From positions 13,753-77,752 of the forward strand of contig DASYKN010000055.1 of NCBI GenBank assembly GCA_035995325.1: 64,000 nt of DNA, read 5' to 3'. This DNA is from Solirubrobacterales bacterium. Its GTDB lineage: Bacteria > Actinomycetota > Thermoleophilia > Solirubrobacterales > 70-9. This document shows, one piece after another, positions 1 to 64,000 of the stretch (positions within the stretch are counted from its first letter, which is position 1; each line of letters opens with the position of its first letter). The notes below the pieces were generated by a model, which did no database searches, had not been told where the DNA came from, and saw only the letters and a list, made by a program, of their open reading frames with translations. The position numbers and the translations under genes were made by a program.

Positions 1-1728
1 GGATTTGCGCTGCTGATGGCGGTCGGCGCGATCTTCGCGGCGCCCACGAGCGCCGGCGCGGCGATGATCCCGGTGGCGACCACGAGCGACGTCTCCGCCG
101 TGCAGTGCACCCTGCGCGACGCGATCGTCGCCGCCAACACCGACGCCTTCACCGGGGGGTGCCCGCCCGGCAGCGCCTCCCCCGCCGTCGACACGATCCA
201 GTTCAACCTGGGAATCGGCAGCTCGATCATCGCCGCCACGCCGCTGCCGGCGATCGTCGGCAGCGTCGTCATCGCCGGTCCCGGGGCGGGATCGCTGACG
301 GTCTCGGGCGGCGACGCGACCTCTCTCTTCCAGGTCGAATCCTCCGGCTCGGCCCTGATCGTCGGGCTGACGATCGCGCACGCCAAATGCGCGTTCGCGT
401 GTGGGGTCCTCAACCTCGGGGACCTGAAGCTGTCCGGGGTCGTCGTCGAGCAGAACGTCGCGACCGCAACGGGTGGCGCCAGCATCTTTCCCGAGGCGGG
501 CGGGATCTACAACGCCGGCACGCTGCTGCTTAGCCAGAGCGCCGTCAGGGACAACAGCGTGATCGCAAGCGGCGGCAGCAGCCAGAACGGCCCCGCCGGA
601 GGCGGCATCTACAACAACAGCGGCGCCAGCCTGACGATCCGCCACAGCACGATCAGCGGCAACAAAGCCCTCGCCACGGCCGGGGCCGGCGGGACGGCCA
701 ACGCCATCGGCGGCGGCATCTCCAATGCCGGCGAACTGGTGATCGGGAGGAGCACGATCAGCGGCAACAGCGCCAGCGGCAGCGGCAGCGCCAGCTTCAA
801 CGAAGGCCAGGGAGGCGGCATTCAGAACGCCAACTCGGCGGCGGTCAAAGTCTCGATCGCCGACAGCACGATCAGCGGCAACACCGCCAGCGGCAGTGGC
901 GGCACCTCGCCGGCCAGCAGCGGCGGCGGCCTCACGATCTACGGCTCGTCGTTCTCGGTGCGGAACTCGACGATCGCCGGCAACGCCGCCAAAACGGGCG
1001 CCAACGCGTTCGTCTCCGCGACGGTGACGTTCGCCAGCACGATCGTCGCCCAGCCGCTGGGCGGAGGACTGAACTGCAGCAGCGCCGTCAAAGTGGTCTC
1101 CGCCGGCTTCAATCTCGAGGATGCCGAAAGCTGCGGCTTCATACAGGCGAGCGACCGCTCCAAAACCGACCCGCTGCTAGTGCCGGGCGGCCCTACGGAC
1201 AATGGCGGCCCGACCCCGACGATCGCGCTGTCGAGCGACAGCCCCGCGATCGACCAGGGCCTCGCAGCGGTGGGTGAAACCGAGGACCAGCGCGACCTCA
1301 ACCGCCCGGTTGACCTGCCCGCGGTCCCCAACGCCGTCGGCGGCGATGGCACCGACATCGGGGCTTTCGAGGTCCAGCTCCCCGACCCCGGCCCGGCGCC
1401 GCCCGCCCCGACCCCACCCGCCGACTCCGGCCCGACCCCGCCGCCGAAATCCGAGCCAGTCGGCGACACGGTTGCCCCCAAAGTCACTTTGAAAGGCCTG
1501 AAGAAGACCACTCGCAAGCGCAGCCTCAAGATCCGCTTCGCCTCTTCGGAGGCCGGCTCGTCCTTCCGCTGCAAGCTCGACAAAAAGGCCTTCAAGCCGT
1601 GCCGCTCGCCGTTCGGCGCGAGCGGACTCGCGCTCGGCCCCCACGTCTTCACCGTGATCGCGACGGACCCAGCCGGCAACGCCGGCAAGGCGGCCCGGAA
1701 GGCGTTCCGGGTCCTCGCGGGTAAGTAA
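1..1728 (+). CDS. Secreted right-handed beta-helix repeat protein (choice-of-anchor-Q / Pmp-like repeats) with a C-terminal Cys-containing Ig-like module. The 5' end is probably outside the window.
   Basis: ORF 16..1728. The reading frame is open from base 1 and starts inside a signal-peptide-like h-region (GFALLMAVGAIFAAPTSAGA). It has a CTLRDAIVAAN motif and many GGGIxN / STISGN repeats. The tail reads SSFRCKLDKKAFKPCRSPF...HVFTVIATDPAGN. Confidence 0.7.
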   Translation, partial: GFALLMAVGAIFAAPTSAGAAMIPVATTSDVSAVQCTLRDAIVAANTDAFTGGCPPGSASPAVDTIQFNLGIGSSIIAATPLPAIVGSVVIAGPGAGSLTVSGGDATSLFQVESSGSALIVGLTIAHAKCAFACGVLNLGDLKLSGVVVEQNVATATGGASIFPEAGGIYNAGTLLLSQSAVRDNSVIASGGSSQNGPAGGGIYNNSGASLTIRHSTISGNKALATAGAGGTANAIGGGISNAGELVIGRSTISGNSASGSGSASFNEGQGGGIQNANSAAVKVSIADSTISGNTASGSGGTSPASSGGGLTIYGSSFSVRNSTIAGNAAKTGANAFVSATVTFASTIVAQPLGGGLNCSSAVKVVSAGFNLEDAESCGFIQASDRSKTDPLLVPGGPTDNGGPTPTIALSSDSPAIDQGLAAVGETEDQRDLNRPVDLPAVPNAVGGDGTDIGAFEVQLPDPGPAPPAPTPPADSGPTPPPKSEPVGDTVAPKVTLKGLKKTTRKRSLKIRFASSEAGSSFRCKLDKKAFKPCRSPFGASGLALGPHVFTVIATDPAGNAGKAARKAFRVLAGK

Positions 1729-1758
1729 ATCCCGGGGTGTACATAGGATCCACCCCTC

Positions 1759-2535
1759 ATGGGGAGGCACTGTTCATTCTGTGGGACCGAACTAACCGAT
1801 GAGACGGCCAGCTTCTGCCGTGGCTGCGGCGCACCGGTGGGGAGCCCTACCGGTGAGGTGAAGAAACGCTCGTCCCGGCTTTTGCCATTCGTTGTCATTG
1901 GTGTTGTCCTGATCGCGCTGGGAGCGGGTGTCGTCCTGCTGGTGTCCGGTAGTGACCCGGAGCAGAGCCCAGCCCTGGCCTCGCTGCCGCTTCCGCAGGA
2001 AGTGCCGCCGGACATCGCGGTAGTGATCGACGTCCCCTCCTCCCAGGGTGAGGTGAGCAGCCGCGAGTTCGATCGCGCGATGGAGCAGCAGGCGGCGCAG
2101 AAGAAATTGAAGACCGTTCCCGCGGAGGGTGAGGCCGGATACGAAGAACTCGAGCAGGCCGCGCTGGGCGAACTCCTCGACTCGATCTGGATCCGGGGGC
2201 AGGCGGCCGAAATGGGCGTCTCGGTGACGCCCGCCCAGGTGACCGCCGAACTCGAGAACATCAAGCGACGGAGCTTCAAGTCCGAAGCCGAATACCAAAC
2301 GTTCCTCGCAAGCTCTCACTTCAGCGAGCGCGACACCCGCGAACGCGTCGAGCTGCAGCTACTCAGCACCGATCTGCAGGACAAGGTTGGGAGCGGCGCC
2401 AAGACGAAGGCCGAGGGTGAAAAGGACTTCGCGAAGTTCGTCTCCAGCTACCAGCGCCGGTGGCGGTCGCGGACCGTCTGCGCCCCCGAGTTCGCCAACG
2501 AGAGGTGCGCGAACGGGGAGGCTCCCGAAGGGTGA
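1759..2535 (+). CDS. Zinc-ribbon, single-pass membrane protein with a SurA-N/PpiD-like chaperone domain
   Basis: The N-terminus CSFCGTEL...FCRGCGAP is a zinc ribbon. A TM helix follows (LLPFVVIGVVLIALGAGVVLLV), then a SurA_N-like region (EYQTFLASSHFSERDTRERVELQLL). Confidence 0.6.
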   Translation: MGRHCSFCGTELTDETASFCRGCGAPVGSPTGEVKKRSSRLLPFVVIGVVLIALGAGVVLLVSGSDPEQSPALASLPLPQEVPPDIAVVIDVPSSQGEVSSREFDRAMEQQAAQKKLKTVPAEGEAGYEELEQAALGELLDSIWIRGQAAEMGVSVTPAQVTAELENIKRRSFKSEAEYQTFLASSHFSERDTRERVELQLLSTDLQDKVGSGAKTKAEGEKDFAKFVSSYQRRWRSRTVCAPEFANERCANGEAPEG

Positions 2536-2551
2536 CCGCAGGTGCCTTGGG

Positions 2552-3196
2552 TCAGGCTCGGGCCGCGCGCCGGTTCCAGGTTCGCTCGGTCTGCCGCAGC
2601 AGCGCCGGGTAGACGACCAGGTAGCGGAAGGGCTTGATCAGCGCCATGTACCCCTGGCCGAAGAGGCCGCGCGGTTTCACGTAGACGGCCATCTGGCCCT
2701 GGTAGTGGCCCTCGCCCTGGTCGGCCCAGGCCAGGTGCATGACGCCGTGGACGGTCCGGTTCGAGATCTCGGCGGCGAACTCGGTCTCGGTGCGGAAGAG
2801 GGGGGCGAAGGGCAGCGAGCCGAAGTCCAGTCCCGCCGCGGAGCCGCGCAGGTCGTCCGGCAGCCGCGCCGCCAGTGAGTTTTCGCTCGTGCCCGGGATC
2901 GCCAGCCCCCAGTCCGCGCCGTCCTCGCTTGGAGTCGAGATCCGGCCGAGGTCGAGCCATTTGCCGAGGCGGTCGCGGATGCCCCACAGCACCCGGGTTG
3001 GCAGCGATTCCGCGCTGGCCGGGTCGGAGGAGGCCATCAGCTCGAGCAGATCCTCGAACTCCCCGGCGCCTCCCCGCGCCGGCAGCGCCCAGACGTCCTC
3101 GAGGACGAAGTCCGGCACGATCTCGCGAACCCGCCAGGGCCCGGACTCATGCACCGAGTTCGGGATCCGGCCGCTCTCCGTCGTTCCATACGTCAT
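2552..3196 (-). CDS. DUF2867-like hypothetical protein
   Basis: This is the C-terminal 215 codons of ORF 2552..3373. The ATG at 3196 (MTYGTTESG) lies divergent from the TetR gene. The upstream part of the ORF is Arg/Pro-rich shadow. Confidence 0.55.
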   Translation of the reverse strand: MTYGTTESGRIPNSVHESGPWRVREIVPDFVLEDVWALPARGGAGEFEDLLELMASSDPASAESLPTRVLWGIRDRLGKWLDLGRISTPSEDGADWGLAIPGTSENSLAARLPDDLRGSAAGLDFGSLPFAPLFRTETEFAAEISNRTVHGVMHLAWADQGEGHYQGQMAVYVKPRGLFGQGYMALIKPFRYLVVYPALLRQTERTWNRRAARA

Positions 3197-3249
3197 CGTA
3201 TGGATTCTAGGCCCGCCGCTTGCGATTGTCAATACGGTGGCGTATAGAT

Positions 3250-3804
3250 ATGGCGATGGCCAAGGCCCGGACCCCACGCAGCGCCTGGATCGAGGCGGCG
3301 ACGCAGGCGCTGGCCGTGGCAGGGCCGGATGCGGTGCGGGTCGAGGCGCTGGCCAAGGGCCTGGGGGTCTCAAAGGGGGGCTTCTACTGGCACTTCGACG
3401 ACCGCGGGGCGCTGCTGGAGGAGACGCTCGACGCCTGGGAGCAGGCCGGGACCGAGGACGTCATCGCCTTCGTCGACGGCGGCCCGGACGATCCCCCCGC
3501 GAAGCTGCGCCGGCTCTTCGAGCTGGCCCCCTCGGCGAAAGGGCTGTTCGCGGTCGAGCTGGCGCTGCGCGACTGGTCGCGCCGCGACCGTGAGGTCGCC
3601 AAGCGGCTGCGCCGGGTCGACGATCGCCGCATGGCCTACCTGCGCCAGCTCTTCGGGCAGTTCTGCGCCGACGAGGACGACGCCGAGGCCCGCACGATGC
3701 TGGCCTACTCTCTGTTCATCGGCAGCTACTTCGTGATGACGAAGCAGGGCAAGAGGTCCCGCGCTGAGGTGCAGGGGCTCGCGATCGAGCGGCTGCTCGA
3801 ATGA
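3250..3804 (+). CDS. TetR/AcrR family transcriptional regulator
   Basis: N-terminal HTH: RSAWIEAATQALAVAGPDAVRVEALAKGLGVSKGGFYWHF. Start taken at the ATG at 3250. Confidence 0.85.
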   Translation: MAMAKARTPRSAWIEAATQALAVAGPDAVRVEALAKGLGVSKGGFYWHFDDRGALLEETLDAWEQAGTEDVIAFVDGGPDDPPAKLRRLFELAPSAKGLFAVELALRDWSRRDREVAKRLRRVDDRRMAYLRQLFGQFCADEDDAEARTMLAYSLFIGSYFVMTKQGKRSRAEVQGLAIERLLE

Positions 3805-4181
3805 GCGGGGGGTCCGAGATGAGCCGTCCCGTCCTGCTCTACGACGGCGACTGTGCCTTTTGCACCACCTGCGTGCAGCTGCTGGAAAGGCGGATCCACC
3901 CCGACGCCGAGATCGTCCCCTGGCAGTTCGCCGACCTCGCCGCGCTGGGGGTTACCGAGGCGCAGGCGACCGACGCCCTGCAGTGGATCGAAGCCGGCGG
4001 CGCCATTCGCTCGGGGCACGAGGCGGTCGCCGCGATGCTGATCAGCTCGGCCCCGCTCTGGCGGCTCGCCGGCCGCGTCCTGCTGCTGCCGGGGGTTTCC
4101 TGGGCGGCGGCCCGGGCCTACCGGCTGATCGCCGCCAACCGCCACCGGCTGCCTGGAGGCACGCCCGCCTGCGCGCGCTAG
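3801..4181 (+). CDS. Thiol-disulfide oxidoreductase, DCC family (DUF393)
   Basis: LLYDGDCAFCTTCV motif. The ATGA start/stop overlap with the TetR gene implies an operon. Confidence 0.8.
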   Translation: MSGGSEMSRPVLLYDGDCAFCTTCVQLLERRIHPDAEIVPWQFADLAALGVTEAQATDALQWIEAGGAIRSGHEAVAAMLISSAPLWRLAGRVLLLPGVSWAAARAYRLIAANRHRLPGGTPACAR

Positions 4182-4225
4182 CCGGCGAACGGGTAGGGAG
4201 AGCCAGACCGGCCAAGGAGAACGTG

Positions 4226-4660
4226 ATGCAGATGACCAGGAAGACGATCCGCCTGCAGGCGCAGCCGCGCGGCTTTCACCTGGTCACCGCCGAGGTTCTC
4301 GACGCCCTGCCCGAGCTGCGCGAGTTCTCAGTCGGGATCCTGCACCTGCTGATCCAGCACACCTCCGCCTCCCTGGCCCTGAGCGAGAACGCCTCGCCGG
4401 AAGTGCGGCACGACTTCGAGGCCTGGTTCGACCGCGCGGTGCCCGAAGGCGCCCCCTACTGGACCCACACCCTCGAGGGCGATGACGACATGCCCGCCCA
4501 CATAAAGGCGGCCCTGCTGGGCCCGACCCTGACCCTGCCACTGAGCGACGGCCGTCCCGCGCTCGGGACCTGGCAGGGCATCTACCTCTGTGAGCATCGG
4601 GACCACGGCGGCCCGCGGTCCTTGGTCGCGACGGCCTGGGGTGAGGCGGCCGGCGGCTGA
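4226..4660 (+). CDS. YjbQ/UPF0047 family secondary thiamine-phosphate synthase-like protein
   Basis: GILHLLIQHTSASLALSENASPEVRHD...DDMPAHIKAALLGP is typical of the family. An AAGGAGA RBS sits at 4214-4220. The upstream part of ORF 3860..4660 is discarded. Confidence 0.85.
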   Translation: MQMTRKTIRLQAQPRGFHLVTAEVLDALPELREFSVGILHLLIQHTSASLALSENASPEVRHDFEAWFDRAVPEGAPYWTHTLEGDDDMPAHIKAALLGPTLTLPLSDGRPALGTWQGIYLCEHRDHGGPRSLVATAWGEAAGG

Positions 4661-4675
4661 GCCAGCCAGCGCGCG

Positions 4676-5167
4676 CTACTTGGCCAGTTTCGCCTTCCAG
4701 GTCCCGTGGCCGGAGCAGCCGCTGCCGTCGGCGGAGGTGATCGTGTAGGTGCCCGACGCCTGCTTGCCGGTGATCTTGCCCTGGAAGACGGCCTTGACGC
4801 TGGCGGTCCCGTAGACGACGTCTTCGCCGACCTGGCTCACGACTTCGACCGAGCCCTGTTCGCTCGCGTTGAACTTGCCCCCCGGCGCCGGGACCGCGGC
4901 GGCTTTGGCGCCGAACGGGTAGTCGAAGCCATCCCTGATCCCGCCGGTCCCGCAGGCGAAGGGCATATTGATCTCGAACTTCTTCGCCTTGCCGCCCTGG
5001 TAGGTGAAGTAGATCGGCGGCTGGTCGTGGCTTTCCTGTTCGATCGCCGACTTCGCCTTGCCGCCGTAGTCGCCGACGGCGGGGGCGGATGACTTGGCGA
5101 CCAGGTTGGGAGCGAGGATCGCGAAGCAGGCGACGCAGGCCGCCAGGGCGATTGCAAGACGAGTCAT
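4676..5167 (-). CDS. Secreted hypothetical protein
   Basis: N-terminal signal peptide MTRLAIALAACVACFAILAP. Coding-like composition. No recognisable domain. Confidence 0.6.
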   Translation of the reverse strand: MTRLAIALAACVACFAILAPNLVAKSSAPAVGDYGGKAKSAIEQESHDQPPIYFTYQGGKAKKFEINMPFACGTGGIRDGFDYPFGAKAAAVPAPGGKFNASEQGSVEVVSQVGEDVVYGTASVKAVFQGKITGKQASGTYTITSADGSGCSGHGTWKAKLAK

Positions 5168-5251
5168 CGGTGAGGCCTTTCGTCGTGCTGCTTCCCAGAC
5201 GCGCTCAGCCTAATTCACGCCGGTGACGAAAGCGGGGCTTACGATGCTGCG

Positions 5252-6463
5252 GTGGCTCCCGTTACTCGGATCGCGATCGTCGTGCTGCTGGCTTTCGGCG
5301 CGCTCGCGCTTCCCACCTCTGCGGTTGCGAGCGGCTCCGGGGAAGCCGACGCCTCGATCGGCTTCGAGCCGGTCCCGCTCTCCCTCGCCGCTGACGCAGC
5401 CGGCCACGTCTACCTCTCGCACCCCCAGGGCAGCGCTCAGATCCAGCAGTACTCCGCCGACGGCGCCCTGCTGGCGGACTGGGGCAACTTCGCCCGCTCC
5501 GGCAGCGCCCTCCAGCCCCGCGGCGTCGCCACCGACGCCGCCGGCGACCTCTACGTCGGCGACAGCAGCCGCGACCTGCTCTCCGTGCTGGGGCCGGATG
5601 GCGCCACGCTGCGCCAGTGGAAAGCGGACAGCCGCGACCTCGCCGTCGGTGCCGGTGGAGACGTCTACGTCGCCGGCCCCCATGAAGTCCAGCGCTTCGC
5701 CGCGGACGGCGCCCTCCTCTCCAAGTGGGGAGCGGGCGGCGAGGGCGACGGGCAGTTCGGCTCGGTCTACGGCATCGACACGAGCCCCTCGGGCCTCGTC
5801 TACGTCGCCGACACCTACTCGAGCCGGATCCAGGTCTTCAGCGCCGACGGCGCCTTCGTCACGAAGTGGGGGAGCTTCGGCTGCGACGAGGGCGAGTTCG
5901 TCTACCCATACGGCATCGCCACCGATGCCGCCGGCGACGTCTACGTCGCCGACACCGCCAACGCCCGGATCCAGAAGTTCAGCGGCAGCGGCGCCTTCCT
6001 CGGCTCCTGGGGTGGCCACGGCCGCGGTCCCGGGCGCTTCTACACCCCGACCTCCGTCGCCACCGACCCTGCCGGGTTCGTCTACGTCGCCGACGCGGGC
6101 GAACCGTACCCCGACCCCGGCGGCGCCCGGGTGCAGAAATTCACCGCCAGCGGCGAGTTCGTCACCGAGTGGGGGGACATCCCCAACCGCCGTCCGCCGC
6201 GGCCGCGCCTCGCGGGGGAGATCGCGCCACGGACCACGCAGGACTCCATCGCTTTTCGCTTCAGCTCCCCTCAGGAAGGCGCCCGCTTCCAGTGCCGGCT
6301 GAGCGGCGATGGCGTCGCGGCGAAGCTGCGCCCCTGGGGCGCCTGCACCTCGCCGAAACGCTACGCCCAGCTCCGACCGGGCCGCAAGCTCTTCCACCTG
6401 CGCGCGCTCGCGCCCTCGGGGATAAGCGGCCAGGTCCGCCGCTCCTGGCTGATCGTCGGCTAG
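5252..6463 (+). CDS. Secreted NHL-repeat beta-propeller protein with a C-terminal Cys-containing module
   Basis: Signal peptide, then six repeats of the type GxxGxxxGQFxxPxGIAxDxxGxVYVAD. The tail reads FRFSSPQEGARFQCRLSGD...WGACTSP. Confidence 0.8.
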   Translation: MAPVTRIAIVVLLAFGALALPTSAVASGSGEADASIGFEPVPLSLAADAAGHVYLSHPQGSAQIQQYSADGALLADWGNFARSGSALQPRGVATDAAGDLYVGDSSRDLLSVLGPDGATLRQWKADSRDLAVGAGGDVYVAGPHEVQRFAADGALLSKWGAGGEGDGQFGSVYGIDTSPSGLVYVADTYSSRIQVFSADGAFVTKWGSFGCDEGEFVYPYGIATDAAGDVYVADTANARIQKFSGSGAFLGSWGGHGRGPGRFYTPTSVATDPAGFVYVADAGEPYPDPGGARVQKFTASGEFVTEWGDIPNRRPPRPRLAGEIAPRTTQDSIAFRFSSPQEGARFQCRLSGDGVAAKLRPWGACTSPKRYAQLRPGRKLFHLRALAPSGISGQVRRSWLIVG

Positions 6464-6467
6464 ACGC

Positions 6468-6872
6468 TCAGCCCTGAGGTTGGACGATCTCCTGGACGGC
6501 CCAGCCGTTGCCGTCCGGGTCGGCGAAGAAGACGAAGCGGCCCCAGGGGAACTCCTGCACCTCGCTCGCCTCGATCCCGCGCTCGATCAGCTCCGCCCTG
6601 GCGGCGTCGGCGTCCGCGACGACCAGCTGCAAGCCCGAGACGCTGCCCGGCGCCATCTGGTGCGCGCCGGTGGTCAGCGCGATCGAGCAGGCCGAGCCGG
6701 GCGGGGTCAGCTGCACGAAGCGCAGCTCCTCGCTCACCTGGTGGTCGTGTTCGGCGAGGAAGCCGATCCGCTCGACGTAGAAGGCCTTGGCCCGGTCCAC
6801 GTCGGAGACCGGGACCTGCACCAGCTCCAGCCGCCACTCGATCTTCGATGCCGTGTTTCCCGCATCCGCCAT
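6468..6872 (-). CDS. VOC (glyoxalase/bleomycin-resistance) family protein
   Basis: VPVSDVDRAKAFYVERIGF ... FFADPDGNGWAVQE. Confidence 0.85.
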   Translation of the reverse strand: MADAGNTASKIEWRLELVQVPVSDVDRAKAFYVERIGFLAEHDHQVSEELRFVQLTPPGSACSIALTTGAHQMAPGSVSGLQLVVADADAARAELIERGIEASEVQEFPWGRFVFFADPDGNGWAVQEIVQPQG

Positions 6873-6958
6873 TTTCAGCTCCTCTCGCCAGCCGAGCGTC
6901 CTATGATCTCTTGCTCGGTAAGTTCCTTATCTACCAAGTATCTTAGCTACTAAGAGAC

Positions 6959-7429
6959 ATGTCCGCAAGTCCGAAGAGAGAGCTGATCCAGGGGCTGATC
7001 GCCGCCTTCCGCGCCAGCGGCAACCAGGACAGCGCCTTCGAAAACCTCGCCGCCGACCGGCTCGGGGTCAACCGCACCGACCTGCACTGCTTGAACGCGA
7101 TCGAGAACGCCGGCGGCCTCAGCGCCGGGCAGCTGGCGGCCGCGGTGGGATTGACCAGCGGCGCGGTGACCGGCGTCGTCGACCGGCTCGAGCGGTCCGG
7201 CTTCGCCCGCCGCGTCGCCGACCCCGCCGACCGCCGCCGCGTCAAGGTCGAGGTGACCCCCGAGTTCTACGCCCGCGCCGAGCGGATCTGGGGCCCGCTG
7301 GCGGCGGAGTGGGAGGCCTCCCTGGCCAGCCACTTCACCGCCGCCGAACTGGCCCGTGTGACCGAGTTCCTGCGCCTCACCAACGAGGTCGGCAAACGCC
7401 ACCTCGACCGCCTGGAGCGGGAGAGCTGA
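6959..7429 (+). CDS. MarR family transcriptional regulator
   Basis: Winged-helix region LSAGQLAAAVGLTSGAVTGVVDRLERSGFARRVADPADRRRV. Confidence 0.85.
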   Translation: MSASPKRELIQGLIAAFRASGNQDSAFENLAADRLGVNRTDLHCLNAIENAGGLSAGQLAAAVGLTSGAVTGVVDRLERSGFARRVADPADRRRVKVEVTPEFYARAERIWGPLAAEWEASLASHFTAAELARVTEFLRLTNEVGKRHLDRLERES

Positions 7430-7443
7430 AGCTGGACCGCTGC

Positions 7444-7704
7444 CTAGGCCTCCTCGAGCAGGACCAGCGTCTCGGGGCGGACGCCGTCGTTCTGCATCGC
7501 CGCCGCTGCCTCATCGGTCGCCAGCATCTCCTGCAGGGCAGAGATGTCGGGCACGTCGAGGATCAACCCGACCCGGTTTGAGCCTTTCTGGTCCTTGAAG
7601 GTCCGGACCGAGATCCCGGCCGGCCCGAAGAACTCATCCCGTTTGGGCGAGCTGAGCCACCTGTCGACATCGTCCACCTCGTGAACAACAAGCACCGTTG
7701 GCAT
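7444..7704 (-). CDS. Small hypothetical protein (86 aa)
   Basis: ATG at 7704 (MPTVLVVHEV...) within ORF 7444..7767. Coding-like composition. No domain recognised. Confidence 0.5.
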   Translation of the reverse strand: MPTVLVVHEVDDVDRWLSSPKRDEFFGPAGISVRTFKDQKGSNRVGLILDVPDISALQEMLATDEAAAAMQNDGVRPETLVLLEEA

Positions 7705-7844
7705 CGTCTTTTGTCTCCCTTTTCGGCGGGAACCCACCCGCGCTGACGTTGGTTGGATGGGGAGCATCTCACCCCCGGTCGAAGCGCTCGTCCTATCGAG
7801 CGAATCAGCGGCGCCAGCGTCGCGGGCGCAGTACCGTCAGCTCG

Positions 7845-8708
7845 ATGCGGATCGCCACCTGGAACGTGAACTCGGCCAAGCAACGGCTGCCGCGCTTGCT
7901 CCCGTGGCTGGACCAGCGCAACCCGGACGTGGTCTGCCTGCAGGAGACGAAGCTCGCCGACGAAGCGCTGCTCGTCCTGCTCGGCGACGAGCTGACGAGC
8001 CGCGGTTTCGAGGTCGCCGTGCATGGAGAGGCGAGCTGGAACGGCGTCGCGATCTTCTCGCGCGTCGGCTTGGAGGACGTCGTTCCGGGCCTCGCGGGCG
8101 CTCCCGGCTTCCCGCATCCGGAGGCGCGGGCGCTGGCGGCGACCTGCGGCGGCATCCGCGTTCACTCGGTCTACGTCCCCAACGGCCGCGAGCCGGGCTC
8201 CGACCACTACGAGTACAAGCTCGCCTGGCTGGCCGCGCTGCGCGAGGCGGTGGCCGCGGGCCCGGAGGCGGTGCTTGTCTGCGGCGACGTCAACATCGCC
8301 CCGGCCGACGCGGACGTCTTCGACCCGGCGGCCTACGCGGGGCAGACGCACGTGACGCCGCCGGAGCGCGCCGCCTTGGCGGAGCTGCAGGCGCTGGGGT
8401 TGCGCGATGTCGTCCGCGACCGCTGGCCGGGCGAGCGGGTCTTCAGCTACTGGGACTACCGGGCCGGGATGTTCCACCGCGACCTGGGGATGCGGATCGA
8501 CCTGGTCCTCGCCAGCGCCCCGGTCGCCGCCCGGGTGCGCGCGGCCTGGGTCGACCGCCTGGCGCGCAAAGGCAAGGGGCCGAGCGACCACGCGCCGGTC
8601 GTCGTCGACCTCGACGAGGCCCCCGACGGGGACATCGGCCCCGTGGTGCCGCCGCCCTCGGCGCCGGTCACGAAGCGCGGCGCGGCCAAGCTGCCGCAGT
8701 CGCCCTAG
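7845..8708 (+). CDS. xthA: Exodeoxyribonuclease III
   Basis: MRIATWNVNSAKQRLPRLLPWL...VVCLQETK ... PSDHAPVVVDL. Start at the ATG at 7845 inside ORF 7698..8708. Confidence 0.9.
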   Translation: MRIATWNVNSAKQRLPRLLPWLDQRNPDVVCLQETKLADEALLVLLGDELTSRGFEVAVHGEASWNGVAIFSRVGLEDVVPGLAGAPGFPHPEARALAATCGGIRVHSVYVPNGREPGSDHYEYKLAWLAALREAVAAGPEAVLVCGDVNIAPADADVFDPAAYAGQTHVTPPERAALAELQALGLRDVVRDRWPGERVFSYWDYRAGMFHRDLGMRIDLVLASAPVAARVRAAWVDRLARKGKGPSDHAPVVVDLDEAPDGDIGPVVPPPSAPVTKRGAAKLPQSP

Positions 8709-9763
8709 CTCGCGCCGCGCTCGCGCGAGGGCTGCACCCGCTTCGGCTCCCCCGGCATCTTCGGATAGGAGGGGGGATAGGGCATGTCGGCCTCCCCCTC
8801 GGCGGCATCGCGCTCGTAGAGGTCGAGCAGCGGCTGCAGCGAGTGGGCGACGTCGTCGATCGCGGCGTGCAGGTCTCCCTCGGCGGCGAAGCGAGCGGGA
8901 AGCGTGGCGACCGTGAACTCCCCCGGCGTAACGTCCGCAAGCTCCTCCCACCGCACCGGCGCCGAGACCGGCGCGCCCGGCTTCGGCCGCACGCTGTAGG
9001 CGGAGGCGATCGTGCGGTCGCGCGCGTTCTGGTTGTAGTCGACGAAGATCCGCTCGCCGCGCTCCTCCTTCCACCACTTCGTCGTCACCTCTCCGGGCAG
9101 GCGCCGCTCCAGCTCCCGCCCGAAGGCGATCGCCGCGTGGCGGACCTCCGTGAAGCTCCAGCGCGGCTCGATCCGCACGTAGATGTGGATGCCGCGGCCA
9201 CCCGACGTCTTCGGGAAGCCGGCGTAGCCAAGCTCCTCCAGCAGCGCCCGCGCCTCCGCCGCCACCCGCACCGCGTCGCCGAAGCCGGTGCCCTCCTGCG
9301 GGTCGAGGTCGAGCCGCAGCTCGTCGGGGTGGTCGACGTCCGCCGCGCGCACCGGCCAGGGATGGAAGGTGATCGTCCCCATCTGCGCCGCCCATGCCAC
9401 CGTGGCCAGCTCGGTCGGGCAGACCTCGTCGGCGTGCCGGCCCGAGGGAAAGTCGATCCGCGCCGTCCGCACCCACTCCGGCGCCCCCCGCGGGACCCGC
9501 TTCTGGAAGAACGCGTCGCCACCGCCTTTCTCCCTGGTCGAGACGACGGTCCCGGGGTGGACGCCCTTCGGCCAGCGCTCGAGCGTCGTCGGCCGTTGCC
9601 CCACCGCCCGCATGACCCCCTCTCCGACCGCGAGGTAGTACTTGACGATGTCGAGCTTGGTCAGCGCCGGCGTCAGCTCGGTGGCGGGGAAGATCACGCG
9701 GTCCGGGCTGCTGACCCGCACCTCGCGTCCCCCCGCGTCGACGACCTCGGCTTTAGCTGCCAT
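8705..9763 (-). CDS. Stand-alone LigD-type polymerase/primase domain protein (NHEJ)
   Basis: VRVSSPDRVIFP...TKLDIVKYY...FPKTSGGRGIHIYV...DYNQNARDRTIASAYSVR are LigD-Pol signatures. There is no ligase or nuclease domain in the ORF. Start at the ATG at 9763. Confidence 0.85.
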   Translation of the reverse strand: MAAKAEVVDAGGREVRVSSPDRVIFPATELTPALTKLDIVKYYLAVGEGVMRAVGQRPTTLERWPKGVHPGTVVSTREKGGGDAFFQKRVPRGAPEWVRTARIDFPSGRHADEVCPTELATVAWAAQMGTITFHPWPVRAADVDHPDELRLDLDPQEGTGFGDAVRVAAEARALLEELGYAGFPKTSGGRGIHIYVRIEPRWSFTEVRHAAIAFGRELERRLPGEVTTKWWKEERGERIFVDYNQNARDRTIASAYSVRPKPGAPVSAPVRWEELADVTPGEFTVATLPARFAAEGDLHAAIDDVAHSLQPLLDLYERDAAEGEADMPYPPSYPKMPGEPKRVQPSRERGAS

Positions 9764-10049
9764 GTGGCTCAGTGCCGTTGCGATCGGCCCTTTGGGTGCG
9801 TAACCGGATCGGCCCCTTGGCACGAGCCAGGTCGACGACCTCTCCACGCTGAGTCACCTCGATCTGACCGGCCTCGACCAGTTCGCCGGCGGCGCCCCGC
9901 ACCAAGTCCATCAATGGCCGGAAGCCGTCGTCGCCGCCGAGCGCACGGGCAGCGTCGGAGGGACAGATCGTCTTGTCGGGACCCCGTTCCGCGAGCAGCT
10001 CGAGAATCGCCCTTCGCCCCTGCGCTCTGGTCACCGAGCCCATCGGCAC
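9753..10049 (-). CDS. DUF3253 domain protein
   Basis: ILELLAERGPDKTICPSDAARAL...RPLMDLVRGAAGELVEAGQIEVTQRGEVVD is typical of DUF3253. It overlaps the LigD-Pol start by 11 nt. Confidence 0.7.
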   Translation of the reverse strand: MPMGSVTRAQGRRAILELLAERGPDKTICPSDAARALGGDDGFRPLMDLVRGAAGELVEAGQIEVTQRGEVVDLARAKGPIRLRTQRADRNGTEPHGS

Positions 10050-10251
10050 AGGGTAGGCATCCGCGGTCGCGAGTTCTGTAGACGGGTGCCCCGCGCCTCT
10101 GCTTCCTTCATATGGAAGCCATTTCGATGACGGATCGCCAACCGCGATTCACCGGCCTCTGCAGTTGCTCGGGTAATCCAGAGTAATCGGGGTAGTAATG
10201 GGCAACGATGGACGCCACATGGAGGCGTCCACGCATCGATAGGAGATCAAA

Positions 10252-10917
10252 GTGAGAAAACGACTCATGGCCTTCGCCTGCGCGATCGCCGTCTGCACCG
10301 CCGGGGCGGCGACGGCACCGGCCGCTTCATTCGGACAGGACCCGATCCTTTTCGTCCACGGCTACCTGGAGAGCGCCTCTCTCTGGAACACGATGATTGG
10401 GCGGTTCGAAAAAGACGGCTACCCGTCGTCTTACCTGAGCGCGTACAGTTACAACACCTCGCAGTCGAACAAAGTCGACGCCGAAAAAGAAGTGAAATCG
10501 CACGTCGAAAGCCTGCTCAAAGCAACGGGCGCGACGAAGGTGGACATCATCGCCCACTCGATGGGCAGCCTCAACAGCCGCTGGTACATCAAGTTCCTCG
10601 GCGGCGAAACGAAGGTTGACGACTGGGTCTCGCTGGGCGGTCCCAACCACGGCACGGAAACGGCGAACTTCTGCTTCAGCACCTCCTGCGTGGAGATGCG
10701 GATCGGCTCCACCTTCCTCAAAGAACTGAACGCCGGGGACGAGACGCCGGGAACCGTCAACTACGGCACCTGGTGGTCGCCGTGCGACGAAGTCATCAAT
10801 CCCGACTCGAGCGTCCTGCTCACGGGAGCGACGAACACGGAAACCGCGTGCATCTCGCACACGGCCCTGACGACCGACGAAACCGTCTACAAACAGGTCC
10901 GCGAATTCGTCAAATAG
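10252..10917 (+). CDS. Secreted small lipase/esterase (Bacillus LipA-like, family I.4 type)
   Basis: Signal peptide. PILFVHGY oxyanion region and IIAHSMGS nucleophile elbow (AxSxG). GTG start with a GGAGA RBS. G+C is visibly lower than in the neighbouring genes. Confidence 0.8.
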   Translation: MRKRLMAFACAIAVCTAGAATAPAASFGQDPILFVHGYLESASLWNTMIGRFEKDGYPSSYLSAYSYNTSQSNKVDAEKEVKSHVESLLKATGATKVDIIAHSMGSLNSRWYIKFLGGETKVDDWVSLGGPNHGTETANFCFSTSCVEMRIGSTFLKELNAGDETPGTVNYGTWWSPCDEVINPDSSVLLTGATNTETACISHTALTTDETVYKQVREFVK

Positions 10918-10926
10918 GCGTTCTGG

Positions 10927-10958
10927 GCGCGATCCTGGTGGGCACCCCAGGATCGCGC
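10927..10958. terminator. Bidirectional stem-loop between convergent genes
   Basis: A perfect 12-bp inverted repeat, GCGCGATCCTGG-tgggcacc-CCAGGATCGCGC, lies between the lipase stop and the stop of the gene at 11004. Confidence 0.55.
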
Positions 10959-11003
10959 TAGGCCCTCGGTTGGCAGCGTAGGCATCCGCTGCCGCGAGCC
11001 GGC

Positions 11004-11807
11004 TCAGGGGTCGAACGGCCCGCCGGAGATCAGCGGCGGCGGGTCGCCGACGCATTCTGTCGGCTGGCCGGAGCTTGAGTAGCGGCAGAGCCTCGCCTTC
11101 GAGCCGGGTCCGTTCAGCAGCCTCGACCCGCCGCCGAGGAAGCTGGCTTCAAGCTCCCCCGACCAGGTTCCGGGTGAGGCTGGGTCGGCGTTGTAGGAGA
11201 CGCCCTGGACGGCTGCGCTGAGCGGGCCGGAGCCGGGTTCGCTGACCTTGAGGAAGATCGGCCCGGCCCCGTAGGTGAACCTCCCGACCGTCAGCGTCGG
11301 GAAGGTTTCCAGCGCGCCGGCCGCGATGTCCTCCAGGTTTTCGCCATAGCGCGATTCCCAGGCTCGCATCGCCAGCAGGGTGCCGTCCGCTTCGCTGGCC
11401 ACCGCCAGCTGGGCTTCGGTTCCCCGGTCGACCTGGAGCCGTGGCGCCGCGTAGGTCGCGAGCGGCGCTTCCGTCGCCGGGTCGCCAGCGGCGGCTTCTT
11501 CGCAGACGAGCGGGAAGCTGCGCCGTTGCCTCCCCTTCGCCTCGACCCGGTGCATCTCGAAGTAGCCGTTCTCGCCGCGCAGCGAGATCGTCCCGCGGTA
11601 GGTCCCACGTTCGACCCGGGGCCGCGGGCCGACGCAACCGCTGCGGTGCCGGCCCAGCTTCACCTCTTCGGGATGGAAGCGGAGCGTGACGCTGCCAATC
11701 GCGCCGAACTCGGCGCGCAGCACGCCGCTCGAGAGCGGGCGCAGGGGCCTGGCCGCGTACTTCGCCCACTGCGCGAAGGGCAGTTCGTGGATCCGGCCTC
11801 CGCTCAC
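11004..11807 (-). CDS. Hypothetical protein, probably secreted. The annotated start is uncertain.
   Basis: ORF 11004..11807. The frame stays open upstream to about 12010 and encodes a signal-peptide-like RRRVAAITAGLPVLAALLLLPGGSVASAAG. No ATG, GTG or TTG is available there (see findings). Confidence 0.5.
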   Translation of the reverse strand: MSGGRIHELPFAQWAKYAARPLRPLSSGVLRAEFGAIGSVTLRFHPEEVKLGRHRSGCVGPRPRVERGTYRGTISLRGENGYFEMHRVEAKGRQRRSFPLVCEEAAAGDPATEAPLATYAAPRLQVDRGTEAQLAVASEADGTLLAMRAWESRYGENLEDIAAGALETFPTLTVGRFTYGAGPIFLKVSEPGSGPLSAAVQGVSYNADPASPGTWSGELEASFLGGGSRLLNGPGSKARLCRYSSSGQPTECVGDPPPLISGGPFDP

Positions 11808-11995
11808 TCTGAGGACGGCGGCGTGATCGTTCGGGACTGTCAGCCCGACTTCGTAGATGCCGTGCGGACCGGCGCGACCGAGGAGGGCTGAACCGGCCGT
11901 GTTTGCCCCCAGGGTTGAGCCGGCGGCGGATGCGACCGAGCCACCCGGGAGCAGCAGGAGCGCCGCGAGGACAGGGAGGCCAGCGGTGATCGCTG

Positions 11996-12262
11996 CTACC
12001 CGCCGTCGCGCTCGCGGTGCTTGCAGCCCGGCCAGCAGCAGGGCCGGCGCTGGCCTTCCTCCAGCTCTTCCCGGGTGCGGCGAATACGGCGCTCCCGAGT
12101 TGCCGCTTGCTTGGCGTCCTCGACCCAGCAGATGAACTCGTTGCGCGCCAGGGGCGTGATGTCCTTCCAGGTAGCGAGGGTGTTGGCGTCGGCGCTCAAC
12201 GCCTCGCGCAGGTCTGCAGGCAGCTCGTGGACGACACCACCCGGGACTTGCTGGCTACCCAT
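11996..12262 (-). CDS. YdeI/OmpD-associated family protein
   Basis: LPADLREAL...WKDITPLARNEFICWVEDAKQAATRERRI matches the YdeI C-terminal family. Confidence 0.7.
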   Translation of the reverse strand: MGSQQVPGGVVHELPADLREALSADANTLATWKDITPLARNEFICWVEDAKQAATRERRIRRTREELEEGQRRPCCWPGCKHRERDGG

Positions 12263-12518
12263 GGGGTGATCGTACCCCCGCTGCTCATCGCGTTTCCGCT
12301 ACACATGCCGGACTGCGGGCGCCGATGTACGGTTTCGGAGAGCGGCGCGGCAGCAGGCGTAGGCGCTGCAGGTGAGAGCGCCGAGACGGGCTCAGCGCCA
12401 GCTGAGCCCCCTGCGTGGTAGGCCGTATCGAACCTCGCCTCGCCCGCATGCCTCACGGGATCGAGCCCTGCCGGAATCGAACCGGGCAGGCGCCTCAAGG
12501 TGGATCGGAGATGCGTCG

Positions 12519-14276
12519 ATGCACACGTTGATGCCCGACAGTCGAGTGACCAAGCGCTTTTTCGCCACCCTGGCCGTATTGATCGCGTCCCTGGCCGCCG
12601 TGGCCGTCCTCGGCATCGGTGGACTGAACACGGTCAGCGAAGCGAACGATCAGGTCTTCTCAGACAACCTCCAGACGGCGCTGGCGACCAGTCGCCTCAG
12701 CCGCGACATCGGTCATGCCGAGACTCTCGGGCTGGAGGTCGCCGCCAACTCGGGGACCGTGGTGGCCGATCTCCGGCGCGCGCAGCTGGTGCAGAGCATC
12801 GCGCCTCAAGTGGAAGCCGATATCGCCCGCCTTTTGAAGCTCCACGCCAGTGATCCCGCGGCAGAGCGCCGAAAGCTCGCGCGGATTCCCCATGACTGGC
12901 AGTCGTTCCTGAAGACGACCAAGCAGGGGGGGCTCGCGCGCAGCGTCCCCTTAAATGCCGCCCAGCGCACCGCGACCGCGAGGGAGGTGGCCGGCGCGCT
13001 CGATCCCCTTCATGCCTTCGTATCCGGTCGCCAGTCCGTCGAGTTGGCGGCGGCGAGCGCGGCTCACCAACATGCGGATGCGACCTATCGGAGCAGTCTG
13101 CGGTGGCTTCTGATCGCGAGTGCGGTTGCGTTGGCGGCGGCCATCGCGATGGTTCAGATCGGGCTGACGCTGAAGCGGCTGGTCGACCAGCGACAGCGAG
13201 AGCGACGCCAGGGCGAGAGCGCCAGCGAGTACATCGACACCTTGCAGGTAACCGAGAGCGAGGACGAGGCCCAGGAGTTGCTGCGCCGCCAGGTGGAGCG
13301 TTCGATCGTCGGTTCTCGGGCGGTTGTCTTGGCGCGCAACAACAGCGCCGATCGCCTTGAACCGAAGACCGAGCTGTCCGAGCTGTCCGAGCTCCGCGCA
13401 CCGCTTGCCGGTGCGGTCCCAAGATCATGCCTCGCGGTCAGGTTCGGCCGCAACCATGCTCAGGAGCACGACAGCGACGCGCTGATGAGCTGCGAGCTTT
13501 GCGGTGCCCTTCCGGGCTCTTCGAGCTGCGAGCCGCTTCTCGTCGGCGGCGAGGTGATCGGCTCCGTTCTCATCAATGTCGACGGACAAACCGCCCCGGA
13601 CCGCCAGCGCAGCCGCGAAACCGTCGCGCAGGCGGCGCCCGTCCTCGCCAACCTGCGCAACCTTGCGATAGCGGAGCTTCGCGCGGCGACCGACGTGCTG
13701 ACCGGGCTGCCCAACCAGCGTGCGATTCAGGACACGCTGAAGCGGATGGTCGCCCAGGCGTCGCGCACGATCAGCCCGCTTGCCGCGTTGCTCGTCGACC
13801 TCGATCACTTCAAGCAGGTCAACGACATCTACGGTCACGATCGTGGCGACGAGGTTCTTGCCGCGGTCGGAGTCGCGATGCGGAGCGTGCTGCGCGACAG
13901 CGACTTCGTCGGCCGCTATGGCGGCGAGGAGTTCCTGATGCTGCTGCCTGACACCGGCAACGCGGGGGCGCTGCAGGTCGCCGAGGCGGTGCGCAGCGTG
14001 GTCTCCGCGATCAGCATCCCCGGCGTCGAACAGCCAATTACGGCAAGTGTCGGAGTCGCGATCTTGCCTGACCACGCGGGGGAGGCGACCACGCTGTTCC
14101 GCATGGCCGACCGTTCTCTATACGCGGCGAAGAACCGCGGCCGGGACCGGGTCGAGAGCGCGGCGAGCTACCGGGACGACGATGGGGGCGCTCACGTCCG
14201 AGCTCCGGGGGCCGTTGATCGCGGATCGGATCGTGACGGGTCAGCGGTAATCAAGCGGGCTGAGGACGGCGGCTGA
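12519..14276 (+). CDS. Membrane-bound diguanylate cyclase (4-helix-bundle sensor, TM helix, GAF-like region, GGDEF domain)
   Basis: TM1 FFATLAVLIASLAAVAVLGIG and TM2 LLIASAVALAAAIAMVQIGL. GGDEF domain with RYGGEEFLMLL and LYAAKNRGRDRV. Start at the ATG at 12519 inside ORF 12372..14276. Confidence 0.85.
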   Translation: MHTLMPDSRVTKRFFATLAVLIASLAAVAVLGIGGLNTVSEANDQVFSDNLQTALATSRLSRDIGHAETLGLEVAANSGTVVADLRRAQLVQSIAPQVEADIARLLKLHASDPAAERRKLARIPHDWQSFLKTTKQGGLARSVPLNAAQRTATAREVAGALDPLHAFVSGRQSVELAAASAAHQHADATYRSSLRWLLIASAVALAAAIAMVQIGLTLKRLVDQRQRERRQGESASEYIDTLQVTESEDEAQELLRRQVERSIVGSRAVVLARNNSADRLEPKTELSELSELRAPLAGAVPRSCLAVRFGRNHAQEHDSDALMSCELCGALPGSSSCEPLLVGGEVIGSVLINVDGQTAPDRQRSRETVAQAAPVLANLRNLAIAELRAATDVLTGLPNQRAIQDTLKRMVAQASRTISPLAALLVDLDHFKQVNDIYGHDRGDEVLAAVGVAMRSVLRDSDFVGRYGGEEFLMLLPDTGNAGALQVAEAVRSVVSAISIPGVEQPITASVGVAILPDHAGEATTLFRMADRSLYAAKNRGRDRVESAASYRDDDGGAHVRAPGAVDRGSDRDGSAVIKRAEDGG

Positions 14277-14329
14277 GGAAAGCCGTCCCGGAGGGGGTGT
14301 TGCAAGGGCACGCTGGTGATCGGCGTCGT

Positions 14330-14808
14330 CGAGATTAACTCCGACGCCAAGCTCTCGACCAACATCCAGTTTGAGAAATGCGAAGTGGCCCGGTCATTGT
14401 TGGCGAGCCCGCCGCACAGTCCGCCAAGAGTCAGGGTGATCTTGAGAATGACCGCCGTGATCGCCAGGCCGATCAGCGGATCGGCGATCGGTAGGCCGAG
14501 CGCGACAACGATTGCCGTCGCCATGACGGCAAGAACTGTCGAGGCGGTTGCCGGCGCGAGTGCGGATGACTGCTGCGATCCAATTGCCGACAAATCCGAT
14601 CAGCCCGGCGGGGCCAGGCCAAGAAGGTGGGTTGCCGTCTGGGGATGGATCTGCCGCGAGATCGCCTCGAGCCCGGCAACCCAGGCCGAGACAAAGATCG
14701 TCGCGACCACGAACAGCCCCGCCCAACGCTCGGCCCGCCGAGCGCAGCAGGAAGGCGGCGCTGAGCGGGATCGCGGTTGGCATCGCCGAAGTTGTGGATC
14801 AGGTCGGC
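14330..14808 (-). pseudogene. Cation diffusion facilitator (CDF) transporter remnant, frameshifted and truncated
   Basis: CDF-like pieces lie in three different minus-strand frames: IADLIHNFGDA, then ERWAGLFVVATIFVSAWVAGLEAISRQIHP, then LAVMATAIVVALGLPIADPLIGLAITAVILKI. TM1 and the C-terminal cytoplasmic domain are missing. The 5' break coincides with the start of repeat copy A. Confidence 0.65.
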
Positions 14809-14923
14809 AATGAGGGATAGGACGCGATGGTTCAAGTTTCCCCTGGAGGGCGAAGTTGCCCGTTTGCAGGGTGGGTGAGTGGAGCTAGGCGGATTCGAAC
14901 CGCCGACCTCCTGGGTGCGATCC
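14809..14923. repeat. Repeat copy A: about 70 nt of flank F plus a 44-nt 3' fragment of tRNA-Ala(CGC)
   Basis: aatgagggatagga.gcgatggttcaagtttcccctggag.gcgaagttgcccgtttgcagg..gtgggtgag followed by tggagctaggcggattcgaaccgccgacctcctgggtgcgatcc. The latter is identical to 36052-36095 of the intact tRNA gene. Confidence 0.9.
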
Positions 14924-15019
14924 GCGGCGGCGGCCAGGGCTACCTTCGCAATAAGTGGCCTATTTGCAGGGGCTTACCAGCGGGTTGAAGGTCCGTCGAG
15001 CAGCGTTTGAGCCTGTCGG

Positions 15020-15082
15020 ATATGCACGGATATGCGGCGATGTGATCCGAGTCGGGAACTTTTGGCGAGAAGTTCCCGAAAT
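15020..15082. repeat. Conserved cassette-proximal block with an interrupted palindrome
   Basis: atatgcacggatatgcggcgatgtgatccgagTCGGGAACTTttggcgagAAGTTCCCGAaat is nearly identical to 30199-30261. Confidence 0.85.
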
Positions 15083-15363
15083 GACGCGGCGCGGTTCAAG
15101 GCCCATAAACGGAAAGCGCGACGACTCACTGCCCTAAGCCTGCAACGGCGAATTCCATGCTCCCATTGTGTTCACTAGGGACATTGCACGGTGCAAGTCC
15201 ACCGGCCGTCTAAGACGATCGATCCGACCAGTCTAAGAACCTCAGTATGGTCGAAGACCATGCTGAATCCTTCCCCGCCGATGCAATCTATGGCCGTGGA
15301 TGCTGATGGAACTCGGATGCTCGAGCCGTGACAATTTTTTCACGTCTTAGAGAGGAGAGTTGA

Positions 15364-16509
15364 GTGTCGATCAGAGCTACCTCCACGGACGAACTCGCCC
15401 GTCAGGTCGAGGCTAAGGTGGAACTGCCGTCGGGTGGCGCCATCGTCCCGGTGCCCGAGTTTGCCGCCGCCTCTTCCACCCCATGCGATTCCACCGATCT
15501 GCTGAGCTGGATGGGGTGGATGACGGCGGGGCCGCCCACCTTGGCGGCGGAGGTGCTCCGCAGCGCTGGCTACTGGGCGTGGGTTCGCTATCGATGGGCC
15601 TTGGAGGACGCACATGAAGTCGTCAGGCCGACCGCCGCCGCGCGATCGATAAGACAGCACACCCGCTCAATGTTTAGCGAGGCGGTCGGAGTCGGCACGG
15701 CTGGCTACGTCGGCTGCCTGCGCCTTGCCCCGTCGGGATCTTTGGCTGTGGTCAACTTGGACGACACGATTGACCCGCTGCTGACGAGCAGAGTCATCCG
15801 TCGGCGGTTCGGCTCAGGAAAGAGGCAACCCGACTATTTGATCATCGGGGGGCTTGACAGAGGCCGGGTGGAACTCCTAGCGATCGAGTGCAAAGGCACC
15901 GTCAAGAACGAGAGGACCGCGATCGGTCAGCTTGTTGCAGGAGTTCGGCAGGTCCTGGGGGTCGAATCCGACCTGCCCATGCGGAGGGTGGTCTTCGCCA
16001 CCTCGCTGGATCTCGATGAAAAGGAACCGGCCGTGAGGTGCCACGCAATCGAGGTCAAGGCCGAAGACAGATTCCAAGGCGGGCTCGATATCGAAGTTGC
16101 GCGTGAAGCGGTACGGGACGCCGCCTTGATCCGGGCGCTTCGCTGTGCCGGTCGCTACGACGATGCCGAGCGTACGCGCCAAGGCTATGTAGCGGACTGG
16201 TTCGAGCCCCAAGAGACCTTTCGCATCGCCGACAGGCCGATGGTCGGCCGGGGAGTCGAGCTCCTCTCCGTCGACGCCCACCTTCGGGCCGAGGTGGGTG
16301 TCGACCTTGAGCTCCTGCGAGCGCTGGCGGCTCCTCGATCTGAGCGACAGGCTCTTCTTGAGCCGCTGGAAGGTGAGATTCCAGATCAAGAGAGGGACCG
16401 GCGCATCGATAGTCCGGAGCGAGTCCAGCAGGAAACTCTGATGAGGGACGGCCTCGGCATCCGTTTCGAGCGGCGGGGCCGGGATTCCGGCGAAGAGAGA
16501 TTTCAGTAG
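15364..16509 (+). CDS. Hypothetical protein with a PD-(D/E)xK nuclease-like core
   Basis: GTG start preceded by a GAGGAG RBS. Motif KRQPDYLIIGG...VELLAIECKGT (D ... E-x-K). No other domain recognised. Confidence 0.6.
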   Translation: MSIRATSTDELARQVEAKVELPSGGAIVPVPEFAAASSTPCDSTDLLSWMGWMTAGPPTLAAEVLRSAGYWAWVRYRWALEDAHEVVRPTAAARSIRQHTRSMFSEAVGVGTAGYVGCLRLAPSGSLAVVNLDDTIDPLLTSRVIRRRFGSGKRQPDYLIIGGLDRGRVELLAIECKGTVKNERTAIGQLVAGVRQVLGVESDLPMRRVVFATSLDLDEKEPAVRCHAIEVKAEDRFQGGLDIEVAREAVRDAALIRALRCAGRYDDAERTRQGYVADWFEPQETFRIADRPMVGRGVELLSVDAHLRAEVGVDLELLRALAAPRSERQALLEPLEGEIPDQERDRRIDSPERVQQETLMRDGLGIRFERRGRDSGEERFQ

Positions 16510-16516
16510 GGACCTC

Positions 16517-17035
16517 TTGGCCGGCGCCGCCACCTACTTGGTTGAGTTCGACGGTGCGCTCGTCAGGCGCGGATTCTGGCTCTACGTACTTCAGGCCACC
16601 GTCCCGGACGGAGAGCAGTTTCTCTACGTAGGCAGGACGGGCGACAGTTCGTCCTTCAACGCGCAATCCGCCTACAACCGGCTCGGCAAACACCTTGGCG
16701 CCAACACCACGACGAACCAGATGCGCAGGCACCTGACGAAGAAGGAGTTAGAACCGGAGGCCTGCCTTTACCGCTTCGTTGCCTACGGGCCCGTCCTTGC
16801 AGAGGCAGCAACCAAAGACCAAGGCAGTCACTATCCGCTCCGGGACAAGGTGGCGGCGATGGAGAGGGAACTCGCAGTCCTACTAGAGAGAGCAGGCTAC
16901 TTGGTGCTCAACGAAGTCAGGTCAAAAAAATTGCTGGACGAGAACGCATTTCGACCCGTGGTCGCGGCCATCTCCGAGTACTTCCCCAAACTTGCCGAGT
17001 ACTGTTCTCCGCCGGAACAGGACGTGACTCTGTGA
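16517..17035 (+). CDS. Hypothetical protein with GIY-YIG nuclease-like motifs
   Basis: FWLYVLQ...EQFLYVGRTGD...YNRLGKH...MERELA...LNEV fits the GIY / YIG / R / E / N spacing. It starts 8 nt after the previous gene, so an operon is likely. Confidence 0.5.
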   Translation: MAGAATYLVEFDGALVRRGFWLYVLQATVPDGEQFLYVGRTGDSSSFNAQSAYNRLGKHLGANTTTNQMRRHLTKKELEPEACLYRFVAYGPVLAEAATKDQGSHYPLRDKVAAMERELAVLLERAGYLVLNEVRSKKLLDENAFRPVVAAISEYFPKLAEYCSPPEQDVTL

Positions 17036-17091
17036 TCCCCGAGGTCGATCTTGAGCCTCGCATCTCTACTCCGCTGCCGGTGAGCCCTATG

Positions 17092-17156
17092 GATGGTTCA
17101 AGTTTTCCCCTGGAGAGCGAAGTTGCCCGTTTTGCAGGGGGTGTGGGTGAGTGGAG
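17092..17156. repeat. Repeat copy B: 60 nt of flank F plus only the last 5-6 nt of the tRNA 3' end
   Basis: gatggttcaagttttcccctggagagcgaagttgcccgttttgcagggggtgtgggtgagtggag. After this the sequence diverges. Confidence 0.85.
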
Positions 17157-17280
17157 ATCTCGCCGATCAGCCAGTACCTCTCCGCGACGCGAAGGACGGG
17201 CGGATCCGACCTGCGGAGCAGAGTGCCGCAGTTGGTCGTGGTTCTAATGGTTCAACCCAGGCATCGCGCTCTTCGACCGA

Positions 17281-17811
17281 TCAAGCACCCGTTTCACGGG
17301 ACCTCGGCTCGTTGACGCACACTTGGGGAGAGATAGCTCGCGCCAGCTCGATCAGTCGCTCGACCTGCCCACATGCGCCGTGGACCACCAGCTCCTGGCC
17401 ATTGGCGGCGAGCTGAGATTGCATCTTGGTGATGACGCCAAGCGCACCGGCGTCGAGAAGCTGACAAGTCGAAAGATCCAAGACGATGCAGGGGAGCCCC
17501 GATCCCAACATGTCAGCGAGTAGGTGCTGGAGGGGACCGGTGCCGGCGAGATCCAGCTCGCCGCTCACGCTTATCTGGCGCGCCTCCGCCCAGATCACCG
17601 TTTGCTCAATATGCAGCGCCGCCGGCGCTCGCGCGGGATGATTTTGGGGAGCCAGTCGAGCCGGTGTCTCTTGGTCCTCGGGCTTTCCCTCATCTGGGAG
17701 GGAGACGAGCTCGAAGCGTCCCATTCCTCGCACGAGGCAACGGGGGCAATGTAGGGGAGGGGCCGCGGTACGGATTCGCAGCCGGCAATTGGGACATTGC
17801 GTCCGCGACAT
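17281..17811 (-). CDS. Zinc-ribbon-fused STAS domain protein (anti-sigma-factor antagonist-like)
   Basis: N-terminal CPNCRLRI...LHCPRCLV. C-terminal STAS region (ISVSGELDLAGTGPLQHLL...IVLDLSTCQLLDAGALGVI). Start at the ATG at 17811. Confidence 0.7.
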   Translation of the reverse strand: MSRTQCPNCRLRIRTAAPPLHCPRCLVRGMGRFELVSLPDEGKPEDQETPARLAPQNHPARAPAALHIEQTVIWAEARQISVSGELDLAGTGPLQHLLADMLGSGLPCIVLDLSTCQLLDAGALGVITKMQSQLAANGQELVVHGACGQVERLIELARAISPQVCVNEPRSRETGA

Positions 17812-18055
17812 GGTGAGCACACTGCACCGCCTCCGACCGCCATAGGGCCTCCGGTCAGACGCTGGAGGATCAGCGCCAACGTCGAGTTGTTTCGAATCCA
17901 ACCCCGCCTCTTTTCAGATCGCCAACGTGCGGGCCGCCCTCGCCATCCCGAGTGCACTCCCATTGGTATGACATGCGGACGCTGCTTCAAGCCCAGCGCC
18001 GCCCTCGGCTGACCCAGAGTTGACAACCCAGCGGCACCGGCCTACCAGATGCCAC

Positions 18056-18811
18056 ATGGCCGCTGTGCGCAATGAGCGGATCGGAGACCCCATCGGCCTC
18101 CACGAGCGACGGGTGCTCGCCTGGCTGCGTTCCCGCGGAAGCGACGTCCTCTCCGGCCGCGTCGTTTGGTGCGCCTCCGCCCACGACGGTGGCCACACGG
18201 CTGGTCGGCGCCTCCGGGAGCTGCTGGACGACGACCTCGAGGTTGCTCCCCTTGCCGTGAACGCGCCCGAGCCTCCGGCGGTGTTGGCACGGCGGCTCGA
18301 TGCGATGCTGGCCGGGGTCCCCTCCCCCCGATCGCTCGGGGCCGCAGCGCGGACCGCATACGCCCGCAGCGCCGAGCTCGCCGAGCCCGCCCTCGATAGA
18401 AAGGTGAGGCCCGGGGACGTCGTCGTCCTTCATGACTGCTTTACGGTCTCCTCCGCGGCGGCACTCCGGGAGCGGGGGGCGCACGCGATCTGGCATCTGC
18501 GCAGAGGATCTGGATCGCATGCTCCTTGCGTTGGGGCAGCGATCGACTTTCTCCACCGAGGTGGCGCCGGCGCGGTCGATGCGGTGGTGGCCCACGAGCG
18601 CCAGAGGAACGACGAAGAAGGCCTGATCACCGCCTTCCTGCCAGCCGCCCAGCTTCTCGACATCCGCGAACTGTCGCTGGAGGGGGATGCGGCGCGGGCC
18701 GAGCGGGTGGCGCTCGCGTGGATCAGCCTGCTCGGCGACATCGTCGAGGAAGACCGGGCCGACCACGTCGGCGGCACGATCCAGGCGCGGCCGGTGGTCG
18801 CTGCGCGCTGA
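18056..18811 (+). CDS. Hypothetical protein (weak glycosyltransferase-N-like motif)
   Basis: Coding-like composition. The motif PGDVVVLHD resembles GT4/TreT N-domains. Start at the in-frame ATG at 18056. Confidence 0.4.
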   Translation: MAAVRNERIGDPIGLHERRVLAWLRSRGSDVLSGRVVWCASAHDGGHTAGRRLRELLDDDLEVAPLAVNAPEPPAVLARRLDAMLAGVPSPRSLGAAARTAYARSAELAEPALDRKVRPGDVVVLHDCFTVSSAAALRERGAHAIWHLRRGSGSHAPCVGAAIDFLHRGGAGAVDAVVAHERQRNDEEGLITAFLPAAQLLDIRELSLEGDAARAERVALAWISLLGDIVEEDRADHVGGTIQARPVVAAR

Positions 18812-18815
18812 GGGC

Positions 18816-20471
18816 ATGGGCGCCGCTGAGCCAACCGAGGTCACCGAGACCCCCGACCGCGACGGCGCCTTCCCGCGGCTCAGCGGGGGTCAGATCGAGA
18901 CGTTGACGGCGCACGGGCGTAGCTCGCCGACGAAGCTGGGGGAGCGCCTCTACCGCCAGGGCGACTCTCCTTACGACTTCTTCGTTGTCCTCGAGGGCCT
19001 GGTATCTGCCCACACCGATGCCGAGGGGGACGAGCCCGCGGTCGCCGTCCACGGCCCCCGCCGCTTCCTCGGCGAGCTCAGCCTGTTGACCGGGCAGCCG
19101 GCTTTTTACACGACGGTCGTCCGCGAGGCCGGGGAGGTACTGCAGGTGGCCCCGGAGACGCTGCGCCGGCTGGTCGGCGAAGATCCGGCTCTCGCCGACC
19201 TCGTACTGCGAGCCTTCCTGCTGCGTCGAGAGCTCCTCAGCGGCCTCGGCGCCGGCTTGAAAATCGTCGGCTCACGCCACCTCCCGGACACCCGCCGCCT
19301 ACGCGACTTCGCTGCCCGCAACCGGCTGCCATTCCGCTGGATTGACCCTGACCGCGACCCTCGTGCCGAGGCGCTTCTCGAGCGGCTTGGGATCCTGCCC
19401 GAGGAAACCCCGGTCGTGGTCTGGGGCAGCCGGGTCTGGCGCAACCCGGGCAACGCCGAACTGGCGGCGGCGGCCGGGATGCGCGAGGAGCCGCCGCGCG
19501 ACCGGGTCAGCGACCTCGTCGTCGTCGGCGCCGGGCCGGCTGGCCTGGCGGCGACCGTTTACGGTGCCTCGGAGGGCTTGCTCACCGCGGCCCTCGACGG
19601 AATCGCCGTCGGCGGCCAGGCCAGCACCTCCTCGCGGATCGAGAACTACCTTGGCTTCCCGTCGGGGATCTCCGGCGCCGAGCTGGCCGAACGAGCGACG
19701 ATCCAGGCGCGCAAGTTCGGCGCCCGGATCGTCGTCGGTGCCGCCGCGGTCGGGCTCGAGCTCGGGGACGGAGCCCACACGATCTCGCTTGACGACGGCT
19801 CGACGCTGGAAACGCGGGCGCTGCTGATCGCCACCGGGGCCCGTTATCGCCGCCTCCCGGTCGAGCGGCTCGAGTACTTCGAGGGCGGCGGGGTGCACTA
19901 CGAGGCAACCTTCATGGAGGAGCAGCTCTGCGTCGGCGCTCCGGTCGCCGTGGTCGGCGGCGGCAACTCGGCCGGGCAGGCAACCGCCTTCCTCTCACGC
20001 CGTGCCGGCAAGGTCTATCTGCTGCTTCGCCATGGCGAGCTGACTCGCGACATGTCGCGCTACCTGGCCGACCGGATCGAGCGCCTGCCCAACGTCGAGG
20101 TGCTCCGCAACACCGAGGTCCGCGAGCTACTCGGGGATGACTCCCTGGAAGGCGTCGTCGTCGAGGACCTGAAGAGCGGCGCGCGCCTACGCCTCGACCT
20201 CCGCGAGCTGTTCGTCTTCATCGGCGCCGAGCCGTGCACGGACTGGCTCGAGGGCGTCGTCCCCCTCGACGACCACGGTTACGTGCTGACCGGGTCCGGC
20301 GCGGTAGCTGAGAGCTGCAACGGCGAGGCGCCGCCCGCCCTGCTCGAAACCGGGGTGCCGGGGATCCTCGCCGCCGGGGATGTCCGTGCCGGCTCGATCA
20401 AGCGCGTCGCCTCGGCGGTCGGCGAGGGAGCGATGGCGGTACGCCTCGTCTACGCCCAACTCAACCCCTGA
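18816..20471 (+). CDS. Cyclic-nucleotide-binding domain fused to a thioredoxin-reductase-like FAD/NAD(P) oxidoreductase
   Basis: The cNMP-binding region reads LYRQGDSPYDFFVVLEG...FLGELSLL. This is followed by VVVGAGPAGLAATVYGASEGL, GGGNSAGQA and AAGDVRAGSIKRVASAVGEG. Confidence 0.85.
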   Translation: MGAAEPTEVTETPDRDGAFPRLSGGQIETLTAHGRSSPTKLGERLYRQGDSPYDFFVVLEGLVSAHTDAEGDEPAVAVHGPRRFLGELSLLTGQPAFYTTVVREAGEVLQVAPETLRRLVGEDPALADLVLRAFLLRRELLSGLGAGLKIVGSRHLPDTRRLRDFAARNRLPFRWIDPDRDPRAEALLERLGILPEETPVVVWGSRVWRNPGNAELAAAAGMREEPPRDRVSDLVVVGAGPAGLAATVYGASEGLLTAALDGIAVGGQASTSSRIENYLGFPSGISGAELAERATIQARKFGARIVVGAAAVGLELGDGAHTISLDDGSTLETRALLIATGARYRRLPVERLEYFEGGGVHYEATFMEEQLCVGAPVAVVGGGNSAGQATAFLSRRAGKVYLLLRHGELTRDMSRYLADRIERLPNVEVLRNTEVRELLGDDSLEGVVVEDLKSGARLRLDLRELFVFIGAEPCTDWLEGVVPLDDHGYVLTGSGAVAESCNGEAPPALLETGVPGILAAGDVRAGSIKRVASAVGEGAMAVRLVYAQLNP

Positions 20472-20522
20472 GCTGCGAGCCAAGTGGGAGCCGTTCGGGC
20501 CCCCGCCCGGCTTTCCGCACCG

Positions 20523-20981
20523 CTATGAGCTCTCTTCCTCTTCCTCGTTGCCGCCGACCGTGACCTTGCGGGCTTTCGCCCGCTCCGGCTTCGGGATCTC
20601 GACGAGCATCACACCGCCCTCGAGCCGCGCGTCGACCCGTTCGGGATCGACGTCGCTGGGCAGCGCCACGCGGATCTCGAACTTGCCGGTTCGGCGGGTG
20701 CGGTGGCGTAGCACGCCGACCCGCTCACGCTCCTTGATCTCGCCGGTGACCAGCAGCTCGCCGTCGCGCACTTCGACGTCGACGTCCTTGCGCTTCACCC
20801 CCGGCAGCTCAGCCTCGACGATCCAGGCCTCCTCGGTCTCCTCGATGTCGAAGCGCGGTATGAACGCACTCTGCCCGTTCTGCATCGTGTTGCCGAAGAC
20901 CCCTTGGATCAGCTCGCGGAACGGATCCCATTGCTCGACCGCCAGCGGGGCACCGGCGGAGCGACGTACTGGCAGTGCCAT
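20523..20981 (-). CDS. Hsp20/alpha-crystallin small heat-shock protein
   Basis: PRFDIEETEEAWIVEAELPGVKRKDVDVEV...FEIRVALP...GVMLVEIPK. Confidence 0.9.
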   Translation of the reverse strand: MALPVRRSAGAPLAVEQWDPFRELIQGVFGNTMQNGQSAFIPRFDIEETEEAWIVEAELPGVKRKDVDVEVRDGELLVTGEIKERERVGVLRHRTRRTGKFEIRVALPSDVDPERVDARLEGGVMLVEIPKPERAKARKVTVGGNEEEEESS

Positions 20982-21114
20982 GTCTCTCCTCCTTTACGTA
21001 GGACTGCTTGTCGTCCCGCCAGTAGGTAGGCCTGCGGGCGCCCTTGTCGAGGGTTGATCTGCCGCCAACCAGGACCTCGGGGGCGGCCTGGAGGCCGCGA
21101 GTCCGCGAGCGGCG

Positions 21115-22044
21115 CTAGAGCCAGAGTCGAACGGTGAAGCGGGCATCGCTCGGGAAAGCCTCCAGCTTCTTGACCAGCTGCCGCACGACCCACATCCCCG
21201 GCGCCTGGCCACCCGGCTCGCCGGGGGGATCGAAGCCGATCAGCGGATCGTCAAAGCCCGGGCCCTGGTCGACCACCTCGCAGACCACCAGGTTGCCGAC
21301 CCTGCCGAGCCGGACCTCGACCGGCGGCTCGCCGTGCCCGAAGGCGTTGAGGATCGCCTCGTTGGCCGCCAGCACGGTCTCCAGCGCGCGCGAGCCGCCC
21401 ACCCCTTGGGCGGCGAGCGCCGCGCCGAGCTGTTCGCGCAGCGCCTCGGGGCCCTCGCCCGCGGCAACCGTCCGCAAGTCGGGCAGCGCCCGCGGTAGCG
21501 GGGTCCGCTCCCTGAGGATCTCCGTGAGGTCGGCGCGGGGACTGCCAAGGCGAGCCCCGCCGCTCAGCGCCGGGTGACCGCGCAGGACCGCGTCGAGCAT
21601 CGGCGCCGGAGTGCGCCGGGCGTCATAGCCGCAGAGTGCCCACACCGGCATCGCGGCGAGTGCTCGCTCGAGCGACGCCTCGTAGCCGAGCCAGTCCAGC
21701 CAGCCGTCTTGGGCCGGCCCCGGCTCGACCCCGACGAGCAGTCGCACCGCCGGAAAGCGTCGCAGTCGCTCATACAGCGCCGCGTACTGGGCGGCGAGGG
21801 TCCGTGCGGGCCGGTCGGCGACCGCGGCGAGGTCGAGGAAGCCGACCTCCTCCGAGACCGAGCCGAGGGCGCGGCGGATCAGCGCCTGGCGGTCGCGCGG
21901 AGCCGCGACCAGCGCTCCCTCACCGCCCTCCAGCCCCGCGCGGAGGAAATCGGCCGCTGCTTCAACGTATTCCGCGTCGGATGAGTAGACGAATGCGGTG
22001 TGGCGAAGTTCCGGTTGGCTCACGGCTGGTGATGCTTCTACCAA
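21115..22044 (-). CDS. MEDS-domain sensor fused to an RsbW-like HATPase anti-sigma domain
   Basis: N-terminal HTAFVYSSDAEYVEAAADFLRAGL (MEDS-like). C-terminal NEAILNAFGHG...VVDQGPGFDDP (HATPase_c). It starts 10 nt downstream of the sigma factor gene. Confidence 0.7.
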   Translation of the reverse strand: MVEASPAVSQPELRHTAFVYSSDAEYVEAAADFLRAGLEGGEGALVAAPRDRQALIRRALGSVSEEVGFLDLAAVADRPARTLAAQYAALYERLRRFPAVRLLVGVEPGPAQDGWLDWLGYEASLERALAAMPVWALCGYDARRTPAPMLDAVLRGHPALSGGARLGSPRADLTEILRERTPLPRALPDLRTVAAGEGPEALREQLGAALAAQGVGGSRALETVLAANEAILNAFGHGEPPVEVRLGRVGNLVVCEVVDQGPGFDDPLIGFDPPGEPGGQAPGMWVVRQLVKKLEAFPSDARFTVRLWL

Positions 22045-22053
22045 AGCCGGCCG

Positions 22054-22824
22054 CTACCTCCGTGAAGTGCTCGCTGGCCAAGCGGCTGCCTGGCGTAGTT
22101 TGCCGAGGGCGCGGTCCTCCAGCTGTCTGACCCGCTCCACGCTGAGGTCGAACTCCCGGCCGATCTCGCGCAGCGTCCGCTGCCGGCAGTCAATCCCGTA
22201 ATGAGCGAAGACGATGCGGCGCTCGCGCTCCTCGAGGCCGGCGGCGAGATCCTGGATATGCTCCCCGCCGGCCAGATCGACGATCCGTTCGTAGTCCTCC
22301 TCGGTGGCCGGATCGGCGAGTCGCTCGACGAAGGTCGTCGCCATCTCCTCGTCGCCGGGAAGTCGCGCCTGCAGGCTGCTCGGGGCGCGCTCGACCGAGA
22401 TCAGATGCTGGATCTGGTCCAGCGGCATTTTCGTACTCTCGGCGAGCTCGGAGTCGGAAGGCTCACGCCGGTTCGCCTGGGCGAAGGCGGATCGCGCCCG
22501 CTTCATCTGGACGAGACTGCGGGTGGCTCGGTCGGAGAGGACGACGGGGCTGGTCAGCTCGGCGACGAGCTGCTGCATCGCCTGCCGAACCCACCACGAC
22601 GCGTAAGCCCAGAACGGCGTCTCGTAACGCTGGTCATAGCGCCGCGCGGCGCGCAGCAGGCCGACCACCCCCTCCTGCTGGAGCTCCCGGCGCTCGAGGC
22701 TGGCAAAGCTCCGGTAGAGGTTCGCGACTCCGTTGATCGCCGGCATAAAGGCCGTCACCAATTCCTCGGTGGCGGTTCGGTCACCGGCCTCGGTCAGGGC
22801 GAGAAGGTGGCGCTCTCGGGCCAT
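22054..22824 (-). CDS. RNA polymerase sigma factor, group 3 (SigB/SigF-like)
   Basis: Region 2: DLQQEGVVGLLRAARRYD...FWAYASWWVRQAM. Region 4: RRIVFAHYG...RTLREIGREFDLSVERVRQLEDRAL. Start at the ATG at 22824. Confidence 0.85.
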   Translation of the reverse strand: MARERHLLALTEAGDRTATEELVTAFMPAINGVANLYRSFASLERRELQQEGVVGLLRAARRYDQRYETPFWAYASWWVRQAMQQLVAELTSPVVLSDRATRSLVQMKRARSAFAQANRREPSDSELAESTKMPLDQIQHLISVERAPSSLQARLPGDEEMATTFVERLADPATEEDYERIVDLAGGEHIQDLAAGLEERERRIVFAHYGIDCRQRTLREIGREFDLSVERVRQLEDRALGKLRQAAAWPASTSRR

Positions 22825-22929
22825 AGGGAGAGGCGAGCTCGCTGGATGCGCCTGGTCGCGCAATGCGCCTTCTTCCGGTGTGTTGCAGTCGGCTGACCGA
22901 ACAGCTCCGGATCACCTTAGACCATAGAT

Positions 22930-23031
22930 CGCCACCCCGATACCCCTTAAAACGCCACCCCGGTACCCCCTTTAAATCCCCTTCAAGAGGCTGCCTAAAC
23001 CTCTTGACGCCAGCCTTTGCCGACCTACCAG
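22930..23031 (+). promoter_or_regulatory. dnaK upstream control region: tandem 22-24-bp direct repeats, an inverted repeat overlapping a TTGACG -35-like box, and a TACCAG box
   Basis: Direct repeats cgccaccccgataccccttaaa (22930-22951) and cgccaccccggtaccccctttaaa (22953-22976). Inverted repeat TCAAGAGG-N9-CCTCTTGA at 22983-23007. TTGACG at 23004-23009 and TACCAG at 23026-23031. Confidence 0.45.
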
Positions 23032-23085
23032 GAGGTGTGAAAGCCCGCGAACGGCCCGGACGCCCGGGCTCGAGAGGAGGCCACG

Positions 23086-24966
23086 ATGGCAAAGGCTGTC
23101 GGAATTGACCTCGGCACGACCAACTCGGTGGTCGCCGCAACGTTGGAGGGCGGACAGGCCGAGGTGATCCCAAACTCCGAGGGCTCACGGACGACGCCAT
23201 CGGTGGTCGCCTTCACTGAGGACAGCGAGCGGTTGGTCGGTCAGATCGCCAAACGCCAGGCGATCCTCAATGCCGAGGCGACCATCTACTCCGCCAAGCG
23301 CTTCATCGGCCGCAAGTGGGGCGAGGTCGACGAGGAGGCGAAAATCGTCTCCTACAAGGTGGTCAAAGGCGAGAACGACGCGGTTCGCTTTGAAGTCCGC
23401 GGCAGGCAACACGCGCCGGAGGAGATCTCCGCACAGGTGCTGCGCAAGCTCGCCGACGACGCGGCCAAGTTCCTCGGCGAAAAAGTCACCGAGGCGGTGA
23501 TCACCGTGCCCGCCTACTTCAACGACTCACAGCGGCAGGCGACCAAAGACGCAGGCAAAATTGCCGGCCTCGAGGTGCTGCGGATCATCAACGAGCCGAC
23601 CGCGGCCGCCCTCGCCTACGGCCTCGACAAGAAAGGCTCCGAGACGGTCCTCGTCTTCGATCTCGGCGGCGGCACCTTCGATGTCTCGCTGCTGGAAGTC
23701 GGCGACGGCGTGATCGAGGTTCGCTCGACCAGCGGTGACGGTCATCTTGGCGGCGACGACTTCGACAAACGGGTGGTCGACTGGCTGGCCGACGAATTCA
23801 AGAAGGACCAGGGAATCGACCTGGCGGCGGATCCCCAGGCCCTGCAGCGCCTCTTCGAGGCCGCCGAGCGGGCGAAGATCGAGCTCTCCTCGACCACCCA
23901 GACGCAGATCAACCTGCCGTACATCACCGCCGACGCGGCGGGCCCGAAACACCTCAACATCACGCTCGCCCGGTCGAAGTTCGAGCAGCTGGTCGAGGAT
24001 CTGATCGCCCGCACCCGTGGGCCGGTCGAACAGGCGCTGAAAGACGCCGGCCTCAGCGCCGACGACATCGACGAGGTGATCCTGGTCGGCGGCTCGACCC
24101 GGATCCCGAAAGTCCAGGACCTGGTGCGCAAACTGACCGGCGGCAAGGACCCGAACCAGACGGTCAATCCGGACGAGGTAGTGGCGATCGGGGCCGCCCT
24201 GCAGGCCGGGGTGCTGAAAGGCGAGGTCGAGGACGTCGTCCTGCTCGACGTCACCCCGCTCTCGCTCGGGCTGGAGACGATGGGCGGCGTGATGACGAAA
24301 GTCATCGAGCGCAACACGACGATCCCAGCCCGGCGGACCGAGGTCTTCTCCACCGCCGAGGACAACCAGACCGCGGTCGACGTCGTCGTCCTCCAGGGCG
24401 AGCGCGAGATGGCCCGCGACAATCGGCAGCTGGCCAAATTCCGGCTCGAAGGAATCCGGCCGGCGCCCCGCGGCGAGCCGCAGGTCGAGGTCACCTTCGA
24501 CATCGACGCGAACGGCATTCTCAACGTCTCTGCGCGCGACAAAGACACCGGTGCCGAACAGCAGGTGACGATCACCGAAACGACCAACCTCGACAGCTCC
24601 GACATCGAGCGGATGATCAAGGAGGCCGAAGAACACGCGGCCGAAGACCGCCAGCAGCGCGAAGAAGTCGACGCCCGCAACGAGCTCGACGCCTTCGCCC
24701 ATCGGGTCGAGCGGCAGCTCGAGGAGCTTGGCGATCGGGTGCCGGTCAACCAGAAGGAACAGGCCGAGGCGCTGGTCCGCGACGCGCGGGGAGCGATCGA
24801 GGAGCAAGCCGGTCTCGACCGTGCGCGGCCGCTGATCTCCGACCTGCAGCAGATGGTTCAGGCGCTGCAGAGTGCCGGTGTGACTGCCGGCCCCCGGGAC
24901 GGCGGCGAGGGTGAGCCCGCGGCCGAGGAGGAGGAAGTCGTCGATGCCGAGTTCACCCGCGAGTGA
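23086..24966 (+). CDS. dnaK: Molecular chaperone DnaK (Hsp70)
   Basis: [22 protein letters not shown] and [14 protein letters not shown] signatures. 626 aa. Confidence 0.97.
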
Positions 24967-25486
24967 AGAGGAGCAACAGGCGGGCCAGGCCGCGGGAGCG
25001 GCGCAGGTGACCAACCAGGAATCAGGCAGCACGCAGCCTCCGCCTCGCGATGACGAGCGTTACCTGCGCGCTCTCGCCGACCTCGAGAACTATCGCAAGC
25101 GCTCGGCGCAGGAAGTGGAGCGGCGGGTCAGCGAACAGGCCGAGCGGCTGCTGCTCGACTGGATCGAGGCGGTGGACAGCGTCGACCGAGCACTGGGGAT
25201 GCAGCCCTCCGACGGGCTGCGCAGAGTCCTCGAGCAGATGGAGGGGATCCTTGCCCGGCAGGGCGTCGCGCGGGTGGGCGCCGTGGGCGATCGCTTCGAT
25301 CCCGAGCTGCACGAGGCGATCTCCGTTCAGGAGAGCGACGAGGTCCCCGACCGCACCGTGCTCGACGTCGCCCGCTCGGGCTATCGCCACAGCGAGCGGG
25401 TGCTGCGCCCGGCCCAGGTGGTGGTTTCGCGGCACGGCGGCGGCTCAGAGCAAAAGCGGAAGCCCAGCGAAGAAAGGAAGGACTGA
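24944..25486 (+). CDS. grpE: Nucleotide exchange factor GrpE
   Basis: [12 protein letters not shown]...[12 protein letters not shown]. The ATG at 24944 overlaps the dnaK 3' end. Confidence 0.9.
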
Positions 25487-26395
25487 TTGGCAGTCGGCTT
25501 TCGCGATTACTACGAGTTACTGGGCGTCCCCCGCGGCGCCGGCGACGAGGAGATCCGCAGCGCCTACCGCAAGCTCGCGCGCGAATTTCATCCGGACGTC
25601 AACAAGGATCCCGACGCCGAGGACCGCTTCAAAGAGGTCTCGGAGGCCTACGAGGTCCTGCGCGACCCCGAGAAACGGGAGAAATACGAACGCCTCGGGA
25701 CGAACTGGAAAGCCGGTGAGGACGTCAGCGGCGCCTCCGGGTTCGGTGGGGGCTTCGGGGGCGGCGACGGCAAGGGATTCGGCGACGCCGCCGGCTTCAG
25801 CGACTTCTTCGAGAGCTTCTTCGGCGGCCGGCGAGGGCCCCCCCGGGGCTTCGATGGCTTCTCGATGCGGGGCGGTGACCAAGAGGCGACGCTCGAGGTC
25901 ACGCTCGAGGAAGCGGCCCGTGGTGGCAAACAGAGCATCTCGCTCCCCGACGGTCGCGATTTCGAGGTGCAGATCCCGCCCGGCGTCCGCGACGGTCAGA
26001 AAATCCGTCTCGCCGGGCAACGCGGGGAAGGGGCGAGCGGCGGTCCGGCGGGGGACCTCTACCTGCGGGTGCGGATCAAACCCCACCCGCGCTTCCGCCG
26101 CGAAGACGACGACCTCGTGGTCGAGGTCCCGGTCGCGCCCTGGGAGGCGGCGCTCGGGGCCACGGTTCCCGTCCCCACCCTCCACGGCAACGCTAAAGTC
26201 AAAGTTCCGGCCGGCTCCTCCAGCGGCCGCCGTTTGCGACTGAGAGGCGAGGGGATGTCGGGCCCCGGCCGGCGCAAGGGCGATCTCTACGCAAGCGTCA
26301 GGATCGTGGTTCCTAAGGTCCTCGAGAAACGCGAGCGCGAGCTGTTCGAGGAGCTGGCCGCGGTCTCGCGGTTCGACCCGAGGCAGGGGCGCTGA
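25487..26395 (+). CDS. cbpA: J-domain co-chaperone without a zinc-finger domain (CbpA-like DnaJ)
   Basis: DYYELLGVPRGAGDEEIRSAYRKLAREFHPDVNKD, a G/F-rich linker and C-terminal substrate-binding domains. No CxxCxGxG repeats. TTG start. Confidence 0.85.
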   Translation: MAVGFRDYYELLGVPRGAGDEEIRSAYRKLAREFHPDVNKDPDAEDRFKEVSEAYEVLRDPEKREKYERLGTNWKAGEDVSGASGFGGGFGGGDGKGFGDAAGFSDFFESFFGGRRGPPRGFDGFSMRGGDQEATLEVTLEEAARGGKQSISLPDGRDFEVQIPPGVRDGQKIRLAGQRGEGASGGPAGDLYLRVRIKPHPRFRREDDDLVVEVPVAPWEAALGATVPVPTLHGNAKVKVPAGSSSGRRLRLRGEGMSGPGRRKGDLYASVRIVVPKVLEKRERELFEELAAVSRFDPRQGR

Positions 26396-26640
26396 TGTCG
26401 CCTGGCACGGCCCTCATCCTCGCCGACGCCCGGGTGCTCGCCCGCCGCTCTGGCCTGCACCCCGACTTGGTGCGGCGGCTGGTCGCGCTCGACGCCGTCG
26501 ACCCCCTCGACTGGGACGCCGCGGCGCGCCTCGCGCGCCTGGTGCGGCTGCGCCACGACCTCGGCCTCAACGTCGCCGGCGCGGCGCTCGCCTGTGACCT
26601 GCTGATGCGGATCGAGGAGCTGGAAGCGCGGCGGCCCTAG
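26395..26640 (+). CDS. cbpM: MerR_2-type chaperone modulator (CbpM/HspR-like)
   Basis: 81 aa. SGLHPDLVRRLVALDAVDP ... RLRHDLGLNVAGAALACDLLMRIEELE. ATGA-type overlap with the cbpA stop. Confidence 0.7.
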   Translation: MSPGTALILADARVLARRSGLHPDLVRRLVALDAVDPLDWDAAARLARLVRLRHDLGLNVAGAALACDLLMRIEELEARRP

Positions 26641-26656
26641 GCGCCCTGCGATAGCC

Positions 26657-27712
26657 ATGGCTGCGGTAAAGCTCGGGCTGATCGTCTCGCCGGCAATCGA
26701 CCAGCTGGCGGTGGACGAGCTGGCGGCCGACCTCGGCGCCGCTCTGGCCGAGCGCTACCCCGAGGTCGAGTGGGAGCTGGAGGTCCTCACCGACTTGTTG
26801 GCCGAGCCGCCGGCACACTTGACCGAACTCGTCTCCGCGGCCCGTCGCCTTCTGCTCGACGCCGACTGGGACCTGGCGGTGGCGGTCACCGAGCTGCCCC
26901 TGCGACTCGCTCACCGGACGTTGCTCAGCCATGCCAGCCGCACCCACGGCGTCGCGTTGGTCTCGCTACCGGCGCTCGGCGTCCTGAGGCGCCGCCGACG
27001 CCTCCACGACGTCGTCGCCGACGCGGTCGGGACGCTGGTTGGCGATCCGGTGCGCGGCCGCGCCTCCCAGTCCGCCGCCGCTCGGCTCGGAGTCGAGCGC
27101 CGCCTCGCCGAGCTGGCTGGCGAGGTCGACGACGGGGGCGCCGCCTACGTCGCCCGGGTGATCGGCGGCAACTTGCGGCTGTTGGCCGGGATGGTTGGCG
27201 CCAATCACCCCTGGCGGCTGGTCGGGCGGCTTTGGCGGGCGATGCTGGCGGCGGTTGCGGCTGTCGCCTTCGGCTTGATCCAGATCGAAGTCTGGAAAAT
27301 CGCCGCAACCCTCGGGCCGCTGCGACTGGCGCTCGCCGCCCTCGCCTCGATCGCCGCCGCCTCAGTGACGTTGATCGCCGGCCACCGCCTCTGGGAGCGC
27401 GCACCCGACCCTCGCGTGCGCGAGCAGGTGACGCTGTTCAACCTGGCGACCACCGCAACGGTCGTGTTCGGAATCATCGCGCTCTACTTCTTCGTGTTCG
27501 TCGCCAGCCTCGTTGCCGCCCTGCTGCTGATCGAACCGTCGCTTCTCTCGCAAGCGCTTGGGCGAGACACGGACGTCTGGGATTACGTGCGCCTCGCCTG
27601 GCTCTCGACCGCCCTGGGGACGATTGGCGGCGCCCTGGGGGCGACCTTGGAGACCGACGAGGCGGTCAGCGAGGCCGCCTACACGTACCGACCGACGAGC
27701 GCCCGCGAGTGA
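26657..27712 (+). CDS. Hypothetical integral membrane protein
   Basis: A soluble N-terminal half is followed by about four hydrophobic helices (WRAMLAAVAAVAFGLIQIEVW, LALAALASIAAASVTLIAG, VVFGIIALYFFVFVASLVAALLLI, WLSTALGTIGGALGA). Confidence 0.6.
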   Translation: MAAVKLGLIVSPAIDQLAVDELAADLGAALAERYPEVEWELEVLTDLLAEPPAHLTELVSAARRLLLDADWDLAVAVTELPLRLAHRTLLSHASRTHGVALVSLPALGVLRRRRRLHDVVADAVGTLVGDPVRGRASQSAAARLGVERRLAELAGEVDDGGAAYVARVIGGNLRLLAGMVGANHPWRLVGRLWRAMLAAVAAVAFGLIQIEVWKIAATLGPLRLALAALASIAAASVTLIAGHRLWERAPDPRVREQVTLFNLATTATVVFGIIALYFFVFVASLVAALLLIEPSLLSQALGRDTDVWDYVRLAWLSTALGTIGGALGATLETDEAVSEAAYTYRPTSARE

Positions 27713-27734
27713 TAGCGCGCCGATTCGAGCTGAG

Positions 27735-29162
27735 CTAGCCCAGGGCGTCGCGGATCGGCGCGTCGGCCGGCGTGATCGCGATCAGCTTGCGATTGGCGAA
27801 CTCGAGGATCCCGAGGTGGGAGAGCTCGCGCCCGAAGCCGGAGCGCTTGGCTCCGCCGAAGGGAAGGGTCGGCTCCGAGGCGGTCGGGTGGTTCACGAAG
27901 ACCATCCCGGCCTCGAGCCGGTCGGCCACCGCCTGGGTGCGCTCGCCGTCGCTGCCGAACACCGCCCCGCCGAGCCCGTACTGCGAGCCGTTGGCGAGGG
28001 CGATCGCCTGCTCGTCCGACTCGACCCGGTACACGGCAGCCACCGGACCGAACAGCTCCTCGTGGTAGGCGCGCATCTCAGGGGTGACGTCGACCAGGAT
28101 CGTCGGCTCGACGAAGGCGCCCGGCCGGTCGATGCGGCGGCCGCCGGTCACCACGCCGGCGCCCTTCTCGATCGCCTCGTCGACCTGCTCGATCGCCAGC
28201 TCGGCCGCCCGCTCGGAGGAGAGCGGCGCCAGCGTCGTCCTCTCGTCGAACGGGTCGCCGGGTTCGAGCTCGGCCATCCGTTCGGCAAGGCCGTCGAGGA
28301 AGTCTTGGAAGACGTCGGCCATCACGATCATCCGCTTGGCGCTGGTGCAGACCTGGCCCATGTTGTGCATCCGCCCGACGAACGCCGCCTCCACGGTGCG
28401 CTCGAGGTTGGCGCCGTCGAGGACGATGAAGGGGTCGCTACCACCGAGCTCGAGCACCGCCTTCTTGACGGCGCGCCCGGCCTCCTCGCCCAAGGCGGAG
28501 CCGGCCCGGTCGCTGCCGGTCAGCGAGCAGCCCTGCACGAGCGGGCTCTCGACCATCCGCGCGATGTCCTCCACCTCGACGAAGACGTTGGTGAAGACGC
28601 CCTCGGGAGCACCGGCATCTGCGAACAGCGCCTCGATCGCCAGGGCGGATTGGGGCACGCTCCGCGCGTGCTTGAGCAGGATCGTGTTGCCGAGCACCAG
28701 ATTCGGGGCGCTGATCCGGATCGCCTGGTAGGCGGGGAAGTTCCAAGGCTGCACGGTCAGCAGGACCCCGAGCGGCTCGGTGCGGATGAGCGCCGAGCCC
28801 TCGTCGTCCATCTCCAGCGGCTGATCGGCGATCTGCGCCGGGCCCTTCTGCGCGTAGTACTCGAGGATTCGGATCGTCAGGTCCAACTCCGCCCGGCTAT
28901 GGCGGATCAGCTTCCCCATCTCGAGCGTAATCGTCCGCGCCAGCTCCTCGTAGTGCTTCCGCATCAGCAGCGCCGCGCGCCCGACGATCCCGGCCCGCTC
29001 CGCCGCCCCCCGTTCTCGCCACGGCCCCGACGCGCGCTGGGCCCGCTCCATGACCCGATCGATCTCCTCGCCGCGCAGCGACGGGAACTCCCGCACGACC
29101 TCGTTGGTGTACGGGTTGACGGTCGCGAAGCTGCTGCGGGCGCCTGCCTTGGTATGAGCCAT
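27735..29162 (-). CDS. NAD(P)-dependent aldehyde dehydrogenase (succinate-semialdehyde dehydrogenase-like)
   Basis: [22 protein letters not shown] (catalytic Cys) and EELFGPV motifs. Start at the ATG at 29162. Confidence 0.9.
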
Positions 29163-29213
29163 CGTCAGGGGCGTTGGTAGGCCACTCGCGCCGCCGGTCA
29201 ACCGCTGCGCCTC

Positions 29214-29777
29214 CTACGCCCGCAGCGCGGAGATGTCGATTCGCACCGCAACCTGCTCGCCGACCAGCAGCCCGCCGCCGACAAGCGACTGCTGCCAGGT
29301 GAGACCGAACTCGGTCCGGTCGATCGAGCCGCGGACCGCGACGCCGACGCGATCGTTGCCCCAGGGGTCGACGGCTGCGCCTTCGACGTTGGCCTCAACC
29401 TGGATCTCGCGGGTGACGTCCTTGATCGTCAGGTTGCCGGTGACCCGGTAGCTCCCGAGCACGACGTGCTCGATCGCGGTCGACTCGAACGTGATCGACG
29501 GCCAGCGCTCGGCGTCGAAGAAGTCCGGCCCCAGAAGGTGTTCATCGCGGTCGGCGTTGTTGGTGTCGATCGAGGCGACCTGGACGCTGCCCCAGACCCG
29601 CGAGTCGTGGTAGTCCTCGGCCGCCTCCAGCGTCCCCTCGTACTGTTTGAAGTGGCCGCGGACGGTGGAGATCATCATGTGCTTAACCTCGAAGCCGACG
29701 CTGGAGTGGATCGGGTCGACCCTCCAGGTACCGGTCGGCACCCGCACGATTCCCTGTTCGGTCTGCAGCTGGGTCAT
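29214..29777 (-). CDS. YceI family periplasmic polyisoprenoid-binding-like protein
   Basis: WRVDPIHSSVGFEVKHMMISTVRGHF...DTNNADRDEHL...LTIKDVTREI. Confidence 0.85.
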   Translation of the reverse strand: MTQLQTEQGIVRVPTGTWRVDPIHSSVGFEVKHMMISTVRGHFKQYEGTLEAAEDYHDSRVWGSVQVASIDTNNADRDEHLLGPDFFDAERWPSITFESTAIEHVVLGSYRVTGNLTIKDVTREIQVEANVEGAAVDPWGNDRVGVAVRGSIDRTEFGLTWQQSLVGGGLLVGEQVAVRIDISALRA

Positions 29778-29925
29778 TGGAGTTGCTCCTTGTCGGTTAG
29801 GTACTCGTACCGCCGTTCCGCAACGTCCCTCGCCGACCGGGGGCGACGCAAACGATCGCTGCGTAGGGCGCCCATGTTGCTTTTCCGGTAGGCCGCCGCG
29901 GCGCTTCTGTCAACGGGCGGAATCG

Positions 29926-30099
29926 ACGGGAATCGGCGTCAATCCCCGCATATCCAGGCCATTTCGGGAACTAGTTCCCGAAATGCGGGGATAGGAGGCG
30001 ATGGTTAAGTTTCCCCCTGGAGAGCGAAGCTGCCCGTTTGCAGGGGGTGTGGGTAAGTGGAGCTAGGCGGATTCGAACCGCCGACCTCCTGGGTGCGAT
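29926..30099. repeat. Repeat copy C: full flank F (132 nt) plus a 42-nt 3' fragment of tRNA-Ala(CGC)
   Basis: Near-identical by eye to 35919-36093. Contains the 24-bp perfect palindrome ATTTCGGGAACTAGTTCCCGAAAT at 29961-29984. Confidence 0.9.
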
Positions 30100-30198
30100 T
30101 CAAGGTGGCAGGCTAGGATTTCTACTTCAATAAAGCGCTTCTTTACAGGGAATTTCTAGTCCTATGCCGGGAGCATCGAGCGACGATTCTCGCGCCAA

Positions 30199-30261
30199 AT
30201 ATGCGCGGATATGCGGCGATGTGATCCGAGTCGGGAACTTCTAGCGAGAAGTTCCCGAAAT
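30199..30261. repeat. Conserved cassette-proximal block with an interrupted palindrome
   Basis: atatgcgcggatatgcggcgatgtgatccgagTCGGGAACTTctagcgagAAGTTCCCGAaat. This is the paralogue of 15020-15082. Confidence 0.85.
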
Positions 30262-30332
30262 CGCAGAGGCCGGTTCAAGACTTCCGAGCGGCCGGCGAGA
30301 GTCGACTCAGCCTGTCGCGCTCTTACGCATGA

Positions 30333-32690
30333 CTAAACAACGCCGTCGGACTCCCCGGTGAGCAGCCACTCCCGCAGGTCCACCAAGAAGGCGTAGTCCT
30401 CTTCGCTGATCGCGCCTCCGTGGGAGACTTCGTTTCGGATCGGGTTGAGACGCTTGATCCAGTCCAGGCGGTTTTTCCAGGTACCGGAGAGATCCTCGTC
30501 TTCGGGTCGCGTGTAGCGAGCGGCGAAGCGGCTTTCCCAGACCGCGTTGGTGCAGGACTTGATCACCTCGTAGTAGTCGACGATGTACATCATGTCCCAG
30601 CCGCCCACCTGTTCTGACGGGTCGAGGTCGAGGTTCTTCTCAATCGCCCGCTCGGCGCTCTCCTTGCGGACCTTGCGCGGGATCCCGAGGCGTTCCCAGT
30701 CTTTGCCGTGCTCGTCCTCGAGCCGCTCGCGGATGTCCTTCTTGAAGAAGGCCTCAAGGTCGCCGACGATCTCCCGGGCCTGGTTGGTGTACTGCTTGTC
30801 CTGGGCTTTTTCCCACTCATCGAGGCCCGGGGCTTTGAAGTTGGGCCGCGCCGCGCGCACCGCCTGCTGGAGCTTTCGATAGTACTTCGAGCCGGCGCCC
30901 GAGCCGTAGTTCGTGCGGTATTCGACGCCCTCCTCGCGGCTCAGCCCCTCGAGGTGGTCTACCAGCGAGTCCAGGTAGGGGCGACAGGCCTCGACCATTT
31001 CCCCGGTGCTGGTGCTGAGTGGATTAACTCCCTCGTCCTCGATCACGGTTTCGACGATGTCGCTGAGCACCCGCAGGAGCGCCTCAACCCCGTTATTCAT
31101 GAAGACGAAGCCGCCCTCGGCGCTGCCGTACTGCCATTGCGCGGGCAGCCCCTCTTTGAGGATCTCGAAGCTGGCCTCGAGGAACGGCGTTAGGAGGTCG
31201 GCGGTCGGCTGGTTGTCACCTGCGTAGAAGGTGCCCACCTTTTTCGCACCCGCTTTCGTGAAGCTGCCGATGAAGTTTCCGCGCCGCAGACCGTTGTCGA
31301 TCGCGTCGATCGTGATCGACCTCGTGTGCGTTTTGGCGTTCTCACCGATGATCATCCGGTCAAAGAGCGGCGAGGACTTCTGCTCGCCGAGGTGCTGGGC
31401 GATCCTCAGGCGCAGGGCCTTTGCGCGCTGGCGGTAGTCGTCTGAAGCCCAGAGCAGGTCCGAGTTCAGCGTGTTCCGCAGGTTCTTGGGAACCGCCTGC
31501 TGGTTCTCGTTGATCTGCATGAAGAGGCGAACCTGCTCCTCTCTCGGCAGGTCGACGAAGGCGACGACCGGGACCAGGTCGGTCTCGGTCCGGCTTGAGT
31601 CGGCGTACCCGTAGAGGCGATGCTGTCCGTCGATGACGTAGGCGGCCCGATAGGTCTGCGGCAGGTGCAGGAGCCCAATTTTCGAGGGCCCGGGCGATTT
31701 CGGAGCGAGGTCGAACTGCAGCCCACCTCTCCTTTTCCCGGTTTCGATGTTGAGGATGATCGAGTTCGGGAAGAAGCCACCCCCCTCGACGAACTCGGCG
31801 ACCTTTCTCAGGCGCGATTTCTTGATCAGCCGCTGATAGGTGGGCATCAGCGCGCTGTTGGCTTGGTTTCGGTGCAGCACGTAGGACATCTTCAGCAGGC
31901 GCGCGGGCTCGATCGCGAAGGAGAAGTAGGTGTAACCGCCCATCGAGCCGCGGATCGCCGGCACTTCCGGCTCGAGGTTCGGGATCCTCGTCCCGGCGAA
32001 CAACGCGCCGAGCAGCTGGTATTTCGCGGCGGCCCCCAGGTGCTCTGCCAGCCGCAGGTAGTACTCGACCGTGTCCTCGTCGACGTGGAAGATTTGGGCG
32101 CCCTCGACACGCTCTTTGACCTGCGCGGAGAGGGTGTAGTTGTTAGTCGCGAGCAGGAAGCGGATCTTGTGGTCGGGGTACTCTTCTTTAACCCGCCGGA
32201 CGATCCCCTGCCGCCGTCCCGAGATCGCCTCGACCTCCTTCTTGAACTGCCCGGGGCGGATCGTCTCAGAGGATTTGCACTCGATCAGCAGCACTGACTC
32301 CTCATCGGCCGCGAATACGTCGATTTGCTGCTTTGCGCTCGCCGCCGCCCCGTAGCTCAGCTTGAAAGAGCCGTCGCGATTCAGGTGCGGGAACTGCAGC
32401 TGCGCGCACATCGCCCAGACGCGGTCCTCGAAGGCTCGCTCGTGGCGCTTCTCGCGCCGCATTTTGGTCCGGATTTTCAGCTCCTTCTCGACAACCCAGC
32501 CGTCGGCTTCGTAGGCCTCGACCTTCGCCTTCGAAATCGTCTCGAAGGCGTGGGGCAGAAGCCGCTTCCGCGTCTCGCCTTTGATTTTGTTGAACGCCAG
32601 GAGGTGATCGCTGATTGCCTCCCCGGGAACCCAGATCGCCTTCGTCTCCGTTTTCGCGTTTGCCTCCGCTTCCGTCTCGGCCCTCGCCAT
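30333..32690 (-). CDS. Three-domain protein: N-terminal PD-(D/E)xK nuclease-like, central DGQHR (DndB/ParB-like) and C-terminal HEPN (Rx4H) domains
   Basis: QQIDVFAADEESVLLIECKSS (D...ExK). AYVIDGQHRLYGY and FMQINENQQAV (DGQHR/DndB signatures). C-terminal LNPIRNEVSHGG (HEPN R-x4-H). The start codon shares one base with the MTase stop (TGATG). Confidence 0.75.
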   Translation of the reverse strand: MARAETEAEANAKTETKAIWVPGEAISDHLLAFNKIKGETRKRLLPHAFETISKAKVEAYEADGWVVEKELKIRTKMRREKRHERAFEDRVWAMCAQLQFPHLNRDGSFKLSYGAAASAKQQIDVFAADEESVLLIECKSSETIRPGQFKKEVEAISGRRQGIVRRVKEEYPDHKIRFLLATNNYTLSAQVKERVEGAQIFHVDEDTVEYYLRLAEHLGAAAKYQLLGALFAGTRIPNLEPEVPAIRGSMGGYTYFSFAIEPARLLKMSYVLHRNQANSALMPTYQRLIKKSRLRKVAEFVEGGGFFPNSIILNIETGKRRGGLQFDLAPKSPGPSKIGLLHLPQTYRAAYVIDGQHRLYGYADSSRTETDLVPVVAFVDLPREEQVRLFMQINENQQAVPKNLRNTLNSDLLWASDDYRQRAKALRLRIAQHLGEQKSSPLFDRMIIGENAKTHTRSITIDAIDNGLRRGNFIGSFTKAGAKKVGTFYAGDNQPTADLLTPFLEASFEILKEGLPAQWQYGSAEGGFVFMNNGVEALLRVLSDIVETVIEDEGVNPLSTSTGEMVEACRPYLDSLVDHLEGLSREEGVEYRTNYGSGAGSKYYRKLQQAVRAARPNFKAPGLDEWEKAQDKQYTNQAREIVGDLEAFFKKDIRERLEDEHGKDWERLGIPRKVRKESAERAIEKNLDLDPSEQVGGWDMMYIVDYYEVIKSCTNAVWESRFAARYTRPEDEDLSGTWKNRLDWIKRLNPIRNEVSHGGAISEEDYAFLVDLREWLLTGESDGVV

Positions 32691-33532
32691 CAGCCGGCCG
32701 TCTCCAGGTTCGTGAAAAGAAGCTCTTTCGCGCTGCCCCGTATTGCGTTCGCTCCCCCCACCGAGTTGCGTCGGCTGGTCTTGATCACCGAGTCACCCTT
32801 GTCGAACAGCTCGATGATCGAGTCGTGCGCCGCGTTGGCGAGGATGTAGTGGGCGTCGCGCTCCTTGATCTCATCAACTAGCTTGCTGAGGCGGCGCTGG
32901 TCCTCAAAGGAAAAAAGCCGCTGGTTGTACTTCACGAATCCGTTTTCATTGTGGGCGACCGTGTAGGGGGGGTCGAGGAAGACCAAGTCCCCGGCGCCTA
33001 CCCGGTCGATGCACTTGGCGAAGTCGCTGGCTTTCAGGGTGGCCTGCTCCAGTCGAGAGGCCACCGCCCGCAGCTGCTCTGCGGTAGGGATGTGGGCGAT
33101 CCGCTCGCCGCCAAAGGGCACGTTGTAGGTCCCTGCCAGGTTGACGCGGTAGATGCCGTTGAACGAGGTGTGGTTCAGGTAGAGGAAGCGAGCGGCGCTC
33201 TCGATCAACCCGCCCGGAACCGATGCCCTGACCTTGTAGTAGGTCTCTTCATCGCGGGCGTACGCCCGGGCTTTGTTGGCGACCCGGGTCGGGTGATCCC
33301 TGATCGCCTCGAAGGCGGAGATCAGCTCCACGTTGGTATCGCTGAGGTGAGCTTTCGAGAACGGGCCCAGAGCCAGAAAAACCGAGGCGCCGCCCAGGAA
33401 GGGCTCGTGATAGGCGGCGATCTCGGTCTCGCCGACCAGCTTTCTTAGCTTCGGGATCAGCCACCGCTTGCCGCCGACCCACCGCAGCGGCGAGGCCACC
33501 GACGCAGTCGTCTCGCTCGCCCCCGTCGTCAC
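32690..33532 (-). CDS. Dam-like (D12 class) N6-adenine DNA methyltransferase
   Basis: PLRWVGGKRWL, HEPFLGGASVF (motif I) and VFLDPPYTV (motif IV, DPPY). GTG start at 33532 chosen inside ORF 32690..33637 (alternative at 33541). Confidence 0.85.
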   Translation of the reverse strand: MTTGASETTASVASPLRWVGGKRWLIPKLRKLVGETEIAAYHEPFLGGASVFLALGPFSKAHLSDTNVELISAFEAIRDHPTRVANKARAYARDEETYYKVRASVPGGLIESAARFLYLNHTSFNGIYRVNLAGTYNVPFGGERIAHIPTAEQLRAVASRLEQATLKASDFAKCIDRVGAGDLVFLDPPYTVAHNENGFVKYNQRLFSFEDQRRLSKLVDEIKERDAHYILANAAHDSIIELFDKGDSVIKTSRRNSVGGANAIRGSAKELLFTNLETAG

Positions 33533-33645
33533 CGGTGCAACCCTATCGTCGTGAGTTGTACGTCGTAAGTGCCGTCCATTACTCAGATGGAACCGCGTAC
33601 GTGGCAAACGCGGCCCCGGTGAGTGACAGGGAGGCACCGAGGATC

Positions 33646-33762
33646 ATCGACGGTCGTTGGCTGCTCGGCCCGCCGGCAGGCGATGGTGGGATGTCCGAGG
33701 TCTACCGTGCCACCGACATCGATCACGAGTACGGGCCGCTGGCGCTGAAGCTCCTGCCGGCC
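33646..33762 (+). pseudogene. Ser/Thr protein kinase N-terminal fragment (remnant)
   Basis: IDGRWLLGPPAGDGGMSEVYRATDIDHEYGPLALKLLPA resembles a Gly-rich loop plus the VAIK-type lysine region. No catalytic-loop motifs follow in any frame. Confidence 0.3.
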
Positions 33763-33929
33763 CCGCGTCAGGAGGGACCGGTGGGCGGTCAAGGAGCTGG
33801 TCGATGGGGTCTGCCACTTCGTCGAGCTCGCGGAGCCAGTCGACTAGGCCGAGCGGAGTGGTCGTCGCGGCCATCGCGACGCCTTCCGGGATGATCTGCC
33901 GTTAATTGGTTCATCCAAGGATGAAGACA

Positions 33930-34019
33930 AGGCATTCCGGCGTCAATCGTGAAGCCGTCTTTTGCGGGAGGCTTGAGTGGAGCTAGGCGGATTCGAACCG
34001 CCGACCTCCTGGGTGCGAT
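33930..34019. repeat. Repeat copy D: internally deleted flank F (about 48 nt) plus a 42-nt tRNA-Ala(CGC) 3' fragment
   Basis: ggcattccggcgtcaatcg...gaagccgtcttttgcgggaggcttgag followed by tggagctaggcggattcgaaccgccgacctcctgggtgcgat. Confidence 0.85.
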
Positions 34020-34231
34020 TCGGGTGGCGTCTAGGAACTTCCTCATCGCCCTGATGATCGGGCGCGACGACGATCCACTTCTAGCAACGCTGCCAGGGAT
34101 CGGACGCTGGTATGTGGACGTCGCTCGCCCGTGGGTCTGTTGAGACTTCCCGCAAACAGGGGGTCGTCCGCTCAGATCTAGATTATCCAGGCGCTACCTT
34201 TCGTCCTGTGACGAGGCTAAGATACGAACAT

Positions 34232-35137
34232 ATGTTCGATAAAGAGACGCTTGTGAGCACTAGGGAGCGCGCGGCGATACTCGCGCTGATGGCGCGGCGG
34301 AAAGTCGAGTGGAACCGTCTCGCCGGCGCCATCGAGGAGGCGGGAAGCGCCCTCGCCTTGCTCGGAAAGATGGACGCAAGTCAAGACGCCCGTCTGTTCG
34401 AGGTTGAAACAGCCCAGGTGACCCTGGATCAGCTCGAGGAACGCGTGATCTCCTACGAACACGAAGGCATCCGGCTGATAACCGTCCTCGATGCCAGCTA
34501 TCCGATGAATCTGCGGATGGTCCACGATCGGCCCCCGGCACTCTTTGTTCGAGGCGAGCTGAGTCCAGCCGACGAGCGCTCTGCAGCGGTGGTCGGCAGT
34601 CGCAAAGCCTCACCGGAGGGGCTCGAAAAGGCCTCCGAGATCGTGCGAGATCTCGTTGCCCATGACTACGTCGTCTTCAGTGGTCTTGCCGCTGGCATAG
34701 ATACCGCCGCTCATGAGGCCGCCTTGGCGGCGGGGGGGCGCACGGTGGCAGTCATCGGCACCGGCCTGCGACACCACTTCCCGAAGCAGAACGCGGATCT
34801 GCAGGATCGACTTTGCCGGGAGAGCGCGGTCGTTTCCCAGTTCTGGCCGGGTCAAGAACCGCGGCGCTGGACGTTTCCCCAGAGGAACGCCGTGATGTCT
34901 GGTCTGGCCCGCGCCACCATCGTCGTTGAGGCCGGTAACAAGAGTGGGGCGCGCATGCAGGCTCGGTTGGCGATCGAGCACGGACGACCTGTCTTCCTGC
35001 TGCGCTCGCTATTGCGCCATCAGTGGGCACAGACGTACGCCAGTGAGCGGCCCGGTACCTATGTCGTGGAGACGGGCGAAGAGATTTTGCGGCACCTTGA
35101 GCGGCTTTACGCCGACGAGCTCGTCCTCACCGCTTAA
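34232..35137 (+). CDS. DprA/Smf-like (SLOG superfamily) protein
   Basis: AVVGSRKASPEGLEKA...VVFSGLAAGIDTAAHEAAL...TVAVIGTGL...FPQRNAVMSGLARATIVVEAGNKSGA is the DprA Rossmann core. Start at the ATG at 34232. Confidence 0.8.
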   Translation: MFDKETLVSTRERAAILALMARRKVEWNRLAGAIEEAGSALALLGKMDASQDARLFEVETAQVTLDQLEERVISYEHEGIRLITVLDASYPMNLRMVHDRPPALFVRGELSPADERSAAVVGSRKASPEGLEKASEIVRDLVAHDYVVFSGLAAGIDTAAHEAALAAGGRTVAVIGTGLRHHFPKQNADLQDRLCRESAVVSQFWPGQEPRRWTFPQRNAVMSGLARATIVVEAGNKSGARMQARLAIEHGRPVFLLRSLLRHQWAQTYASERPGTYVVETGEEILRHLERLYADELVLTA

Positions 35138-35147
35138 TCTCTAGCCG

Positions 35148-35897
35148 ATGGCGGTTGGGGTCGATGAGGCCAGCGAGGCGTATGAGCGCGCGATGCGCAA
35201 CATTGCCACTGTCGGTCCAGGCATTTGCCGGATCTGCCGGACTTTCATAGATCCTGGATATGACACCTGCTACCCGTGCGGCTTTGAGCCCGACAACCTC
35301 GCTGCGGTGGTCCCGATCACCTACAGCGAGAACCTTGGACAGGTGCATACGGCGCTTCGCAACTACAAGGATGGCGAGAGCAACGCAATCCGCCGACATG
35401 CTGCCGTTCGGCTCGCGGCGATCCTCTGGCGCTTTCTCCGCGAGCACGAGGCCTGTGTTGCAGGTGCCGCAGGCGTGGACAAATTCGACCTCGTCACGAT
35501 CATCCCATCCAGCAGCCCACAGCGAGACGAGCACTCCGCCTTCCGTGAGTTGACCAGTTGGATCGAGCCCGCCAGCTCACGGATGCGCCGGACTCTGGAG
35601 CCGACTGGCAAGGTCGAAGAGAGAGGGTTTGATCCCGACCGTTTCAGTTCCACCACTGAGCTACCTGGCAAGTCTGTGCTGCTCCTTGACGATACCTGGA
35701 CTACTGGCGGCCATGCGCGGTCTGCCTCTTACTCTCTACTCGCAGCCGGTGCCGCCACCGTCTCGCTGGTAGTGGTCGGCCGCCATGTCAACGGTGACTA
35801 CGAACCAGCTAAAGGCAGTGGCGAGAGCTGCACCGATCTCCTCGATGCGCTTCCCGAGGACTTCGATTGGGCCACTTGCGCCGTTCACGCCACTTAG
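35148..35897 (+). CDS. ComF-like phosphoribosyltransferase-fold protein with an N-terminal zinc finger
   Basis: CRICRTFIDPGYDTCYPCG zinc finger. PRPP-loop-like VLLLDDTWTTGGHARSA. Starts 11 nt after the dprA-like stop. Confidence 0.75.
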   Translation: MAVGVDEASEAYERAMRNIATVGPGICRICRTFIDPGYDTCYPCGFEPDNLAAVVPITYSENLGQVHTALRNYKDGESNAIRRHAAVRLAAILWRFLREHEACVAGAAGVDKFDLVTIIPSSSPQRDEHSAFRELTSWIEPASSRMRRTLEPTGKVEERGFDPDRFSSTTELPGKSVLLLDDTWTTGGHARSASYSLLAAGAATVSLVVVGRHVNGDYEPAKGSGESCTDLLDALPEDFDWATCAVHAT

Positions 35898-35918
35898 CTC
35901 CGCCGCCCCCGAAAGCGA

Positions 35919-36051
35919 GGCGGAATCGGCGTCAATCCCCGCGTATCCAGGCCATTTCGGGAACTAGTTCCCGAAATGAGGGGGATAGGAGGCGATGGTT
36001 CAAGTTCCCCCTGGAGAGCGAAGTTGCCCGTTTGCAGGGGGTGTCGGTGAG
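35919..36051. repeat. Flank F copy E, directly abutting the 3' end of the intact tRNA-Ala(CGC)
   Basis: Near-identical by eye to 29926-30057. Palindrome ATTTCGGGAACTAGTTCCCGAAAT at 35954-35977. Confidence 0.9.
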
Positions 36052-36124
36052 TGGAGCTAGGCGGATTCGAACCGCCGACCTCCTGGGTGCGATCCAGGCG
36101 CTCTGCCAGCTGAGCTATAGCCCC
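36052..36124 (-). tRNA. tRNA-Ala (anticodon CGC)
   Basis: The reverse complement is GGGGCTATAGCTCAGCTGGCAGAGCGCCTGGATCGCACCCAGGAGGTCGGCGGTTCGAATCCGCCTAGCTCCA. It folds as a cloverleaf with a G3:U70 pair, anticodon loop AUCGCAC and a GTTCGAATC T-loop. Confidence 0.95.
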
Positions 36125-36209
36125 GAGGGCGTGGCTGGGAAGTTGATCCCACTGCCTCGCAAGCGGAAGGATAACCGCATAGTCTTTGCCAGCCTCCCGG
36201 GAACCGGCT

Positions 36210-37208
36210 ATGAGCATCCTCGACGACGCAATCCGTGAGCACCTGGAACTGAAGCGCGCCCATGGCGCGGATGACGTCGAGCTTAAAAAGCTCGAGGACG
36301 AGGCGTTTGGGCCGCCGGCCCGGCCCGATGAGCCAGATCCGTATGCCGAGGCCCCGACCGAGTTCCTGGTCGCCCCTGGCAGCGAGGACGCCTCTGGGGA
36401 GGACGACCAGGGCGGGCGTCGCGCCCCCAACATCACCGACTTGCAGGAGGCGCCCGCGCCTTCGCCGGAGCCCGCCGACGCTCCCGAGGCCGAGCAGGCA
36501 GCCGACGAGGAGCAGCCCGCCGCCGATCCCGACCCCATCGCCGACGCCGGCCACTCGACCGAGGAGCGGCACGCGATCGCCTCGCAGCCGACCGAAATCT
36601 TCGACGTCCAGGGCCAATTCGAGGACGCCGCCACCGAGGCCGACGCCCCCTCCGACGAGGAGCTTGCCGACGCCGAGCTGGCTGAGCCGCGCCTCGCCCC
36701 GGTCGACCCGATCGCCGGGATCGAGGCCTCCGCTGCTCCCTCCTCCGAGCCAGCCGCCGCCGAGGAGGAGCATGAGGACGAATTCGACGAGTTCTTCAGC
36801 GAGCAGCGCCTCTCCGACGAGCTGAACCAGGCGCTCGAGGCGCCGCTCCCGGACGAGCCCGGCGCCCCCGTGACCGAGGAAGCGACCGCCCTCTACGACG
36901 TGGTCGAGGCCGAGGAGGCCGAGATCGCCGACGAGACCGCGCCCCCGCTGGAGGAGGACTCGGCCGAGTACGAGATCGTCGAGAGCGACTCCGAGGAACA
37001 TGAGGTAGCCGACGAGGCTTCCGATGAATTCGAGACGGTCGAGGGCGATTCCAAGGACGAAGGCGAGGCGCCCGCCGCCTCCAGCCCGCCGCCCCCCGCG
37101 CACGAGGACGTGCTGGAGGACACCCCGCAGTTCCTCGAGGACGCGCCCGAGGACGACGAGCTTTGGTTCGAGCAGCGTCCCCCCAAGGACATCGACTTCG
37201 GCGACTAG
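36210..37208 (+). CDS. Highly acidic low-complexity protein (D/E/A/P-rich), function unknown
   Basis: ATG at 36210 (MSILDDAIREHLELKR...). The long acidic middle lies between structured-looking N- and C-termini (DELWFEQRPPKDIDFGD). The antisense ORF 36057..37262 is judged a shadow. Confidence 0.6.
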   Translation: MSILDDAIREHLELKRAHGADDVELKKLEDEAFGPPARPDEPDPYAEAPTEFLVAPGSEDASGEDDQGGRRAPNITDLQEAPAPSPEPADAPEAEQAADEEQPAADPDPIADAGHSTEERHAIASQPTEIFDVQGQFEDAATEADAPSDEELADAELAEPRLAPVDPIAGIEASAAPSSEPAAAEEEHEDEFDEFFSEQRLSDELNQALEAPLPDEPGAPVTEEATALYDVVEAEEAEIADETAPPLEEDSAEYEIVESDSEEHEVADEASDEFETVEGDSKDEGEAPAASSPPPPAHEDVLEDTPQFLEDAPEDDELWFEQRPPKDIDFGD

Positions 37209-37243
37209 TCCGTCCGGGCCCGGGCACTCAGTAGTTTGCCCGG

Positions 37244-38227
37244 ATGCCCACTGACCTGGCAATCGAAGCCGAGGGACTGCGCAAGTCCTACGGCAAGGTG
37301 CAGGCGCTCGACGGCGTCGACCTCAGCGTCCCCGCCGGCACCGTCCTCGGCCTGCTCGGGCCCAACGGCGCCGGCAAGACCACCGCGGTCCGCATCCTCA
37401 CCACGCTGCTCCCCGCCGACGGCGGCAGCGCCCGCGTCGCCGGCCTCGACGTCGCCACCCAGGCGCCGCAGCTGCGCACCCAGATCGGCCTCGCCGGCCA
37501 GTACGCCGCGGTCGACGAGAACCTGACCGGGGCCGAGAACCTGGAGATGGTCGGCCGCCTCTACCACCTGCCCAAGGGCGAGCCGCGCGCCCGCGCCGCC
37601 GAGCTGCTGGAGCGCTTCGACCTCGATGAAGCCGCCGACCGCCTCGTCCGCACCTACTCGGGCGGGATGCGCCGCCGCCTTGACCTCGCCGCCGCCCTGG
37701 TTGCCCACCCGCCGGTCCTCTTCCTCGACGAGCCGACCACCGGGCTCGACCCGCGCAGCCGCCTCGGCCTCTGGGAGACGATCGAAGGCCGGGTCGCCGA
37801 AGGGACGACGGTGCTGCTCACCACCCAGTACCTGGACGAGGCCGACGCGCTTGCCGACCGCATCTCCGTGATCGACCGCGGCCGCGTCATCGCCGCCGGC
37901 AGCTCCGACGAGCTGAAGGACCAGGTCGGCGGCGAGCGGCTCGACGTCACGCTCGAGTCCGAGGCCGACGCCGAGACGGCGATCGCGACGCTGGAGCCGA
38001 TCGCCGCGGAGCGGCCCCAGCTCGCCGACGGCGTCCTGCGGATGCCGATCCGCCAGCGCAAGGGCACGATCGCCGACGCGGTCCGCCGCCTCAACGAGGC
38101 GGGAATCGGGATCGACGACATCGCGATGCGGCGCCCGACCCTCGACGACGTCTTCCTCGCCCTCACCGGCCACGCGGCCGAGGCCGAGGACGGCGGCGAG
38201 AGCGGGGAGGAGGGGGAGGAGCGATGA
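37244..38227 (+). CDS. ABC transporter ATP-binding protein (DrrA-like, ABC-2 exporter)
   Basis: Walker A GPNGAGKTT, signature YSGGMRRRL and Walker B VLFLDEPTTGLD. Confidence 0.9.
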   Translation: MPTDLAIEAEGLRKSYGKVQALDGVDLSVPAGTVLGLLGPNGAGKTTAVRILTTLLPADGGSARVAGLDVATQAPQLRTQIGLAGQYAAVDENLTGAENLEMVGRLYHLPKGEPRARAAELLERFDLDEAADRLVRTYSGGMRRRLDLAAALVAHPPVLFLDEPTTGLDPRSRLGLWETIEGRVAEGTTVLLTTQYLDEADALADRISVIDRGRVIAAGSSDELKDQVGGERLDVTLESEADAETAIATLEPIAAERPQLADGVLRMPIRQRKGTIADAVRRLNEAGIGIDDIAMRRPTLDDVFLALTGHAAEAEDGGESGEEGEER

Positions 38228-38997
38228 GCGGCTTCCGCTACGCCGTCGCCGACACCCTGGTGCTGGCCAAACGCAGCCTCCTGCGCATCCCCCGCGCGCC
38301 CGACCTGCTGCTCTCCTTCACCGTGCAGCCGATCATGTTCGTGCTGCTCTTCGCCTACGTCTTCGGCGGCGCGATCAGCACCCCCGGCTACAGCTACATC
38401 GACTTCCTGATGCCCGGGATCATCGTCCAGACGATGTCCTTCGGCGGCTTCGTCACCGCCCTCGGCCTCTCCGAGGACCTGCGCAAAGGCCTGGTCGACC
38501 GCTTCCGCTCGCTGCCGATGTCCCGCGCCGCCGTCCTCGCCGGCCGCACCCTCGCCGACGTCGCCACCAACTCGGTCTCGATCGCGGTGATGCTGGTCGT
38601 CGGCGTCATCGCCGGCTTCTCCTTCGACGCGCCGCTGACCCAGATCGTTGGCGGCATCCTGCTGCTGCTCCTGTTCGGCTACGCCTTCTCCTGGGTCTTC
38701 GCCTTCGTCGGCCTCACCTCCAGCTCGCCCGAGGCCGCCCAGTCGCTCGGCTTCATCGTCATCTTCCCGCTGACCTTCGTCTCCTCGGCCTTCGTCCCGG
38801 TCGAATCGATGCCCGGGGCGCTGCAGGCCTTCGCCGAAGTCAACCCCTTCACGATCGTCGTCGACGCGATGCGCTCGCTCTTCCTCGGCGCCCCTGCCGG
38901 CAACAACGTCTGGGGCGCCGTCGCCTGGTCGCTGGGGATCATCGCCGTCTTCGCCACCCTCTCGGTGCGCAAATACAAACGCGCCGTCGTCCGCTGA
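38224..38997 (+). CDS. ABC-2 type transporter permease (DrrB-like)
   Basis: Six hydrophobic segments. 4-nt overlap with the ATPase gene. Confidence 0.85.
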   Translation: MSGFRYAVADTLVLAKRSLLRIPRAPDLLLSFTVQPIMFVLLFAYVFGGAISTPGYSYIDFLMPGIIVQTMSFGGFVTALGLSEDLRKGLVDRFRSLPMSRAAVLAGRTLADVATNSVSIAVMLVVGVIAGFSFDAPLTQIVGGILLLLLFGYAFSWVFAFVGLTSSSPEAAQSLGFIVIFPLTFVSSAFVPVESMPGALQAFAEVNPFTIVVDAMRSLFLGAPAGNNVWGAVAWSLGIIAVFATLSVRKYKRAVVR

Positions 38998-39052
38998 GCG
39001 GCGGCGCCCGGCGCCGGGCGCGCCCGGCCGAAGGTCTTAAACTTTGGGACGA

Positions 39053-39125
39053 GGGGCCATAGCTCAGCTGGCAGAGCGCCGCGTTTGCAACGCGGAGGTC
39101 GTCGGTTCGATCCCGTCTGGCTCCA
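39053..39125 (+). tRNA. tRNA-Ala (anticodon UGC)
   Basis: GGGGCCATAGCTCAGCTGGCAGAGCGCCGCGTTTGCAACGCGGAGGTCGTCGGTTCGATCCCGTCTGGCTCCA. G3:U70 pair and anticodon loop UUUGCAA. Confidence 0.95.
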
Positions 39126-39156
39126 CTCACGAGTTTCGGCTCGCATCCGCGCCAGC

Positions 39157-41004
39157 GTGGATCATGGGCCGGTGACTCTCAGGCACAGGGTGGCACTGGC
39201 TCTCGCAGCGTTGGCTCTCGCCGCGCTGATCTCTGGATCGGCGTGGGGGGCTGGTGAGCCGGCGGCGCCGACCGAGTTGGTCTCCGCTGACGGCGGCGGC
39301 GCGGGTGGCGACGGCAACTCGCTCGCTCCTTCGATCTCCGCTGACGGCCGCTACGTGGCGTTCAGCTCGCGGGCCAAGAACCTCAGTCCGGCCGCCAAGA
39401 GCGGCACGCAACAGATCTACGTGCGGGACATGGAGACGGGGACGACGACCCTGGTCTCCCGCGCCGGCGGCGCCGACGGGGCGGTCGCAGAGTACGACGC
39501 CTATGGCCCCTCGATCTCCGGCGACGGACGCTACGTCGCCTTCAGCTCCAGCGCCGAGAGCCTCAGCCCCGACGATGCCGCTGGCAGCGACGTCTTCGTC
39601 CGCGACCTGGCCACCGCCACGACCACTCTGGTCTCGCGCGCGACCGGCGCCGCGGGGGCGCCCGCCAGCGCCGAGTCCTATGACCCCTCGATCTCCGCCG
39701 ACGGCCGCCACGTCGCCTTCGCGTCCCGGGCCGACAACCTCAGCTCGGAAGGCACCGGACCGGGCAGCGCCGACATCTTCGTCCGCGATCTCGACCCCGG
39801 TGTGACCGAGCTGGTCTCCCGAGCCAGCGGCGCGACCGGCGCCGTCGCCAGCGAGTCCTATGCCCCTTCGATCTCCGGCGACGGGCGCTATGTCGCCTTC
39901 AGCTCGCCCGCCTCGCTCAGCCCCGAAGACTTCGACGCGCCCAGCTTCCCGATGGACGTCTTCGTCCGCGACCGGGCGAGCGCCGTGACGATCCTGGTCT
40001 CCCGCAAAAGCGGCGCCGCGGGCGCCGCGGGCGACGTTCAGTCGGAGGCGCCGGCGATCTCTGCCGACGGCAGCCACGTCGCTTTCAGCTCAGACGCCAA
40101 GCTGACCGGCCAGCGGGGCTACGGCCGCAACGTCTTCGTCCGCGACATCGTGGCCGGCACGACGAAGCTGGCCTCGGTCGGCGACGAGGGGCGGGCCGGG
40201 GACGCCAAGCGCAACCCCTCGATCTCCGCCGACGGCCGCTACGTCGCCTTCCAGACCCGCGGCAACGGGCTCAGCCCGGTCGACGCCGACGGCCGGGTCG
40301 ACGTCTTCGTCCGCGACATGCAGAAGGGGCTGACCGTGACCGCCTCCCGCGCTTCGGGCAGCGTCGGGGTGCCCGCAGACGCCGCGGCCTTCGACGCTTC
40401 GATCTCCGCCGACGGCAGCTTCGTCGCCTTCGATTCGCGCGCCGCCAACCTCAGCGCCGCCGACGAGGATCGCTTTGCCGACGTCTTCCGGCGTCAGCTC
40501 GTCTACGCCAAGGAGCCGCAGCTGCCGCGCTGCGCAGGGCGGATCGCGACCGTGATCGGCAGCGCCGGGCGCGACGTGCTGAAAGGCACCGAGCGCAAGG
40601 ACGTTGTCGTCGCCCTCGGCGGCGATGACCGCATCGACAGTTTCGCCGGCGCCGACGTGGTCTGCGCCGGCCCGGGCAAGGACGTCGTCGACGCCGGCAG
40701 CAACGGGAGCGGTGGCGGCTCGGACCTGGTTCTCGGTGGGCCCGGAGACGACCGCCTGGCGCTCGGCCCGGAGCTGGGAACCCTCGAGGGGGAGGGCGGA
40801 GACGACCTGCTGCTCGGCAGCAAGGGAGGCGATTCCCTCTACGGCGGTCCCGGGAACGACGTCCTGCGGGGCGGTCCCAACCCCCTCTTCAACAGCGACT
40901 TCCTCCACGGCGGCCCCGGAAACGACGCTCTATTTGGCGGCCCCGGACCGAACCAGCTGGAGGGCGGCCCGGGGCACGATCGCGAAGTGGGAGACAACCG
41001 CTAA
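39157..41004 (+). CDS. Secreted PD40/TolB-like beta-propeller repeat protein with C-terminal RTX-type Ca-binding repeats
   Basis: Signal peptide (ALALAALALAALISGSAWG). About eight repeats of the form PSISADGRYVAFSS...VFVRD. The tail has GGDD/GGPGND nonapeptide-like repeats. GTG start at 39157 or 39172. The part of ORF 39085 that overlaps the tRNA is rejected. Confidence 0.75.
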   Translation: MDHGPVTLRHRVALALAALALAALISGSAWGAGEPAAPTELVSADGGGAGGDGNSLAPSISADGRYVAFSSRAKNLSPAAKSGTQQIYVRDMETGTTTLVSRAGGADGAVAEYDAYGPSISGDGRYVAFSSSAESLSPDDAAGSDVFVRDLATATTTLVSRATGAAGAPASAESYDPSISADGRHVAFASRADNLSSEGTGPGSADIFVRDLDPGVTELVSRASGATGAVASESYAPSISGDGRYVAFSSPASLSPEDFDAPSFPMDVFVRDRASAVTILVSRKSGAAGAAGDVQSEAPAISADGSHVAFSSDAKLTGQRGYGRNVFVRDIVAGTTKLASVGDEGRAGDAKRNPSISADGRYVAFQTRGNGLSPVDADGRVDVFVRDMQKGLTVTASRASGSVGVPADAAAFDASISADGSFVAFDSRAANLSAADEDRFADVFRRQLVYAKEPQLPRCAGRIATVIGSAGRDVLKGTERKDVVVALGGDDRIDSFAGADVVCAGPGKDVVDAGSNGSGGGSDLVLGGPGDDRLALGPELGTLEGEGGDDLLLGSKGGDSLYGGPGNDVLRGGPNPLFNSDFLHGGPGNDALFGGPGPNQLEGGPGHDREVGDNR

Positions 41005-41025
41005 CTGAGGCGAGAAGTACTCGGC

Positions 41026-41424
41026 TCAGCCAGCGAGCCCGATCATCAACTGCGAGTGGTCGCTCGGGTCGACCTTGACCGGGACCTGGGCGCCGGGCTG
41101 GAGCTGGCCGATGATCGCGGGGGAGACGACCTGGACGTGGCTGACCTCGGACTTGCTGCCGTTGACGTCGACGGCCAGCTGGAACTGCAGCTCGGGCTGC
41201 ATATTGATCGTGCGGCCGGTGGCGACCATCTGGCCGATCGTGGCGGTGCCGTCGACGCCCTCGTTGGCGAGCTTCTCGGCCAGGGCCTGGTTGCCCTGCA
41301 CTTCCTGCACGGCTTGGTTCGCCTGGGCGAGGCCGTCTTTCATCATCTTCAGGCTGCCGCCGCGTTCCTTCTTCATTTCCTTGCCGGTCTTGCTCAGGTC
41401 CCTCATGTCCTTGAACATGCCCAT
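41026..41424 (-). CDS. Hypothetical protein (132 aa)
   Basis: ATG at 41424 with a GAGGAG RBS. The upstream part of ORF 41026..41628 is discarded. Confidence 0.55.
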   Translation of the reverse strand: MGMFKDMRDLSKTGKEMKKERGGSLKMMKDGLAQANQAVQEVQGNQALAEKLANEGVDGTATIGQMVATGRTINMQPELQFQLAVDVNGSKSEVSHVQVVSPAIIGQLQPGAQVPVKVDPSDHSQLMIGLAG

Positions 41425-41524
41425 CTGGCTGGCTCCTCTGTTCACAGGCCGGTTTGCCGGCCTGACTGGGTGGTTTGACGCGAACCTAGCGCCCCGGGGC
41501 GGCGCCCCGGTATAGGTTCGGCAG

Positions 41525-41926
41525 ATGTTCTTCTCGGGCTTAGCCCTGCTCGCGATCGCCCTGGTCGCCGCCGTCTTCGCGGTCGCGCCGCCGGTCGAGG
41601 CGGCCCGCGCCGGCGCGATCGGGGTCATGCTCGGCTGCGGGCTCGCCGGTGCCCTGCTCGTCTACCTCGACGCGCCGCGCCGGCGGCCGAAGACGCCGCC
41701 GGGGAGGCTGCGCGCCAAGGCGACGATCCTCGACGCCGCCGGCACCCCGGGCGCGGTCGCCGGCTACCAGATGGTCGAGCTGACGCTCGAGGTGCGGCCC
41801 AAGGAGGGGATGCCCTTCCAGGTCAAGCGCAAGTTCTCCGCCGGCCGCCTCGGCCGCATCGAGCAGGGCCGCAACCTCGATGTCGTTTACGACCCGGCCG
41901 ACCCGGAACGGCTCGAACTGGCCTGA
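41525..41926 (+). CDS. Hypothetical membrane protein (two N-terminal TM helices, DUF3592-like)
   Basis: MFFSGLALLAIALVAAVFAV and IGVMLGCGLAGALLVYL helices, followed by a soluble beta-rich tail. Confidence 0.55.
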   Translation: MFFSGLALLAIALVAAVFAVAPPVEAARAGAIGVMLGCGLAGALLVYLDAPRRRPKTPPGRLRAKATILDAAGTPGAVAGYQMVELTLEVRPKEGMPFQVKRKFSAGRLGRIEQGRNLDVVYDPADPERLELA

Positions 41927-41977
41927 GCCGGCCGCGTGGCCTGAGCCGGCCGCGATTCAGCCGGGCGAACGCTCCGT

Positions 41978-42982
41978 TTAGGAAGCGATCAGGCTCTCGG
42001 CCCGGTGGGCCTCGGGCAGGTTCTGGTCCGCGTGGTAGCTGCTGCGGACCAGGGGGCCGGCGGCGACGGACTCGAAGCCGAGGTCGTAGGCCGCCTTCTC
42101 CAGCGCCGCGAACTCGTCCGGGTGCCAGTAGCGGGTGACCGGCAGGTGGTTCTCGGTCGGCCGCAGGTACTGGCCGACGGTCAGCACCTGGACCTTGTGC
42201 TGGCGCAGCAGGCCGAAGGTCTCGACCATCTCCTCGAAGCTCTCGCCCAGCCCGACCATCAGGCCCGACTTGGTGACCACATCCGGCCCGCCCATCTCCT
42301 TCGCCATCTTCAGCACCCGGGCCGAGCGCAGGAACTGGGAGCCACGGCGCGCCACCGGGTAGAGGCGCGGCACCGTCTCGACGTTGTGGTTGAAGACGTC
42401 GGGCTTCTCGTGGATGACCTTGGCCAGCGGCATCTCCTGGCCGCGGAAGTCGGGGGTGAGAACCTCGACCTTGCAGCCGGGGGCCTGCATCCGGATCGAG
42501 CGGATCACGCCGACGAAGGCGCTGGCGCCGTAGTCGGGAAGGTCGTCGCGGTCGACCGAGGTGACGACGGCGTGGCGCAGGCCCATCTGCTTCACCTGGT
42601 TGGCCACCCGCAGCGGCTCCAGCGGGTCGTTCCAGGTCGGCTTGCCGGTCTGCACATTGCAGAAGCCGCAGCGGCGGGTGCAGACGTCGCCGAGGATCAT
42701 GAAGGTCGCGGTGCCGCGCTCCCAGCACTCACCGACGTTGGGGCAGTTGGCCTCCTCGCAGACCGTGTGCAGGTTGTCGGAGCCGATCGTCGCCTTCAGG
42801 CGCCGGTAGTTGGGCCCGCCCGGCGCTGGCACTTTCAGCCACGGCGGCTTGCGGGCGCGCTTGAAGGGGACGGTGCCGTCGGACTCGGCGGCGGTGCCGC
42901 CGGGCTTGGCCCGAGAGCGGGTGACGTGGACGCGCTCGGCTGGTGCCGCGGCCGCTTCGGTCTGCTCGATCGTCTCGCTCAT
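41978..42982 (-). CDS. lipA: Lipoyl synthase
   Basis: CEEANCPNVGECW and CTRRCGFC radical-SAM clusters. ATG at 42982 within ORF 41978..43564. Confidence 0.95.
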   Translation of the reverse strand: MSETIEQTEAAAAPAERVHVTRSRAKPGGTAAESDGTVPFKRARKPPWLKVPAPGGPNYRRLKATIGSDNLHTVCEEANCPNVGECWERGTATFMILGDVCTRRCGFCNVQTGKPTWNDPLEPLRVANQVKQMGLRHAVVTSVDRDDLPDYGASAFVGVIRSIRMQAPGCKVEVLTPDFRGQEMPLAKVIHEKPDVFNHNVETVPRLYPVARRGSQFLRSARVLKMAKEMGGPDVVTKSGLMVGLGESFEEMVETFGLLRQHKVQVLTVGQYLRPTENHLPVTRYWHPDEFAALEKAAYDLGFESVAAGPLVRSSYHADQNLPEAHRAESLIAS

Positions 42983-43752
42983 CGGGGGATACCGAGCGTA
43001 GCGGGCGGCAGCTCCAGGCCCAGGTCGGCGGGATCGGCGGCGACCGGCTCCCGCTCGAAGACCGCCCCGAAGCGGGCCGCGACCGTGTCGGCGAAGGCAG
43101 GGAGGCCCTGCTCGGCGTCCAGCTCGCGCGCCAGCGAGGTCATCGCCACCCCCTCGATCCCGCAGGGGACGATCCACTCGAATGGCTGTAGGTCGTTGTC
43201 GACGTTGACCGCCAGCCCGTGCGTGGTCACCCCCCGGCTCACATGCACGCCAATCGACCCGATCTTGCGGGCCTGCGCCGCCGATGGGCCGATTTCCCTC
43301 GCCATGTGTGGGATATCGGCCCGTCGGGCCGTGCCTTGGCGGGTCCAGACGCCGGTCAGTCCCTCGATCAGCTCCGCCTCGACGCCGTGGTCGGCCAGCG
43401 CCCCGATCATCACCCGCTCCAGCCCGCGCACGTACTCGAGGACGTCGTCGCCGTAGGGCCGCAGCGAGACGATCGGGTAGGCGACGAGCTGGCCGGGGCC
43501 GTGGTAGGTGACGCGGCCGCCGCGGTCGGTGTCGCGGACTTCGATCCCCTGCCGCTCGTACCAATCGCGGCCCATCGGCAGCTCCTCATGGCTCGAGCGG
43601 CGCCCGCGCGTGTAGACGGGGTGATGCTCGAGCAGCAGCAGGACGTCGCCGACCTCGCCGCGCTGGCGCTGTTCCTGCAGGCGCAACTGTGCCTGGCGCG
43701 CCTGCTCGTAGGGCACGATTCCGCAGCGGACAACGAGGATCTCGTCGCTCAT
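42979..43752 (-). CDS. lipB: Lipoyl(octanoyl) transferase
   Basis: LLLLEHHPVYTRG...DRGGRVTYHGPGQLVAYP...KIGSIGVHV. ATG at 43752. ATGA overlap with lipA. Confidence 0.9.
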   Translation of the reverse strand: MSDEILVVRCGIVPYEQARQAQLRLQEQRQRGEVGDVLLLLEHHPVYTRGRRSSHEELPMGRDWYERQGIEVRDTDRGGRVTYHGPGQLVAYPIVSLRPYGDDVLEYVRGLERVMIGALADHGVEAELIEGLTGVWTRQGTARRADIPHMAREIGPSAAQARKIGSIGVHVSRGVTTHGLAVNVDNDLQPFEWIVPCGIEGVAMTSLARELDAEQGLPAFADTVAARFGAVFEREPVAADPADLGLELPPATLGIPR

Positions 43753-43868
43753 CCTTGAAATCGTCGCATGAGCTGGCTCTATGCTTGCCGTGTCCCGGCC
43801 GGACGGCACCCCAGCCCGCCTCCAAGCAGCAGCCCCGGCCCCGCTTCCCCAGCCGCACCCAGCCCTTA

Positions 43869-45527
43869 GTGACTGACCGCCCCGCAAAGACGATCGATCG
43901 CTGGAGATACGCCGGCGAAGCCTCGCGCCTGGTCGATTCCGACCCGGGCGGCAGCGACGCCAGCGTCGCTCGCGCCTGGCTGCTCTGGGGCGGCGTCTTC
44001 GTCCCGGTCCTGCTCGCGGCGATCGCCTACATCGCGCTGCGCCCGCCGAGCGTCGACCTGGCGGCGCAGCTGTTCCGCACCGAACTGTTCGCCTCGCACG
44101 GCTTCCTCGCCTGGAACAACTACTGGTACAGCGGCCACTACCTGCTCGGCTACAGCCTCCTTTTCCCGCCGCTGGGCGCGGCAGTGGGGGCAACCGTGGT
44201 CGGCGGCCTCGCCGCGGTCGCGGCCACCGTCCTCTTCGGCCTCCTCGCCGGCCGCCACTACAGCTCCGGCGCCCGCCTGGCGACGCTCTGGTTCGGGGCG
44301 GGCACGATCGCGATGCTGCTCAGCGGCCGGCTCACCTTCGCCCTCGGCGTCGCGATCGGCCTGGCGGCGCTGGTCGCCCTCGACCGCGACCGCCCGCTGC
44401 TGGCGATGCCGCTGGCGCTCGCCACCTCCTGCGCCAGCCCGGTCGCCGGTTTCTTCGTGGCCCTGATCGGCGCCGCGCTGTTCCTCGTCGGCGACCGCCG
44501 CCGGGGCGCTGCCCTGGCCGCCTGCGCCGCCGCCCCGGTCGCGGTCATGGCGATCGCCTTCCCAGGCGCCGGCCGCGAGCCCTTCGTCCTCTCCAGCCTG
44601 CTCGGGGCGCTCGCCGTCACCCTGCTCGTCTACCTCGTCCTGCCCAGGCAGGAGCGTCTGCTGCGCCGCGCCACCGCTCTCTACGGCGCCGCGGTGTTCT
44701 GCGCTTTCGCGATTCCCAACGCGATGGGGGGCAACGTCGTCCGCCTCGGCAACCTCGTGGCGGGGCCGCTGGTCGTGCTGGCGCTGGCGACCAGGCCGCA
44801 GCGCCGGTGGTTGCTGGTGGCGCTGGCCATCCCGCTGCTCTATCTGCAGTGGCAGGGGGCGGTTCGCGACGTCTCCCGTGCCTCGGCTGACCCCTCCGTG
44901 CAGCGCGGCTTCTACACGCCGCTGCTGGCCGAGCTGAAGGCCCGGACCGGGGGGGAGCCGGTGCGGATCGAGATCCCGCCGACCCGGGACCGCTGGGAGT
45001 CCTATTACGTCTCGCCCGAGTTCTCGCTGGCCCGCGGCTGGGAACGGCAGGCGGAAACGGACGAGCTTCAGCTCTTCCGCACTGGCCTTTCCCCCCGTTC
45101 CTACCGCAAGTGGCTGCTGGCGAACGGGGTCAGCTACGTCGCCATTCCGGACGTCCCGCTCGACTACCTCGCCCATCGCGAGGAACTGCTGATCGACCGC
45201 ACCCTGCCCTACCTGAGGCCGATCTGGGCCAACGGCAACTGGCGCCTGTTCGCGGTCCGCGACGCTACCGGCCTGGTCGACAGGCCGGCGCGCCTCACCT
45301 CGATCGGGGCGGACTGGTTCGACCTGCGGGTCCCGCGCGCGAGCCGCTTCGAGCTGCGCATCCACTTCAGCCCCTACTGGAGCGTCAGCGGCGCCGGCGC
45401 CTGCCTACAGGAGCGCGGGCCCTGGACCCTGGTCGACGCCCGCGGCCCCGGCTCGATCCACGTCGGCACCGACCTCAGCGCCAGCGCCCTGCTCGGGCGC
45501 CACCGCGTCTGCGCCGACAGCCGCTAG
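43869..45527 (+). CDS. Polytopic membrane protein (GT-C/DUF2029-like glycosyltransferase candidate)
   Basis: More than 9 hydrophobic helices followed by a soluble C-terminal domain. GTG at 43869. The function assignment is weak. Confidence 0.5.
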   Translation: MTDRPAKTIDRWRYAGEASRLVDSDPGGSDASVARAWLLWGGVFVPVLLAAIAYIALRPPSVDLAAQLFRTELFASHGFLAWNNYWYSGHYLLGYSLLFPPLGAAVGATVVGGLAAVAATVLFGLLAGRHYSSGARLATLWFGAGTIAMLLSGRLTFALGVAIGLAALVALDRDRPLLAMPLALATSCASPVAGFFVALIGAALFLVGDRRRGAALAACAAAPVAVMAIAFPGAGREPFVLSSLLGALAVTLLVYLVLPRQERLLRRATALYGAAVFCAFAIPNAMGGNVVRLGNLVAGPLVVLALATRPQRRWLLVALAIPLLYLQWQGAVRDVSRASADPSVQRGFYTPLLAELKARTGGEPVRIEIPPTRDRWESYYVSPEFSLARGWERQAETDELQLFRTGLSPRSYRKWLLANGVSYVAIPDVPLDYLAHREELLIDRTLPYLRPIWANGNWRLFAVRDATGLVDRPARLTSIGADWFDLRVPRASRFELRIHFSPYWSVSGAGACLQERGPWTLVDARGPGSIHVGTDLSASALLGRHRVCADSR

Positions 45528-45540
45528 CGCCGCGGGCTGC

Positions 45541-46893
45541 CTAGAGCGCCAGCGCGACCGGCTCCTCCAGCAGCGCCCGCACCCGTGCCAGGAACTCGGC
45601 GGCGGGGGCGCCGTAGAGGATGCGGTGGTCGCAGGCGAGGGTGACGTTGAGCGTGTGGGCGGCGACGATCTCGCCCGCGCGCACGACCGCCCGCTCCTTG
45701 ATCGCGCCGACGGCGAGGATCGCCGCCTGCGGGGTGTTGATCACGGCGCTGAAGTTGTCGATCCCGTACATCCCCAGGTTGGAGACGGTGAAGGTGCCGC
45801 CCGATAGCTCCGGCGGGGTGATCGAGCCGTCGCGGACCTTCTGCGCCAGCGCCCGCGAGTCGGCGGCGATCTGCCGCAGCCCCTTCCTGTCGGCGTCGAA
45901 GACGGTGGGGACGACGAGCGAGTCCCGGGCGGCGACGGCGATGCCGACGTTGACCCGCGAATAAAGCTCGAAGCGGCCGTCGCGGTAGGCGCCGTTGGCG
46001 CGCGGATGCTCGCGCAGGGCGAGCGCGCAGGCCTTGACGACCATGTCGTTGAACGAGGGCACCAGCTCGCCCTCGCCGGCGTCGGCCTTGATCCGCGCCC
46101 GCCCCTCGACCGCCCGGCTCATGTCGATCTCCGCCTGGAGGTAGAAGTGCGGCGCCGTCGCCTTCGACTCCGACATCCGCCGCGCGATCGTCGACTGCAG
46201 CTTCGAGAGGTCCTCGTAGGCCGTCTGCCCCTTGGCGGTCTCGGGGGTGATGGGAGAGGAAGCGCCCGCCTCAACGGCGGCGGCTGGCGCGGCGCCATCC
46301 CCCGCCCCTGCGTCACTCGCGGAAGAGGCCGCAGCCTTCTTCACGTCCTTCTTGACGATGCGCCCACCCGGCCCGGAGCCAGTGATGGTGGACAGATCGA
46401 GCCCTTTCTCTTTCGCGATCCGTCGCGCGACGGGCGAGGCTTTGACCCTCTCACCTGCGTCCGAACCCTCGCCATCAGCTTTTACAGCTGCGCCCTCGGA
46501 GTCCGCCGCTCCGTTGTCGTCCCTGGCGTCATCTTCAGACGCCTCACCTGCGGGTGGCGGCGTAGGGGGGCCCACCCCCGAGGAAGCTTTAGCTACCGCA
46601 GGGGGTGGGGGGTCCCCTGCGCCGACAGGCCCCGCAGCTGAGGCCCCTGAACCCTCGCCCGAATCGCCAACCCGCGCAATCGGAGTCCCGATCGGCAGCG
46701 TCTCGCCCTCCTGCGCCAAGATCTCCGTCAGCGTCCCGGCCACATCGCTCTCGTAGGCCATGTTCGCCTTGTCGGTCTCGATTTCGACGATCTCCTCGCC
46801 GACCGCGATCTCCTCGCCGACCTGCTTCATCCAGGTGAGGATCGTCCCCTCCTCCATCGAGTCCGAGAGGCGGGGCATGACGATGTCGGCCAT
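45541..46893 (-). CDS. Dihydrolipoamide acyltransferase E2 component
   Basis: Lipoyl domain (IETDKANM), a P/A-rich linker, the E3-binding domain (ASPVARRIAKEKGLDL) and the catalytic DHRILYG motif. Confidence 0.93.
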   Translation of the reverse strand: MADIVMPRLSDSMEEGTILTWMKQVGEEIAVGEEIVEIETDKANMAYESDVAGTLTEILAQEGETLPIGTPIARVGDSGEGSGASAAGPVGAGDPPPPAVAKASSGVGPPTPPPAGEASEDDARDDNGAADSEGAAVKADGEGSDAGERVKASPVARRIAKEKGLDLSTITGSGPGGRIVKKDVKKAAASSASDAGAGDGAAPAAAVEAGASSPITPETAKGQTAYEDLSKLQSTIARRMSESKATAPHFYLQAEIDMSRAVEGRARIKADAGEGELVPSFNDMVVKACALALREHPRANGAYRDGRFELYSRVNVGIAVAARDSLVVPTVFDADRKGLRQIAADSRALAQKVRDGSITPPELSGGTFTVSNLGMYGIDNFSAVINTPQAAILAVGAIKERAVVRAGEIVAAHTLNVTLACDHRILYGAPAAEFLARVRALLEEPVALAL

Positions 46894-47882
46894 CAGATCG
46901 TTCCCTCCAGGGTCGCCAGCGCCGCGCTCACCACATGCTCCTCATGGGGAATCGCCGCCTGCTCGAGCCGTTTCGAATACGGCATGTGGACATCGGCGCC
47001 GGTCACCCGCTGCACCGGCGCGTCGAGGTCGTCGAAGGCCTGCTCGGTGATCAGCGTCGCCAGGTTGGCGCCGACGCCGCCGTGCGGCCAGCCCTCCTCG
47101 ACGATCACCGCCCGGTTGGTCTTGCGCACCGACTCGAGGATCGTGTCGAGGTCGAGCGGGCGCAGCGTGCGCGGGTCGATCACCTCGGCCTCGACCCCAT
47201 GCTCCTCAGCCAGCTTCGCCGCCGCCTGCTCGGCCACCTGGGCCATCTTCAGCACGCCGACGATGGTGACATCGGAGCCCTGGCGCCGCACCGCCGCTTC
47301 GCCGAAGCGCAGCACCTCGTCCTCCCCCTCGGGCACCTCGCCGCGGACGCCGTAGAGGCTCTCGTGCTCGATGAAGATCACCGGGTTGTCGTCGCGGATC
47401 GCCGCCTTCAGCAGCGCCTTGCCGTCGGCCGGGGTCGAGGGGCAGGCGACCAGCAGGCCCGGCACCTGCAGGAACAGCGCCTCGAAGCTGTGCGAGTGGG
47501 TCGGCCCGAGCTGGTGGCCGCCGCCGCCCGGCATCCGGATCACCATCGGCACCTTCGCCTGGCCGTTGAACATGTAGGGGATCGCAGCGGCGTGGTTGAC
47601 GATCTGGTCCAGCGCCAGCAGCGAGAAGTTGACGGTCATCAGCTCGACCACCGGCCGCAGCCCGCCCATCGCCGCGCCGACCCCGGCGCCGACGATCGTG
47701 TTCTCGGAGATTGGCGTGTCGCGCACCCGCCGCTCGCCGAACTCGTCGATCAGCCCCTCGGTCACCTTGAAGGCGCCCTGAAAGACGGCGACGTCCTCGC
47801 CGATCACGAGGACGGCCTCGTCGCGGCGCATCTCCTCCGCCATCGCGTCGCGCAGGGCCTCGCGCATCCGCAGCTCAGGCAT
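46893..47882 (-). CDS. 2-oxoacid (pyruvate-type) dehydrogenase E1 beta subunit
   Basis: MREALRDAMAEEMRRDE...VFQGAFKVTEGL...RVRDTPISE. ATG at 47882 within ORF 46893..48098. Confidence 0.92.
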   Translation of the reverse strand: MPELRMREALRDAMAEEMRRDEAVLVIGEDVAVFQGAFKVTEGLIDEFGERRVRDTPISENTIVGAGVGAAMGGLRPVVELMTVNFSLLALDQIVNHAAAIPYMFNGQAKVPMVIRMPGGGGHQLGPTHSHSFEALFLQVPGLLVACPSTPADGKALLKAAIRDDNPVIFIEHESLYGVRGEVPEGEDEVLRFGEAAVRRQGSDVTIVGVLKMAQVAEQAAAKLAEEHGVEAEVIDPRTLRPLDLDTILESVRKTNRAVIVEEGWPHGGVGANLATLITEQAFDDLDAPVQRVTGADVHMPYSKRLEQAAIPHEEHVVSAALATLEGTI

Positions 47883-49098
47883 TGAGGTCCTCCGCCTCGT
47901 CGCCGGCCTCGCGATCGGCCGAGACCCGCGACTCGGCGCCGTCCTGCGCGTCGCCCTGCAGCGCCGGGTTCGGCCGCCGGCCCTCGCGCTCGTCAGGCTG
48001 CTCGGCGTAGGCCGCGCCGGCCTCGGCCAGCTGGCGGGCGGCGTCGGGCATCTCCGCCTCGTCCTCGCCGCGGTGCGGCTCGGGGCTGCGCTCGTCAACG
48101 GCGTACCAGCCGCCCGGGTCGGTGACCGCGTAGAGGTTCTCGTACATCGTGTCGAGCGGCGGCTCCGGCGAGGCCTCGGCGAACTCGACCGCCTCGGTCA
48201 CCGTCGACTCGGCCGCCTCGCGCGCCTGCTTGACCTCGCGCTCGCCCAGCACGCCGGCCTCGACGCAGCGCCGGGCGAAGCTCTCGATCGGGTCTTTCTG
48301 GCGCCACTCCTCGACCTCCTCGCGCTCGCGGTAGACCTCGGGGTCGGCGGCGGAGTGGCCGCGGTAGCGGTAGGTGACGACCTCGAGCAGGGTGGGGCGG
48401 TCCTCTTCGCGCGCCGCCGCGATCCCGGCGGCGACGGCCTCGCGCACGGCGACCACGTCCATGCCGTCGGCCCGCGCGCCGGGGATCCCGTAGCCCTCGG
48501 CCTTCTTCGAGAGGTCGGTCTGGGCCGAGTGGCGCTCGACCGCGGTCCCCATCCCGTAGAGGTTGTTCTCGACCAGAAAGAAGACCGGCAGCTTCCACAG
48601 CGCCGCCAGGTTCATCGTCTCGCCGAAGTTGCCGGTGTTGGAGGCGCCGTCGCCGAACATGCAGACGGTGACCGCGTCTTCTCCCTTGTACTGGGAGGAG
48701 AGGGCGAGCCCGGCGGCGATCGGCAGGTTGCCGCCGACGATCCCGTAGCCGCCCATGAAGCGGCGCTCGGCGTCGAAGATGTGCATCGAGCCGCCGCGGC
48801 CGCCGCTGGTGCCGTCGACCCGGCCGAACAGCTCCGCCATCACCCGCTTCGGCTCGGTGCCGCGGGCGATCGCGTGGCCGTGGGTGCGGTAGGTGCCGAT
48901 CAGGAAGTCTTCCTCGCGCATCACCGAGGTGGTGCCGACGATCGTCGCCTCCTCGCCGATCGCCAGGTGCAGGAAGCCGCCGGCTTTGGCTCGCTGGTAC
49001 TGGCGCCCCGCCTCCTCCTCGAAGCGGCGAATCAGGGCCATGCGCGCGAGCAGCTCGTAACAGGTCGCGGCATCGGGCAGATCGGCCATTGGATTCAC
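47875..49098 (-). CDS. 2-oxoacid (pyruvate-type) dehydrogenase E1 alpha subunit with a C-terminal acidic extension
   Basis: The TPP motif region reads GDGASNTGNFGETMNLAALWKLPVFFLVENNLYGMGT, followed by YRYRGHS. About 80 extra acidic residues follow the conserved core. Confidence 0.92.
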   Translation of the reverse strand: MNPMADLPDAATCYELLARMALIRRFEEEAGRQYQRAKAGGFLHLAIGEEATIVGTTSVMREEDFLIGTYRTHGHAIARGTEPKRVMAELFGRVDGTSGGRGGSMHIFDAERRFMGGYGIVGGNLPIAAGLALSSQYKGEDAVTVCMFGDGASNTGNFGETMNLAALWKLPVFFLVENNLYGMGTAVERHSAQTDLSKKAEGYGIPGARADGMDVVAVREAVAAGIAAAREEDRPTLLEVVTYRYRGHSAADPEVYREREEVEEWRQKDPIESFARRCVEAGVLGEREVKQAREAAESTVTEAVEFAEASPEPPLDTMYENLYAVTDPGGWYAVDERSPEPHRGEDEAEMPDAARQLAEAGAAYAEQPDEREGRRPNPALQGDAQDGAESRVSADREAGDEAEDLNA

Positions 49099-49140
49099 CT
49101 TAGCGAGGCGCCCCCGCCTGCCTCGCCGCGGGCCGATCGG

Positions 49141-49734
49141 TCAGCTCGCAGCGGCCTCGACGCCTTCCTCGAGCCGGTCGTCCCCCCAGAAGACCTCGTC
49201 GCCGACGACCAGCGCCGGCACGCCTTCGACGCCGCGGTCCCCGGCCGCCGCGGTCGCCTCCTTCAGCGCGTTTTTGACGATCTCGGTCTCGACCGCTTTC
49301 AGCAGCGCCCGCGGGTGCAGCTCGCAGGCGGCGGCAGCGATCATCACGTTTTCGGGATCGCTGAGGTCGCGGCCGGCGGCGAAGGCCTGGCGGAAGGCGG
49401 CGAGGGAATAGGAGACGGTGCGGCCGGTCTGCTTGGCGAAGGTCGCGACCCGCATCGCCGTCAGCATGTTGCCCGGCCAGGGGTCGGGCCAGACGAGCGG
49501 CGGCAGCACGTAGGCGGCAGCCCGCCGCTCGACCTCGGCGATGCCCTCCGCCCGGCCCGGCGTCTGCGACCAGGAGCCGCGGTCGAAGCGGTGGAAGAGG
49601 CCGCCGAGCAGGACCGGTTGCCACTCCGGCTGCTCCAGGCCCGCTTCCGTGAACAGCCCGCTGATCCGCTCAGCCGAGAGGTACGCGTAGGGCGAGCCGA
49701 GGTCGAAGTAGAAGCTGGCGCGAAGCGCCGTCAA
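49141..49734 (-). CDS. DsbA-family / 2-hydroxychromene-2-carboxylate isomerase-like protein
   Basis: FYFDLGSPYAYL N-terminus and the GVPALVVGDEVFWGDDRL C-terminus typical of HCCA isomerase/DsbA-like proteins. 4-nt overlap with lpd. Confidence 0.75.
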   Translation of the reverse strand: MTALRASFYFDLGSPYAYLSAERISGLFTEAGLEQPEWQPVLLGGLFHRFDRGSWSQTPGRAEGIAEVERRAAAYVLPPLVWPDPWPGNMLTAMRVATFAKQTGRTVSYSLAAFRQAFAAGRDLSDPENVMIAAAACELHPRALLKAVETEIVKNALKEATAAAGDRGVEGVPALVVGDEVFWGDDRLEEGVEAAAS

Positions 49735-51098
49735 GCGTGCGTCGCCCAGCCGTCGACGGCGCGGGCGGCTTCGAAGATCGACTCGGAGATCGTCGGATGG
49801 GGATGGACGATCCGCGCCAGCTCCTGGTAGCCGCCCTCCAGCGCCATCGTCGCGACCAGCTCGGCGATCATGTCGCAGGCGCGGTTGCCGACGATGTGGA
49901 CGCCGAGGATCTCCCCGTACTTGGCGTCGGCGACGACCTTGACCATGCCTTCTTTATCGTCGTAGACGGTGGCGCCGCCGACGCCGCCGAGTTTGAACTT
50001 GCCGACCTTGACGTCGTTGCCGGCCTCCTTCGCGGCCGCCTCGGTGAGGCCGACGCTGGCGACCTGGGGGTGGCTGAAGGTGGCGCCGGCGATCAGGTTC
50101 TGGTCGACCGGGTGGGAAGGCTCGCCGGCCACGTACTCGACCGCGACGACGGCCTCCTCGGATGCCTTGTGCGCCAGCGCCTTCTTGTTCACCAGGTCGC
50201 CGATCGCGTAGACCTTCGGGTTCGTGGTCCGCTGGTTCTCGTCGACCTTGACCTTGCCGTTCTGCTCCAGCTCGATCCCGGCCGCGGCCAGGCCCAGCGG
50301 CGCGGTGTCGGCGCCGCGGCCGCCGGCGACGCAGAGGTAGTCGACCTCGGCCGACTCGCCGCCGTAGCTGAACTTGACCGACTTCTCGCCGGCCTCGACG
50401 TTCTCGACCGGGCTGCCGGTGGCGACGGTGATGTTCTGCTTCTTGAAGGCGCGCTCGACGACCCGGACGATGTCCTTGTCCTCGGCCGGGAGGATCTGCG
50501 GCAGCATCTCGATCAGCAGCACCTCGGTCCCGAAGCGCCCGTAGGCGGAGGCGATCTCACAGCCCGAGGCGCCGGCGCCGACCACGGCGATCTTCTTCGG
50601 CACCTGCGGCAGCGACCAGGCGCCCCAGGTGTCGACGACGCGGCCGCCGAATTCGACCCCGGGGATCGGCAGCGCCACCGAGCCGGTCGCGAGGATGACG
50701 GCGCCGGCCTCGTAGACCTCCTCGCCGACCTTGACGTTGCCCTCGGCGGTGAGCGAGCCCTCGCCCTCGATCACGCTGACTTTGTTTTTGTCCCAGAGCA
50801 TCTTCACCCCGCCCGAGAGCGACTCCGAGACGGCGGCGCGGCGCTTGCCGACGGCGTCCCAGTCGAGCGAGACGTCCTTGGCGACGACGCCCAGCTCGGC
50901 CCCCTCGCGGGCCTCGGTGTAGATCTCCGCCGTGCGCAGGATCGTCTTCGCCGGGATGCAGGCGTAGTTGAGGCAGCGCCCGCCCGCCTTGTCGCGCTCG
51001 ACCACGGCGGTTTTCTTGCCCAGCTGGGCGGCGCGGATGGCTGCGACGTAGCCACCGGGCCCGCCGCCGATCACGATTACGTCGAAGGAATCAGCCAT
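49731..51098 (-). CDS. lpd: Dihydrolipoyl dehydrogenase (E3)
   Basis: VIVIGGGPGGYVAAIRAAQLG, GGRCLNYACIPAK redox-active disulfide, HPHPTISE. Confidence 0.95.
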   Translation of the reverse strand: MADSFDVIVIGGGPGGYVAAIRAAQLGKKTAVVERDKAGGRCLNYACIPAKTILRTAEIYTEAREGAELGVVAKDVSLDWDAVGKRRAAVSESLSGGVKMLWDKNKVSVIEGEGSLTAEGNVKVGEEVYEAGAVILATGSVALPIPGVEFGGRVVDTWGAWSLPQVPKKIAVVGAGASGCEIASAYGRFGTEVLLIEMLPQILPAEDKDIVRVVERAFKKQNITVATGSPVENVEAGEKSVKFSYGGESAEVDYLCVAGGRGADTAPLGLAAAGIELEQNGKVKVDENQRTTNPKVYAIGDLVNKKALAHKASEEAVVAVEYVAGEPSHPVDQNLIAGATFSHPQVASVGLTEAAAKEAGNDVKVGKFKLGGVGGATVYDDKEGMVKVVADAKYGEILGVHIVGNRACDMIAELVATMALEGGYQELARIVHPHPTISESIFEAARAVDGWATHA

Positions 51099-51120
51099 GC
51101 GCCTGAGCCTATAGAACGTC

Positions 51121-51612
51121 TTAGCTCTTCTTCTGACCCGGCATCCGGCTGGCCAGCTTCCCCATCGGCCCGACCGCGCCCTGCAGGGTCTCGACGCTCT
51201 CGTTGAGGCCGGCGACCGCGGTAAGGATCCGCTCCATCAGGCCGCTCAGCTGCTCGATTCCGCCGTCCAGGCCCTGGATTCCCTGCTCGAGCCGCCCCAT
51301 CGTCTCCGGCAGCGCCGCCAGGTGGCTCTGGACCTCGACCAGGACCGGCATCGCCGCCTCGACCGCCGCCAGCCGGCCGTCCAGCGCCCCGATCGTCTCG
51401 CTCACCCCGGCCATTTCCTCGCGCAGGCCCGGCAGCGCGGCGGTGTCGCCGGCGACCCGGTCGAGCGAGTCCGCGACCCGTCCTAGCTGGGCGGTGTGCT
51501 CCTTCATCGCCCGGGTGTTCTCGACGATCTCCGGGATCGTCCGCAGCGCCGCCAGCACGTCGGTCGGCAGGGCCGAGATCTTGTCGAGTGAGGGGAGGCC
51601 GAGAGGGGTCAT
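51121..51612 (-). CDS. Hypothetical coiled-coil protein
   Basis: Heptad-like Leu/Ala/Glu-rich sequence. No domain recognised. Confidence 0.5.
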   Translation of the reverse strand: MTPLGLPSLDKISALPTDVLAALRTIPEIVENTRAMKEHTAQLGRVADSLDRVAGDTAALPGLREEMAGVSETIGALDGRLAAVEAAMPVLVEVQSHLAALPETMGRLEQGIQGLDGGIEQLSGLMERILTAVAGLNESVETLQGAVGPMGKLASRMPGQKKS

Positions 51613-51617
51613 CGGGC

Positions 51618-52064
51618 TCAGCCGCGCGGCGTCCGCTCAGGCATCTGGATCCGCGCCATCGCCTTGACCATGAAGAAGAAGAAGGTGCCGGTGACCGCCA
51701 GCAGCCCCAGCGTCGCCGCGAACTGGGCCACGGTCGAGGCCTGCACGGCGAGTCCGAAGACGGCGCTGAAGATGAGGAAGACGAGGATCAGCTGGAAGCC
51801 CAGCACGGCCCAGTAGCGGGCGCGCCACATGCCCCAGGCCATGACCCCGAGGATCAGCGCCGGGGCGATCACCTGCGGCACTTTCGGCGTTTCGCCGTCG
51901 ACCTTGACCCCGGCCAGGTAGCCGCCGACGATCGAGAGCGCGATCAGGGCGGAGACGACGGCGCCGATCGTGACCACGGTCGGCCGCTCGCCCTCGCCCA
52001 GCGGCACCAGCGCTTCGCGCGCCGCCTGGTTGCGCAGCTCGGCCTTGGCGTAGCCGCGCTGCAT
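51618..52064 (-). CDS. Hypothetical membrane protein (four TM helices)
   Basis: ATG at 52064 (MQRGYAKAEL...). Helices VVTIGAVVSALIALSIVGGYL, VIAPALILGVMAWGMW, AVLGFQLILVFLIFSAVFGL and FAATLGLLAVTGTFFFFMV. Confidence 0.55.
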   Translation of the reverse strand: MQRGYAKAELRNQAAREALVPLGEGERPTVVTIGAVVSALIALSIVGGYLAGVKVDGETPKVPQVIAPALILGVMAWGMWRARYWAVLGFQLILVFLIFSAVFGLAVQASTVAQFAATLGLLAVTGTFFFFMVKAMARIQMPERTPRG

Positions 52065-52107
52065 GCGCTCGGCGCCCGAGCCGCGCTGCTTGCGCTTGCG
52101 CGGTTGC

Positions 52108-52782
52108 TCAGCCACCCGGCGCCACCCCGACGGTCCGCCGCAGCGCCGCGGCAACGGCGGCCGGCTCGGCGGCGTCGCGGATCGCCCGCACGACGCAGAT
52201 CCGCCGCGCGCCCGCCGCGACCGCCTGCGCCGCGTTGGACGTGTCGATGCCGCCGATCGCGAAGAAGGGATGGGCAGCGTGCGCGGCGGCGTGGGCGACC
52301 AGCTCGAGCCCGACCGCGGGCCGGCCGGCTTTCGTCGGCGTCTCCCAGACCGGCCCGACCGAGATGTGGTCGACCTTGGCCTCGGCCGCGGCCGCGATCT
52401 GCTCCTCGGAGTGGGTCGAGAGGCCGATGATCGCGTCGGGCCCGAGCAGCTCCCGCGCCGCCGTGACCGAACCGTCGTCCTGGCCGAGGTGGACGCCGTC
52501 GGCGTCGCAGGACCGCGCCAGATCGGGGTCGTCGTTGACGATGAAGGGAGCGCTGTAGGTGTCGCAGACGCGGCGGAAGGTCGAGGCCGCGCGCTCGATC
52601 TCGGCCCGGCTCAGGTTCTTCTCGCGTAGCTGGACGATGTCGACGCCGCCGCTCAGCGCCGCCCGTAGCAGCGGTTCGGGATCGGCGCCGCCGGGGCGGG
52701 CGTCGCAGACGAAGTAGAGGCGCGCGGTGCGCAGGCGCTCGCGGCGCAGCGGGCCGACCGACTCGGGGGGAGCGAGGCTCAT
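52108..52782 (-). CDS. thiE: Thiamine-phosphate synthase
   Basis: LYFVCD...VDIVQLREK...DGVHLGQDD...GLSTHS...YISVGPVWETPTK...FAIGGI. Confidence 0.92.
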   Translation of the reverse strand: MSLAPPESVGPLRRERLRTARLYFVCDARPGGADPEPLLRAALSGGVDIVQLREKNLSRAEIERAASTFRRVCDTYSAPFIVNDDPDLARSCDADGVHLGQDDGSVTAARELLGPDAIIGLSTHSEEQIAAAAEAKVDHISVGPVWETPTKAGRPAVGLELVAHAAAHAAHPFFAIGGIDTSNAAQAVAAGARRICVVRAIRDAAEPAAVAAALRRTVGVAPGG

Positions 52783-52869
52783 GCGTCGATTATGAACCGG
52801 GGCCGCGCCCGCCCGCCGAGCGCGCGTCTCCCGCCCCGCGCTTGCGGCCGCGCCCCGGCGGTAGCATCG

Positions 52870-52960
52870 TTGTCGTAACGGGAGCCCGCGAGGGCTGAGA
52901 GGGTGGCAACGAGGTCACCGACCGTCTGGACCTGATCCGGGTAATGCCGGCGGAGGCAAT
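52870..52960 (+). ncRNA. TPP (THI-box) riboswitch upstream of thiO and the thiS-thiG fusion
   Basis: gggagcccgcgagggCTGAGAgggtggcaacgaggtcACCgaccgtctggACCTGATCCGGGTAATGCCGGCGgAGGcA matches the THI element core (CUGAGA ... ACCUGAUCnGGnUAAUnCCnGCG). Confidence 0.88.
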
Positions 52961-52963
52961 GAT

Positions 52964-55137
<2,174 letters not shown>

Positions 55138-55228
55138 GCGGGAGCGCGTTCGTCGCTTGTCACCCTCTGGGATACAAACGACGAACGCCGCCGCACGCCA
55201 CTCAGCCTGCCTCTACCATGGGCCATTC

Positions 55229-55302
55229 GCCCCTGTAGCTCAGCTGGTTAGAGCGGTGGCCTTTTAAGCCGCGCGTCGCGGGTTCGAGTCCCGCCGGGGG
55301 CA
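55229..55302 (+). tRNA. tRNA-Lys (anticodon UUU)
   Basis: GCCCCTGTAGCTCAGCTGGTTAGAGCGGTGGCCTTTTAAGCCGCGCGTCGCGGGTTCGAGTCCCGCCGGGGGCA. Anticodon loop CUUUUAA. Confidence 0.93.
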
Positions 55303-55304
55303 TT

Positions 55305-56015
55305 TTGCCGGGGATCAACAGGAGCAGGTGGGAGGCGCACGACGAGCATCTGCTCCGCGTGCCCGCCGACGCCGAGGGTCAGGACAAACTCCGGCTCGAC
55401 CGCATCCGCACCGAGATCGACGCCGGCTTCGACGCCCTGCGCGACATCGACGACGGCGTCTCCGTCTTCGGCTCGGCTCGCATCCCCGAGGGCCACCGCT
55501 GGTATGAGCTCTGCCGCGAGACCGGCGCCTGCCTCGCCCAGCACGGCTTCACCGTGATCACCGGCGGCGGGCCGGGGCTGATGGAGGCTGCCAACCGTGG
55601 CGCCACCGAGGCCGGCGGCCTCTCGGTCGGCCTCAACATCGAGCTGCCGCACGAGCAGCAGCCGAACCCCTACGCCAACCGCTCGCTCGACTTCCACTAC
55701 TTCTTCGCCCGCAAGCTGATGTTCGTCCGCTACGCCCGCGCCTTCGTAATCTTCCCCGGCGGCTTCGGCACCCTCGACGAGATGTTCGAGAGCCTGACCC
55801 TGATCCAAACCCACCGGATCAAGCACTTCCCGACGATCCTCGTCGACTCCACCCACTGGAAGCCCCTGCTCGCCTGGATCGACGACACGCTCGAGGACGA
55901 CGGCATGATCGGCCCCGAGGACAAAGAGCTGCTGCTCACCGCCGACACCCCTGCCGAGATCTGCGACCACGTCGTCCGCGCCAGCGAGATGCAGAAGGAG
56001 CTGGCCGGCTCTTAG
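55305..56015 (+). CDS. LOG family protein (TIGR00730, nucleotide 5'-monophosphate nucleosidase-like)
   Basis: VSVFGSARI...ITGGGPGLMEAANRGA...PGGFGTLDEMFE. The start is uncertain: 55305 lies only 3 nt after the tRNA, and GTG at 55359 is an alternative. Confidence 0.85.
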   Translation: MPGINRSRWEAHDEHLLRVPADAEGQDKLRLDRIRTEIDAGFDALRDIDDGVSVFGSARIPEGHRWYELCRETGACLAQHGFTVITGGGPGLMEAANRGATEAGGLSVGLNIELPHEQQPNPYANRSLDFHYFFARKLMFVRYARAFVIFPGGFGTLDEMFESLTLIQTHRIKHFPTILVDSTHWKPLLAWIDDTLEDDGMIGPEDKELLLTADTPAEICDHVVRASEMQKELAGS

Positions 56016-57475
56016 TCAGGCCGAAGCCAGCTAGGCACGGCGGAGGCTTGCTCGTCCGGCTCTATTGGACTGGGTGCCGGCCTCGTTTGGTTGGTCTCCG
56101 TTGGGGCTGCCTCAGGCTGAGGCGATCCCTCTGGCGTACTCGAGATCGTGTGCCGGGGGTCTTCTTCATGCGACGACTCCTTGGAGGAGAGCCGCGGCGC
56201 TTTTGGCTGCCAGTCCCTCAGACTTTCGACAAGGTCTCCATAAAAAGCGACCACCTGGCGGCGAGTCTCGAGCACGAACGAGCGCTCCCCTCTGCCACGC
56301 TTCGTCCCCAGCGGTCGGGCAAGCGAGAGGTTGAACGCGCGTGGGTCTCGCTTCGGATCGGTGGGCGACAGCAAGGCCTTTGGTTCTTCGAGGGCGTCAG
56401 ATAGGAGGAGCGCCGTCGTCTCCTTGGTCCGTGCGAACTGGACCTCTACTCGGAGGTCTTTCGGAGCGTTCGCCAGCTGGCGAAGAATCCAGTTCACTTG
56501 AGTGAGCGGCCGTCCGTCCTTGGGCGCCGCGACCTTGACCGTGGTTCGAGTCAGGCGTGCGCGTAGATCGGCTTCGACGTCTATTGGCCCTACTGCGTCG
56601 GGGACGCGGAAAGAGCCGGTCAGCTTGCCCCCTTCTTCCAAGCTGCACAAAAGCGACTCAGTCCACTGTTCGCCCTGCTTCGTCTGCGATTGCGTGGATG
56701 AGACCTGAACGCCCAAATCCTGGCTCAACCCGAGGCAGAGGTACTCCATGAACTGCTCCCACCTATCGACTACATCCCGCACGCCCGAGTCCGCGATCCG
56801 GACCGTGCCGTCGCGAGCGGAGTTCCTAACCTGGACCCAGTTCTGGCCCATGTCCTCGAAGCCGACGGCGCCTGACCTTTCGTGCTCGAGATAGGCGATC
56901 AACTCGCCGAGGATCCAAGCCTGGTCCGGATCCTTGACGCCGCGATGCTGATGCTGCATTACTGCCTCGGTCAGGATTCGCCACCAAGAGAGGTGGCGAA
57001 GCTCAACGCTTCGAAGCTTGCGGCGATCCACCACGACCGGCACCTCCGTCGGACCGCCGCTGATCTGATTCGAGACGGTCAGAACGGCATCAAAGCCGTG
57101 ATCCCGCGCCAGATCCAGATAGCTGGATACCTGGCTGGGATCCAAGGGTGCGTTCCCGGTCTTCACCTCGACCAGGCATCTCCAGGACTTTTTTCCTCTT
57201 TCCACAACGATCGCACCGTCTGGCCTGAGGATCTTTCCGTCGGGTGCCTCGAGAGGAACCTCGGTAAACGTCGAGATCCGCCCGGCGGGAGCGCCTACGT
57301 CTCGCAGCAGCCCGCGCCCAAACTCGTCAACCGCCCCCATAACTGCGAGCAGGGAAGAGGCAGCCCGGATCTCCTGCTCGTCCTGACCGCGGATTCCGGC
57401 CACAGGGATCAACCGTGCTGGCATCCATGCCTTTGCAGCTTGCGTCATCGTTTTGCTCGGGTCTTTTTGCGGCAT
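56012..57475 (-). CDS. Hypothetical 487-aa protein: N-terminal PD-(D/E)xK nuclease-like core plus an uncharacterised C-terminal region
   Basis: ILRPDGAIVVERGKKSWRCLVEVKTG (PD ... E-x-K). The rest is unrecognised, with a P/E/S-rich tail. Visibly lower G+C. 4-nt convergent overlap with the LOG gene. Confidence 0.6.
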   Translation of the reverse strand: MPQKDPSKTMTQAAKAWMPARLIPVAGIRGQDEQEIRAASSLLAVMGAVDEFGRGLLRDVGAPAGRISTFTEVPLEAPDGKILRPDGAIVVERGKKSWRCLVEVKTGNAPLDPSQVSSYLDLARDHGFDAVLTVSNQISGGPTEVPVVVDRRKLRSVELRHLSWWRILTEAVMQHQHRGVKDPDQAWILGELIAYLEHERSGAVGFEDMGQNWVQVRNSARDGTVRIADSGVRDVVDRWEQFMEYLCLGLSQDLGVQVSSTQSQTKQGEQWTESLLCSLEEGGKLTGSFRVPDAVGPIDVEADLRARLTRTTVKVAAPKDGRPLTQVNWILRQLANAPKDLRVEVQFARTKETTALLLSDALEEPKALLSPTDPKRDPRAFNLSLARPLGTKRGRGERSFVLETRRQVVAFYGDLVESLRDWQPKAPRLSSKESSHEEDPRHTISSTPEGSPQPEAAPTETNQTRPAPSPIEPDEQASAVPSWLRPD

Positions 57476-57532
57476 ATGCCCAACCTATCGGCAGACAGGA
57501 CACCATCGTCTGCAATGAACCCGAGGTTGCAT

Positions 57533-57566
57533 CCAGAAAAGAGAACGGCCCGCATATGCGGGCCGT
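57533..57566 (-). terminator. Rho-independent-type terminator (minus strand)
   Basis: On the minus strand, ACGGCCCGCATATGCGGGCCGT (a perfect 22-nt palindrome: 9-bp GC-rich stem plus 4-nt loop) is followed by TCTCTTTTCTGG. Confidence 0.6.
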
Positions 57567-57624
57567 CTCAAATCGGGGTTGCCGCCGAACTTCACGACCC
57601 CACCCTCACGTTTTTCGATCATAG

Positions 57625-57695
57625 CGCCCCGAGCGGGAGTCGAACCCGCCAACCCCCGCTTCGTGAGGGCAGGGTCCGCGTCCGGCGGCCGGGGC
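57625..57695 (-). pseudogene. tRNA-like sequence (decayed tRNA or att remnant)
   Basis: The reverse complement is GCCCCGGCCGCCGGACGCGGACCCTGCCCTCACGAAGCGGGGGTTGGCGGGTTCGACTCCCGCTCGGGGCG. It has a good 7-bp acceptor stem, a GCGGG-TTCGACT-CCCGC T-arm and a CUCACGA anticodon-loop-like heptamer. The D-arm is not canonical and positions 8/9 are missing. Confidence 0.35.
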
Positions 57696-57802
57696 GTTCG
57701 CCGCGGCCACGACGGAGCGAACCTATTGCGGAAGATCTAACGCGTCTTTCACACACTCACACGACTGTGTGAACTCTTTAGGGCGCCCCGGAGAACAGCC
57801 GG

Positions 57803-59419
57803 CTAGTGCCGGAAGTGCCGGTGCTTGGTGAAGACCATCGCGACGCCACCGGCGTCGCAGGCCTCGATGACCTCGCCGTCGCGTTTGGAGCCGCCCGGCT
57901 GGATCACGGCGTTGGAGCCGGCCTGGATCCCCAGCTCGGGGCCGTCGGCGAAGGGGAAGAAGGCGTCGGAGGCGAGGGCGGAGCCGGCCAGCAGCGCCTC
58001 GGCCTCCTCGCCGCGGGCGTCGCGGCACTTCTCGACCGCGAGGCGGACCGAGTCGACGCGGCTCATCTGGCCGGCGCCGATGCCGAGGGTGGCGCCGTCC
58101 TTGGCGATCACGATCGCGTTGGAGCGGACCCGGCGGCAGACGGTCCAGGCGAAGAGCAGGTCCTGCCACTGCTCCTCGCTCGGCTGCGTGGCGGTCACCA
58201 CCTCCATGATCTCCTGCGGCTCGGGGTCGCCGTCGCGGTCCTGGACCAGCAGCCCGCCGTGGACCCGCTTGACGTCGCGCTCGCGCGGGTCGGCCTGGCG
58301 GCGCTCCTCCTCGCAGAGGATCCGAATCGCCTCCTTCTGCTGCAGCACCGCCAGCGCCCCGTGCTCGTAGTCGGGCGCGCTCAGCACCTCGACGAAGTTC
58401 TTGTGCAGCTCCTCGGCCAGCCCGCTGCTGACCGGGCGGTTGAGAGCGATCACGCCGCCGTAGGCGGAGACCGGGTCGCAGGCGAGCGCCTTCAGGTAGG
58501 CCTCGAGCGCGTCGGCGCCGATCGCCACCCCGCAGGGGTTGTTGTGCTTGACGATCACGCAGGCCGGCTGCTCGAAGTCGTCGACCAGGCCGCGGGCCGA
58601 GTCGAGGTCGAGGACGTTGTTGAAGGAGAGCGCCTTGCCGTGCAGCTTCGAGACCCGCGAGAGGATGTGGCTGCGGGCGCCGGCGTCGGCGTAGAGCGCC
58701 GCCCGCTGATGCGGGTTCTCGCCGTAGGAGAGGTCGAGGACCTTCTCGTAGGCGACCGCCAGGTGTTCCGGGAAGTCCTCGTACTCGGCCGAGAACCAGC
58801 GGCTGATCGCGGCGTCGTAGCGCGCGGTCTGGGCGAAGGCCTCGTTGGCCAGCCAGTGCCGGGTCGAGGCCGAGATCTCGCCGCCGCTCTCCTCCAGCTC
58901 GGCGCTGACCGCGTCGTAGGCCTCGGGCTTGACGACGACGGCGACGCCCTCGTGGTTCTTGGCGGCGGCGCGGATCATCGTCGGCCCGCCGATGTCGATG
59001 TTCTCGATCGCCACCTCGGGCGCGACGTCGGCGCCAGCAACGGTCTGCTCGAAGGGGTAGAGGTTGACGCAGACGATGTCGATCGGCTCGATCCCCTCGC
59101 GCGCCAGCGTCGCCATGTGGTCGGGGTCGCCGCGCCGCGCCAGCAGCGCCGCGTGCAGCCGCGGGTGCAGGGTCTTGACGCGGCCGTCGAGGATCTCCTC
59201 CTGGCCGGTGAACTCGGAGACGTCGGTCACCTCGAGCCCCGCCTCGCGCAGGGCGCTGGCGGTGCCGCCGGTGGAGAGAATCTCGACCCCGAGCGCCGCC
59301 AGGCTCTTGGCGAAGTCGGCGACGCCGGTCTTGTCGGAGACCGAGATCAGCGCCCGGCGCACCTGGATCGCGCCGTTCTCGGCGTTCTCCTCGCGGGTGT
59401 CGGCGGTTGCCTCAGTCAT
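57803..59419 (-). CDS. purH: Bifunctional AICAR transformylase / IMP cyclohydrolase
   Basis: RALISVSDKTG...GGTA...VCVNLYPF...KHNNPCG...VIQPGGSKRD. Confidence 0.96.
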   Translation of the reverse strand: MTEATADTREENAENGAIQVRRALISVSDKTGVADFAKSLAALGVEILSTGGTASALREAGLEVTDVSEFTGQEEILDGRVKTLHPRLHAALLARRGDPDHMATLAREGIEPIDIVCVNLYPFEQTVAGADVAPEVAIENIDIGGPTMIRAAAKNHEGVAVVVKPEAYDAVSAELEESGGEISASTRHWLANEAFAQTARYDAAISRWFSAEYEDFPEHLAVAYEKVLDLSYGENPHQRAALYADAGARSHILSRVSKLHGKALSFNNVLDLDSARGLVDDFEQPACVIVKHNNPCGVAIGADALEAYLKALACDPVSAYGGVIALNRPVSSGLAEELHKNFVEVLSAPDYEHGALAVLQQKEAIRILCEEERRQADPRERDVKRVHGGLLVQDRDGDPEPQEIMEVVTATQPSEEQWQDLLFAWTVCRRVRSNAIVIAKDGATLGIGAGQMSRVDSVRLAVEKCRDARGEEAEALLAGSALASDAFFPFADGPELGIQAGSNAVIQPGGSKRDGEVIEACDAGGVAMVFTKHRHFRH

Positions 59420-60032
59420 CGATCACGACGGTCCGGGGATCGTCGGCGTCGATCCTAACCCGGCCCTCCGCGATCATGCGGATCGCCTCCGGGTAGAGCT
59501 GGTGCTCGACCGCGTGGATCGAGGCCTCCAGCACCTGCCGCTCGCGCCCGACCGGCACCGGCACGCGCCGCTGCAGGATCGTCGGGCCGGTGTCGACTCC
59601 CTCGTCGACGAAGTGGACGGTGACGCCGGTCTCCTGCGCGCCCGCCGCCAGCGCCTGGCCGATCGCGTCGAGGCCGGGGAACTGCGGCAGCAGGGCGGGG
59701 TGGACGTTGACGATGCGGCCGCGGAAGCGGGCGACGAACGGTTCGCTCAGCAGCTGCATGTAGCCGGCGAGGACGACGAGGTCGGCGCGGTGCGCCCCGA
59801 CCCAGTCGGCCAGCGCCGCGTCGCGCCCGAGCCGGTCCTCATAGGCCTCGGCGGGGAAGACCGCGGTCTCGACCCCGGCGGCGACCGCGCGCTCCAGCGC
59901 CTTCGCCCCGGGCTTGTCGGAGCCGACGCCGACGACCTCGATCCCGTCGCTGCCGTGTAACTGGTCGAGGATCGCCTGCAGATTGGTGCCGCCGCCGGAG
60001 GCGAGGACGACGAGCTTGAAGGTGCCGGCCAT
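59412..60032 (-). CDS. purN: Phosphoribosylglycinamide formyltransferase
   Basis: LVVLASGGGTNLQAILD...IVNVHPALLP...GVTVHFVDEGVDTGP. ATG at 60032 (alternative 60041) inside ORF 59412..60905. 8-nt overlap with purH. Confidence 0.92.
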   Translation of the reverse strand: MAGTFKLVVLASGGGTNLQAILDQLHGSDGIEVVGVGSDKPGAKALERAVAAGVETAVFPAEAYEDRLGRDAALADWVGAHRADLVVLAGYMQLLSEPFVARFRGRIVNVHPALLPQFPGLDAIGQALAAGAQETGVTVHFVDEGVDTGPTILQRRVPVPVGRERQVLEASIHAVEHQLYPEAIRMIAEGRVRIDADDPRTVVIDD

Positions 60033-60098
60033 TGGCGGCATCTTCGCGCAGGACCGGGACCAGCGGTGAACTCGGCTCCGCCGTCTTAGGATCGACCG

Positions 60099-61058
60099 AT
60101 GACCTTCCTCGAGCGGCTTGGCGTCGCGGTACCCGTTGTCCAGGCGGGGATGGGAGGCGGCCTCAGCCGCCACGAGCTGGCGGCCGCCGTCTCCGAGGCG
60201 GGCGGGCTGGGGACGATCGCGGTCAGCGGCGCCGTCGCGATCGAGCGCCAGCTCGCCGCCGCCAGGGCGTTGACCGCGGCGCCGCTGGCGGTCAACCTGC
60301 TGCTTCCCTTTGCCACCCGGGCATGGTTCGAAGCGGCCGCCGCCGCTGACGTGGTCGTGACTTTTTGGGGGCGGCCGCGGCGGCGCGTCCCGGGCGTCTG
60401 GATCCACCAGTGCGGCTCGGTCGCGGAGGCGCGCTCGGCCCACGCCGCCGGCGCCGATGCGGTGATCGTCCAGGGCGTCGAGGCCGGCGGCCATGTGCGC
60501 GGCTCGATCCCGGCGCTGGAGCTGCACGAGCGGGTCAGGGCAGAGCTGCCCGGCGGCTTCCCCACCCTTCTCGCCGGCGGCATCGCCGAGCGCGCCGACG
60601 TCGCCGTGGCGCTGGAGGCGGGCGCGATCGGGGCGGTTGCGGGGACGCGCTTCCTGCTCAGCGAGGAGAGCCGCGCCCATCCCGCCTACCGGCAGCAGCT
60701 GCTGGAGGCGAGCGAGACGGTGCTGACCGAGTTGTTCGGGGCTGGCTGGCCGGCGCCCCACCGCGTTGTCGAGAACGCCGCCACCCGGCGCTGGCTCGCC
60801 GGCGACTCCCGCGGCCCGCGTCTGAACCGGGCGCTGAACCGCCTCTCCGCTCCGGGAGCCCGCTGGCTCCCGGCCTCGATCCAGCTTCGCCTCGCCACCG
60901 CCCAACGCCCCGGCAGCCGCCTGCTGACGCCGGCCGGGCCGACCGACGACGGGCCGTCGAACCTAGTCGACGCCGGTCCGCTGTACGCGGGGGAGACGGT
61001 CGCCCGCATCCGCGACGTCGGCCCCGCCGCCGCGATCGTCGCCGCGCTGACGCCCTAG
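60099..61058 (+). CDS. Nitronate monooxygenase / FMN-dependent enoyl-reductase-like protein
   Basis: PVVQAGMGGGLS...GADAVIVQGVEAGGHV...AGGIA motifs. Confidence 0.85.
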   Translation: MTFLERLGVAVPVVQAGMGGGLSRHELAAAVSEAGGLGTIAVSGAVAIERQLAAARALTAAPLAVNLLLPFATRAWFEAAAAADVVVTFWGRPRRRVPGVWIHQCGSVAEARSAHAAGADAVIVQGVEAGGHVRGSIPALELHERVRAELPGGFPTLLAGGIAERADVAVALEAGAIGAVAGTRFLLSEESRAHPAYRQQLLEASETVLTELFGAGWPAPHRVVENAATRRWLAGDSRGPRLNRALNRLSAPGARWLPASIQLRLATAQRPGSRLLTPAGPTDDGPSNLVDAGPLYAGETVARIRDVGPAAAIVAALTP

Positions 61059-62500
61059 GAGCTGGCGGGCACGACGGCGATCTCCTCGAGCGCGAACTTC
61101 CCGTTCGCGTCGTCGGGGTCGCCGAGCGGGTAGAAGCCGCTGAAGCAGGCGTCGCAGTGTTCGTTCGCGTCGCCCTCGATCGCCTCGTAGACGCCCTCCA
61201 TCGAGAGGTAGGCGAGCGAGTCGGCGTCGAGCTCCTCGGCGATCTCCTGGATGCTGCGCTTGTGGGCGATCATCTCCTCGCGGGTCGACATGTCGACGCC
61301 GTAGTGGCAGGGGTTGCGGATCGGCGGCGCCGAGATCCGCAGGTGGACCTCTTTGGCGCCGGCGTCGCGCAGCATGCCGACGATCTGCCGGGTCGTGTTG
61401 CCGCGCACGATCGAGTCGTCGACGACGACGATCCGCTGGCCGGAGACGATCTCCGGCAGCGGGTTGAACTTCAGCCGCAGGCCGTGCTTGCGCAGCTCCT
61501 GGCCGGGCTGAATGAAGGTCCGGGCCACGTAGCGGTTCTTGATCAGGCCGTCGTCACGTGGCAGCCCCGAGGCGCGCGCGAACCCCGCCGCCGCCGGGTT
61601 GCCGGAGTCCGGCACCGCGATCACCAGGTCGGCTTCGACCGGCGACTCGCGCCAGAGGATCTCGCCCATCCGCCCGCGCGACTGCTGTAGCACTTTGCCC
61701 TCGAGGCGGCTGTCGGGGCGGGAGAAGTAGATGTGCTCGAAGACGCAGGTGGCGCGGCGCTCGGTCTTGACCACCTGGCGCGTCTCCAGCCCGCGCTCGG
61801 TCAGGCTGACCATCTCGCCGGGATGCACCTCGCGCATCAGTTCGGCGCCGATGATGTCGAAGGCGCAGCTCTCCGAAGCGACGACGAAGCGGTCGCCGAG
61901 CCGGCCCAGCGAGAGCGGCCGGATCCCGTGCGGGTCGCGGAAGGCGACGATCGCGTGCTTGGTCATGACCACGGTCGAGTAGGCGCCCTGCAGGCGCGGC
62001 ATCACGTCGGCGACCGCGTCCTCGATCAGCTTGCCGCCGTGGGAGGAGAGCAGGGCGGCGATGATCTCCGAGTCGGAGGTGCCGCGGAAGTCGATCCCCA
62101 GCTCCTTCAGCGCCGCCCACAGCTCGACCGCGTTGGTCAGGTTGCCGTTGTGGGCCAACGCCACCTCGCGGCCGTCGTCGCGCCAGACCGGCTGCGCGTT
62201 CTCCCAGGAGCCGCCGCCGGTGGTCGAGTAGCGCACGTGGCCGATCGCCATGTCGCCCTCGAGCGCCCGCAGCTTCTCCTCGTCGAAGACCTGGGAGACG
62301 AGGCCGGAGTCGCGCAGGGTGGTGATGTGGCCGCCCTCGCAGGTGGCGATCCCGGCCGACTCCTGGCCGCGGTGCTGCAGCGCGTAGAGGCTGAAGTAGG
62401 CGAGGCGGGCGACATCGTGGCCCGGTGCGTATACGCCGAATACCCCACACTCGTCGCGGGGGCCATCGCGGTCGGTCAAGGGCCGCTCGGCGGTAGTCAA
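61055..62500 (-). CDS. purF: Amidophosphoribosyltransferase
   Basis: ECGVFGVY N-terminal nucleophile, HRGQESAGI, VVVDDSIVRGNT, and Cys ligands in the C-terminal region. Confidence 0.96.
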   Translation of the reverse strand: MTTAERPLTDRDGPRDECGVFGVYAPGHDVARLAYFSLYALQHRGQESAGIATCEGGHITTLRDSGLVSQVFDEEKLRALEGDMAIGHVRYSTTGGGSWENAQPVWRDDGREVALAHNGNLTNAVELWAALKELGIDFRGTSDSEIIAALLSSHGGKLIEDAVADVMPRLQGAYSTVVMTKHAIVAFRDPHGIRPLSLGRLGDRFVVASESCAFDIIGAELMREVHPGEMVSLTERGLETRQVVKTERRATCVFEHIYFSRPDSRLEGKVLQQSRGRMGEILWRESPVEADLVIAVPDSGNPAAAGFARASGLPRDDGLIKNRYVARTFIQPGQELRKHGLRLKFNPLPEIVSGQRIVVVDDSIVRGNTTRQIVGMLRDAGAKEVHLRISAPPIRNPCHYGVDMSTREEMIAHKRSIQEIAEELDADSLAYLSMEGVYEAIEGDANEHCDACFSGFYPLGDPDDANGKFALEEIAVVPASS

Positions 62501-62625
62501 GAGCGCGTGTTCCTCGCTGATAGAGAGACGGGACGCGCAGGCGGACTGCCTACTCCGGCAGGGTAGCAGCGGCGGGTGGTCGTTCCGGCGCCCCCGAATA
62601 GCCGCGATTTGCGGCTATCTCCGGG

Positions 62626-63798
62626 CTACTTCCGCAGGCTCTTGCCGTCCTCCGGGTCGAAGAGGTGGAGCTTGGCGGTGTCCGCCCACAGCTCCGTCCG
62701 CTCGCCGCGCTTGACCTCGCTGGTCGGGTCGAGGCGGGCGACCACCTGCTCCTCGCCCTCGCGGATGTTGGCGGCGCCGGTCTCGTCGAGCCGGTCCTCG
62801 ACCAGGTCGGCGAGCTGGTCGGACTGGACCCCTTCGGACTCGACGTGGAAGTAGGCGAAGAGGTCGGAGCCGAGCGACTCGACCAGGTCGATCTCGGCCT
62901 CGAAGACGACGCCGCGCTCCTGCTTGAGGTCGCCGACCACGCTGGCGTCCTCGAAGTTCTCCGGCCGCAGCCCGGCGACGACCTTGCCGTCGCCGTGTCC
63001 GCCCGCGAGGTCGCCGGCGTCGACCTCGCCGATCGGCAACTTCAGCTTGCCGCCGCTCAGCTCCGCCGGCATGAAGTTCATCGCCGGCGAGCCGATGAAG
63101 CCGGCGACGAAGAGGTTCTTCGGCGAGTCGTACAGTTCGGCCGGCGTGCCGACCTGCTGCAGGACGCCGGCCCGCATCACCGCGACCCGGTCGCCGAGCG
63201 TCATCGCCTCGGTCTGGTCGTGGGTGACGTAGACCATCGTCGTCTCCAGCTGCGACTGCAGCCGCGCCACCTCGGTCCGCATCTGCACCCGTAGCTTCGC
63301 GTCGAGGTTGGAGAGCGGCTCGTCCATCAGGAAGGCCTTCGGGTCGCGCACGATCGCCCTTCCCATCGCCACCCGCTGGCGCTGGCCGCCGGAGAGGTTG
63401 GCGGGGCGGCGGTCGAGGTGCTGGGTGAGGTCGAGCGTCTTCGCCGCCGCCTCGACCTTCTTGTCGATCTCGTCCTTGTCGACCTTGGCCAGCTTCAGGG
63501 CGAAGCCCATGTTCTCGCGCACGGTCATGTGCGGGTAGAGCGCGTAGTTCTGGAAGACCATGGCGATGTCGCGGTCCTTCGGCGCGCGGTCGTTGACGAC
63601 GTCGCCGCCGATCTTCAGCTCGCCCGAGGAGATGTCCTCGAGCCCGGCGATCATCCGCAGCGCCGTCGACTTGCCGCAGCCGGACGGGCCGACGAGGATC
63701 ATGAACTCGCCGTCGGCGATGTCGAGGCTCATCTCCTTGACGGCTTCGAAACCGTCGGCGAAGACCTTGCTGACCCCATCGAGGACTATCTCTGACAT
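62626..63798 (-). CDS. Sugar ABC transporter ATP-binding protein (MalK/UgpC/MsiK-like)
   Basis: GPSGCGKST, LSGGQRQRVAMGRA, FLMDEPLSNLD and a C-terminal TOBE-like regulatory domain. Confidence 0.93.
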   Translation of the reverse strand: MSEIVLDGVSKVFADGFEAVKEMSLDIADGEFMILVGPSGCGKSTALRMIAGLEDISSGELKIGGDVVNDRAPKDRDIAMVFQNYALYPHMTVRENMGFALKLAKVDKDEIDKKVEAAAKTLDLTQHLDRRPANLSGGQRQRVAMGRAIVRDPKAFLMDEPLSNLDAKLRVQMRTEVARLQSQLETTMVYVTHDQTEAMTLGDRVAVMRAGVLQQVGTPAELYDSPKNLFVAGFIGSPAMNFMPAELSGGKLKLPIGEVDAGDLAGGHGDGKVVAGLRPENFEDASVVGDLKQERGVVFEAEIDLVESLGSDLFAYFHVESEGVQSDQLADLVEDRLDETGAANIREGEEQVVARLDPTSEVKRGERTELWADTAKLHLFDPEDGKSLRK

Positions 63799-63811
63799 CG
63801 GTGTTGCTCCT

Positions 63812-64000
63812 TTATCCCTTGACGGCGCCGGCGGTGAGGCCGGCGACGATTCGGCGCTGGAAGAAGAGGACGAAGACGATGATCGGCACCGTCACCACAA
63901 CCGCCGCGGCGGCGATGCTGCCGGTCGGCTGGGTGAACGACGACTCGCCGGTGAAGAAGGCGAGCGCCGCCGGCACGGTGCGCGAGGCATCGGATGAAGT
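63812..64000 (-). CDS. Carbohydrate ABC transporter permease, C-terminal part (continues beyond the window)
   Basis: The reverse translation ends ...[25 protein letters not shown], the typical MalG/UgpE-type C-terminus. Stop codon at 63812-63814. Confidence 0.8.

What the first reader, a model, noticed from the sequence alone, without database searches (positions are those of the whole stretch)
14809..17156. A third cassette of the same family lies 13 kb away from the tRNA, bounded by direct copies of flank F
The left boundary, 14809-14923, is about 70 nt of flank F plus 44 nt of the tRNA-Ala(CGC) 3' end. It is followed by a left-end block (15020-15082) nearly identical to the left end of cassette 2. 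The right boundary, 17092-17156, repeats 60 nt of F plus only the terminal tggag of the tRNA, after which the sequence is unrelated.

The layout is therefore F-42nt-leftblock-cargo-F, the same as in the stack at 30-36 kb. Here, however, there is no intact tRNA on the right. The element either inserted at a secondary site or was separated from the stack by a rearrangement between repeat copies. The cargo is again a two-gene, lower-GC module with no recombinase.
Basis: seen in the sequence. Interest (0 to 1): 0.7.

Follow-up and report, generated by a model that had tools for sequence, protein, structure and literature searches.

The report
Stranded piece of tRNA cassette array
This 2.3-kb segment is a real gene cassette with no recombinase, of the same family as those stacked beside a tRNA-Ala gene 13 kb away, but it is a broken-off, now immobile piece of such an array, stranded by a genome rearrangement rather than inserted separately; that is an ordinary fate for decaying genomic islands, and its two-gene cargo is uncharacterised.

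Summary
Window 14809-17156 is bounded by copies of "F". Its left end also carries a 42-46-nt copy of the tRNA-Ala(CGC) 3' half and the conserved left block. Three independent assemblies reproduce both junctions.

F is not host flank. It is the conserved right arm of a family of small cassettes without an integrase, found in Solirubrobacterales. These cassettes mostly carry defence-type cargo and sit at tRNA-Ala(CGC). The tRNA-half repeats end in the anticodon loop, and both arms carry GATATGC repeats laid out as in lambda attP. This points to a tyrosine integrase acting in trans, but none was found in about 12 cassettes from 9 loci.

Cassette 3 is not a secondary-site insertion. Its left end is a complete inter-cassette junction, and its right end has only 5 nt of tRNA. 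In two relatives (87-90% nt identity) the host genes on either side of the two F junctions are direct neighbours. The intervening 12.7 kb is therefore circularly permuted in the window, with one breakpoint at an F copy and the other 138 nt beyond one. A rearrangement associated with F stranded the cassette.

The cargo proteins (381 and 172 aa) match no known family or fold.

Closest known kind: decayed cis-mobilizable elements (CIME) in tandem arrays. Interest is moderate.

The parts
14809..14879 (.). F': the core-proximal ~70 nt of the right arm (F) of a former preceding element. It is cut off on its left at the position of the F palindrome.
   Evidence: 89% identity to 35975-36050. There is no similarity further left. 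See also alignment A2.
14880..14924 (-). Displaced copy of the tRNA-Ala(CGC) 3' half. 42 nt are identical to the gene; the copies diverge inside the anticodon loop or stem.
   Evidence: (D6). Identity ends at ...GGGTGCGAT in all four window copies and in L003, L005, L006, L008, L018 and L027.
14925..15018 (.). Variable spacer between the tRNA half and the left block. Only a short AAA..ATTTnCAGGG motif is shared between elements.
   Evidence: The resemblance to the tRNA 5' half is not significant.
15019..15100 (+). Left block, read as a P'-type arm. It holds three tandem 10-bp GATATGCnnn repeats (15019-15048), a palindrome with a 12-bp stem (15052-15079) and GGTTCAAG (15093-15100).
   Evidence: 88% identity to 30199-30279. 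The repeats are listed. Exact GGATATGCGG occurs only in element arms. The palindrome varies symmetrically between elements.
15364..16509 (+). Cargo gene 1, 381 aa, function unknown. D157, E175 and K177 are invariant (a motif like PD-(D/E)xK).
   Evidence: 26 homologues, those with a source name all Solirubrobacterales. Invariant columns. AF2 model pLDDT 84, with no PDB fold or sequence hit and no Pfam, PADLOC or NCBIfam family.
16517..17035 (+). Cargo gene 2, 172 aa, function unknown.
   Evidence: 414 representative clusters at E<=0.001. AF2 model pLDDT 94.5, with no PDB hit. Only sub-threshold GIY-YIG and DUF123 hints.
17092..17156 (.). Right boundary: the core-proximal 60 nt of F plus TGGAG, the last 5 nt of the tRNA. 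The tRNA core is missing, so there is no usable attR.
   Evidence: 94% identity to 35994-36056. The break after 17156 is sharp. The junction is present in L024, L025 and L026.
17157..17294 (.). 138 nt of unassigned sequence between F-TGGAG and the point where homology to the relatives' STAS gene begins.
17295..27716 (.). Host block B: STAS, 251-aa protein, cNMP/thioredoxin-reductase-like protein, HSP20, sigma factor, dnaK-grpE-dnaJ-hspR, 351-aa protein.
   Evidence: 86-92% nt identity to L022 and L023, where it lies directly to the right of block A.
27732..29914 (.). Host block A: aldehyde dehydrogenase, YceI and the YceI promoter region, which ends ...TGTCAAC.
   Evidence: 89-90% identity to L022 and L023. 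Homology stops at 29914, and F starts at 29915.
29915..30279 (.). Leftmost junction of the main stack: F (29915-30057), tRNA half (30058-30102), spacer, then left block (30199-30279).
36051..36124 (-). Intact tRNA-Ala(CGC), the attachment site of the family. F lies immediately 3' of it at 35910-36050.
   Evidence: The same tRNA-F arrangement occurs in L006, L007, L010 and L012.

Best explanation
Window 14809-17156 is a fragment of a tandem array of small integrative cassettes that have no integrase and target tRNA-Ala(CGC).

How the family works:
- A complete cassette reads: tRNA 3' half, ~95-nt spacer, left block, cargo, F, tRNA 3' half.
- The left block and F are the two arms of an attP-like site.
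- Both arms carry GATATGC-type repeats, three tandem in the left block and one inverted in F.
- Both also carry a GGTTCAAG motif and an optional palindrome matched between the two ends.
- The repeated tRNA halves end in the anticodon loop.

Shown here: the family's architecture, its spread among Solirubrobacterales with different cargo (mostly defence-type), and the absence of any integrase in the cassettes.

Inferred: insertion by a lambda-type tyrosine integrase supplied in trans. Successive insertions at the tRNA then push older cassettes outward.

What cassette 3 is: the piece [end of a preceding element's F, tRNA half, spacer, left block, cargo, proximal F, first 5 nt of the next tRNA half]. 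It is a slice cut out of such an array.

How it was stranded: it now lies 13 kb from the rest because 12.7 kb of host DNA sits between two F copies. That DNA is circularly permuted relative to relatives.
- The simplest inferred route is recombination in or next to F that put a circular [A-B] intermediate into the array.
- Alternatively, the circle replaced the interior of a former element.

Current state: without a right-hand tRNA core and with both F copies truncated, the cassette can no longer be excised site-specifically. The cargo is an uncharacterised two-gene module, possibly nucleases or a defence system.
For: Family membership:
- The same F, core, spacer and left block junction occurs in L003, L005, L008, L018 and L027, and as tRNA-F in L006, L007, L010 and L012.

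Site-specific origin:
- Every displaced tRNA half ends at the same place in the anticodon loop. This is a recognised integrase sublocation (10.1101/2020.11.02.365908).
- Exact GGATATGCGG occurs only in the arms, on the + strand in the left blocks and the - strand in F.

F belongs to the element:
- F is 93-98.6% identical across genomes, against 66-74% for the adjacent host gene.
- F is absent beside the outermost tRNA half in L006 and L018.

No integrase:
-, plus JGI Pfam tables and a motif scan.

Cargo of sister cassettes:
- DGQHR protein plus D12 methylase; Shosta; type I RM; C5 methylase plus HEF_HK and Response_reg_2; ApeA-HEPN; QueC-like protein plus IrrE; a STAND-like kinase.

Rearrangement:
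- In L022 and L023 the order is [27732-29775][17295-27716]. The window has the reverse order.
- Homology stops at 29914, with F starting at 29915, and restarts at 17295, 138 nt after F-TGGAG.
- Block B identities are window-L022 90.3%, L022-L023 89.0% and window-L023 87.3%, which favours the window as the derived state.
- The cassette is absent next to the GGDEF orthologue in L027. An F-core-left block junction lies 5 kb from that gene there.

Junctions are real:
-.
Against: - No relative with cassette 3 directly joined to the stack was found, so former contiguity is inferred.
- The F duplication on both sides of the 12.7-kb block needs either an F copy on the incoming DNA or a former element whose interior was replaced. 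Neither was observed.
- The polarity of the rearrangement rests on three taxa with nearly equal distances.
- The B|A junction (27716/27732) is covered only by the window's own contig.
- 14277-14808 and 17157-17294 remain unassigned.
- No helper integrase has been seen anywhere, so trans-mobilisation is untested.
- In L018 the same two-gene module (83% nt identity) sits without arms, 3 kb outside the array. The cargo can therefore move or persist by other means.
Confidence: 0.6

Rival explanations
1. Independent site-specific integration of a complete cassette into a secondary (pseudo-attB) site between the GGDEF gene and the STAS gene. The same integrase that serves the tRNA-Ala site would have done it.
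For: The segment has family arms at both ends, lies far from the intact tRNA, and is absent at the syntenic positions in L022, L023 and L027.
Against: - The parts are in the wrong order for an integration product. The left end carries F upstream of a full tRNA half, which is an inter-element junction, and the right end has only 5 nt of the core.
- Neither flank resembles a tRNA or att sequence.
- The GGDEF-STAS adjacency is not ancestral, because in relatives the STAS side abuts YceI.
Confidence: 0.08
2. No site-specific recombination operates today. F and the left block would be conserved landing pads of a defence hot spot, and cassettes would be swapped or duplicated by RecA-dependent homologous recombination through the 150-190-nt F-plus-tRNA homology. 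Cassette 3 would have been copied or moved by such recombination.
For: - No integrase is present in about 12 cassettes from 9 loci (and others).
- F is long and 92-99% conserved, so it is a good recombination substrate.
- The 12.7-kb block is flanked by direct F copies, as a Campbell-type homologous event would leave it.
- The cargo module occurs without arms in L018.
Against: - The tRNA-half repeats all end at the same anticodon-loop position.
- The spacer beyond that position differs in every copy.
- The arms carry ordered short repeats in a lambda-attP-like layout that homologous recombination would not need.
- This rival is partly compatible with the best explanation for the rearrangement step itself.
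Confidence: 0.2
3. The 12.7-kb block 17157-29914 is the cargo of one very large cassette of the same family, a captured and possibly duplicated host segment that includes the dnaK operon. On this reading 14.8-36.1 kb is one continuous 21-kb array, and cassette 3 was never separated from it.
For: - The block ends on its right in a bona fide F followed by a tRNA half (29915-30102), and it starts right after F-TGGAG.
- Relatives show that its content is host DNA in circularly permuted order, as expected for a captured circle.
Against: - No left block or tRNA core is present at its left end.
- GC and GC3 are host-like.
- Whether a second copy of these genes exists in the genome is unknown.
- In substance this differs from the best explanation only in naming.
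Confidence: 0.1
4. Assembly artefact: repeats caused chimeric joins in the metagenome contig.
For: The source is a metagenome contig, and a short-read Logan assembly breaks exactly in the repeats (L001 equals 15032-17121).
Against: - Contigs from a second JGI sample and from Logan reproduce both cassette junctions and the A|F junction at 100% identity.
- The B|A junction contains no repeat.
Confidence: 0.02

Closest known systems
CIMEs (cis-mobilizable elements) and tandem accretion at att sites, e.g. elements related to ICESt1/ICESt3 in Streptococcus thermophilus (definition quoted in PMC5704250)
   Same: - Elements without integration or transfer genes that keep att sites.
- They lie in tandem with other elements at the 3' end of a target gene.
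- Arrays are built by successive site-specific insertions.
- Mobilisation is expected from a related element's integrase.
   Different: - No parent ICE or IME, and no integrase-bearing relative, was found in any of 9 loci.
- The cassettes are uniformly minimal (2-7 kb), with arms directly abutting the cargo.
- Cassette 3 itself has lost its attR core, so it does not even meet the CIME definition.
- Mobilisation is untested.
Tycheposon-containing genomic islands of Prochlorococcus (10.1101/2020.12.28.424599)
   Same: - Islands next to tRNA genes in which elements are separated only by partial tRNA copies.
- New arrivals push older elements further in.
- Degenerate remnants and cargo for defence or adaptation are common.
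   Different: - Tycheposons are defined by their own tyrosine recombinase and replication module. Neither is present here.
- The host phylum differs.
Lambda-type attP of heterobivalent tyrosine integrases that target the anticodon-loop sublocation of tRNA genes (established knowledge; sublocations summarised in 10.1101/2020.11.02.365908)
   Same: [quoted passage not shown]
- One arm holds three tandem short repeats and the other an inverted copy, like P'1-3 and P1/P2.
- Additional symmetric sites could bind accessory proteins.
   Different: - Binding of any protein is not shown.
- The integrase is missing from the element.
- Similarity to the chromosomal tRNA flank continues for some 25 nt beyond the tRNA.
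Integron gene cassettes
   Same: Small units without a recombinase, each with one or a few genes, stacked in one orientation at a fixed site and presumably served by a recombinase encoded outside the cassette.
   Different: - No attC-type site and no adjacent IntI or attI platform.
- The recombination site is a tRNA half with long arms.
- Cargo genes lie in either orientation, so the cassettes are probably not promoterless.

Membership tests
tRNA-integrating genomic island / integrative element (tyrosine integrase type) | Direct repeats made of the 3' part of the target tRNA at both ends of the element | tested here: not met
   The left end has the full 42-46-nt tRNA half (14880-14924). The right end has only TGGAG (17152-17156). 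The feature is met for the stack cassettes at 30058-36093 and for the L006 element.
tRNA-integrating genomic island / integrative element (tyrosine integrase type) | An integrase gene inside the element | tested here: not met
   No Phage_integrase, resolvase or transposase domain in the two cargo proteins or in any array ORF. No box II or Tyr motif in the window.
tRNA-integrating genomic island / integrative element (tyrosine integrase type) | An intact target tRNA gene abutting one end | tested here: not met
   The nearest tRNA-Ala(CGC) is at 36051-36124, 18.9 kb away.
CIME (cis-mobilizable element) | [quoted passage not shown] | tested here: met
CIME (cis-mobilizable element) | Retains functional attL and attR | tested here: not met
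   The attL-type junction is complete (core, spacer, left block). On the attR side F is cut to 60 nt and the core to 5 nt. Sister cassettes in the stack and in L006 keep both sites.
CIME (cis-mobilizable element) | Derived by decay from an ICE or IME, and mobilised in cis after accretion with a functional element | not testable with these tools
   No integrase-bearing relative was found in genome, metagenome or viral collections using F, left block or tRNA-half patterns.
Integron cassette | An attC recombination site at the cassette end, and an IntI/attI platform at the head of the array | tested here: not met
   The boundaries are tRNA halves with long arms. No integrase is encoded beside the tRNA.
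Tycheposon | Own tyrosine recombinase plus a replication or packaging module | tested here: not met
   Only the island architecture with partial tRNAs is shared.
Known anti-phage defence system (PADLOC models) | Cargo proteins match a defence-system model | tested here: not met
   No PADLOC hit for the 381-aa or 172-aa proteins. The neighbouring cassettes do match, to Shosta, type II MTase and DpdB-like models.
PD-(D/E)xK nuclease (381 aa) and GIY-YIG nuclease (172 aa) | Significant sequence or fold match to the superfamily | tested here: inconclusive
   - D157, E175 and K177 are invariant.
- The 172-aa family has conserved Y23, Y37, G39 and R55.
- The best PDB fold hits have E>=0.14.
- GIY-YIG and DUF123 appear only at E~0.05 in 1 of 33 members each.

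The most novel reading that the evidence does not exclude
The family may be a dedicated, integron-like cassette system.
- Its units would be minimal cassettes (2-7 kb) with no integrase, each carrying a full lambda-type attP (F arm, tRNA half, left block).
- Some pairs of ends also carry palindromes matched between the two ends.
- An integrase encoded elsewhere, in the genome or on a helper element, would capture, stack and shuffle them at tRNA-Ala(CGC).
- This would give uncultured Solirubrobacterales an exchangeable defence-gene array.
- The same arms could occasionally capture or relocate large host segments. Here that segment would be 12.7 kb and include the dnaK operon.
Probability: 0.25. 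Interest if true: 0.7.

Novelty: new member of a known kind. Interest (0 to 1): 0.4.

Why it matters
- Arms can outlive mobility. The repeated arms of small tRNA-linked cassettes persist after the cassettes stop moving, and they then act as breakpoints that reshuffle host DNA. Here they moved a heat-shock gene block.
- A testable trans-mobilisation case. About 12 sister cassettes in 9 loci, mostly with defence genes, keep highly conserved arms but never an integrase. That is a concrete case for trans-mobilised defence cassettes in a poorly studied actinobacterial order.
- New candidate proteins. The cargo pair (381 and 172 aa) folds confidently but matches nothing known. Given the company it keeps, it is a candidate new nuclease or defence module.

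Tried and rejected
- Small peptide in F. An RBS-ATG in F gives a 21-aa ORF that ends in the tRNA. Copies differ by frame-shifting indels in the T/C runs, so it is not coding.
- F or the left block as a known RNA. Rfam finds nothing there at gathering thresholds.
- Spacer as a decayed tRNA 5' half plus promoter. Not significant (z <= 2.3).
- Gradual decay of F to the left of 14809 or 17092, or 17157-17294 as a decayed left block. Alignment scores equal those of shuffles.
- 17157-17196 as a remnant of the PAS/EAL gene that follows block B in L022. There is a 40-nt, 80% DNA match, but no protein-level match.
- A gene interrupted by the cassette. ORF 14316-14808 would continue in frame into 17157-17416. 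However, its codon-position GC is atypical, it has no Pfam or NCBIfam match, and the far part is antisense to the STAS gene. This was not pursued.
- An empty site in identical-protein contigs. Only the same strain was recovered.
- Integrase-bearing relatives in viral contigs. Four scans found nothing.
- Cargo function. Profile searches against PDB, Foldseek against PDB, Pfam, PADLOC and NCBIfam gave nothing significant.
- Obligate pairing of the two cargo genes. L019, L020 and L021 carry the 381-aa homologue alone.
Full report

A sensitive self-comparison of the window gives the following matches:
- 14814-15128 aligns with 29988-30309 (325 nt, 76%, E 1e-57).
- 14809-14937 aligns with 35975-36109 (89%).
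- 17092-17156 aligns with 35994-36056 (94%) and with 30000-30062 (92%).

The intact tRNA-Ala(CGC) lies on the minus strand at 36051/2-36124. A 42-nt stretch of its 3' half is repeated without a single change at 14880-14921, 30058-30099 and 33978-34019. The left block 15020-15100 is 88% identical to 30199-30279.

On the right, similarity stops after TGGAG at 17156. All three limits are sharp. Sequence just outside 14809, 17092 and 17156 aligns to distal F, or to core-spacer-left block, no better than shuffled sequence.

GC is 0.58-0.64 across 15.0-17.0 kb, against 0.70-0.74 in the host DNA at 18-29 kb.

The junctions are not an assembly artefact:
- A 54-kb contig from a second metagenome matches window 7281-19722 at 100%.
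- A Logan contig matches 17092-18750.
- A third contig matches 28442-38318.

WHAT THE REPEATS ARE

Pattern scans with a 23-nt piece of F found the same architecture in uncultured Solirubrobacterales. There were two MAGs (L003, L005) and five distinct metagenome contigs (L006=L011, L007, L008, L010, L012). Homologue look-ups added L018 and L027.

In L006, L007, L010 and L012, F lies directly 3' of the intact tRNA-Ala(CGC). In L003, L005, L008, L018 and L027 it lies beside displaced tRNA halves.

Aligning 15 junctions gives the unit: F (up to ~190 nt), tRNA 3' half, variable ~95-nt spacer, left block, cargo.

Every displaced tRNA half ends at the same place...GGGTGCGAT, inside the anticodon loop. 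Beyond that point the copies differ. This is the signature of site-specific recombination at the anticodon-loop sublocation used by many tRNA-targeting integrases.

F IS THE ELEMENT'S ARM, NOT HOST FLANK
- It is 93-98.6% identical between genomes whose host gene on the other side of the tRNA is only 66-74% identical.
- It is missing next to the outermost displaced tRNA half in L006 and L018. Only a ~12-nt GTGCAGGG-type motif remains there.

THE ARMS LOOK LIKE AN ATTP
- The left block consists of three tandem 10-bp GATATGCnnn repeats, then a palindrome with a 12-bp stem, then GGTTCAAG.
- F carries one inverted GGATATGCGG, a 26-nt perfect palindrome with the same half-site, and GGTTCAAG.
- Exact GGATATGCGG occurs in the window only in these arms. 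It is on the + strand in the left blocks and on the - strand in F.
- Three tandem arm repeats on one side and an inverted one on the other is the layout of lambda attP (P'1-3 against P1/P2). That comparison rests on established knowledge and was not tested here.

The palindrome changes symmetrically between elements:
- Five of 12 stem pairs show changes on both sides, and 97.9% of cells remain paired.
- The two ends of one element share the same half-site: GGGAAC in the window, CAGCCAC in the L018 element.
- The single L006 element lacks the palindrome in both arms, and the F copy of L005 lacks it too.

It is therefore an optional feature. Whether it is a protein-binding site or a hairpin cannot be decided from these data.

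NO RECOMBINASE ANYWHERE

Across the window's three cassettes and the arrays of eight other loci, no ORF of 170 aa or more shows an integrase, resolvase or transposase domain. The JGI Pfam tables agree.

The single exception is a truncated large serine recombinase in L008. It belongs to a separate 2.5-kb insert.

A crude motif scan finds no tyrosine-recombinase box II in the 64-kb window. One caveat applies: it lists only the 25 best families, so a weak hit could be hidden.

The cargo of sister cassettes is mostly defence-type:
- DGQHR/DndB-like protein plus D12 methylase, and Shosta, in the window.
- Type I RM in L012.
- C5 methylase plus HATPase/HEF_HK and Response_reg_2 in L006.
- ApeA-HEPN in L008 and L018.
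- A QueC-like protein plus HTH-IrrE, and a kinase/ORC-CDC6-like protein, in L005.

The family therefore behaves like CIMEs, defined as elements that keep att sites but lack integration genes and accumulate in tandem. The islands resemble tycheposon islands, where partial tRNAs separate successive arrivals. Trans-mobilisation by an integrase encoded elsewhere is an inference.

WHAT CASSETTE 3 IS

A cassette inserted on its own would start at the crossover inside the tRNA half and end with F plus the tRNA half. Cassette 3 is different:
- It starts with 70 nt of F from a preceding element, followed by a full tRNA half, spacer and left block. That is a complete inter-cassette junction, like 29915-30279.
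- It ends with 60 nt of F plus only 5 nt of tRNA.

It is thus a slice of a tandem array, not a unit. Having lost the right-hand core and the distal parts of both F copies, it can no longer be excised site-specifically.

HOW IT CAME TO LIE 13 KB FROM THE TRNA

Anchoring on the cNMP/thioredoxin-reductase-like gene retrieved two relatives at 87-90% nt identity.

In both, the aldehyde dehydrogenase-YceI block (window 27732-29775, "A") lies directly left of the block running from STAS to dnaK, hspR and the 351-aa gene (window 17295-27716, "B"). The window has B then A.
- Homology on the A side runs through the YceI promoter to 29914, and F begins at 29915.
- Homology on the B side begins at 17295, 138 nt after F-TGGAG, and the last few codons of the STAS gene differ.

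The two F-bearing junctions of the window are therefore the two sides of one ancestral junction. The 12.7 kb between them is circularly permuted, closed by a tight new B|A joint with roughly 5-15 nt unaccounted for.

Pairwise identities are window-L022 90.3%, L022-L023 89.0% and window-L023 87.3%. They make A-B the more likely ancestral order.

The GGDEF orthologue of a third relative (L027, 92-93% nt) lacks the cassette downstream. It does have an F-core-left block junction 5 kb away, so the GGDEF neighbourhood and such an array are linked in that lineage too.

The simplest reading is that cassette 3 was the distal part of the tRNA-Ala array. Recombination in or next to F then placed a circular [A-B] intermediate between it and the rest, or replaced the interior of a former element. 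Mechanism and direction remain inferred, and the duplication of F on both sides is not explained in detail.

THE CARGO

The 381-aa protein has 26 homologues, and those that carry a source name are all Solirubrobacterales.
- Its model is confident (pLDDT 84).
- Nothing in PDB matches it by sequence or fold.
- D157, E175 and K177 are invariant, which is compatible with a PD-(D/E)xK site.

The 172-aa protein belongs to a wider family of 414 representative clusters.
- It folds at pLDDT 94.5.
- It has no PDB match and only sub-threshold GIY-YIG and DUF123 hints.

Neither protein matches Pfam, PADLOC or NCBIfam.

The pair recurs at 83% nt identity in L018. There it has no arms and lies 3 kb outside an array. 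In L019, L020 and L021 the larger gene stands alone. A defence or nuclease role is a guess from context.

VERDICT

The finding is real and mostly read correctly. It is a new member of a known kind: decayed cassettes without an integrase in a tandem tRNA array. The secondary-site reading is rejected in favour of a rearrangement associated with F.

The more interesting open point concerns the family rather than this copy. Highly conserved attP-like arms occur without any integrase in every cassette seen.

Noticed in passing
L008:6464-9130 (and window 17152-17157): In L008 a 2.5-kb insert sits between F and the tRNA half. It carries an ApeA-like HEPN gene and the C-terminal half of a large serine recombinase, whose reading frame runs into the tRNA half. 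The break is at about the same TGGAG position as the window's right boundary. A second, serine-recombinase element may target the F/tRNA-end junction.
   Followed up: partly
window 29961-29986, 35953-35978; 15052-15079, 30231-30258; L005:4300-4340; L006: The 26-nt perfect palindrome CATTTCGGGAACTAGTTCCCGAAATG in F, and its split version in the left block, are present or absent as clean indels. Both arms of the L006 element lack it, and so does the F copy of L005. Its outer stem differs between elements while staying symmetric.
   Followed up: partly
window 21052-22084: The MEDS/HATPase_c_2 gene between HSP20 and the sigma factor is absent from L022, where 10 nt stand in its place. L023 has an NAD-binding epimerase gene there instead. 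This is another variable slot inside the heat-shock block.
   Followed up: no
window 33900-34110: The middle junction of the stack has the tRNA half (33978-34019). It is preceded by only a very degenerate F and followed by no recognisable left block. The RM and Shosta cassettes may therefore behave as one composite element.
   Followed up: no
L027:598-803: In this relative the left block abuts the tRNA half directly, and the ~95-nt spacer is missing. The spacer is therefore dispensable for maintaining the junction.
   Followed up: no
window 14389-14460 and L027:2825-2895: A 73-nt, 77% match links the unassigned 532 nt left of the cassette to an intergenic spot beside an arsenate-reductase-like gene. 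In L027 that spot lies between the GGDEF gene and an array junction.
   Followed up: no
window 36047-36124 and 39053-39130: tRNA-Ala(CGC) and tRNA-Ala(TGC) form a 78-nt, 83% inverted repeat 2.9 kb apart, bracketing an ABC transporter and a 332-aa protein that has no family match. This pairing is conserved in L007 and L010.
   Followed up: no
window 39327-40488 and 5440-6112: Two genes carry long in-frame tandem repeats. One has periods of about 165-186 nt (7 copies, a PD40/Tricorn-like protein by JGI Pfam). The other has periods of about 114-141 nt (5 copies).
   Followed up: no
window 55229-57695: A low-GC patch (0.63-0.64) lies between tRNA-Lys(TTT) and tRNA-Val(CAC). It holds a 487-aa ORF with no Pfam match and could be another small island.
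   Followed up: partly
window 52868-52974: A TPP riboswitch, just above the Rfam gathering score (55.9 against 54.3 bits).
   Followed up: no

Follow-up and report, generated by a model that had tools for sequence, protein, structure and literature searches.

Positions 15364 to 17035 of the window (the whole 64,000-nucleotide stretch that we analyzed) hold two adjacent genes, here called A and B, that plausibly represent a stack of two predicted nuclease-type defense genes and not a conserved two-component system. The explanation we prefer, which we rate at about an even chance, is that A and B are two separate predicted nuclease genes read from one transcript, carried on a small insert that was gained horizontally and lies at the far end of a defense-island array built around tRNA-Ala(CGC). 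We infer from conserved residues, predicted folds, and genomic context that both proteins are nucleases, that DNA is their substrate, and that they serve in defense.

Gene A (15364 to 16509, forward strand) has a GTG start and a TAG stop and encodes 381 amino acids, and gene B (16517 to 17035, forward strand) has a TTG start and encodes a small, single-domain protein of 172 amino acids. A GAGGAG ribosome-binding site (15352 to 15357, forward strand) lies 6 nt ahead of the GTG of gene A, and at this site AGAGGAGAGTTGAGTG is kept in L001, the closest related locus. The open reading frames, start codons, and ribosome-binding site described in an earlier sequence-only reading are all present in the sequence, and the peptide motifs that it quoted were all found in the two translations. 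Its tight spacing also stands, but not its figure of 8 nt: 7 bases separate the TAG of A from the TTG of B. One tight transcription unit within a low-GC, repeat-bracketed insert is supported; promoter and terminator scans found none of either, and an Rfam scan of 14 to 18 kb returned only sub-threshold noise.

Conservation with related loci at the nucleotide level covers the two-gene module plus a 66-nt leader (15298 to 16995, forward strand), which matches positions 7931 to 9638 of L001 at 83%. A further related locus, L010, matches at 81% over 15499 to 17000, the part present on its contig. Both genes are under purifying selection (dN/dS, 0.18 to 0.33), and their dS values are alike within the same genome pairs. 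A and B are real, constrained genes. The same cannot be said of the operator proposed in the sequence-only reading, which was built on two direct copies of the octamer GTCTAAGA (15208 to 15215 and 15231 to 15238, forward strand) and a near-inverted copy, TCTTAGA, right before the ribosome-binding site (15345 to 15351). The copies are where that reading placed them. The operator role was rejected on shuffle statistics and missing conservation: two matches to GTCTAAGA compare with 0.48 expected, and at least two occurred in 10 of 100 shuffles; both direct copies fall beyond the region conserved in L001, and the third copy is not kept there, GCCTCAAA standing in its place.

The two genes occupy a 2.2-kb unit between 57-nt direct repeats, and the insert has a GC content of 61.5%, compared with 69.1% for the whole window, confirming the low GC that had been noted for this cassette. 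The left ∼57-nt repeat (14826 to 14881, no strand assigned) equals the sequence just 3′ of tRNA-Ala(CGC) at 35994 to 36050, and the right one (17092 to 17149, no strand assigned) stands alone, not followed by a tRNA fragment. An att-like fragment at 14880 to 14920 on the reverse strand reproduces 41 nt from the 3′ part of tRNA-Ala(CGC) without a mismatch. Identical 3′ copies occur at 30058 and 33978, and the intact tRNA contains another at 36052, making four in the array, and the A-B unit forms its far end. ShosA/ShosT (ShosTA) lies in the same array, as does a DpdB-like gene accompanied by a Dam-class methylase; the window is an example of a tRNA-Ala site that gathers several small defense units. 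An integron-type cassette was considered and rejected, because the bracketing repeat is the 3′ flank of tRNA-Ala and is not attC-like and because no integrase was found among the open reading frames scanned between 14.8 and 36.1 kb.

Protein A belongs to a large, unnamed family of 550 representative clusters at 50% identity and is laid out in three parts: its N-terminal region is alpha/beta and includes an invariant WAxxRYxWA helix, the nuclease-like core lies in the middle, and the C-terminal region is rich in beta structure. The predicted PD-(D/E)xK core spans residues 98 to 215 (15655 to 16008, forward strand), with E106 in the first helix, D157 (15832 to 15834) opening a strand, E175-C-K177 (15886 to 15894) within the strand after it, and both Q189 and Q196 on the subsequent helix. 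None of the 21 close or 50 distant relatives departs from P156-D157, E175, and K177, and G178 and Q196 are likewise invariant among the 50 diverse relatives (∼20 to 25% identity). Within the close set (n = 21), E106 is invariant, as are Q189, which is nearly so in the wide set, and Q196. Such invariance among relatives places the motifs of A, and those of B described below, beyond chance. In the AlphaFold model of A (pLDDT, 81.7), helix 98-120, strands 127-131, 158-162, and 170-180, helix 183-197, and strand 206-214 follow one another in the order alpha-beta-beta-beta-alpha-beta, which fits PD-(D/E)xK in the order of its elements.

Alignment with hhalign placed PDYL..ECKGT of A onto ADYVLW..IEAKKT of the HsdR nuclease domain (P = 6e-4, at a low probability of 28%), compared with P values of 0.04 to 0.4 for five unrelated control alignments. 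Among the weak Pfam matches of the 50 relatives, all sub-threshold, HSDR_N (2) and VRR_NUC (1) were the sole nuclease families. Searches of Pfam, NCBIfam, PHROGs, and PDB sequences gave no match for A, and Foldseek of its model against solved structures gave nothing significant, with HincII appearing at an E value of only ∼0.6. We found no recognizable modified-base reader domain in the N- or C-terminal parts. A cluster look-up of ten distant relatives yielded no names, and a further protein search with the wide profile added almost no relatives. The close alignment recovered only an already known genome in the related-loci search and nothing in viral contigs, and a DNA search of E. coli genomes found no relative of A. 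Based on its sequence and model, A is probably a PD-(D/E)xK protein; the likeness named in the sequence-only reading is supported by the invariant motif and is in keeping with the modeled order of elements, but not backed by any significant match to a curated profile or a solved structure.

Protein B represents a second unnamed family, with >540 metagenomic matches. Its predicted GIY-YIG-like core covers residues 19 to 132 (16571 to 16912, forward strand) and contains W21-L22-Y23, Y37-V38-G39, an invariant loop (T41-G42-D43-S45-S46), R55, H59, E116, and N132. Down to 37% identity, all 44 relatives keep W21-L22-Y23, Y37-V38-G39, R55, H59, and E116 unchanged, and most also have N132. The model of B (pLDDT, 94.6) has the order beta-beta-alpha-alpha-beta-alpha. 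Canonical GIY-YIG domains have ∼10 to 11 residues between the two Tyr motifs and the Arg ∼10 residues after the second. In B the distance from Y23 to Y37 is 14 residues, longer than canonical, and R55 lies 18 residues past Y37 because of the inserted invariant TGDSS loop. A loop of 8 residues is inserted ahead of the Arg helix.

The GIY-YIG family PF01541 was the commonest sub-threshold Pfam match among the relatives of B (10 of 44; best E value, 0.011), and in the one member shown the match spans the GIY..YIG hairpin. With hhalign, B aligned with five validated GIY-YIG domains in the expected register (P = 0.018, at a low probability of 2.6%; controls, 0.2 to 0.53). Foldseek against BFVD returned mostly GIY-YIG, homing, or intron endonucleases at E values of 1.4e-3 to 0.1, the best at 1.4e-3 with a probability of 0.99. 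The sole match of B in Pfam, NCBIfam, PHROGs, and PDB sequences was PRK14688 at an E value of 0.16, and Foldseek of its model found no match among solved structures. No relative of B was found in 50,697 phage records. The earlier GIY-YIG-like assignment is supported by the motifs and is in keeping with the viral fold matches, but not backed by the Pfam threshold or the canonical spacing.

For both families, profile searches of PDB sequences gave chance matches only, and Foldseek of the models of A and B against solved structures reached best E values of 0.07 and 0.55, none significant. The PADLOC check proposed in the sequence-only reading was run and identified neither gene: PADLOC-DB 2.0 held no match to A at an E value of ≤1 and none to B at the same cutoff with PDC candidates included. 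The 50 relatives of A yielded just two chance-level matches in PADLOC, and plasmid-borne relatives of A and B yielded none. Separate lines of sequence and model evidence, all sub-threshold, nonetheless agree in supporting a PD-(D/E)xK-type core in A and a GIY-YIG-type core in B.

The neighborhoods of both families are usually among antiphage genes, and a defense role for A and B is plausible from this context. The surroundings of A relatives include Mrr and Vsr; Kiwa KwaA/KwaB with a DUF1156/SNF2 system; Dcm, HATPase, and Vsr; toxin-antitoxin genes; an antiphage dCTP deaminase; and Dcm with DUF4928, together with a RES NADase. Several A loci have ordinary housekeeping neighbors. For B, hsdS lies directly upstream in 23 of the 43 loci with enough flanking sequence, and the commonest layout is hsdM-hsdS-B-hsdR, which was confirmed in a RefSeq Thioclava plasmid. 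Other partners of B are a DrmC-like PLD nuclease, a type IIG enzyme, and an ABC ATPase, and one copy lies among tail genes on a phage-like contig (L093). No methyltransferase adjoins B in the window, L098, L004, or L008. In the window there are no hsd genes near B, and A precedes it.

Pairing of A with B is narrow by comparison. Among 91 loci containing B, a gene A lies beside it only in the window, L001, and L010 (3/91), and the adjacency, held in six contigs, is seen only in the closest relatives of A (≥76% identity). The junction varies, with an 8-nt overlap in L001 in place of the 7-nt gap of the window. Six independent, more distant loci of A (≤69% identity) are without B, and the A genes there lie close to other defense genes. 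B at 62% identity has other partners, and B is elsewhere found alone. The co-occurrence test suggested in the sequence-only reading has a divided answer: the two genes do occur together elsewhere and are co-inherited in close relatives, but not outside this narrow lineage, and a conserved two-gene system is not borne out. As a candidate defense module the locus remains plausible from context, but not as a conserved two-gene module. The STAS genes adjoining A in the window and L001 were considered as a conserved partner and rejected, since they are not homologous.

Under the stacked-gene explanation, A would work on its own as an enzyme of three parts, in which the PD-(D/E)xK active site (E106, D157, E175, and K177) depends on metal and the flanking N- and C-terminal regions may select the target. 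No methyltransferase partners A, whose relatives are single genes among defense genes; most likely A would act on foreign DNA in the manner of a type IV restriction nuclease or another that works without a methylase. B would be a minimal GIY-YIG-type nuclease (Y23, Y37, R55, H59, and E116) from a family that is normally embedded in restriction-modification operons and also stands alone. In the lineage of the window, B may have been placed behind A; the two have since been co-inherited and probably protect in a complementary way and not as obligate partners.

The tight coupling of the two genes, with its 7-nt gap in the window and 8-nt overlap in L001, could instead point to an obligate two-component system, in which A senses or binds a target, or is itself guarded, and recruits or releases B as an effector or second-strand cutter. 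A would then take for B the role of the type I complex, as PrrC is held by EcoprrI. Adjacency across six contigs and matched dS between A and B fit this idea, as does the nature of B, which is without a DNA-binding module of its own and usually found within multisubunit nuclease operons at the prrC slot between hsdS and hsdR. We nevertheless consider it unlikely, although deserving of some weight, given that B is missing from six independent loci whose A gene is ≤69% identical, that B has different partners at 62% identity and none at all in some loci, and that only three of the 91 B loci include A. A bolder version, in our judgment distinctly improbable, is that the B family comprises minimal GIY-YIG nucleases, widespread but unrecognized, that attach to larger restriction systems (type I, type IIG, and DrmC-like PLD) as latent back-up effectors like PrrC. 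Here B would have been rewired to a stand-alone PD-(D/E)xK sensor-nuclease, making A-B a genuine sensor-effector system of two nucleases, a type yet undescribed.

As another alternative, one or both proteins might be inactive scaffolds, regulators, or members of another fold with convergent motifs, or B might be a Vsr-like repair accessory of methyltransferases, consistent with its frequent position beside them and with the lack of any database model at threshold or matching solved structure. This we regard as very unlikely: in both families the residues that never vary coincide exactly with the catalytic ones and fall in the secondary-structure elements where they would be expected; independent weak tests all point to the same two folds; and B in the window, L098, L004, and L008 has no methyltransferase beside it. 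We give even less credence to B being a selfish, homing-endonuclease-like GIY-YIG gene that inserts in or beside other genes and sits parasitically behind A without defense meaning. Phage homing and intron endonucleases are its best fold matches, it occurs in many unrelated contexts, and the L093 copy lies between tail genes. However, B lacks the sort of DNA-recognition domain that homing enzymes need, its slot right after hsdS is tightly kept across many loci, and its family retains invariant catalytic residues at 37 to 50% identity across phyla; purifying selection and the empty search of phage records also argue against selfishness.

Both families are sizeable and unnamed in any public family library or defense catalog, and the context of B is specific, namely, the type I restriction-modification slot known for guardian genes such as prrC. 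If their activity is confirmed, A and B would add two new single-gene nuclease defenses and provide a testable case of small effector genes shuffled between larger immune systems.

Among known systems, A most resembles type IV/Mrr-like PD-(D/E)xK nucleases and the N-terminal domain of HsdR, with D...ExK in the same strands, and it shares with the Mrr-like enzymes a single-gene organization in defense islands with no methyltransferase. Unlike members of Mrr_cat, HSDR_N, and other curated families, it has no significant match to any of them. Type IV enzymes combine a nuclease domain with a modified-base reader (SRA, EVE/PUA, YTH, winged helix, DUF262, and similar) and have no cognate methylase; no reader of this sort was recognized in the terminal regions of A. 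B is similarly close to, yet distinct from, GIY-YIG domains such as those of I-TevI, Seg, the UvrC N terminus, Slx1/YhbQ, and Eco29kI-type enzymes. It shares with them the Tyr-Tyr hairpin, the Arg..His helix, the Glu of a later helix, and the element order beta-beta-alpha-(alpha)-beta-alpha; B aligns with I-TevI over the YVGxTxD...RxxxH pattern, and its fold matches are phage GIY-YIG enzymes. It departs from them in scoring below the Pfam threshold, in its Tyr-Tyr distance of 14 instead of ∼11, in its inserted TGDSS loop, in having no attached DNA-binding domain, and in the usual home of its family inside restriction-modification operons.

Payne et al. have reportedly described “guilt-by-embedding” candidates in type I restriction-modification operons, and TgvAB is from Vibrio VPI-2. 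Both prrC and tgvAB share the hsdS-hsdR slot of type I operons (PMC12707154; PMC11411939; bioRxiv 10.1101/2024.01.29.577857), and PrrC in EcoprrI is a precedent for an embedded guardian (PMC12707154; bioRxiv 10.1101/2024.01.29.577857). The B family occupies the same slot in most loci with enough flank but has no sequence relation to PrrC (ABC ATPase plus anticodon nuclease) or GmrSD, and the copy in the window, unlike PrrC, is not flanked by restriction-modification genes. The insert differs from tRNA-linked defense islands in that no integrase was found among the 14.8- to 36.1-kb open reading frames, its repeat continues for 57 nt past the end of the tRNA, and the right copy is without a tRNA fragment. 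It resembles them in its low GC content, its bracketing repeats, the copies of the tRNA 3′ end at its junctions, and its neighboring units, which carry ShosTA as well as a DpdB-like gene plus methylase.

We confirmed the two adjoining forward-strand ORFs picked out by the sequence-only reading, A (15364 to 16509; GTG start, 381 aa; GAGGAG ribosome-binding site at 15352 to 15357, 6 nt before the GTG) and B (16517 to 17035; TTG start, 172 aa). Their spacing is indeed tight, but we count seven bases rather than 8 nt from the TAG of A to the TTG of B, which is the earliest possible start downstream of an in-frame stop. Long antisense ORFs opposite A and B are ordinary for DNA of 60 to 70% GC. A homolog family was found for each forward frame, dN/dS is 0.18 to 0.33 for A and B against two related loci, and synonymous divergence is matched between A and B in the same genome pairs (0.54 versus 0.47, 0.61 versus 0.76, and 0.39 versus 0.32), establishing that the forward frames are real genes. 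The similar synonymous divergence within genome pairs also shows that A and B were inherited together.

The A-B stretch has a GC content of 61.5%, compared with 69.1% for the window, and lies between two copies of a ∼57-nt direct repeat (14826 to 14881 and 17092 to 17149), bearing out the proposed low-GC, mobile-looking insert. The same ∼57-nt sequence lies directly 3′ of an intact tRNA-Ala(CGC) gene (36051 to 36124, reverse strand), with the flank copies at 14826, 17092, ∼29990, and 35994. An exact 41-nt 3′ part of this tRNA occurs at 14880 to 14920, 30058 to 30098, 33978 to 34018, and 36052 to 36092 (the last within the intact gene); the right-hand 57-nt repeat at 17092 is a solo copy. Based on these two sets of copies, we infer that 14.9 to 36.1 kb is an insertion array at tRNA-Ala whose far end is occupied by A-B. 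The ORFs scanned included no integrase. Another unit of the array, adjoining the intact tRNA in a region of 61 to 63% GC, carries a ShosTA-type pair comprising the DprA/SLOG-like ShosA (34112 to 35134, forward; PADLOC E value, 5.6e-68) and ShosT (35148 to 35894, forward; E value, 2.2e-9). tRNA-Ala fragments also occur about 3 to 5 kb from the A-B pair of a related locus, L001.

Other features of the region were also recorded. The array contains a low-GC unit, which may be a modification-based defense module, made up of a 785-aa DndB/DpdB-like protein (30336 to 32690, reverse) and an adjoining D12-class N6-adenine DNA methyltransferase (32693 to 33637, reverse). Just past the right-hand repeat (17281 to 17901, reverse) is a gene for a 206-aa protein with a Cys-rich N terminus and a C-terminal STAS domain. 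L001 also has a STAS-like gene upstream of A, but the two are not homologs. GC content dips further, to 60 to 64% from ∼70%, at ∼10000 to 11000 and ∼56000 to 58000; the second dip, flanked by tRNA-Lys (55229) and tRNA-Val (57624), could mark a further insertion.

An operator had been proposed upstream of A based on an octamer present in two direct copies (15208 to 15215 and 15231 to 15238) and one near-inverted copy (15345 to 15351). The positions are correct, but we rejected the regulatory interpretation: two copies in 64 kb were matched in 10 of 100 shuffles, and nucleotide conservation with L001 starts only at 15298, 3′ of both direct octamers. In place of the near-inverted copy L001 has GCCTCAAA, with the ribosome-binding site itself kept.

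Protein A had no match in Pfam, NCBIfam, PHROGs, PADLOC, or PDB sequences. A word-indexed search returned 26 relatives, one of them named, from a Solirubrobacterales metagenome-assembled genome, and when 1.84 billion representatives were searched with a profile, 550 clusters were recovered at an E value of ≤1e-3 and 233 at ≤1e-10, mostly of 400- to 450-aa proteins. Across 50 diverse members (17 to 28% identity for all but three), W71, Y76, P156, D157, E175, K177, G178, Q196, and G363 are invariant, as is E106 in the close relative set. In the AlphaFold model (pLDDT, 81.7; pTM, 0.85), E106 lies in helix 98-120, D157 opens strand 158-162, E175-x-K177 falls within strand 170-180, and Q189 and Q196 are in helix 183-197, with strand 206-214 coming next; this modeled order is that expected for a PD-(D/E)xK core. 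When aligned by hhalign with N-terminal nuclease domains of HsdR from the retrieved loci, QPDYL...ECKGT of A sits on ADYVLW...IEAKKT of HsdR (P = 6e-4; five unrelated controls, P = 0.04 to 0.4). Per-member Pfam scans gave faint matches to HSDR_N (2 of 50) and VRR_NUC (1 of 50), with nothing else nuclease-like noted, and a Foldseek search of the model against solved structures gave no significant match. The restriction-endonuclease-type motif first noticed in A agrees with the conserved residues and the modeled element order, but no significant curated or solved-structure match was found, and A likely contains a PD-(D/E)xK nuclease core between an N-terminal part (residues 1 to 97) and a beta-rich C-terminal part (residues 225 to 381).

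Protein B likewise had no match in these curated collections. Its family is broad: the word-indexed search returned 145 relatives, and metagenome contigs yielded >540 confirmed stretches; the records are Actinomycetota-like, alphaproteobacterial, verrucomicrobial, and from Bacteroidota. Named members are all hypothetical proteins, except for one JGI record annotated as a predicted type VI secretion system component. Across 44 members, W21-L22-Y23, Y37-V38-G39, T41-G42-D43, S45-S46, R55, H59-L60, L73, G91, E116, and G127 do not vary, and the model (pLDDT, 94.6) has a beta-beta-alpha-alpha-beta-alpha order. Four independent weak tests point to a GIY-YIG protein. PF01541 is the commonest sub-threshold Pfam match (10 of 44 members; best E value, 0.011), spanning the hairpin in one member shown; hhalign against five GIY-YIG domains, each individually above the Pfam threshold, gave P = 0.018 (controls, 0.2 to 0.53), placing YVGRTGD...RLGKH of B on YVGSAKD...RWKRH of I-TevI; homing, intron-associated, and Seg-like GIY-YIG endonucleases dominate the BFVD Foldseek matches (best E value, 1.4e-3; probability, 0.99); and the catalytic pattern is complete. 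Unlike canonical GIY-YIG domains, B has a longer hairpin (14 residues from Tyr to Tyr versus about 11) and an extra invariant 8-residue TGDSS loop, and no solved structure was matched by Foldseek; these three points speak against strict membership. The originally noted GIY-YIG pattern is present and conserved, and the viral fold neighbors point the same way, but the spacing is not canonical and no curated model matched; B resembles a minimal GIY-YIG nuclease.

Co-occurrence of the two families is limited to a narrow clade. Contigs with both are confined to the window's own cluster and A relatives at 76 to 80% identity (A/B protein pairs P0002/P0028, P0003/P0033, P0004/P0030, and P0006/P0032), and in two loci the genes were directly seen side by side: L001, with an 8-nt overlap between them, and L010. 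A occurs without B at 69% (L002), 65% (L094), and 64% (L099) identity, as well as in L095, L096, L097, and two RefSeq plasmids. Using a wide A-family profile, we found an A gene in only 3 of 91 B-bearing loci (the window, L001, and L010). The closest B relative outside the clade (62% identity) instead has as its downstream neighbors a 484-aa protein and an 858-aa PLD-like protein. The suggested novel module thus survives as a pair co-inherited among close relatives but not as a conserved two-family system.

Elsewhere, A-family members are single genes, with neighbors including Mrr and Vsr (L095); Dcm, HATPase, and Vsr (L094); toxin-antitoxin pairs (L096); Kiwa with a DUF1156/SNF2 system and a PDC-S54 candidate (L097); and, on the RefSeq plasmids, an anti-phage dCTP deaminase on one and Dcm with DUF4928 and a RES NADase on the other. 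These two plasmids are from Pantoea dispersa and Enterobacter mori (L103 and L104, 8121 to 9191), and their distant A relatives are annotated as hypothetical proteins; the tblastn match begins 120 nt before the annotated start, and the genes may extend further upstream than annotated.

B-family genes lie mostly within type I restriction-modification operons (L011 to L089, L005, L090, L091, and L102); neighbor clustering placed HsdS immediately 5′ of B in the same orientation, HsdM beyond it, and HsdR on either side. The commonest layout is hsdM-hsdS-B-hsdR (14 loci), as on a RefSeq Thioclava plasmid where B begins one base past hsdS. Of the 43 loci with 1.5 kb or more of upstream flank, 23 carry hsdS, and of the 26 with both flanks, 15 carry a type I gene. 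A 395-aa PLD protein, which matches PADLOC DrmC over its full length (E value, 1.7e-111), follows in about 15 loci. Other recurrent partners are, in Shinella, an AriA/NsnB/PDC-M55A-type ABC ATPase and, on the Agrobacterium pusense plasmid pC (NZ_CP076850.1, 6995 to 10450), a type IIG restriction enzyme-methyltransferase of 933 aa (PADLOC E value, 0) with B 148 nt upstream of it; some B loci have no such partner. Past one B-bearing type I operon (L090, 6580 to 7716), a 379-aa protein pairing a T5orf172/MUG113 (GIY-YIG-related) domain with a sub-threshold EVE-like region looks like a possible modified-base-directed nuclease. On a phage-like contig (L093, 2980 to 3450), a low-GC B homolog has a tape-measure-like gene on one side and further tail genes on the other, resembling a moron or free-standing endonuclease in placement.

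The most economical reading of these sequences is that A and B are two autonomous nuclease-type defense genes, which would have been joined in a single transcription unit and since then have traveled as one. A would be a methylase-independent restriction-type enzyme whose end domains presumably choose the target, and B a minimal GIY-YIG nuclease repeatedly embedded in larger restriction systems; for both, nuclease activity and phenotype are predicted. An obligate partnership, with A standing in for the type I complex as the partner of B, is possible given their tight coupling and co-inheritance, but both families are independent of each other elsewhere. A selfish homing-type gene is a less likely account of B, and the idea that A and/or B are not nucleases is less likely still.

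Both families are absent from Pfam (2025), NCBIfam 20, PHROGs 4, and PADLOC 2.0, and their members are hypothetical proteins in RefSeq; the folds are already known, as is the general logic of defense-island nucleases and embedded genes. The chief lead is not the A-B pair but the consistent embedding of the B family in restriction-modification operons. Genes in the hsdS-hsdR slot, including prrC and tgvAB, are defense enriched (PMC12707154, PMC11411939, and bioRxiv 10.1101/2024.01.29.577857), and the usual position of the B family, between hsdS and hsdR, is the one occupied by PrrC and TgvAB.

Follow-up and report, generated by a model that had tools for sequence, protein, structure and literature searches.

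Organization of the array at tRNA-Ala(CGC)

Downstream of a tRNA-Ala(CGC) gene of an uncultured soil actinobacterium (Solirubrobacterales) lies a 21-kb stack of small islands with anti-phage cargo, which occupies positions 14813-36124 of the window, that is, the whole 64,000-nucleotide stretch that we analyzed (Table 1). The stack is punctuated by four exact copies of the 3' part of the tRNA, all in one orientation and ending at the anticodon loop, with the repeat extending from anticodon-loop position 32 to the tRNA 3' end. A preceding sequence-only reading of this DNA had reported 42-nt tRNA fragments, and the exact 42-mer is indeed present at 30058-30099, 33978-34019 and 36052-36093, with 0 occurrences expected by chance. 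The extent of the stack, given there as approximately 6 kb, was underestimated: the terminal fragment J0, which has half of the flanking sequence F to its left and a P arm to its right, was missed, and so was the junction remnant at 17091-17156. Because junctions are located at 14879-14923 and 17091-17156, a third low-GC two-gene cassette (14924-17090) can be delineated beyond the two recognized originally. The lower GC content ascribed to the modules was confirmed by measurement (0.60-0.65, compared to 0.70-0.74 in the backbone). The TGGAG at 17152, within the remnant, corresponds to the last 5 nt of a tRNA fragment, and a 165-aa ORF ends directly at the half P' arm of the outer boundary. The arrangement is identical in three samples, with no excision or variation visible within this population, a point against the explanation favored below.

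Table 1. Features of the tRNA-Ala(CGC) array, with positions in the window
Feature	Position	Strand	Evidence and remarks
Half P' arm	14813-14878	+	From older lost unit; F profile 14822-14871, E 7e-4
J0, terminal tRNA 3' fragment	14879-14923	+	45 nt exact
P arm of C0	14924-15102	+	P profile, E 9e-35
C0 cargo	15364-17035	+	ORFs of 381 aa and 172 aa; GC 0.61-0.62
Junction remnant	17091-17156	+	tRNA-proximal half of C0 P' arm plus TGGAG; sequence, weak F profile match 17095-17139
Unit X	17157-29925	.	12.8 kb, backbone-like GC; JGI gene calls with Pfam
F1	29926-30056	+	Full-length P' arm of older unit X; F profile 29916-30046, E 1e-24
J1, tRNA 3' fragment	30057-30099	+	43 nt exact
P arm of C1	30100-30309	+	P profile, E 3e-37
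C1 cargo span	30333-33532	-	
DGQHR/DndB-domain protein, 785 aa	30333-32690	-	NCBIfam DGQHR, 146.8 bits, above cutoff; also Pfam, PADLOC
Dam-family adenine methyltransferase	32690-33532	-	NCBIfam dam, 184 bits, above cutoff; also Pfam, PADLOC
Likely Ser/Thr kinase N-terminal fragment in C1	~33637-33760 (approximate)	+	NCBIfam PknB_PASTA_kin, E 2.9e-4
F2 remnant	33930-33976	+	C1 P' arm minus ~85 nt internally; alignment by eye
J2, tRNA 3' fragment	33977-34019	+	43 nt exact
C2 distal non-coding end	34020-34111, maybe to ~34231	+	Expected P arm position
C2 cargo span	34112-35897	+	
ShosA (DprA/SLOG-like)	34112-35137	+	PADLOC, 5.6e-68; Pfam DNA_processg_A, 9.5e-62
ShosT (phosphoribosyltransferase-like)	35148-35897	+	PADLOC, 2.2e-9
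F3	35919-36050	+	P' arm of newest islet C2; F profile 35895-36042, E 1e-26
Intact tRNA-Ala(CGC)	36051-36124	-	ARAGORN; Rfam, 66.9 bits
att core (tRNA positions 32-74)	36051-36093		attL end of array

Cargo genes and the search for an integrase

The unit nearest to the tRNA gene (C2) carries the genes for ShosA and ShosT, and C1 encodes a restriction-modification-like pair that consists of a Dam methyltransferase and a DGQHR protein. C1 also likely contains a kinase gene fragment, a sign of deletional decay: residues 35-74 of the ORF at 33535-33894 match profile positions 2-40 of the NCBIfam kinase model, whereas a Pfam search with the same ORF produced no match. The two ORFs of C0 show no match in Pfam, PADLOC or NCBIfam. 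Unit X encodes STAS, a cNMP-binding oxidoreductase, HSP20, MEDS-HATPase, a sigma factor, dnaK-grpE-dnaJ-hspR, an aldehyde dehydrogenase and YceI; it is flanked by F1 and the 17091-17156 remnant, its distal att end having been deleted. Comparison with the related locus L097 places native flanking DNA to the left of 14813, so that unit X lies inside the array. The host-like GC content of unit X and the presence of the dnaK operon are unusual for an island, an observation that counts against the explanation favored below.

The sequence-only reading held that the units lack a recombinase and carry conflict genes, and both claims are borne out: no recombinase was found in the 6 kb that it covered, and no integrase or integrase fragment in positions 2519-48226 of the window. 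A check for a degraded integrase inside the cassettes was likewise negative, and no integrase pseudogene fragments were detected in the window or in 12 bounded islands from other loci.

Two conserved arms flank the tRNA fragment

Flank F is the P' arm of the attachment site of an integrative element rather than chromosomal sequence. It was brought in by the element because it is absent at the outermost fragments, namely in six loci that also hold an intact tRNA (L090, L097, L144, L165, L166 and L167) as well as in L122, and is also absent in the relatives L004 and L005. The shared flank of more than 130 nt had been considered incompatible with an att model; on the contrary, an element-borne P' arm is expected beside each fragment, and the duplication exceeds 130 nt because tandem stacking re-creates an attP-like F-core-P sequence at internal junctions. 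F3 contains a hairpin beside the tRNA, together with a GGTT(C/G)AA box and the palindrome CATTTCGGGAACTAGTTCCCGAAATG. F1 and F3, described as near-identical, are 94-97% identical, whereas the internally deleted F proposed at 33930-33976 is plausible by eye but is not matched by the F profile.

On the other side of the fragment, the P arm of C1 contains the hairpin CGGGAACTTCTAGCGAGAAGTTCCCG and a GGTTCAAG box in addition to repeats of the GGATATGC type. The homology between 30199-30261 and 15020-15082 that had been suspected amounts to 95% identity, with 34 nt exact (15028-15061). Across 24 junctions, the P arm is conserved, with three GGATATGC-type repeats and a hairpin with compensatory changes, in which 92% of the cells are paired and 5 pairs are changed on both sides (covariation score of 0.199 compared to 0.090 in shuffles, with 0 of 500 shuffles reaching the observed value). 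At the expected position in C2 (34020-34111), there was no P profile match at E<10, and blastn retrieved only copies of the same contig (L001/L002) and nothing from related genomes; thus, this P arm is either degenerate or of another type. The alternative end of this region, at ~34231, is where the ShosA gene (301 aa) begins in the JGI call. Within the 64 kb, profile matches to F and the P arm were confined to junctions, that is, the repeats occur at cassette boundaries only.

Each islet in the window retains only one recognizable arm, and therefore single islets are probably no longer excisable. A composite such as that of C2 and C1 could still be excised, with the tRNA and F3 as attL and the P arm at 30100 together with J1 as attR.

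Related loci in Solirubrobacterales

The locus comprising tRNA-Ala(CGC), the acidic protein gene and an ABC transporter is orthologous in approximately 60 metagenome or MAG loci (66-85% nucleotide identity), each with different DNA downstream of the tRNA. Both the number of cassettes and their cargo were found to vary greatly between related genomes. This comparison was one of three that the sequence-only reading had named as able to refute it, and like the other two, on repeats away from cassette boundaries and on a degraded integrase, it came out in favor of that reading. The same arms surround unrelated cargo, mostly defense or toxin-antitoxin genes, and almost none of these loci contain an integrase. 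An F-like arm adjoins 40 of the 42 intact tRNAs, a count that is biased, as are all counts for F but not those for the P arm, because the loci were chosen by the F palindrome. In 10 of the 12 bounded integrase-less islands, both arms are at or near full length. Modules are common to several islands, with AbiE located beside the P arm and HicAB beside F.

The cargo spreads horizontally. Between L097 and L148, it is 99.8% identical, compared to 69% for the host flank; between L144 and L165, the third codon positions of the cargo are 95-98% identical, compared to 79% in the host ABC gene. Because hosts that are about 30% different in their flanks carry near-identical cargo, integrase-less islets do move. 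In L097, an additional integrase-less island of 6.7 kb, its two arms intact, separates the tRNA from a unit that in L148 lies directly next to the tRNA, and a ~590-nt deletion has removed most of an F; in L003, an IS110 element is inserted in the P arm. In the L144/L165 pair, identity is 95% in the cargo but only 75% in the P arm and roughly 80% in the part of F nearest to the tRNA, a divergence of the arms that is not predicted by transfer of whole elements through attP.

Among the approximately 60 loci, only L117 has an integrase inside an F-bearing unit at tRNA-Ala, in the order tRNA, F, an ORF, an HTH_3 regulator, a 129-aa ORF and the integrase N-terminus, where the locus is cut by the contig end. 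In L087, a tyrosine integrase (PF00589, 4e-13) is followed by a tRNA-Gly fragment and an F-like arm, and the P arm beside the integrase is not of the family type. Thus, an integrase acting on this tRNA-Ala site was nowhere seen in full, which also counts against the favored explanation.

A model for the origin of the array

The array belongs to a known type, the accretion array, and it was most likely built by tyrosine integrases from islets resembling cis-mobilizable elements (CIMEs). Under this model, circular integrative elements of one family, each with an attP of ~400 bp (~200 nt of P arm, 43 nt copied from tRNA-Ala(CGC) positions 32-74 and ~130-170 nt of the P' arm F), would have inserted successively into the intact tRNA gene through a lambda-type tyrosine integrase, with crossover at the anticodon loop. 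Each insertion would rebuild the tRNA from the copy in the element, set F beside it and push older units outward, and therefore the internal junctions would read F of the older unit, fragment, P arm of the newer unit. The newest unit would accordingly lie nearest to the tRNA. The integrase was presumably lost by deletion or supplied in trans, and the units that now lack it would be CIME-like islets kept for their cargo, namely ShosTA, the Dam methyltransferase and DGQHR pair, the unknown gene pair and the stress-gene block. The sequence-only reading anticipated much of this scheme: the four exact copies end where it placed the crossover of a tyrosine integrase, the chemistry that we infer for this site, and its insertion of circles carrying F and the tRNA fragment has the correct topology.

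An alternative that differs from this explanation only in the present-day mobility of the units is an active satellite or cassette system, in which the conserved arms of non-autonomous islets serve an integrase encoded elsewhere, by a rare helper or at another locus. This possibility, which we regard as less likely than not, is suggested by the nearly full-length arms of most integrase-less islands, by the conservation of the arms around unrelated cargo and the covariation of the hairpin, by the rarity of integrases near F (L117 at tRNA-Ala and L087 at tRNA-Gly), by near-identical integrase-less cargo in hosts ~30% apart, and by the extra island of L097. Yet no helper integrase was identified for this genome, no circular or empty-site junctions were seen, every islet in the window has one damaged arm, the arms of L144/L165 did not travel with the cargo, and the sampling of loci is biased to intact F. 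The converse scenario, in which every unit came in with an integrase of its own that was later deleted, leaving the unit as an immobile relic, appears rather unlikely: it accounts for the arm deletions in the window (the F2 remnant and the half F at 17091 and 14813), the missing distal end of X, which is the position of the integrase as judged from L117 and L087, the kinase gene fragment in C1, the deletion through F in L097 and the IS110 insertion in L003, but not for the lack of integrase pseudogene fragments, the clean absence of the integrase next to usually intact arms, or the very recent sharing of integrase-less cargo by divergent hosts.

About as improbable, in our estimate, is homologous recombination, with the 74 nt of the identical tRNA, the 43-nt fragments and conserved stretches of the arms serving as short anchors for RecA, and DNA from other strains swapping or adding cargo by Campbell insertion or double crossover. 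Such exchange would fit the L144/L165 pair, in which high identity stops within the arms, just past the P arm box and the F palindrome, and the arms track the host; the shared AbiE and HicAB modules and the similarity of the F copies in the window, which is compatible with gene conversion, point in the same direction. However, it leaves unexplained the origin of the anticodon-loop boundary and of the 400-bp arm architecture, the outermost junctions without F offer just 43 nt of homology, an identity of 69% between host flanks is too low for ordinary recombination, and integrase-bearing relatives exist. Finally, the 3' region of the tRNA could have been multiplied by local segmental duplication or unequal crossing-over, with unrelated DNA later acquired between the repeats. 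Direct repeats in one orientation with highly similar F copies would result; the comparative data from related loci make this origin very unlikely because dozens of genomes have these arms around different cargo at the orthologous site, and moreover, the inter-repeat units are unrelated to each other and foreign in GC content, and the anticodon loop is the exact end point of the repeat.

Relationship to known systems

The closest known pattern is the site-specific accretion of CIME-type elements, as in ICESt1/ICESt3 of Streptococcus thermophilus, where integration and transfer genes are lost, attL and attR are kept, and composite excision is possible. The array described here differs in its target, tRNA-Ala(CGC) of uncultured Solirubrobacterales, in the very small size of the units (2-9 kb) with mostly defense or toxin-antitoxin cargo, and in the predominance of the integrase-less state across the whole clade. 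Pseudo-SCC and composite SCC islands at rlmH (orfX) of staphylococci similarly consist of recombinase-less units with att direct repeats in tandem at one site, and pseudo-SCC units can be excised by a recombinase from another unit; unlike the present array, SCC elements employ serine recombinases (Ccr), a protein-coding target gene and short att repeats without long arms.

The tycheposons of Prochlorococcus islands are cargo elements at tRNA genes, flanked by full and partial tRNAs, in which successive integrations push older elements deeper into the island and leave degenerate remnants and scattered partial tRNAs, as is the case here (10.1101/2020.12.28.424599). As defined, however, tycheposons encode an integrase and often a replication module (10.1101/2020.12.28.424599), both of which are lacking in the units described here, whose defining common feature is the pair of long, conserved arms, P and P'. 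The tRNA-linked defense hotspots of E. coli are also small variable islands at dedicated sites, with unclear means of movement, but they usually retain an integrase ('integrase-only') (PMC10121019), whereas the units here retain att sites only. The comparison with integrons made in the sequence-only reading holds as an analogy, given the small, promoterless-looking cassettes without their own recombinase, the orientation-defined array at one site and the palindromic sequences at cassette ends, but not in the machinery: no resident integrase gene, attI or Pc promoter adjoins the array, crossover has left a duplicated 43-nt segment of the tRNA rather than an attC, and the arms resemble those of a lambda-type attP with repeated arm-type motifs. 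Should the units nevertheless prove to be active satellites, tRNA-Ala(CGC) would be a dedicated integron-like platform for defense cassettes across the clade.

The tRNA-Ala(CGC) array and its extent

The window contains four exact copies of the 42-nt 3' part of the tRNA-Ala(CGC) gene (at 14880, 30058, 33978 and 36052, with 0 expected by chance). The complete stretches of identity to the tRNA, all in one orientation, are 43 to 45 nt long and therefore run from position 32, the first nucleotide of the anticodon loop, to the 3' end of the gene. As far as can be judged from the sequence, such a boundary is what a tyrosine integrase classically leaves behind in an anticodon loop. The tRNA fragments, their shared flank F (94-97% identity between the copies F1 and F3), the block 30199-30261 that matches 15020-15082 (34 nt exact) and the low-GC modules (GC of 0.60-0.65 compared to 0.70-0.74 in the surroundings), all described in a sequence-only reading of this DNA, were borne out by sequence comparison. 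That reading, which counted three junctions, overlooked a fourth copy of the tRNA fragment (J0), which has the tRNA-proximal half of F to its left and a long conserved block to its right, as well as the remnant of a fifth junction that consists of half of F and TGGAG only; thus, these two junctions delimit a third low-GC two-gene cassette. The window lies on a JGI metagenome contig of 99.5 kb. The whole arrangement recurs at 100% identity in two other metagenome samples, and short Logan contigs, each covering a single cassette, match the window exactly and end inside the repeats, with no alternative junctions.

Coordinates of the array, its units and other features of the window (units are ordered from the tRNA outward; F is denoted the P' arm)
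Feature	Position	Strand	Details	P' arm	P arm
Array	14813-36124
Intact tRNA-Ala(CGC)	36051-36124	minus	ARAGORN, Rfam
F3	35919-36050		copy of F next to the tRNA
J2, tRNA fragment	33977-34019		43 nt identical to the tRNA
P arm right of J1	30100-30309		P profile E 3e-37
J1, tRNA fragment	30057-30099		43 nt identical to the tRNA
F1	29926-30056		copy of F
Junction remnant	17091-17156
P arm right of J0	14924-15102		P profile E 9e-35
J0, tRNA fragment	14879-14923		45 nt identical to the tRNA
Unit C2			predicted ShosTA	intact (F3)	not recognisable
Unit C1			Dam and DGQHR genes	internally deleted	intact
Unit X	17157-29925		dnaK block	intact (F1)	lost along with most of the fragment
Unit C0	14924-17090		gene pair at 15364-17035	half left	intact
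Exo_endo_phos gene	7845-8708
Class-2 lipase gene	10252-10917
TPP riboswitch	52868-52974		Rfam RF00059, 55.9 bits
Low-GC stretch	55303-57623		GC 0.63-0.64
LOG/SLOG-family gene	55305-56015
487-aa ORF	56012-57475		without Pfam match

In L097, one of the loci from related metagenomes and MAGs (all designated by L-numbers), a homologue of the Exo_endo_phos gene of the window (90% amino acid match) is located 1.7 kb past the outermost tRNA fragment. Therefore, the native far flank in the window lies to the left of 14813, and all of the DNA from there to the end of the intact tRNA belongs to the array, which, given this placement, would include the 12.8-kb dnaK block. The lipase gene, which is of low GC (0.615) and is located between the Exo_endo_phos/LigD Prim-Pol genes and a GGDEF gene, may be older foreign DNA outside the recognisable array. 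A separate low-GC stretch lies between the genes for tRNA-Lys(TTT) and tRNA-Val(CAC) and encompasses the LOG/SLOG-family gene and the 487-aa ORF; no tRNA-fragment repeats were found within it.

Arms of the units and an attP-like architecture

A scan of metagenomes for the palindrome contained in F identified 80 loci. In about 60 of these, roughly 70-85 nt separate the palindrome from the 3' end of tRNA-Ala(CGC) or of a 3' fragment thereof, and in 6 the palindrome lies beside tRNA-Gly(GCC); its symmetry is kept while the sequence varies (CGGGAAC/GTTCCCG, CGGGCAC/GTGCCCG, CAGGCAC/GTGCCTG in relatives). The right flanks of the approximately 60 tRNA-Ala loci show 66-85% nucleotide identity to the window, and therefore these loci represent the orthologous site in a broad clade.

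In the search with the F profile, F adjoined 40 of the 42 intact tRNAs. F is missing at the outermost fragment found in seven loci (L090, L097, L144, L165, L166 and L167, all with an intact tRNA, and L122), as well as in L004 and L005, and yet is found beside the intact tRNA, which rules out that F is simply the native flank of the tRNA gene. Because recombination at the core leaves element DNA at the rebuilt tRNA and the original flank at the displaced fragment, F is identified as the P' arm supplied by the element; the copies of F beside internal fragments would then be part of the older neighbouring unit. The objection that a flank of more than 130 nt does not fit an att model, raised from the sequence alone, is thereby removed. 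A dispersed repeat or MITE is ruled out as well because, in the 64 kb, the F and P profiles match at the junctions only; hence the repeats are not ubiquitous dispersed elements, a prospect that had been thought fatal to the cassette interpretation.

The P arm consists of about 200 nt to the right of the fragments that are conserved over 24 junctions and contain, in this order, CCAAGGnGGGCG, ATTTGCAGGG, three GGATATGC-type repeats, a 12-bp hairpin and GGGCGGTTGGAA. The hairpin is kept by compensatory changes: 92% of the cells are paired, five pairs are altered on both sides, and the covariation score is 0.199 compared to 0.090 in shuffles, none of 500 of which reach it, with all slid controls at or below 0.084. 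The motifs of F are an inverted GGATATGC-type repeat, the palindrome and GGCGGTTGGAA; no known RNA family was found in F, the only Rfam matches being tRNAs and the TPP riboswitch. The GGATATGC-type motif is found two to three times as a direct repeat in the P arm and in inverted form in F, and GTTCCCGAAAT is present in both arms. As in lambda-type attP, the core is an imperfect dyad about a short overlap at the anticodon loop: it reads CCTGG-GTGCGAT-CCAGG in the tRNA, and CCTGG-GTGCGAT-(C/T)CAAGG or similar is retained at the junctions. Given that F bears the same kinds of motif as the P arm, F-core-P resembles a lambda-type attP, about 400 bp long, with putative arm-type sites.

F-like arms with the same palindrome are also found downstream of tRNA-Gly(GCC) or its fragment (L099, L111, L115, L126, L129, L159 and L087), and therefore the arm family serves at least two tRNA targets.

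State and cargo of the units in the window

Each of the units in the window has only one recognisable arm, and the cores are still exact. The single units are probably immobile now, whereas a composite that extends from the tRNA and F3 to the P arm at 30100 and J1 would keep a full site pair.

Unit C2 consists of genes for ShosA (PADLOC 5.6e-68) and ShosT (PADLOC 2.2e-9) that are separated by 10 nt; with a DprA-like ShosA encoded beside a phosphoribosyltransferase-like ShosT, the pair is a predicted ShosTA toxin-antitoxin defence system. Unit C1 carries genes for a Dam-family methyltransferase and for a DGQHR/DndB-domain protein of 785 aa, together with a probable N-terminal fragment of a Ser/Thr kinase. 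The C0 pair (381 and 172 aa; GC of 0.61-0.62) showed no match in Pfam, PADLOC or NCBIfam and, because of its position within a defence-rich array, is a candidate new conflict/defence gene pair.

Unit X, the 12.8 kb between F1 and the junction remnant, has a backbone-like GC and carries genes for STAS, sigma factor, MEDS-HATPase and HSP20 proteins, dnaK-grpE-dnaJ-hspR, an aldehyde dehydrogenase and YceI. Its distal end, which is the expected position of the integrase and the P arm as judged from L117 and L087, has been lost except for the last 5 nt of a tRNA fragment. Unit X may have come from a close relative as an old island, or it may be a chromosomal segment that was relocated.

Islands in related loci

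The genomes closest to the window are Solirubrobacterales MAGs. Five MAG loci (L003, L004, L005, L008 and L009) keep the right side, with tRNA-Ala(CGC), the acidic protein, the ABC transporter and tRNA-Ala(TGC), and the DNA downstream of tRNA-Ala(CGC) differs in each of them, in line with the variation that the sequence-only reading had expected. L003 contains a 6.6-kb integrase-less island with genes for a KAP NTPase and a 741-aa protein, the ends of which consist of a tRNA fragment and an F-like arm, with an IS110 element within one arm; L008 retains only a 125-nt remnant from the fragment to the tRNA, and L005 is the locus of this set that carries no F besides L004. In the latter, the insertion at tRNA-Ala(CGC) (2968-8899) encodes a large serine recombinase, Replic_Relax and an FtsK/TraB-like ATPase and resembles an actinomycete integrative conjugative element; this tRNA gene thus appears to be used by unrelated element families as well.

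Twelve islands in other loci are bounded on both sides and span 2.8-8.7 kb. Their cargo includes several kinds of restriction-modification enzymes, AbiE, Fic, DUF6414, DUF6119, SMC-like and MORC-like ATPases and NUDIX, along with some metabolic genes. Both arms are at or near full length in 10 of the 12, and no integrase was detected in any of these islands with a local profile or tblastn. In seven loci (L089, L145, L146, L149, L155, L158 and L160), a HicB-HicA pair, assigned from translations rather than by profile search, is encoded directly beside F (about 470 nt to its left), with 84-91% nucleotide identity.

Search for an integrase

No integrase, excisionase, transposase or relaxase was found among the JGI gene calls with Pfam annotation for window positions 2519-48226, nor by our own Pfam scans of the window that included small intergenic ORFs, and tblastn of the window with three integrase queries produced no match; for two of these queries, the assignment itself came only from weak similarity to the L087 integrase. 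These results uphold the earlier impression that the cassettes contain no integrase. There is no recombinase gene within 12 kb of the array on either side. The ORF 15364-16509 was considered as an integrase and rejected, having no match in Pfam, PADLOC or NCBIfam; an apparent integrase in L123 was dropped as well given that it had no Pfam match and the local profile had been seeded with L123 itself. Scans of a viral collection with the tRNA core and the P arm pattern gave no match, and a scan of the same kind with the L087 integrase retrieved only the query.

Integrases were identified in two other contexts of the arm family. L117 comprises tRNA-Ala, F, a small ORF, a Cro/C1-type HTH regulator, a 129-aa ORF and an integrase N-terminus cut at the contig end that contains a SAM-like domain and a weak match to an arm-binding domain. 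In L087/L088, an IMG/VR contig, a tyrosine integrase gene (PF00589, 4e-13) is followed by a spacer of about 100 nt, a tRNA-Gly(GCC) fragment, a terminator-like hairpin and an F-like arm; the P arm of L087 is not of the family type. With these integrases, the arm family includes candidate autonomous members, the tRNA-Ala one being incomplete. None of the 120 homologues of the L117 integrase N-terminus among the matches listed (P0001-P0120) reaches 275 aa. Of the four contexts examined, three (L210-L212, without a tRNA) have the gene truncated by a contig end, and in L209, adjoining tRNA-Arg, it is split into two ORFs of 258 aa and 146 aa. The short lengths reflect either assemblies that break in integrase genes or a search that favours lengths similar to that of the query.

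Movement of cargo between hosts

Two pairs of loci share closely similar islands. Positions 4921-5339 of L097 and 1-419 of L148 (the L097 coordinates as oriented in the analysis) are 99.76% identical over 419 nt of island DNA, whereas the host genes flanking the tRNA are 69% identical. The shared unit is the first from the tRNA in L148, where it abuts the intact tRNA, and the second, that is, the distal island, in L097, where a further 6.7-kb integrase-less island separates it from the tRNA and most of one F is lost through a deletion of about 590 nt. L144 (3095-6030) and L165 (5135-8070; coordinates as oriented in the analysis) have in common a 2.8-kb island with 95% identical cargo, and identity at third codon positions is 95-98% in the island genes compared to 79% in the host ABC gene. 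As read from such alignments, these comparisons show that integrase-less cargo moves between hosts, and the 99.8% identity of cargo with 69% identical flanks lends indirect support to a possible mobilisation by a helper integrase.

The arms of L144 and L165 are less similar than their cargo (75% identity for the P arm and roughly 80% for the tRNA-proximal F), and the block of high identity ends just past the GGTTGGAA box of the P arm and just past the palindrome of F. These breakpoints do not fit a simple transfer of the whole element through attP. They leave room for homologous exchange at conserved stretches of the arms or for recombination at arm modules, hinting that, in this pair, cargo was exchanged inside the arms rather than at the tRNA core.

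Relationship to known systems and implications

Cis-mobilizable elements (CIMEs) have lost the genes for integration and transfer, keep attL and attR, accumulate as stacks through site-specific accretion and, given a helper, are mobilisable (PMC5704250). The pattern in the window matches their published description (PMC5704250): the units are bounded by attL/attR-type direct repeats that contain the 3' end of the target gene and, within 2519-48226, are free of genes for integrase, excisionase or transfer. Comparable arrays are formed by tycheposons and their remnants at tRNA genes of Prochlorococcus (10.1101/2020.12.28.424599), and the defence hotspots of E. coli (PMC10121019) are a further parallel. 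The initial interpretation of the locus is partly supported: the units at the tRNA gene are recombinase-less, and an integron-like site is no more than an analogy. Integrons are characterized by intI with an adjacent attI and promoter, which the array does not possess, and by folded single-strand attC boundaries, in place of which the array has duplicated tRNA segments, with the arm palindromes lying 70-150 nt from the duplicated core; without a resident integrase and attI, and with tRNA duplications as boundaries, the array is not an integron. The feature is a case of CIME-like accretion, a known process; it comes from a clade that has not been studied, its arms are unusually well defined, and integrase-less units predominate.

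It is conceivable, although we consider it rather doubtful, that a clade of soil Solirubrobacterales uses tRNA-Ala(CGC), and tRNA-Gly(GCC) to a lesser degree, as a platform for cassette exchange. The main mobile form would be integrase-less mini-islands, defined only by a conserved att site of about 400 bp divided between two arms and moved in trans by a rare integrase-bearing helper, with cargo also reshuffled at the palindrome-containing arm modules. If true, the platform would be functionally analogous to an integron for defence genes, with a tRNA gene as its basis, and units moved in trans would provide a clear natural case of non-autonomous integrative cassettes. The F-core-P arm profile of about 400 bp offers a sequence handle for such units and for new candidate defence genes in metagenomes. 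The array reveals how, in a large group of soil actinobacteria that is uncultured, defence genes come together and are exchanged: ShosTA, variants of restriction-modification, AbiE, HicAB and gene pairs of unknown function travel in att-bearing, recombinase-less units of 2-9 kb that land at one tRNA gene.
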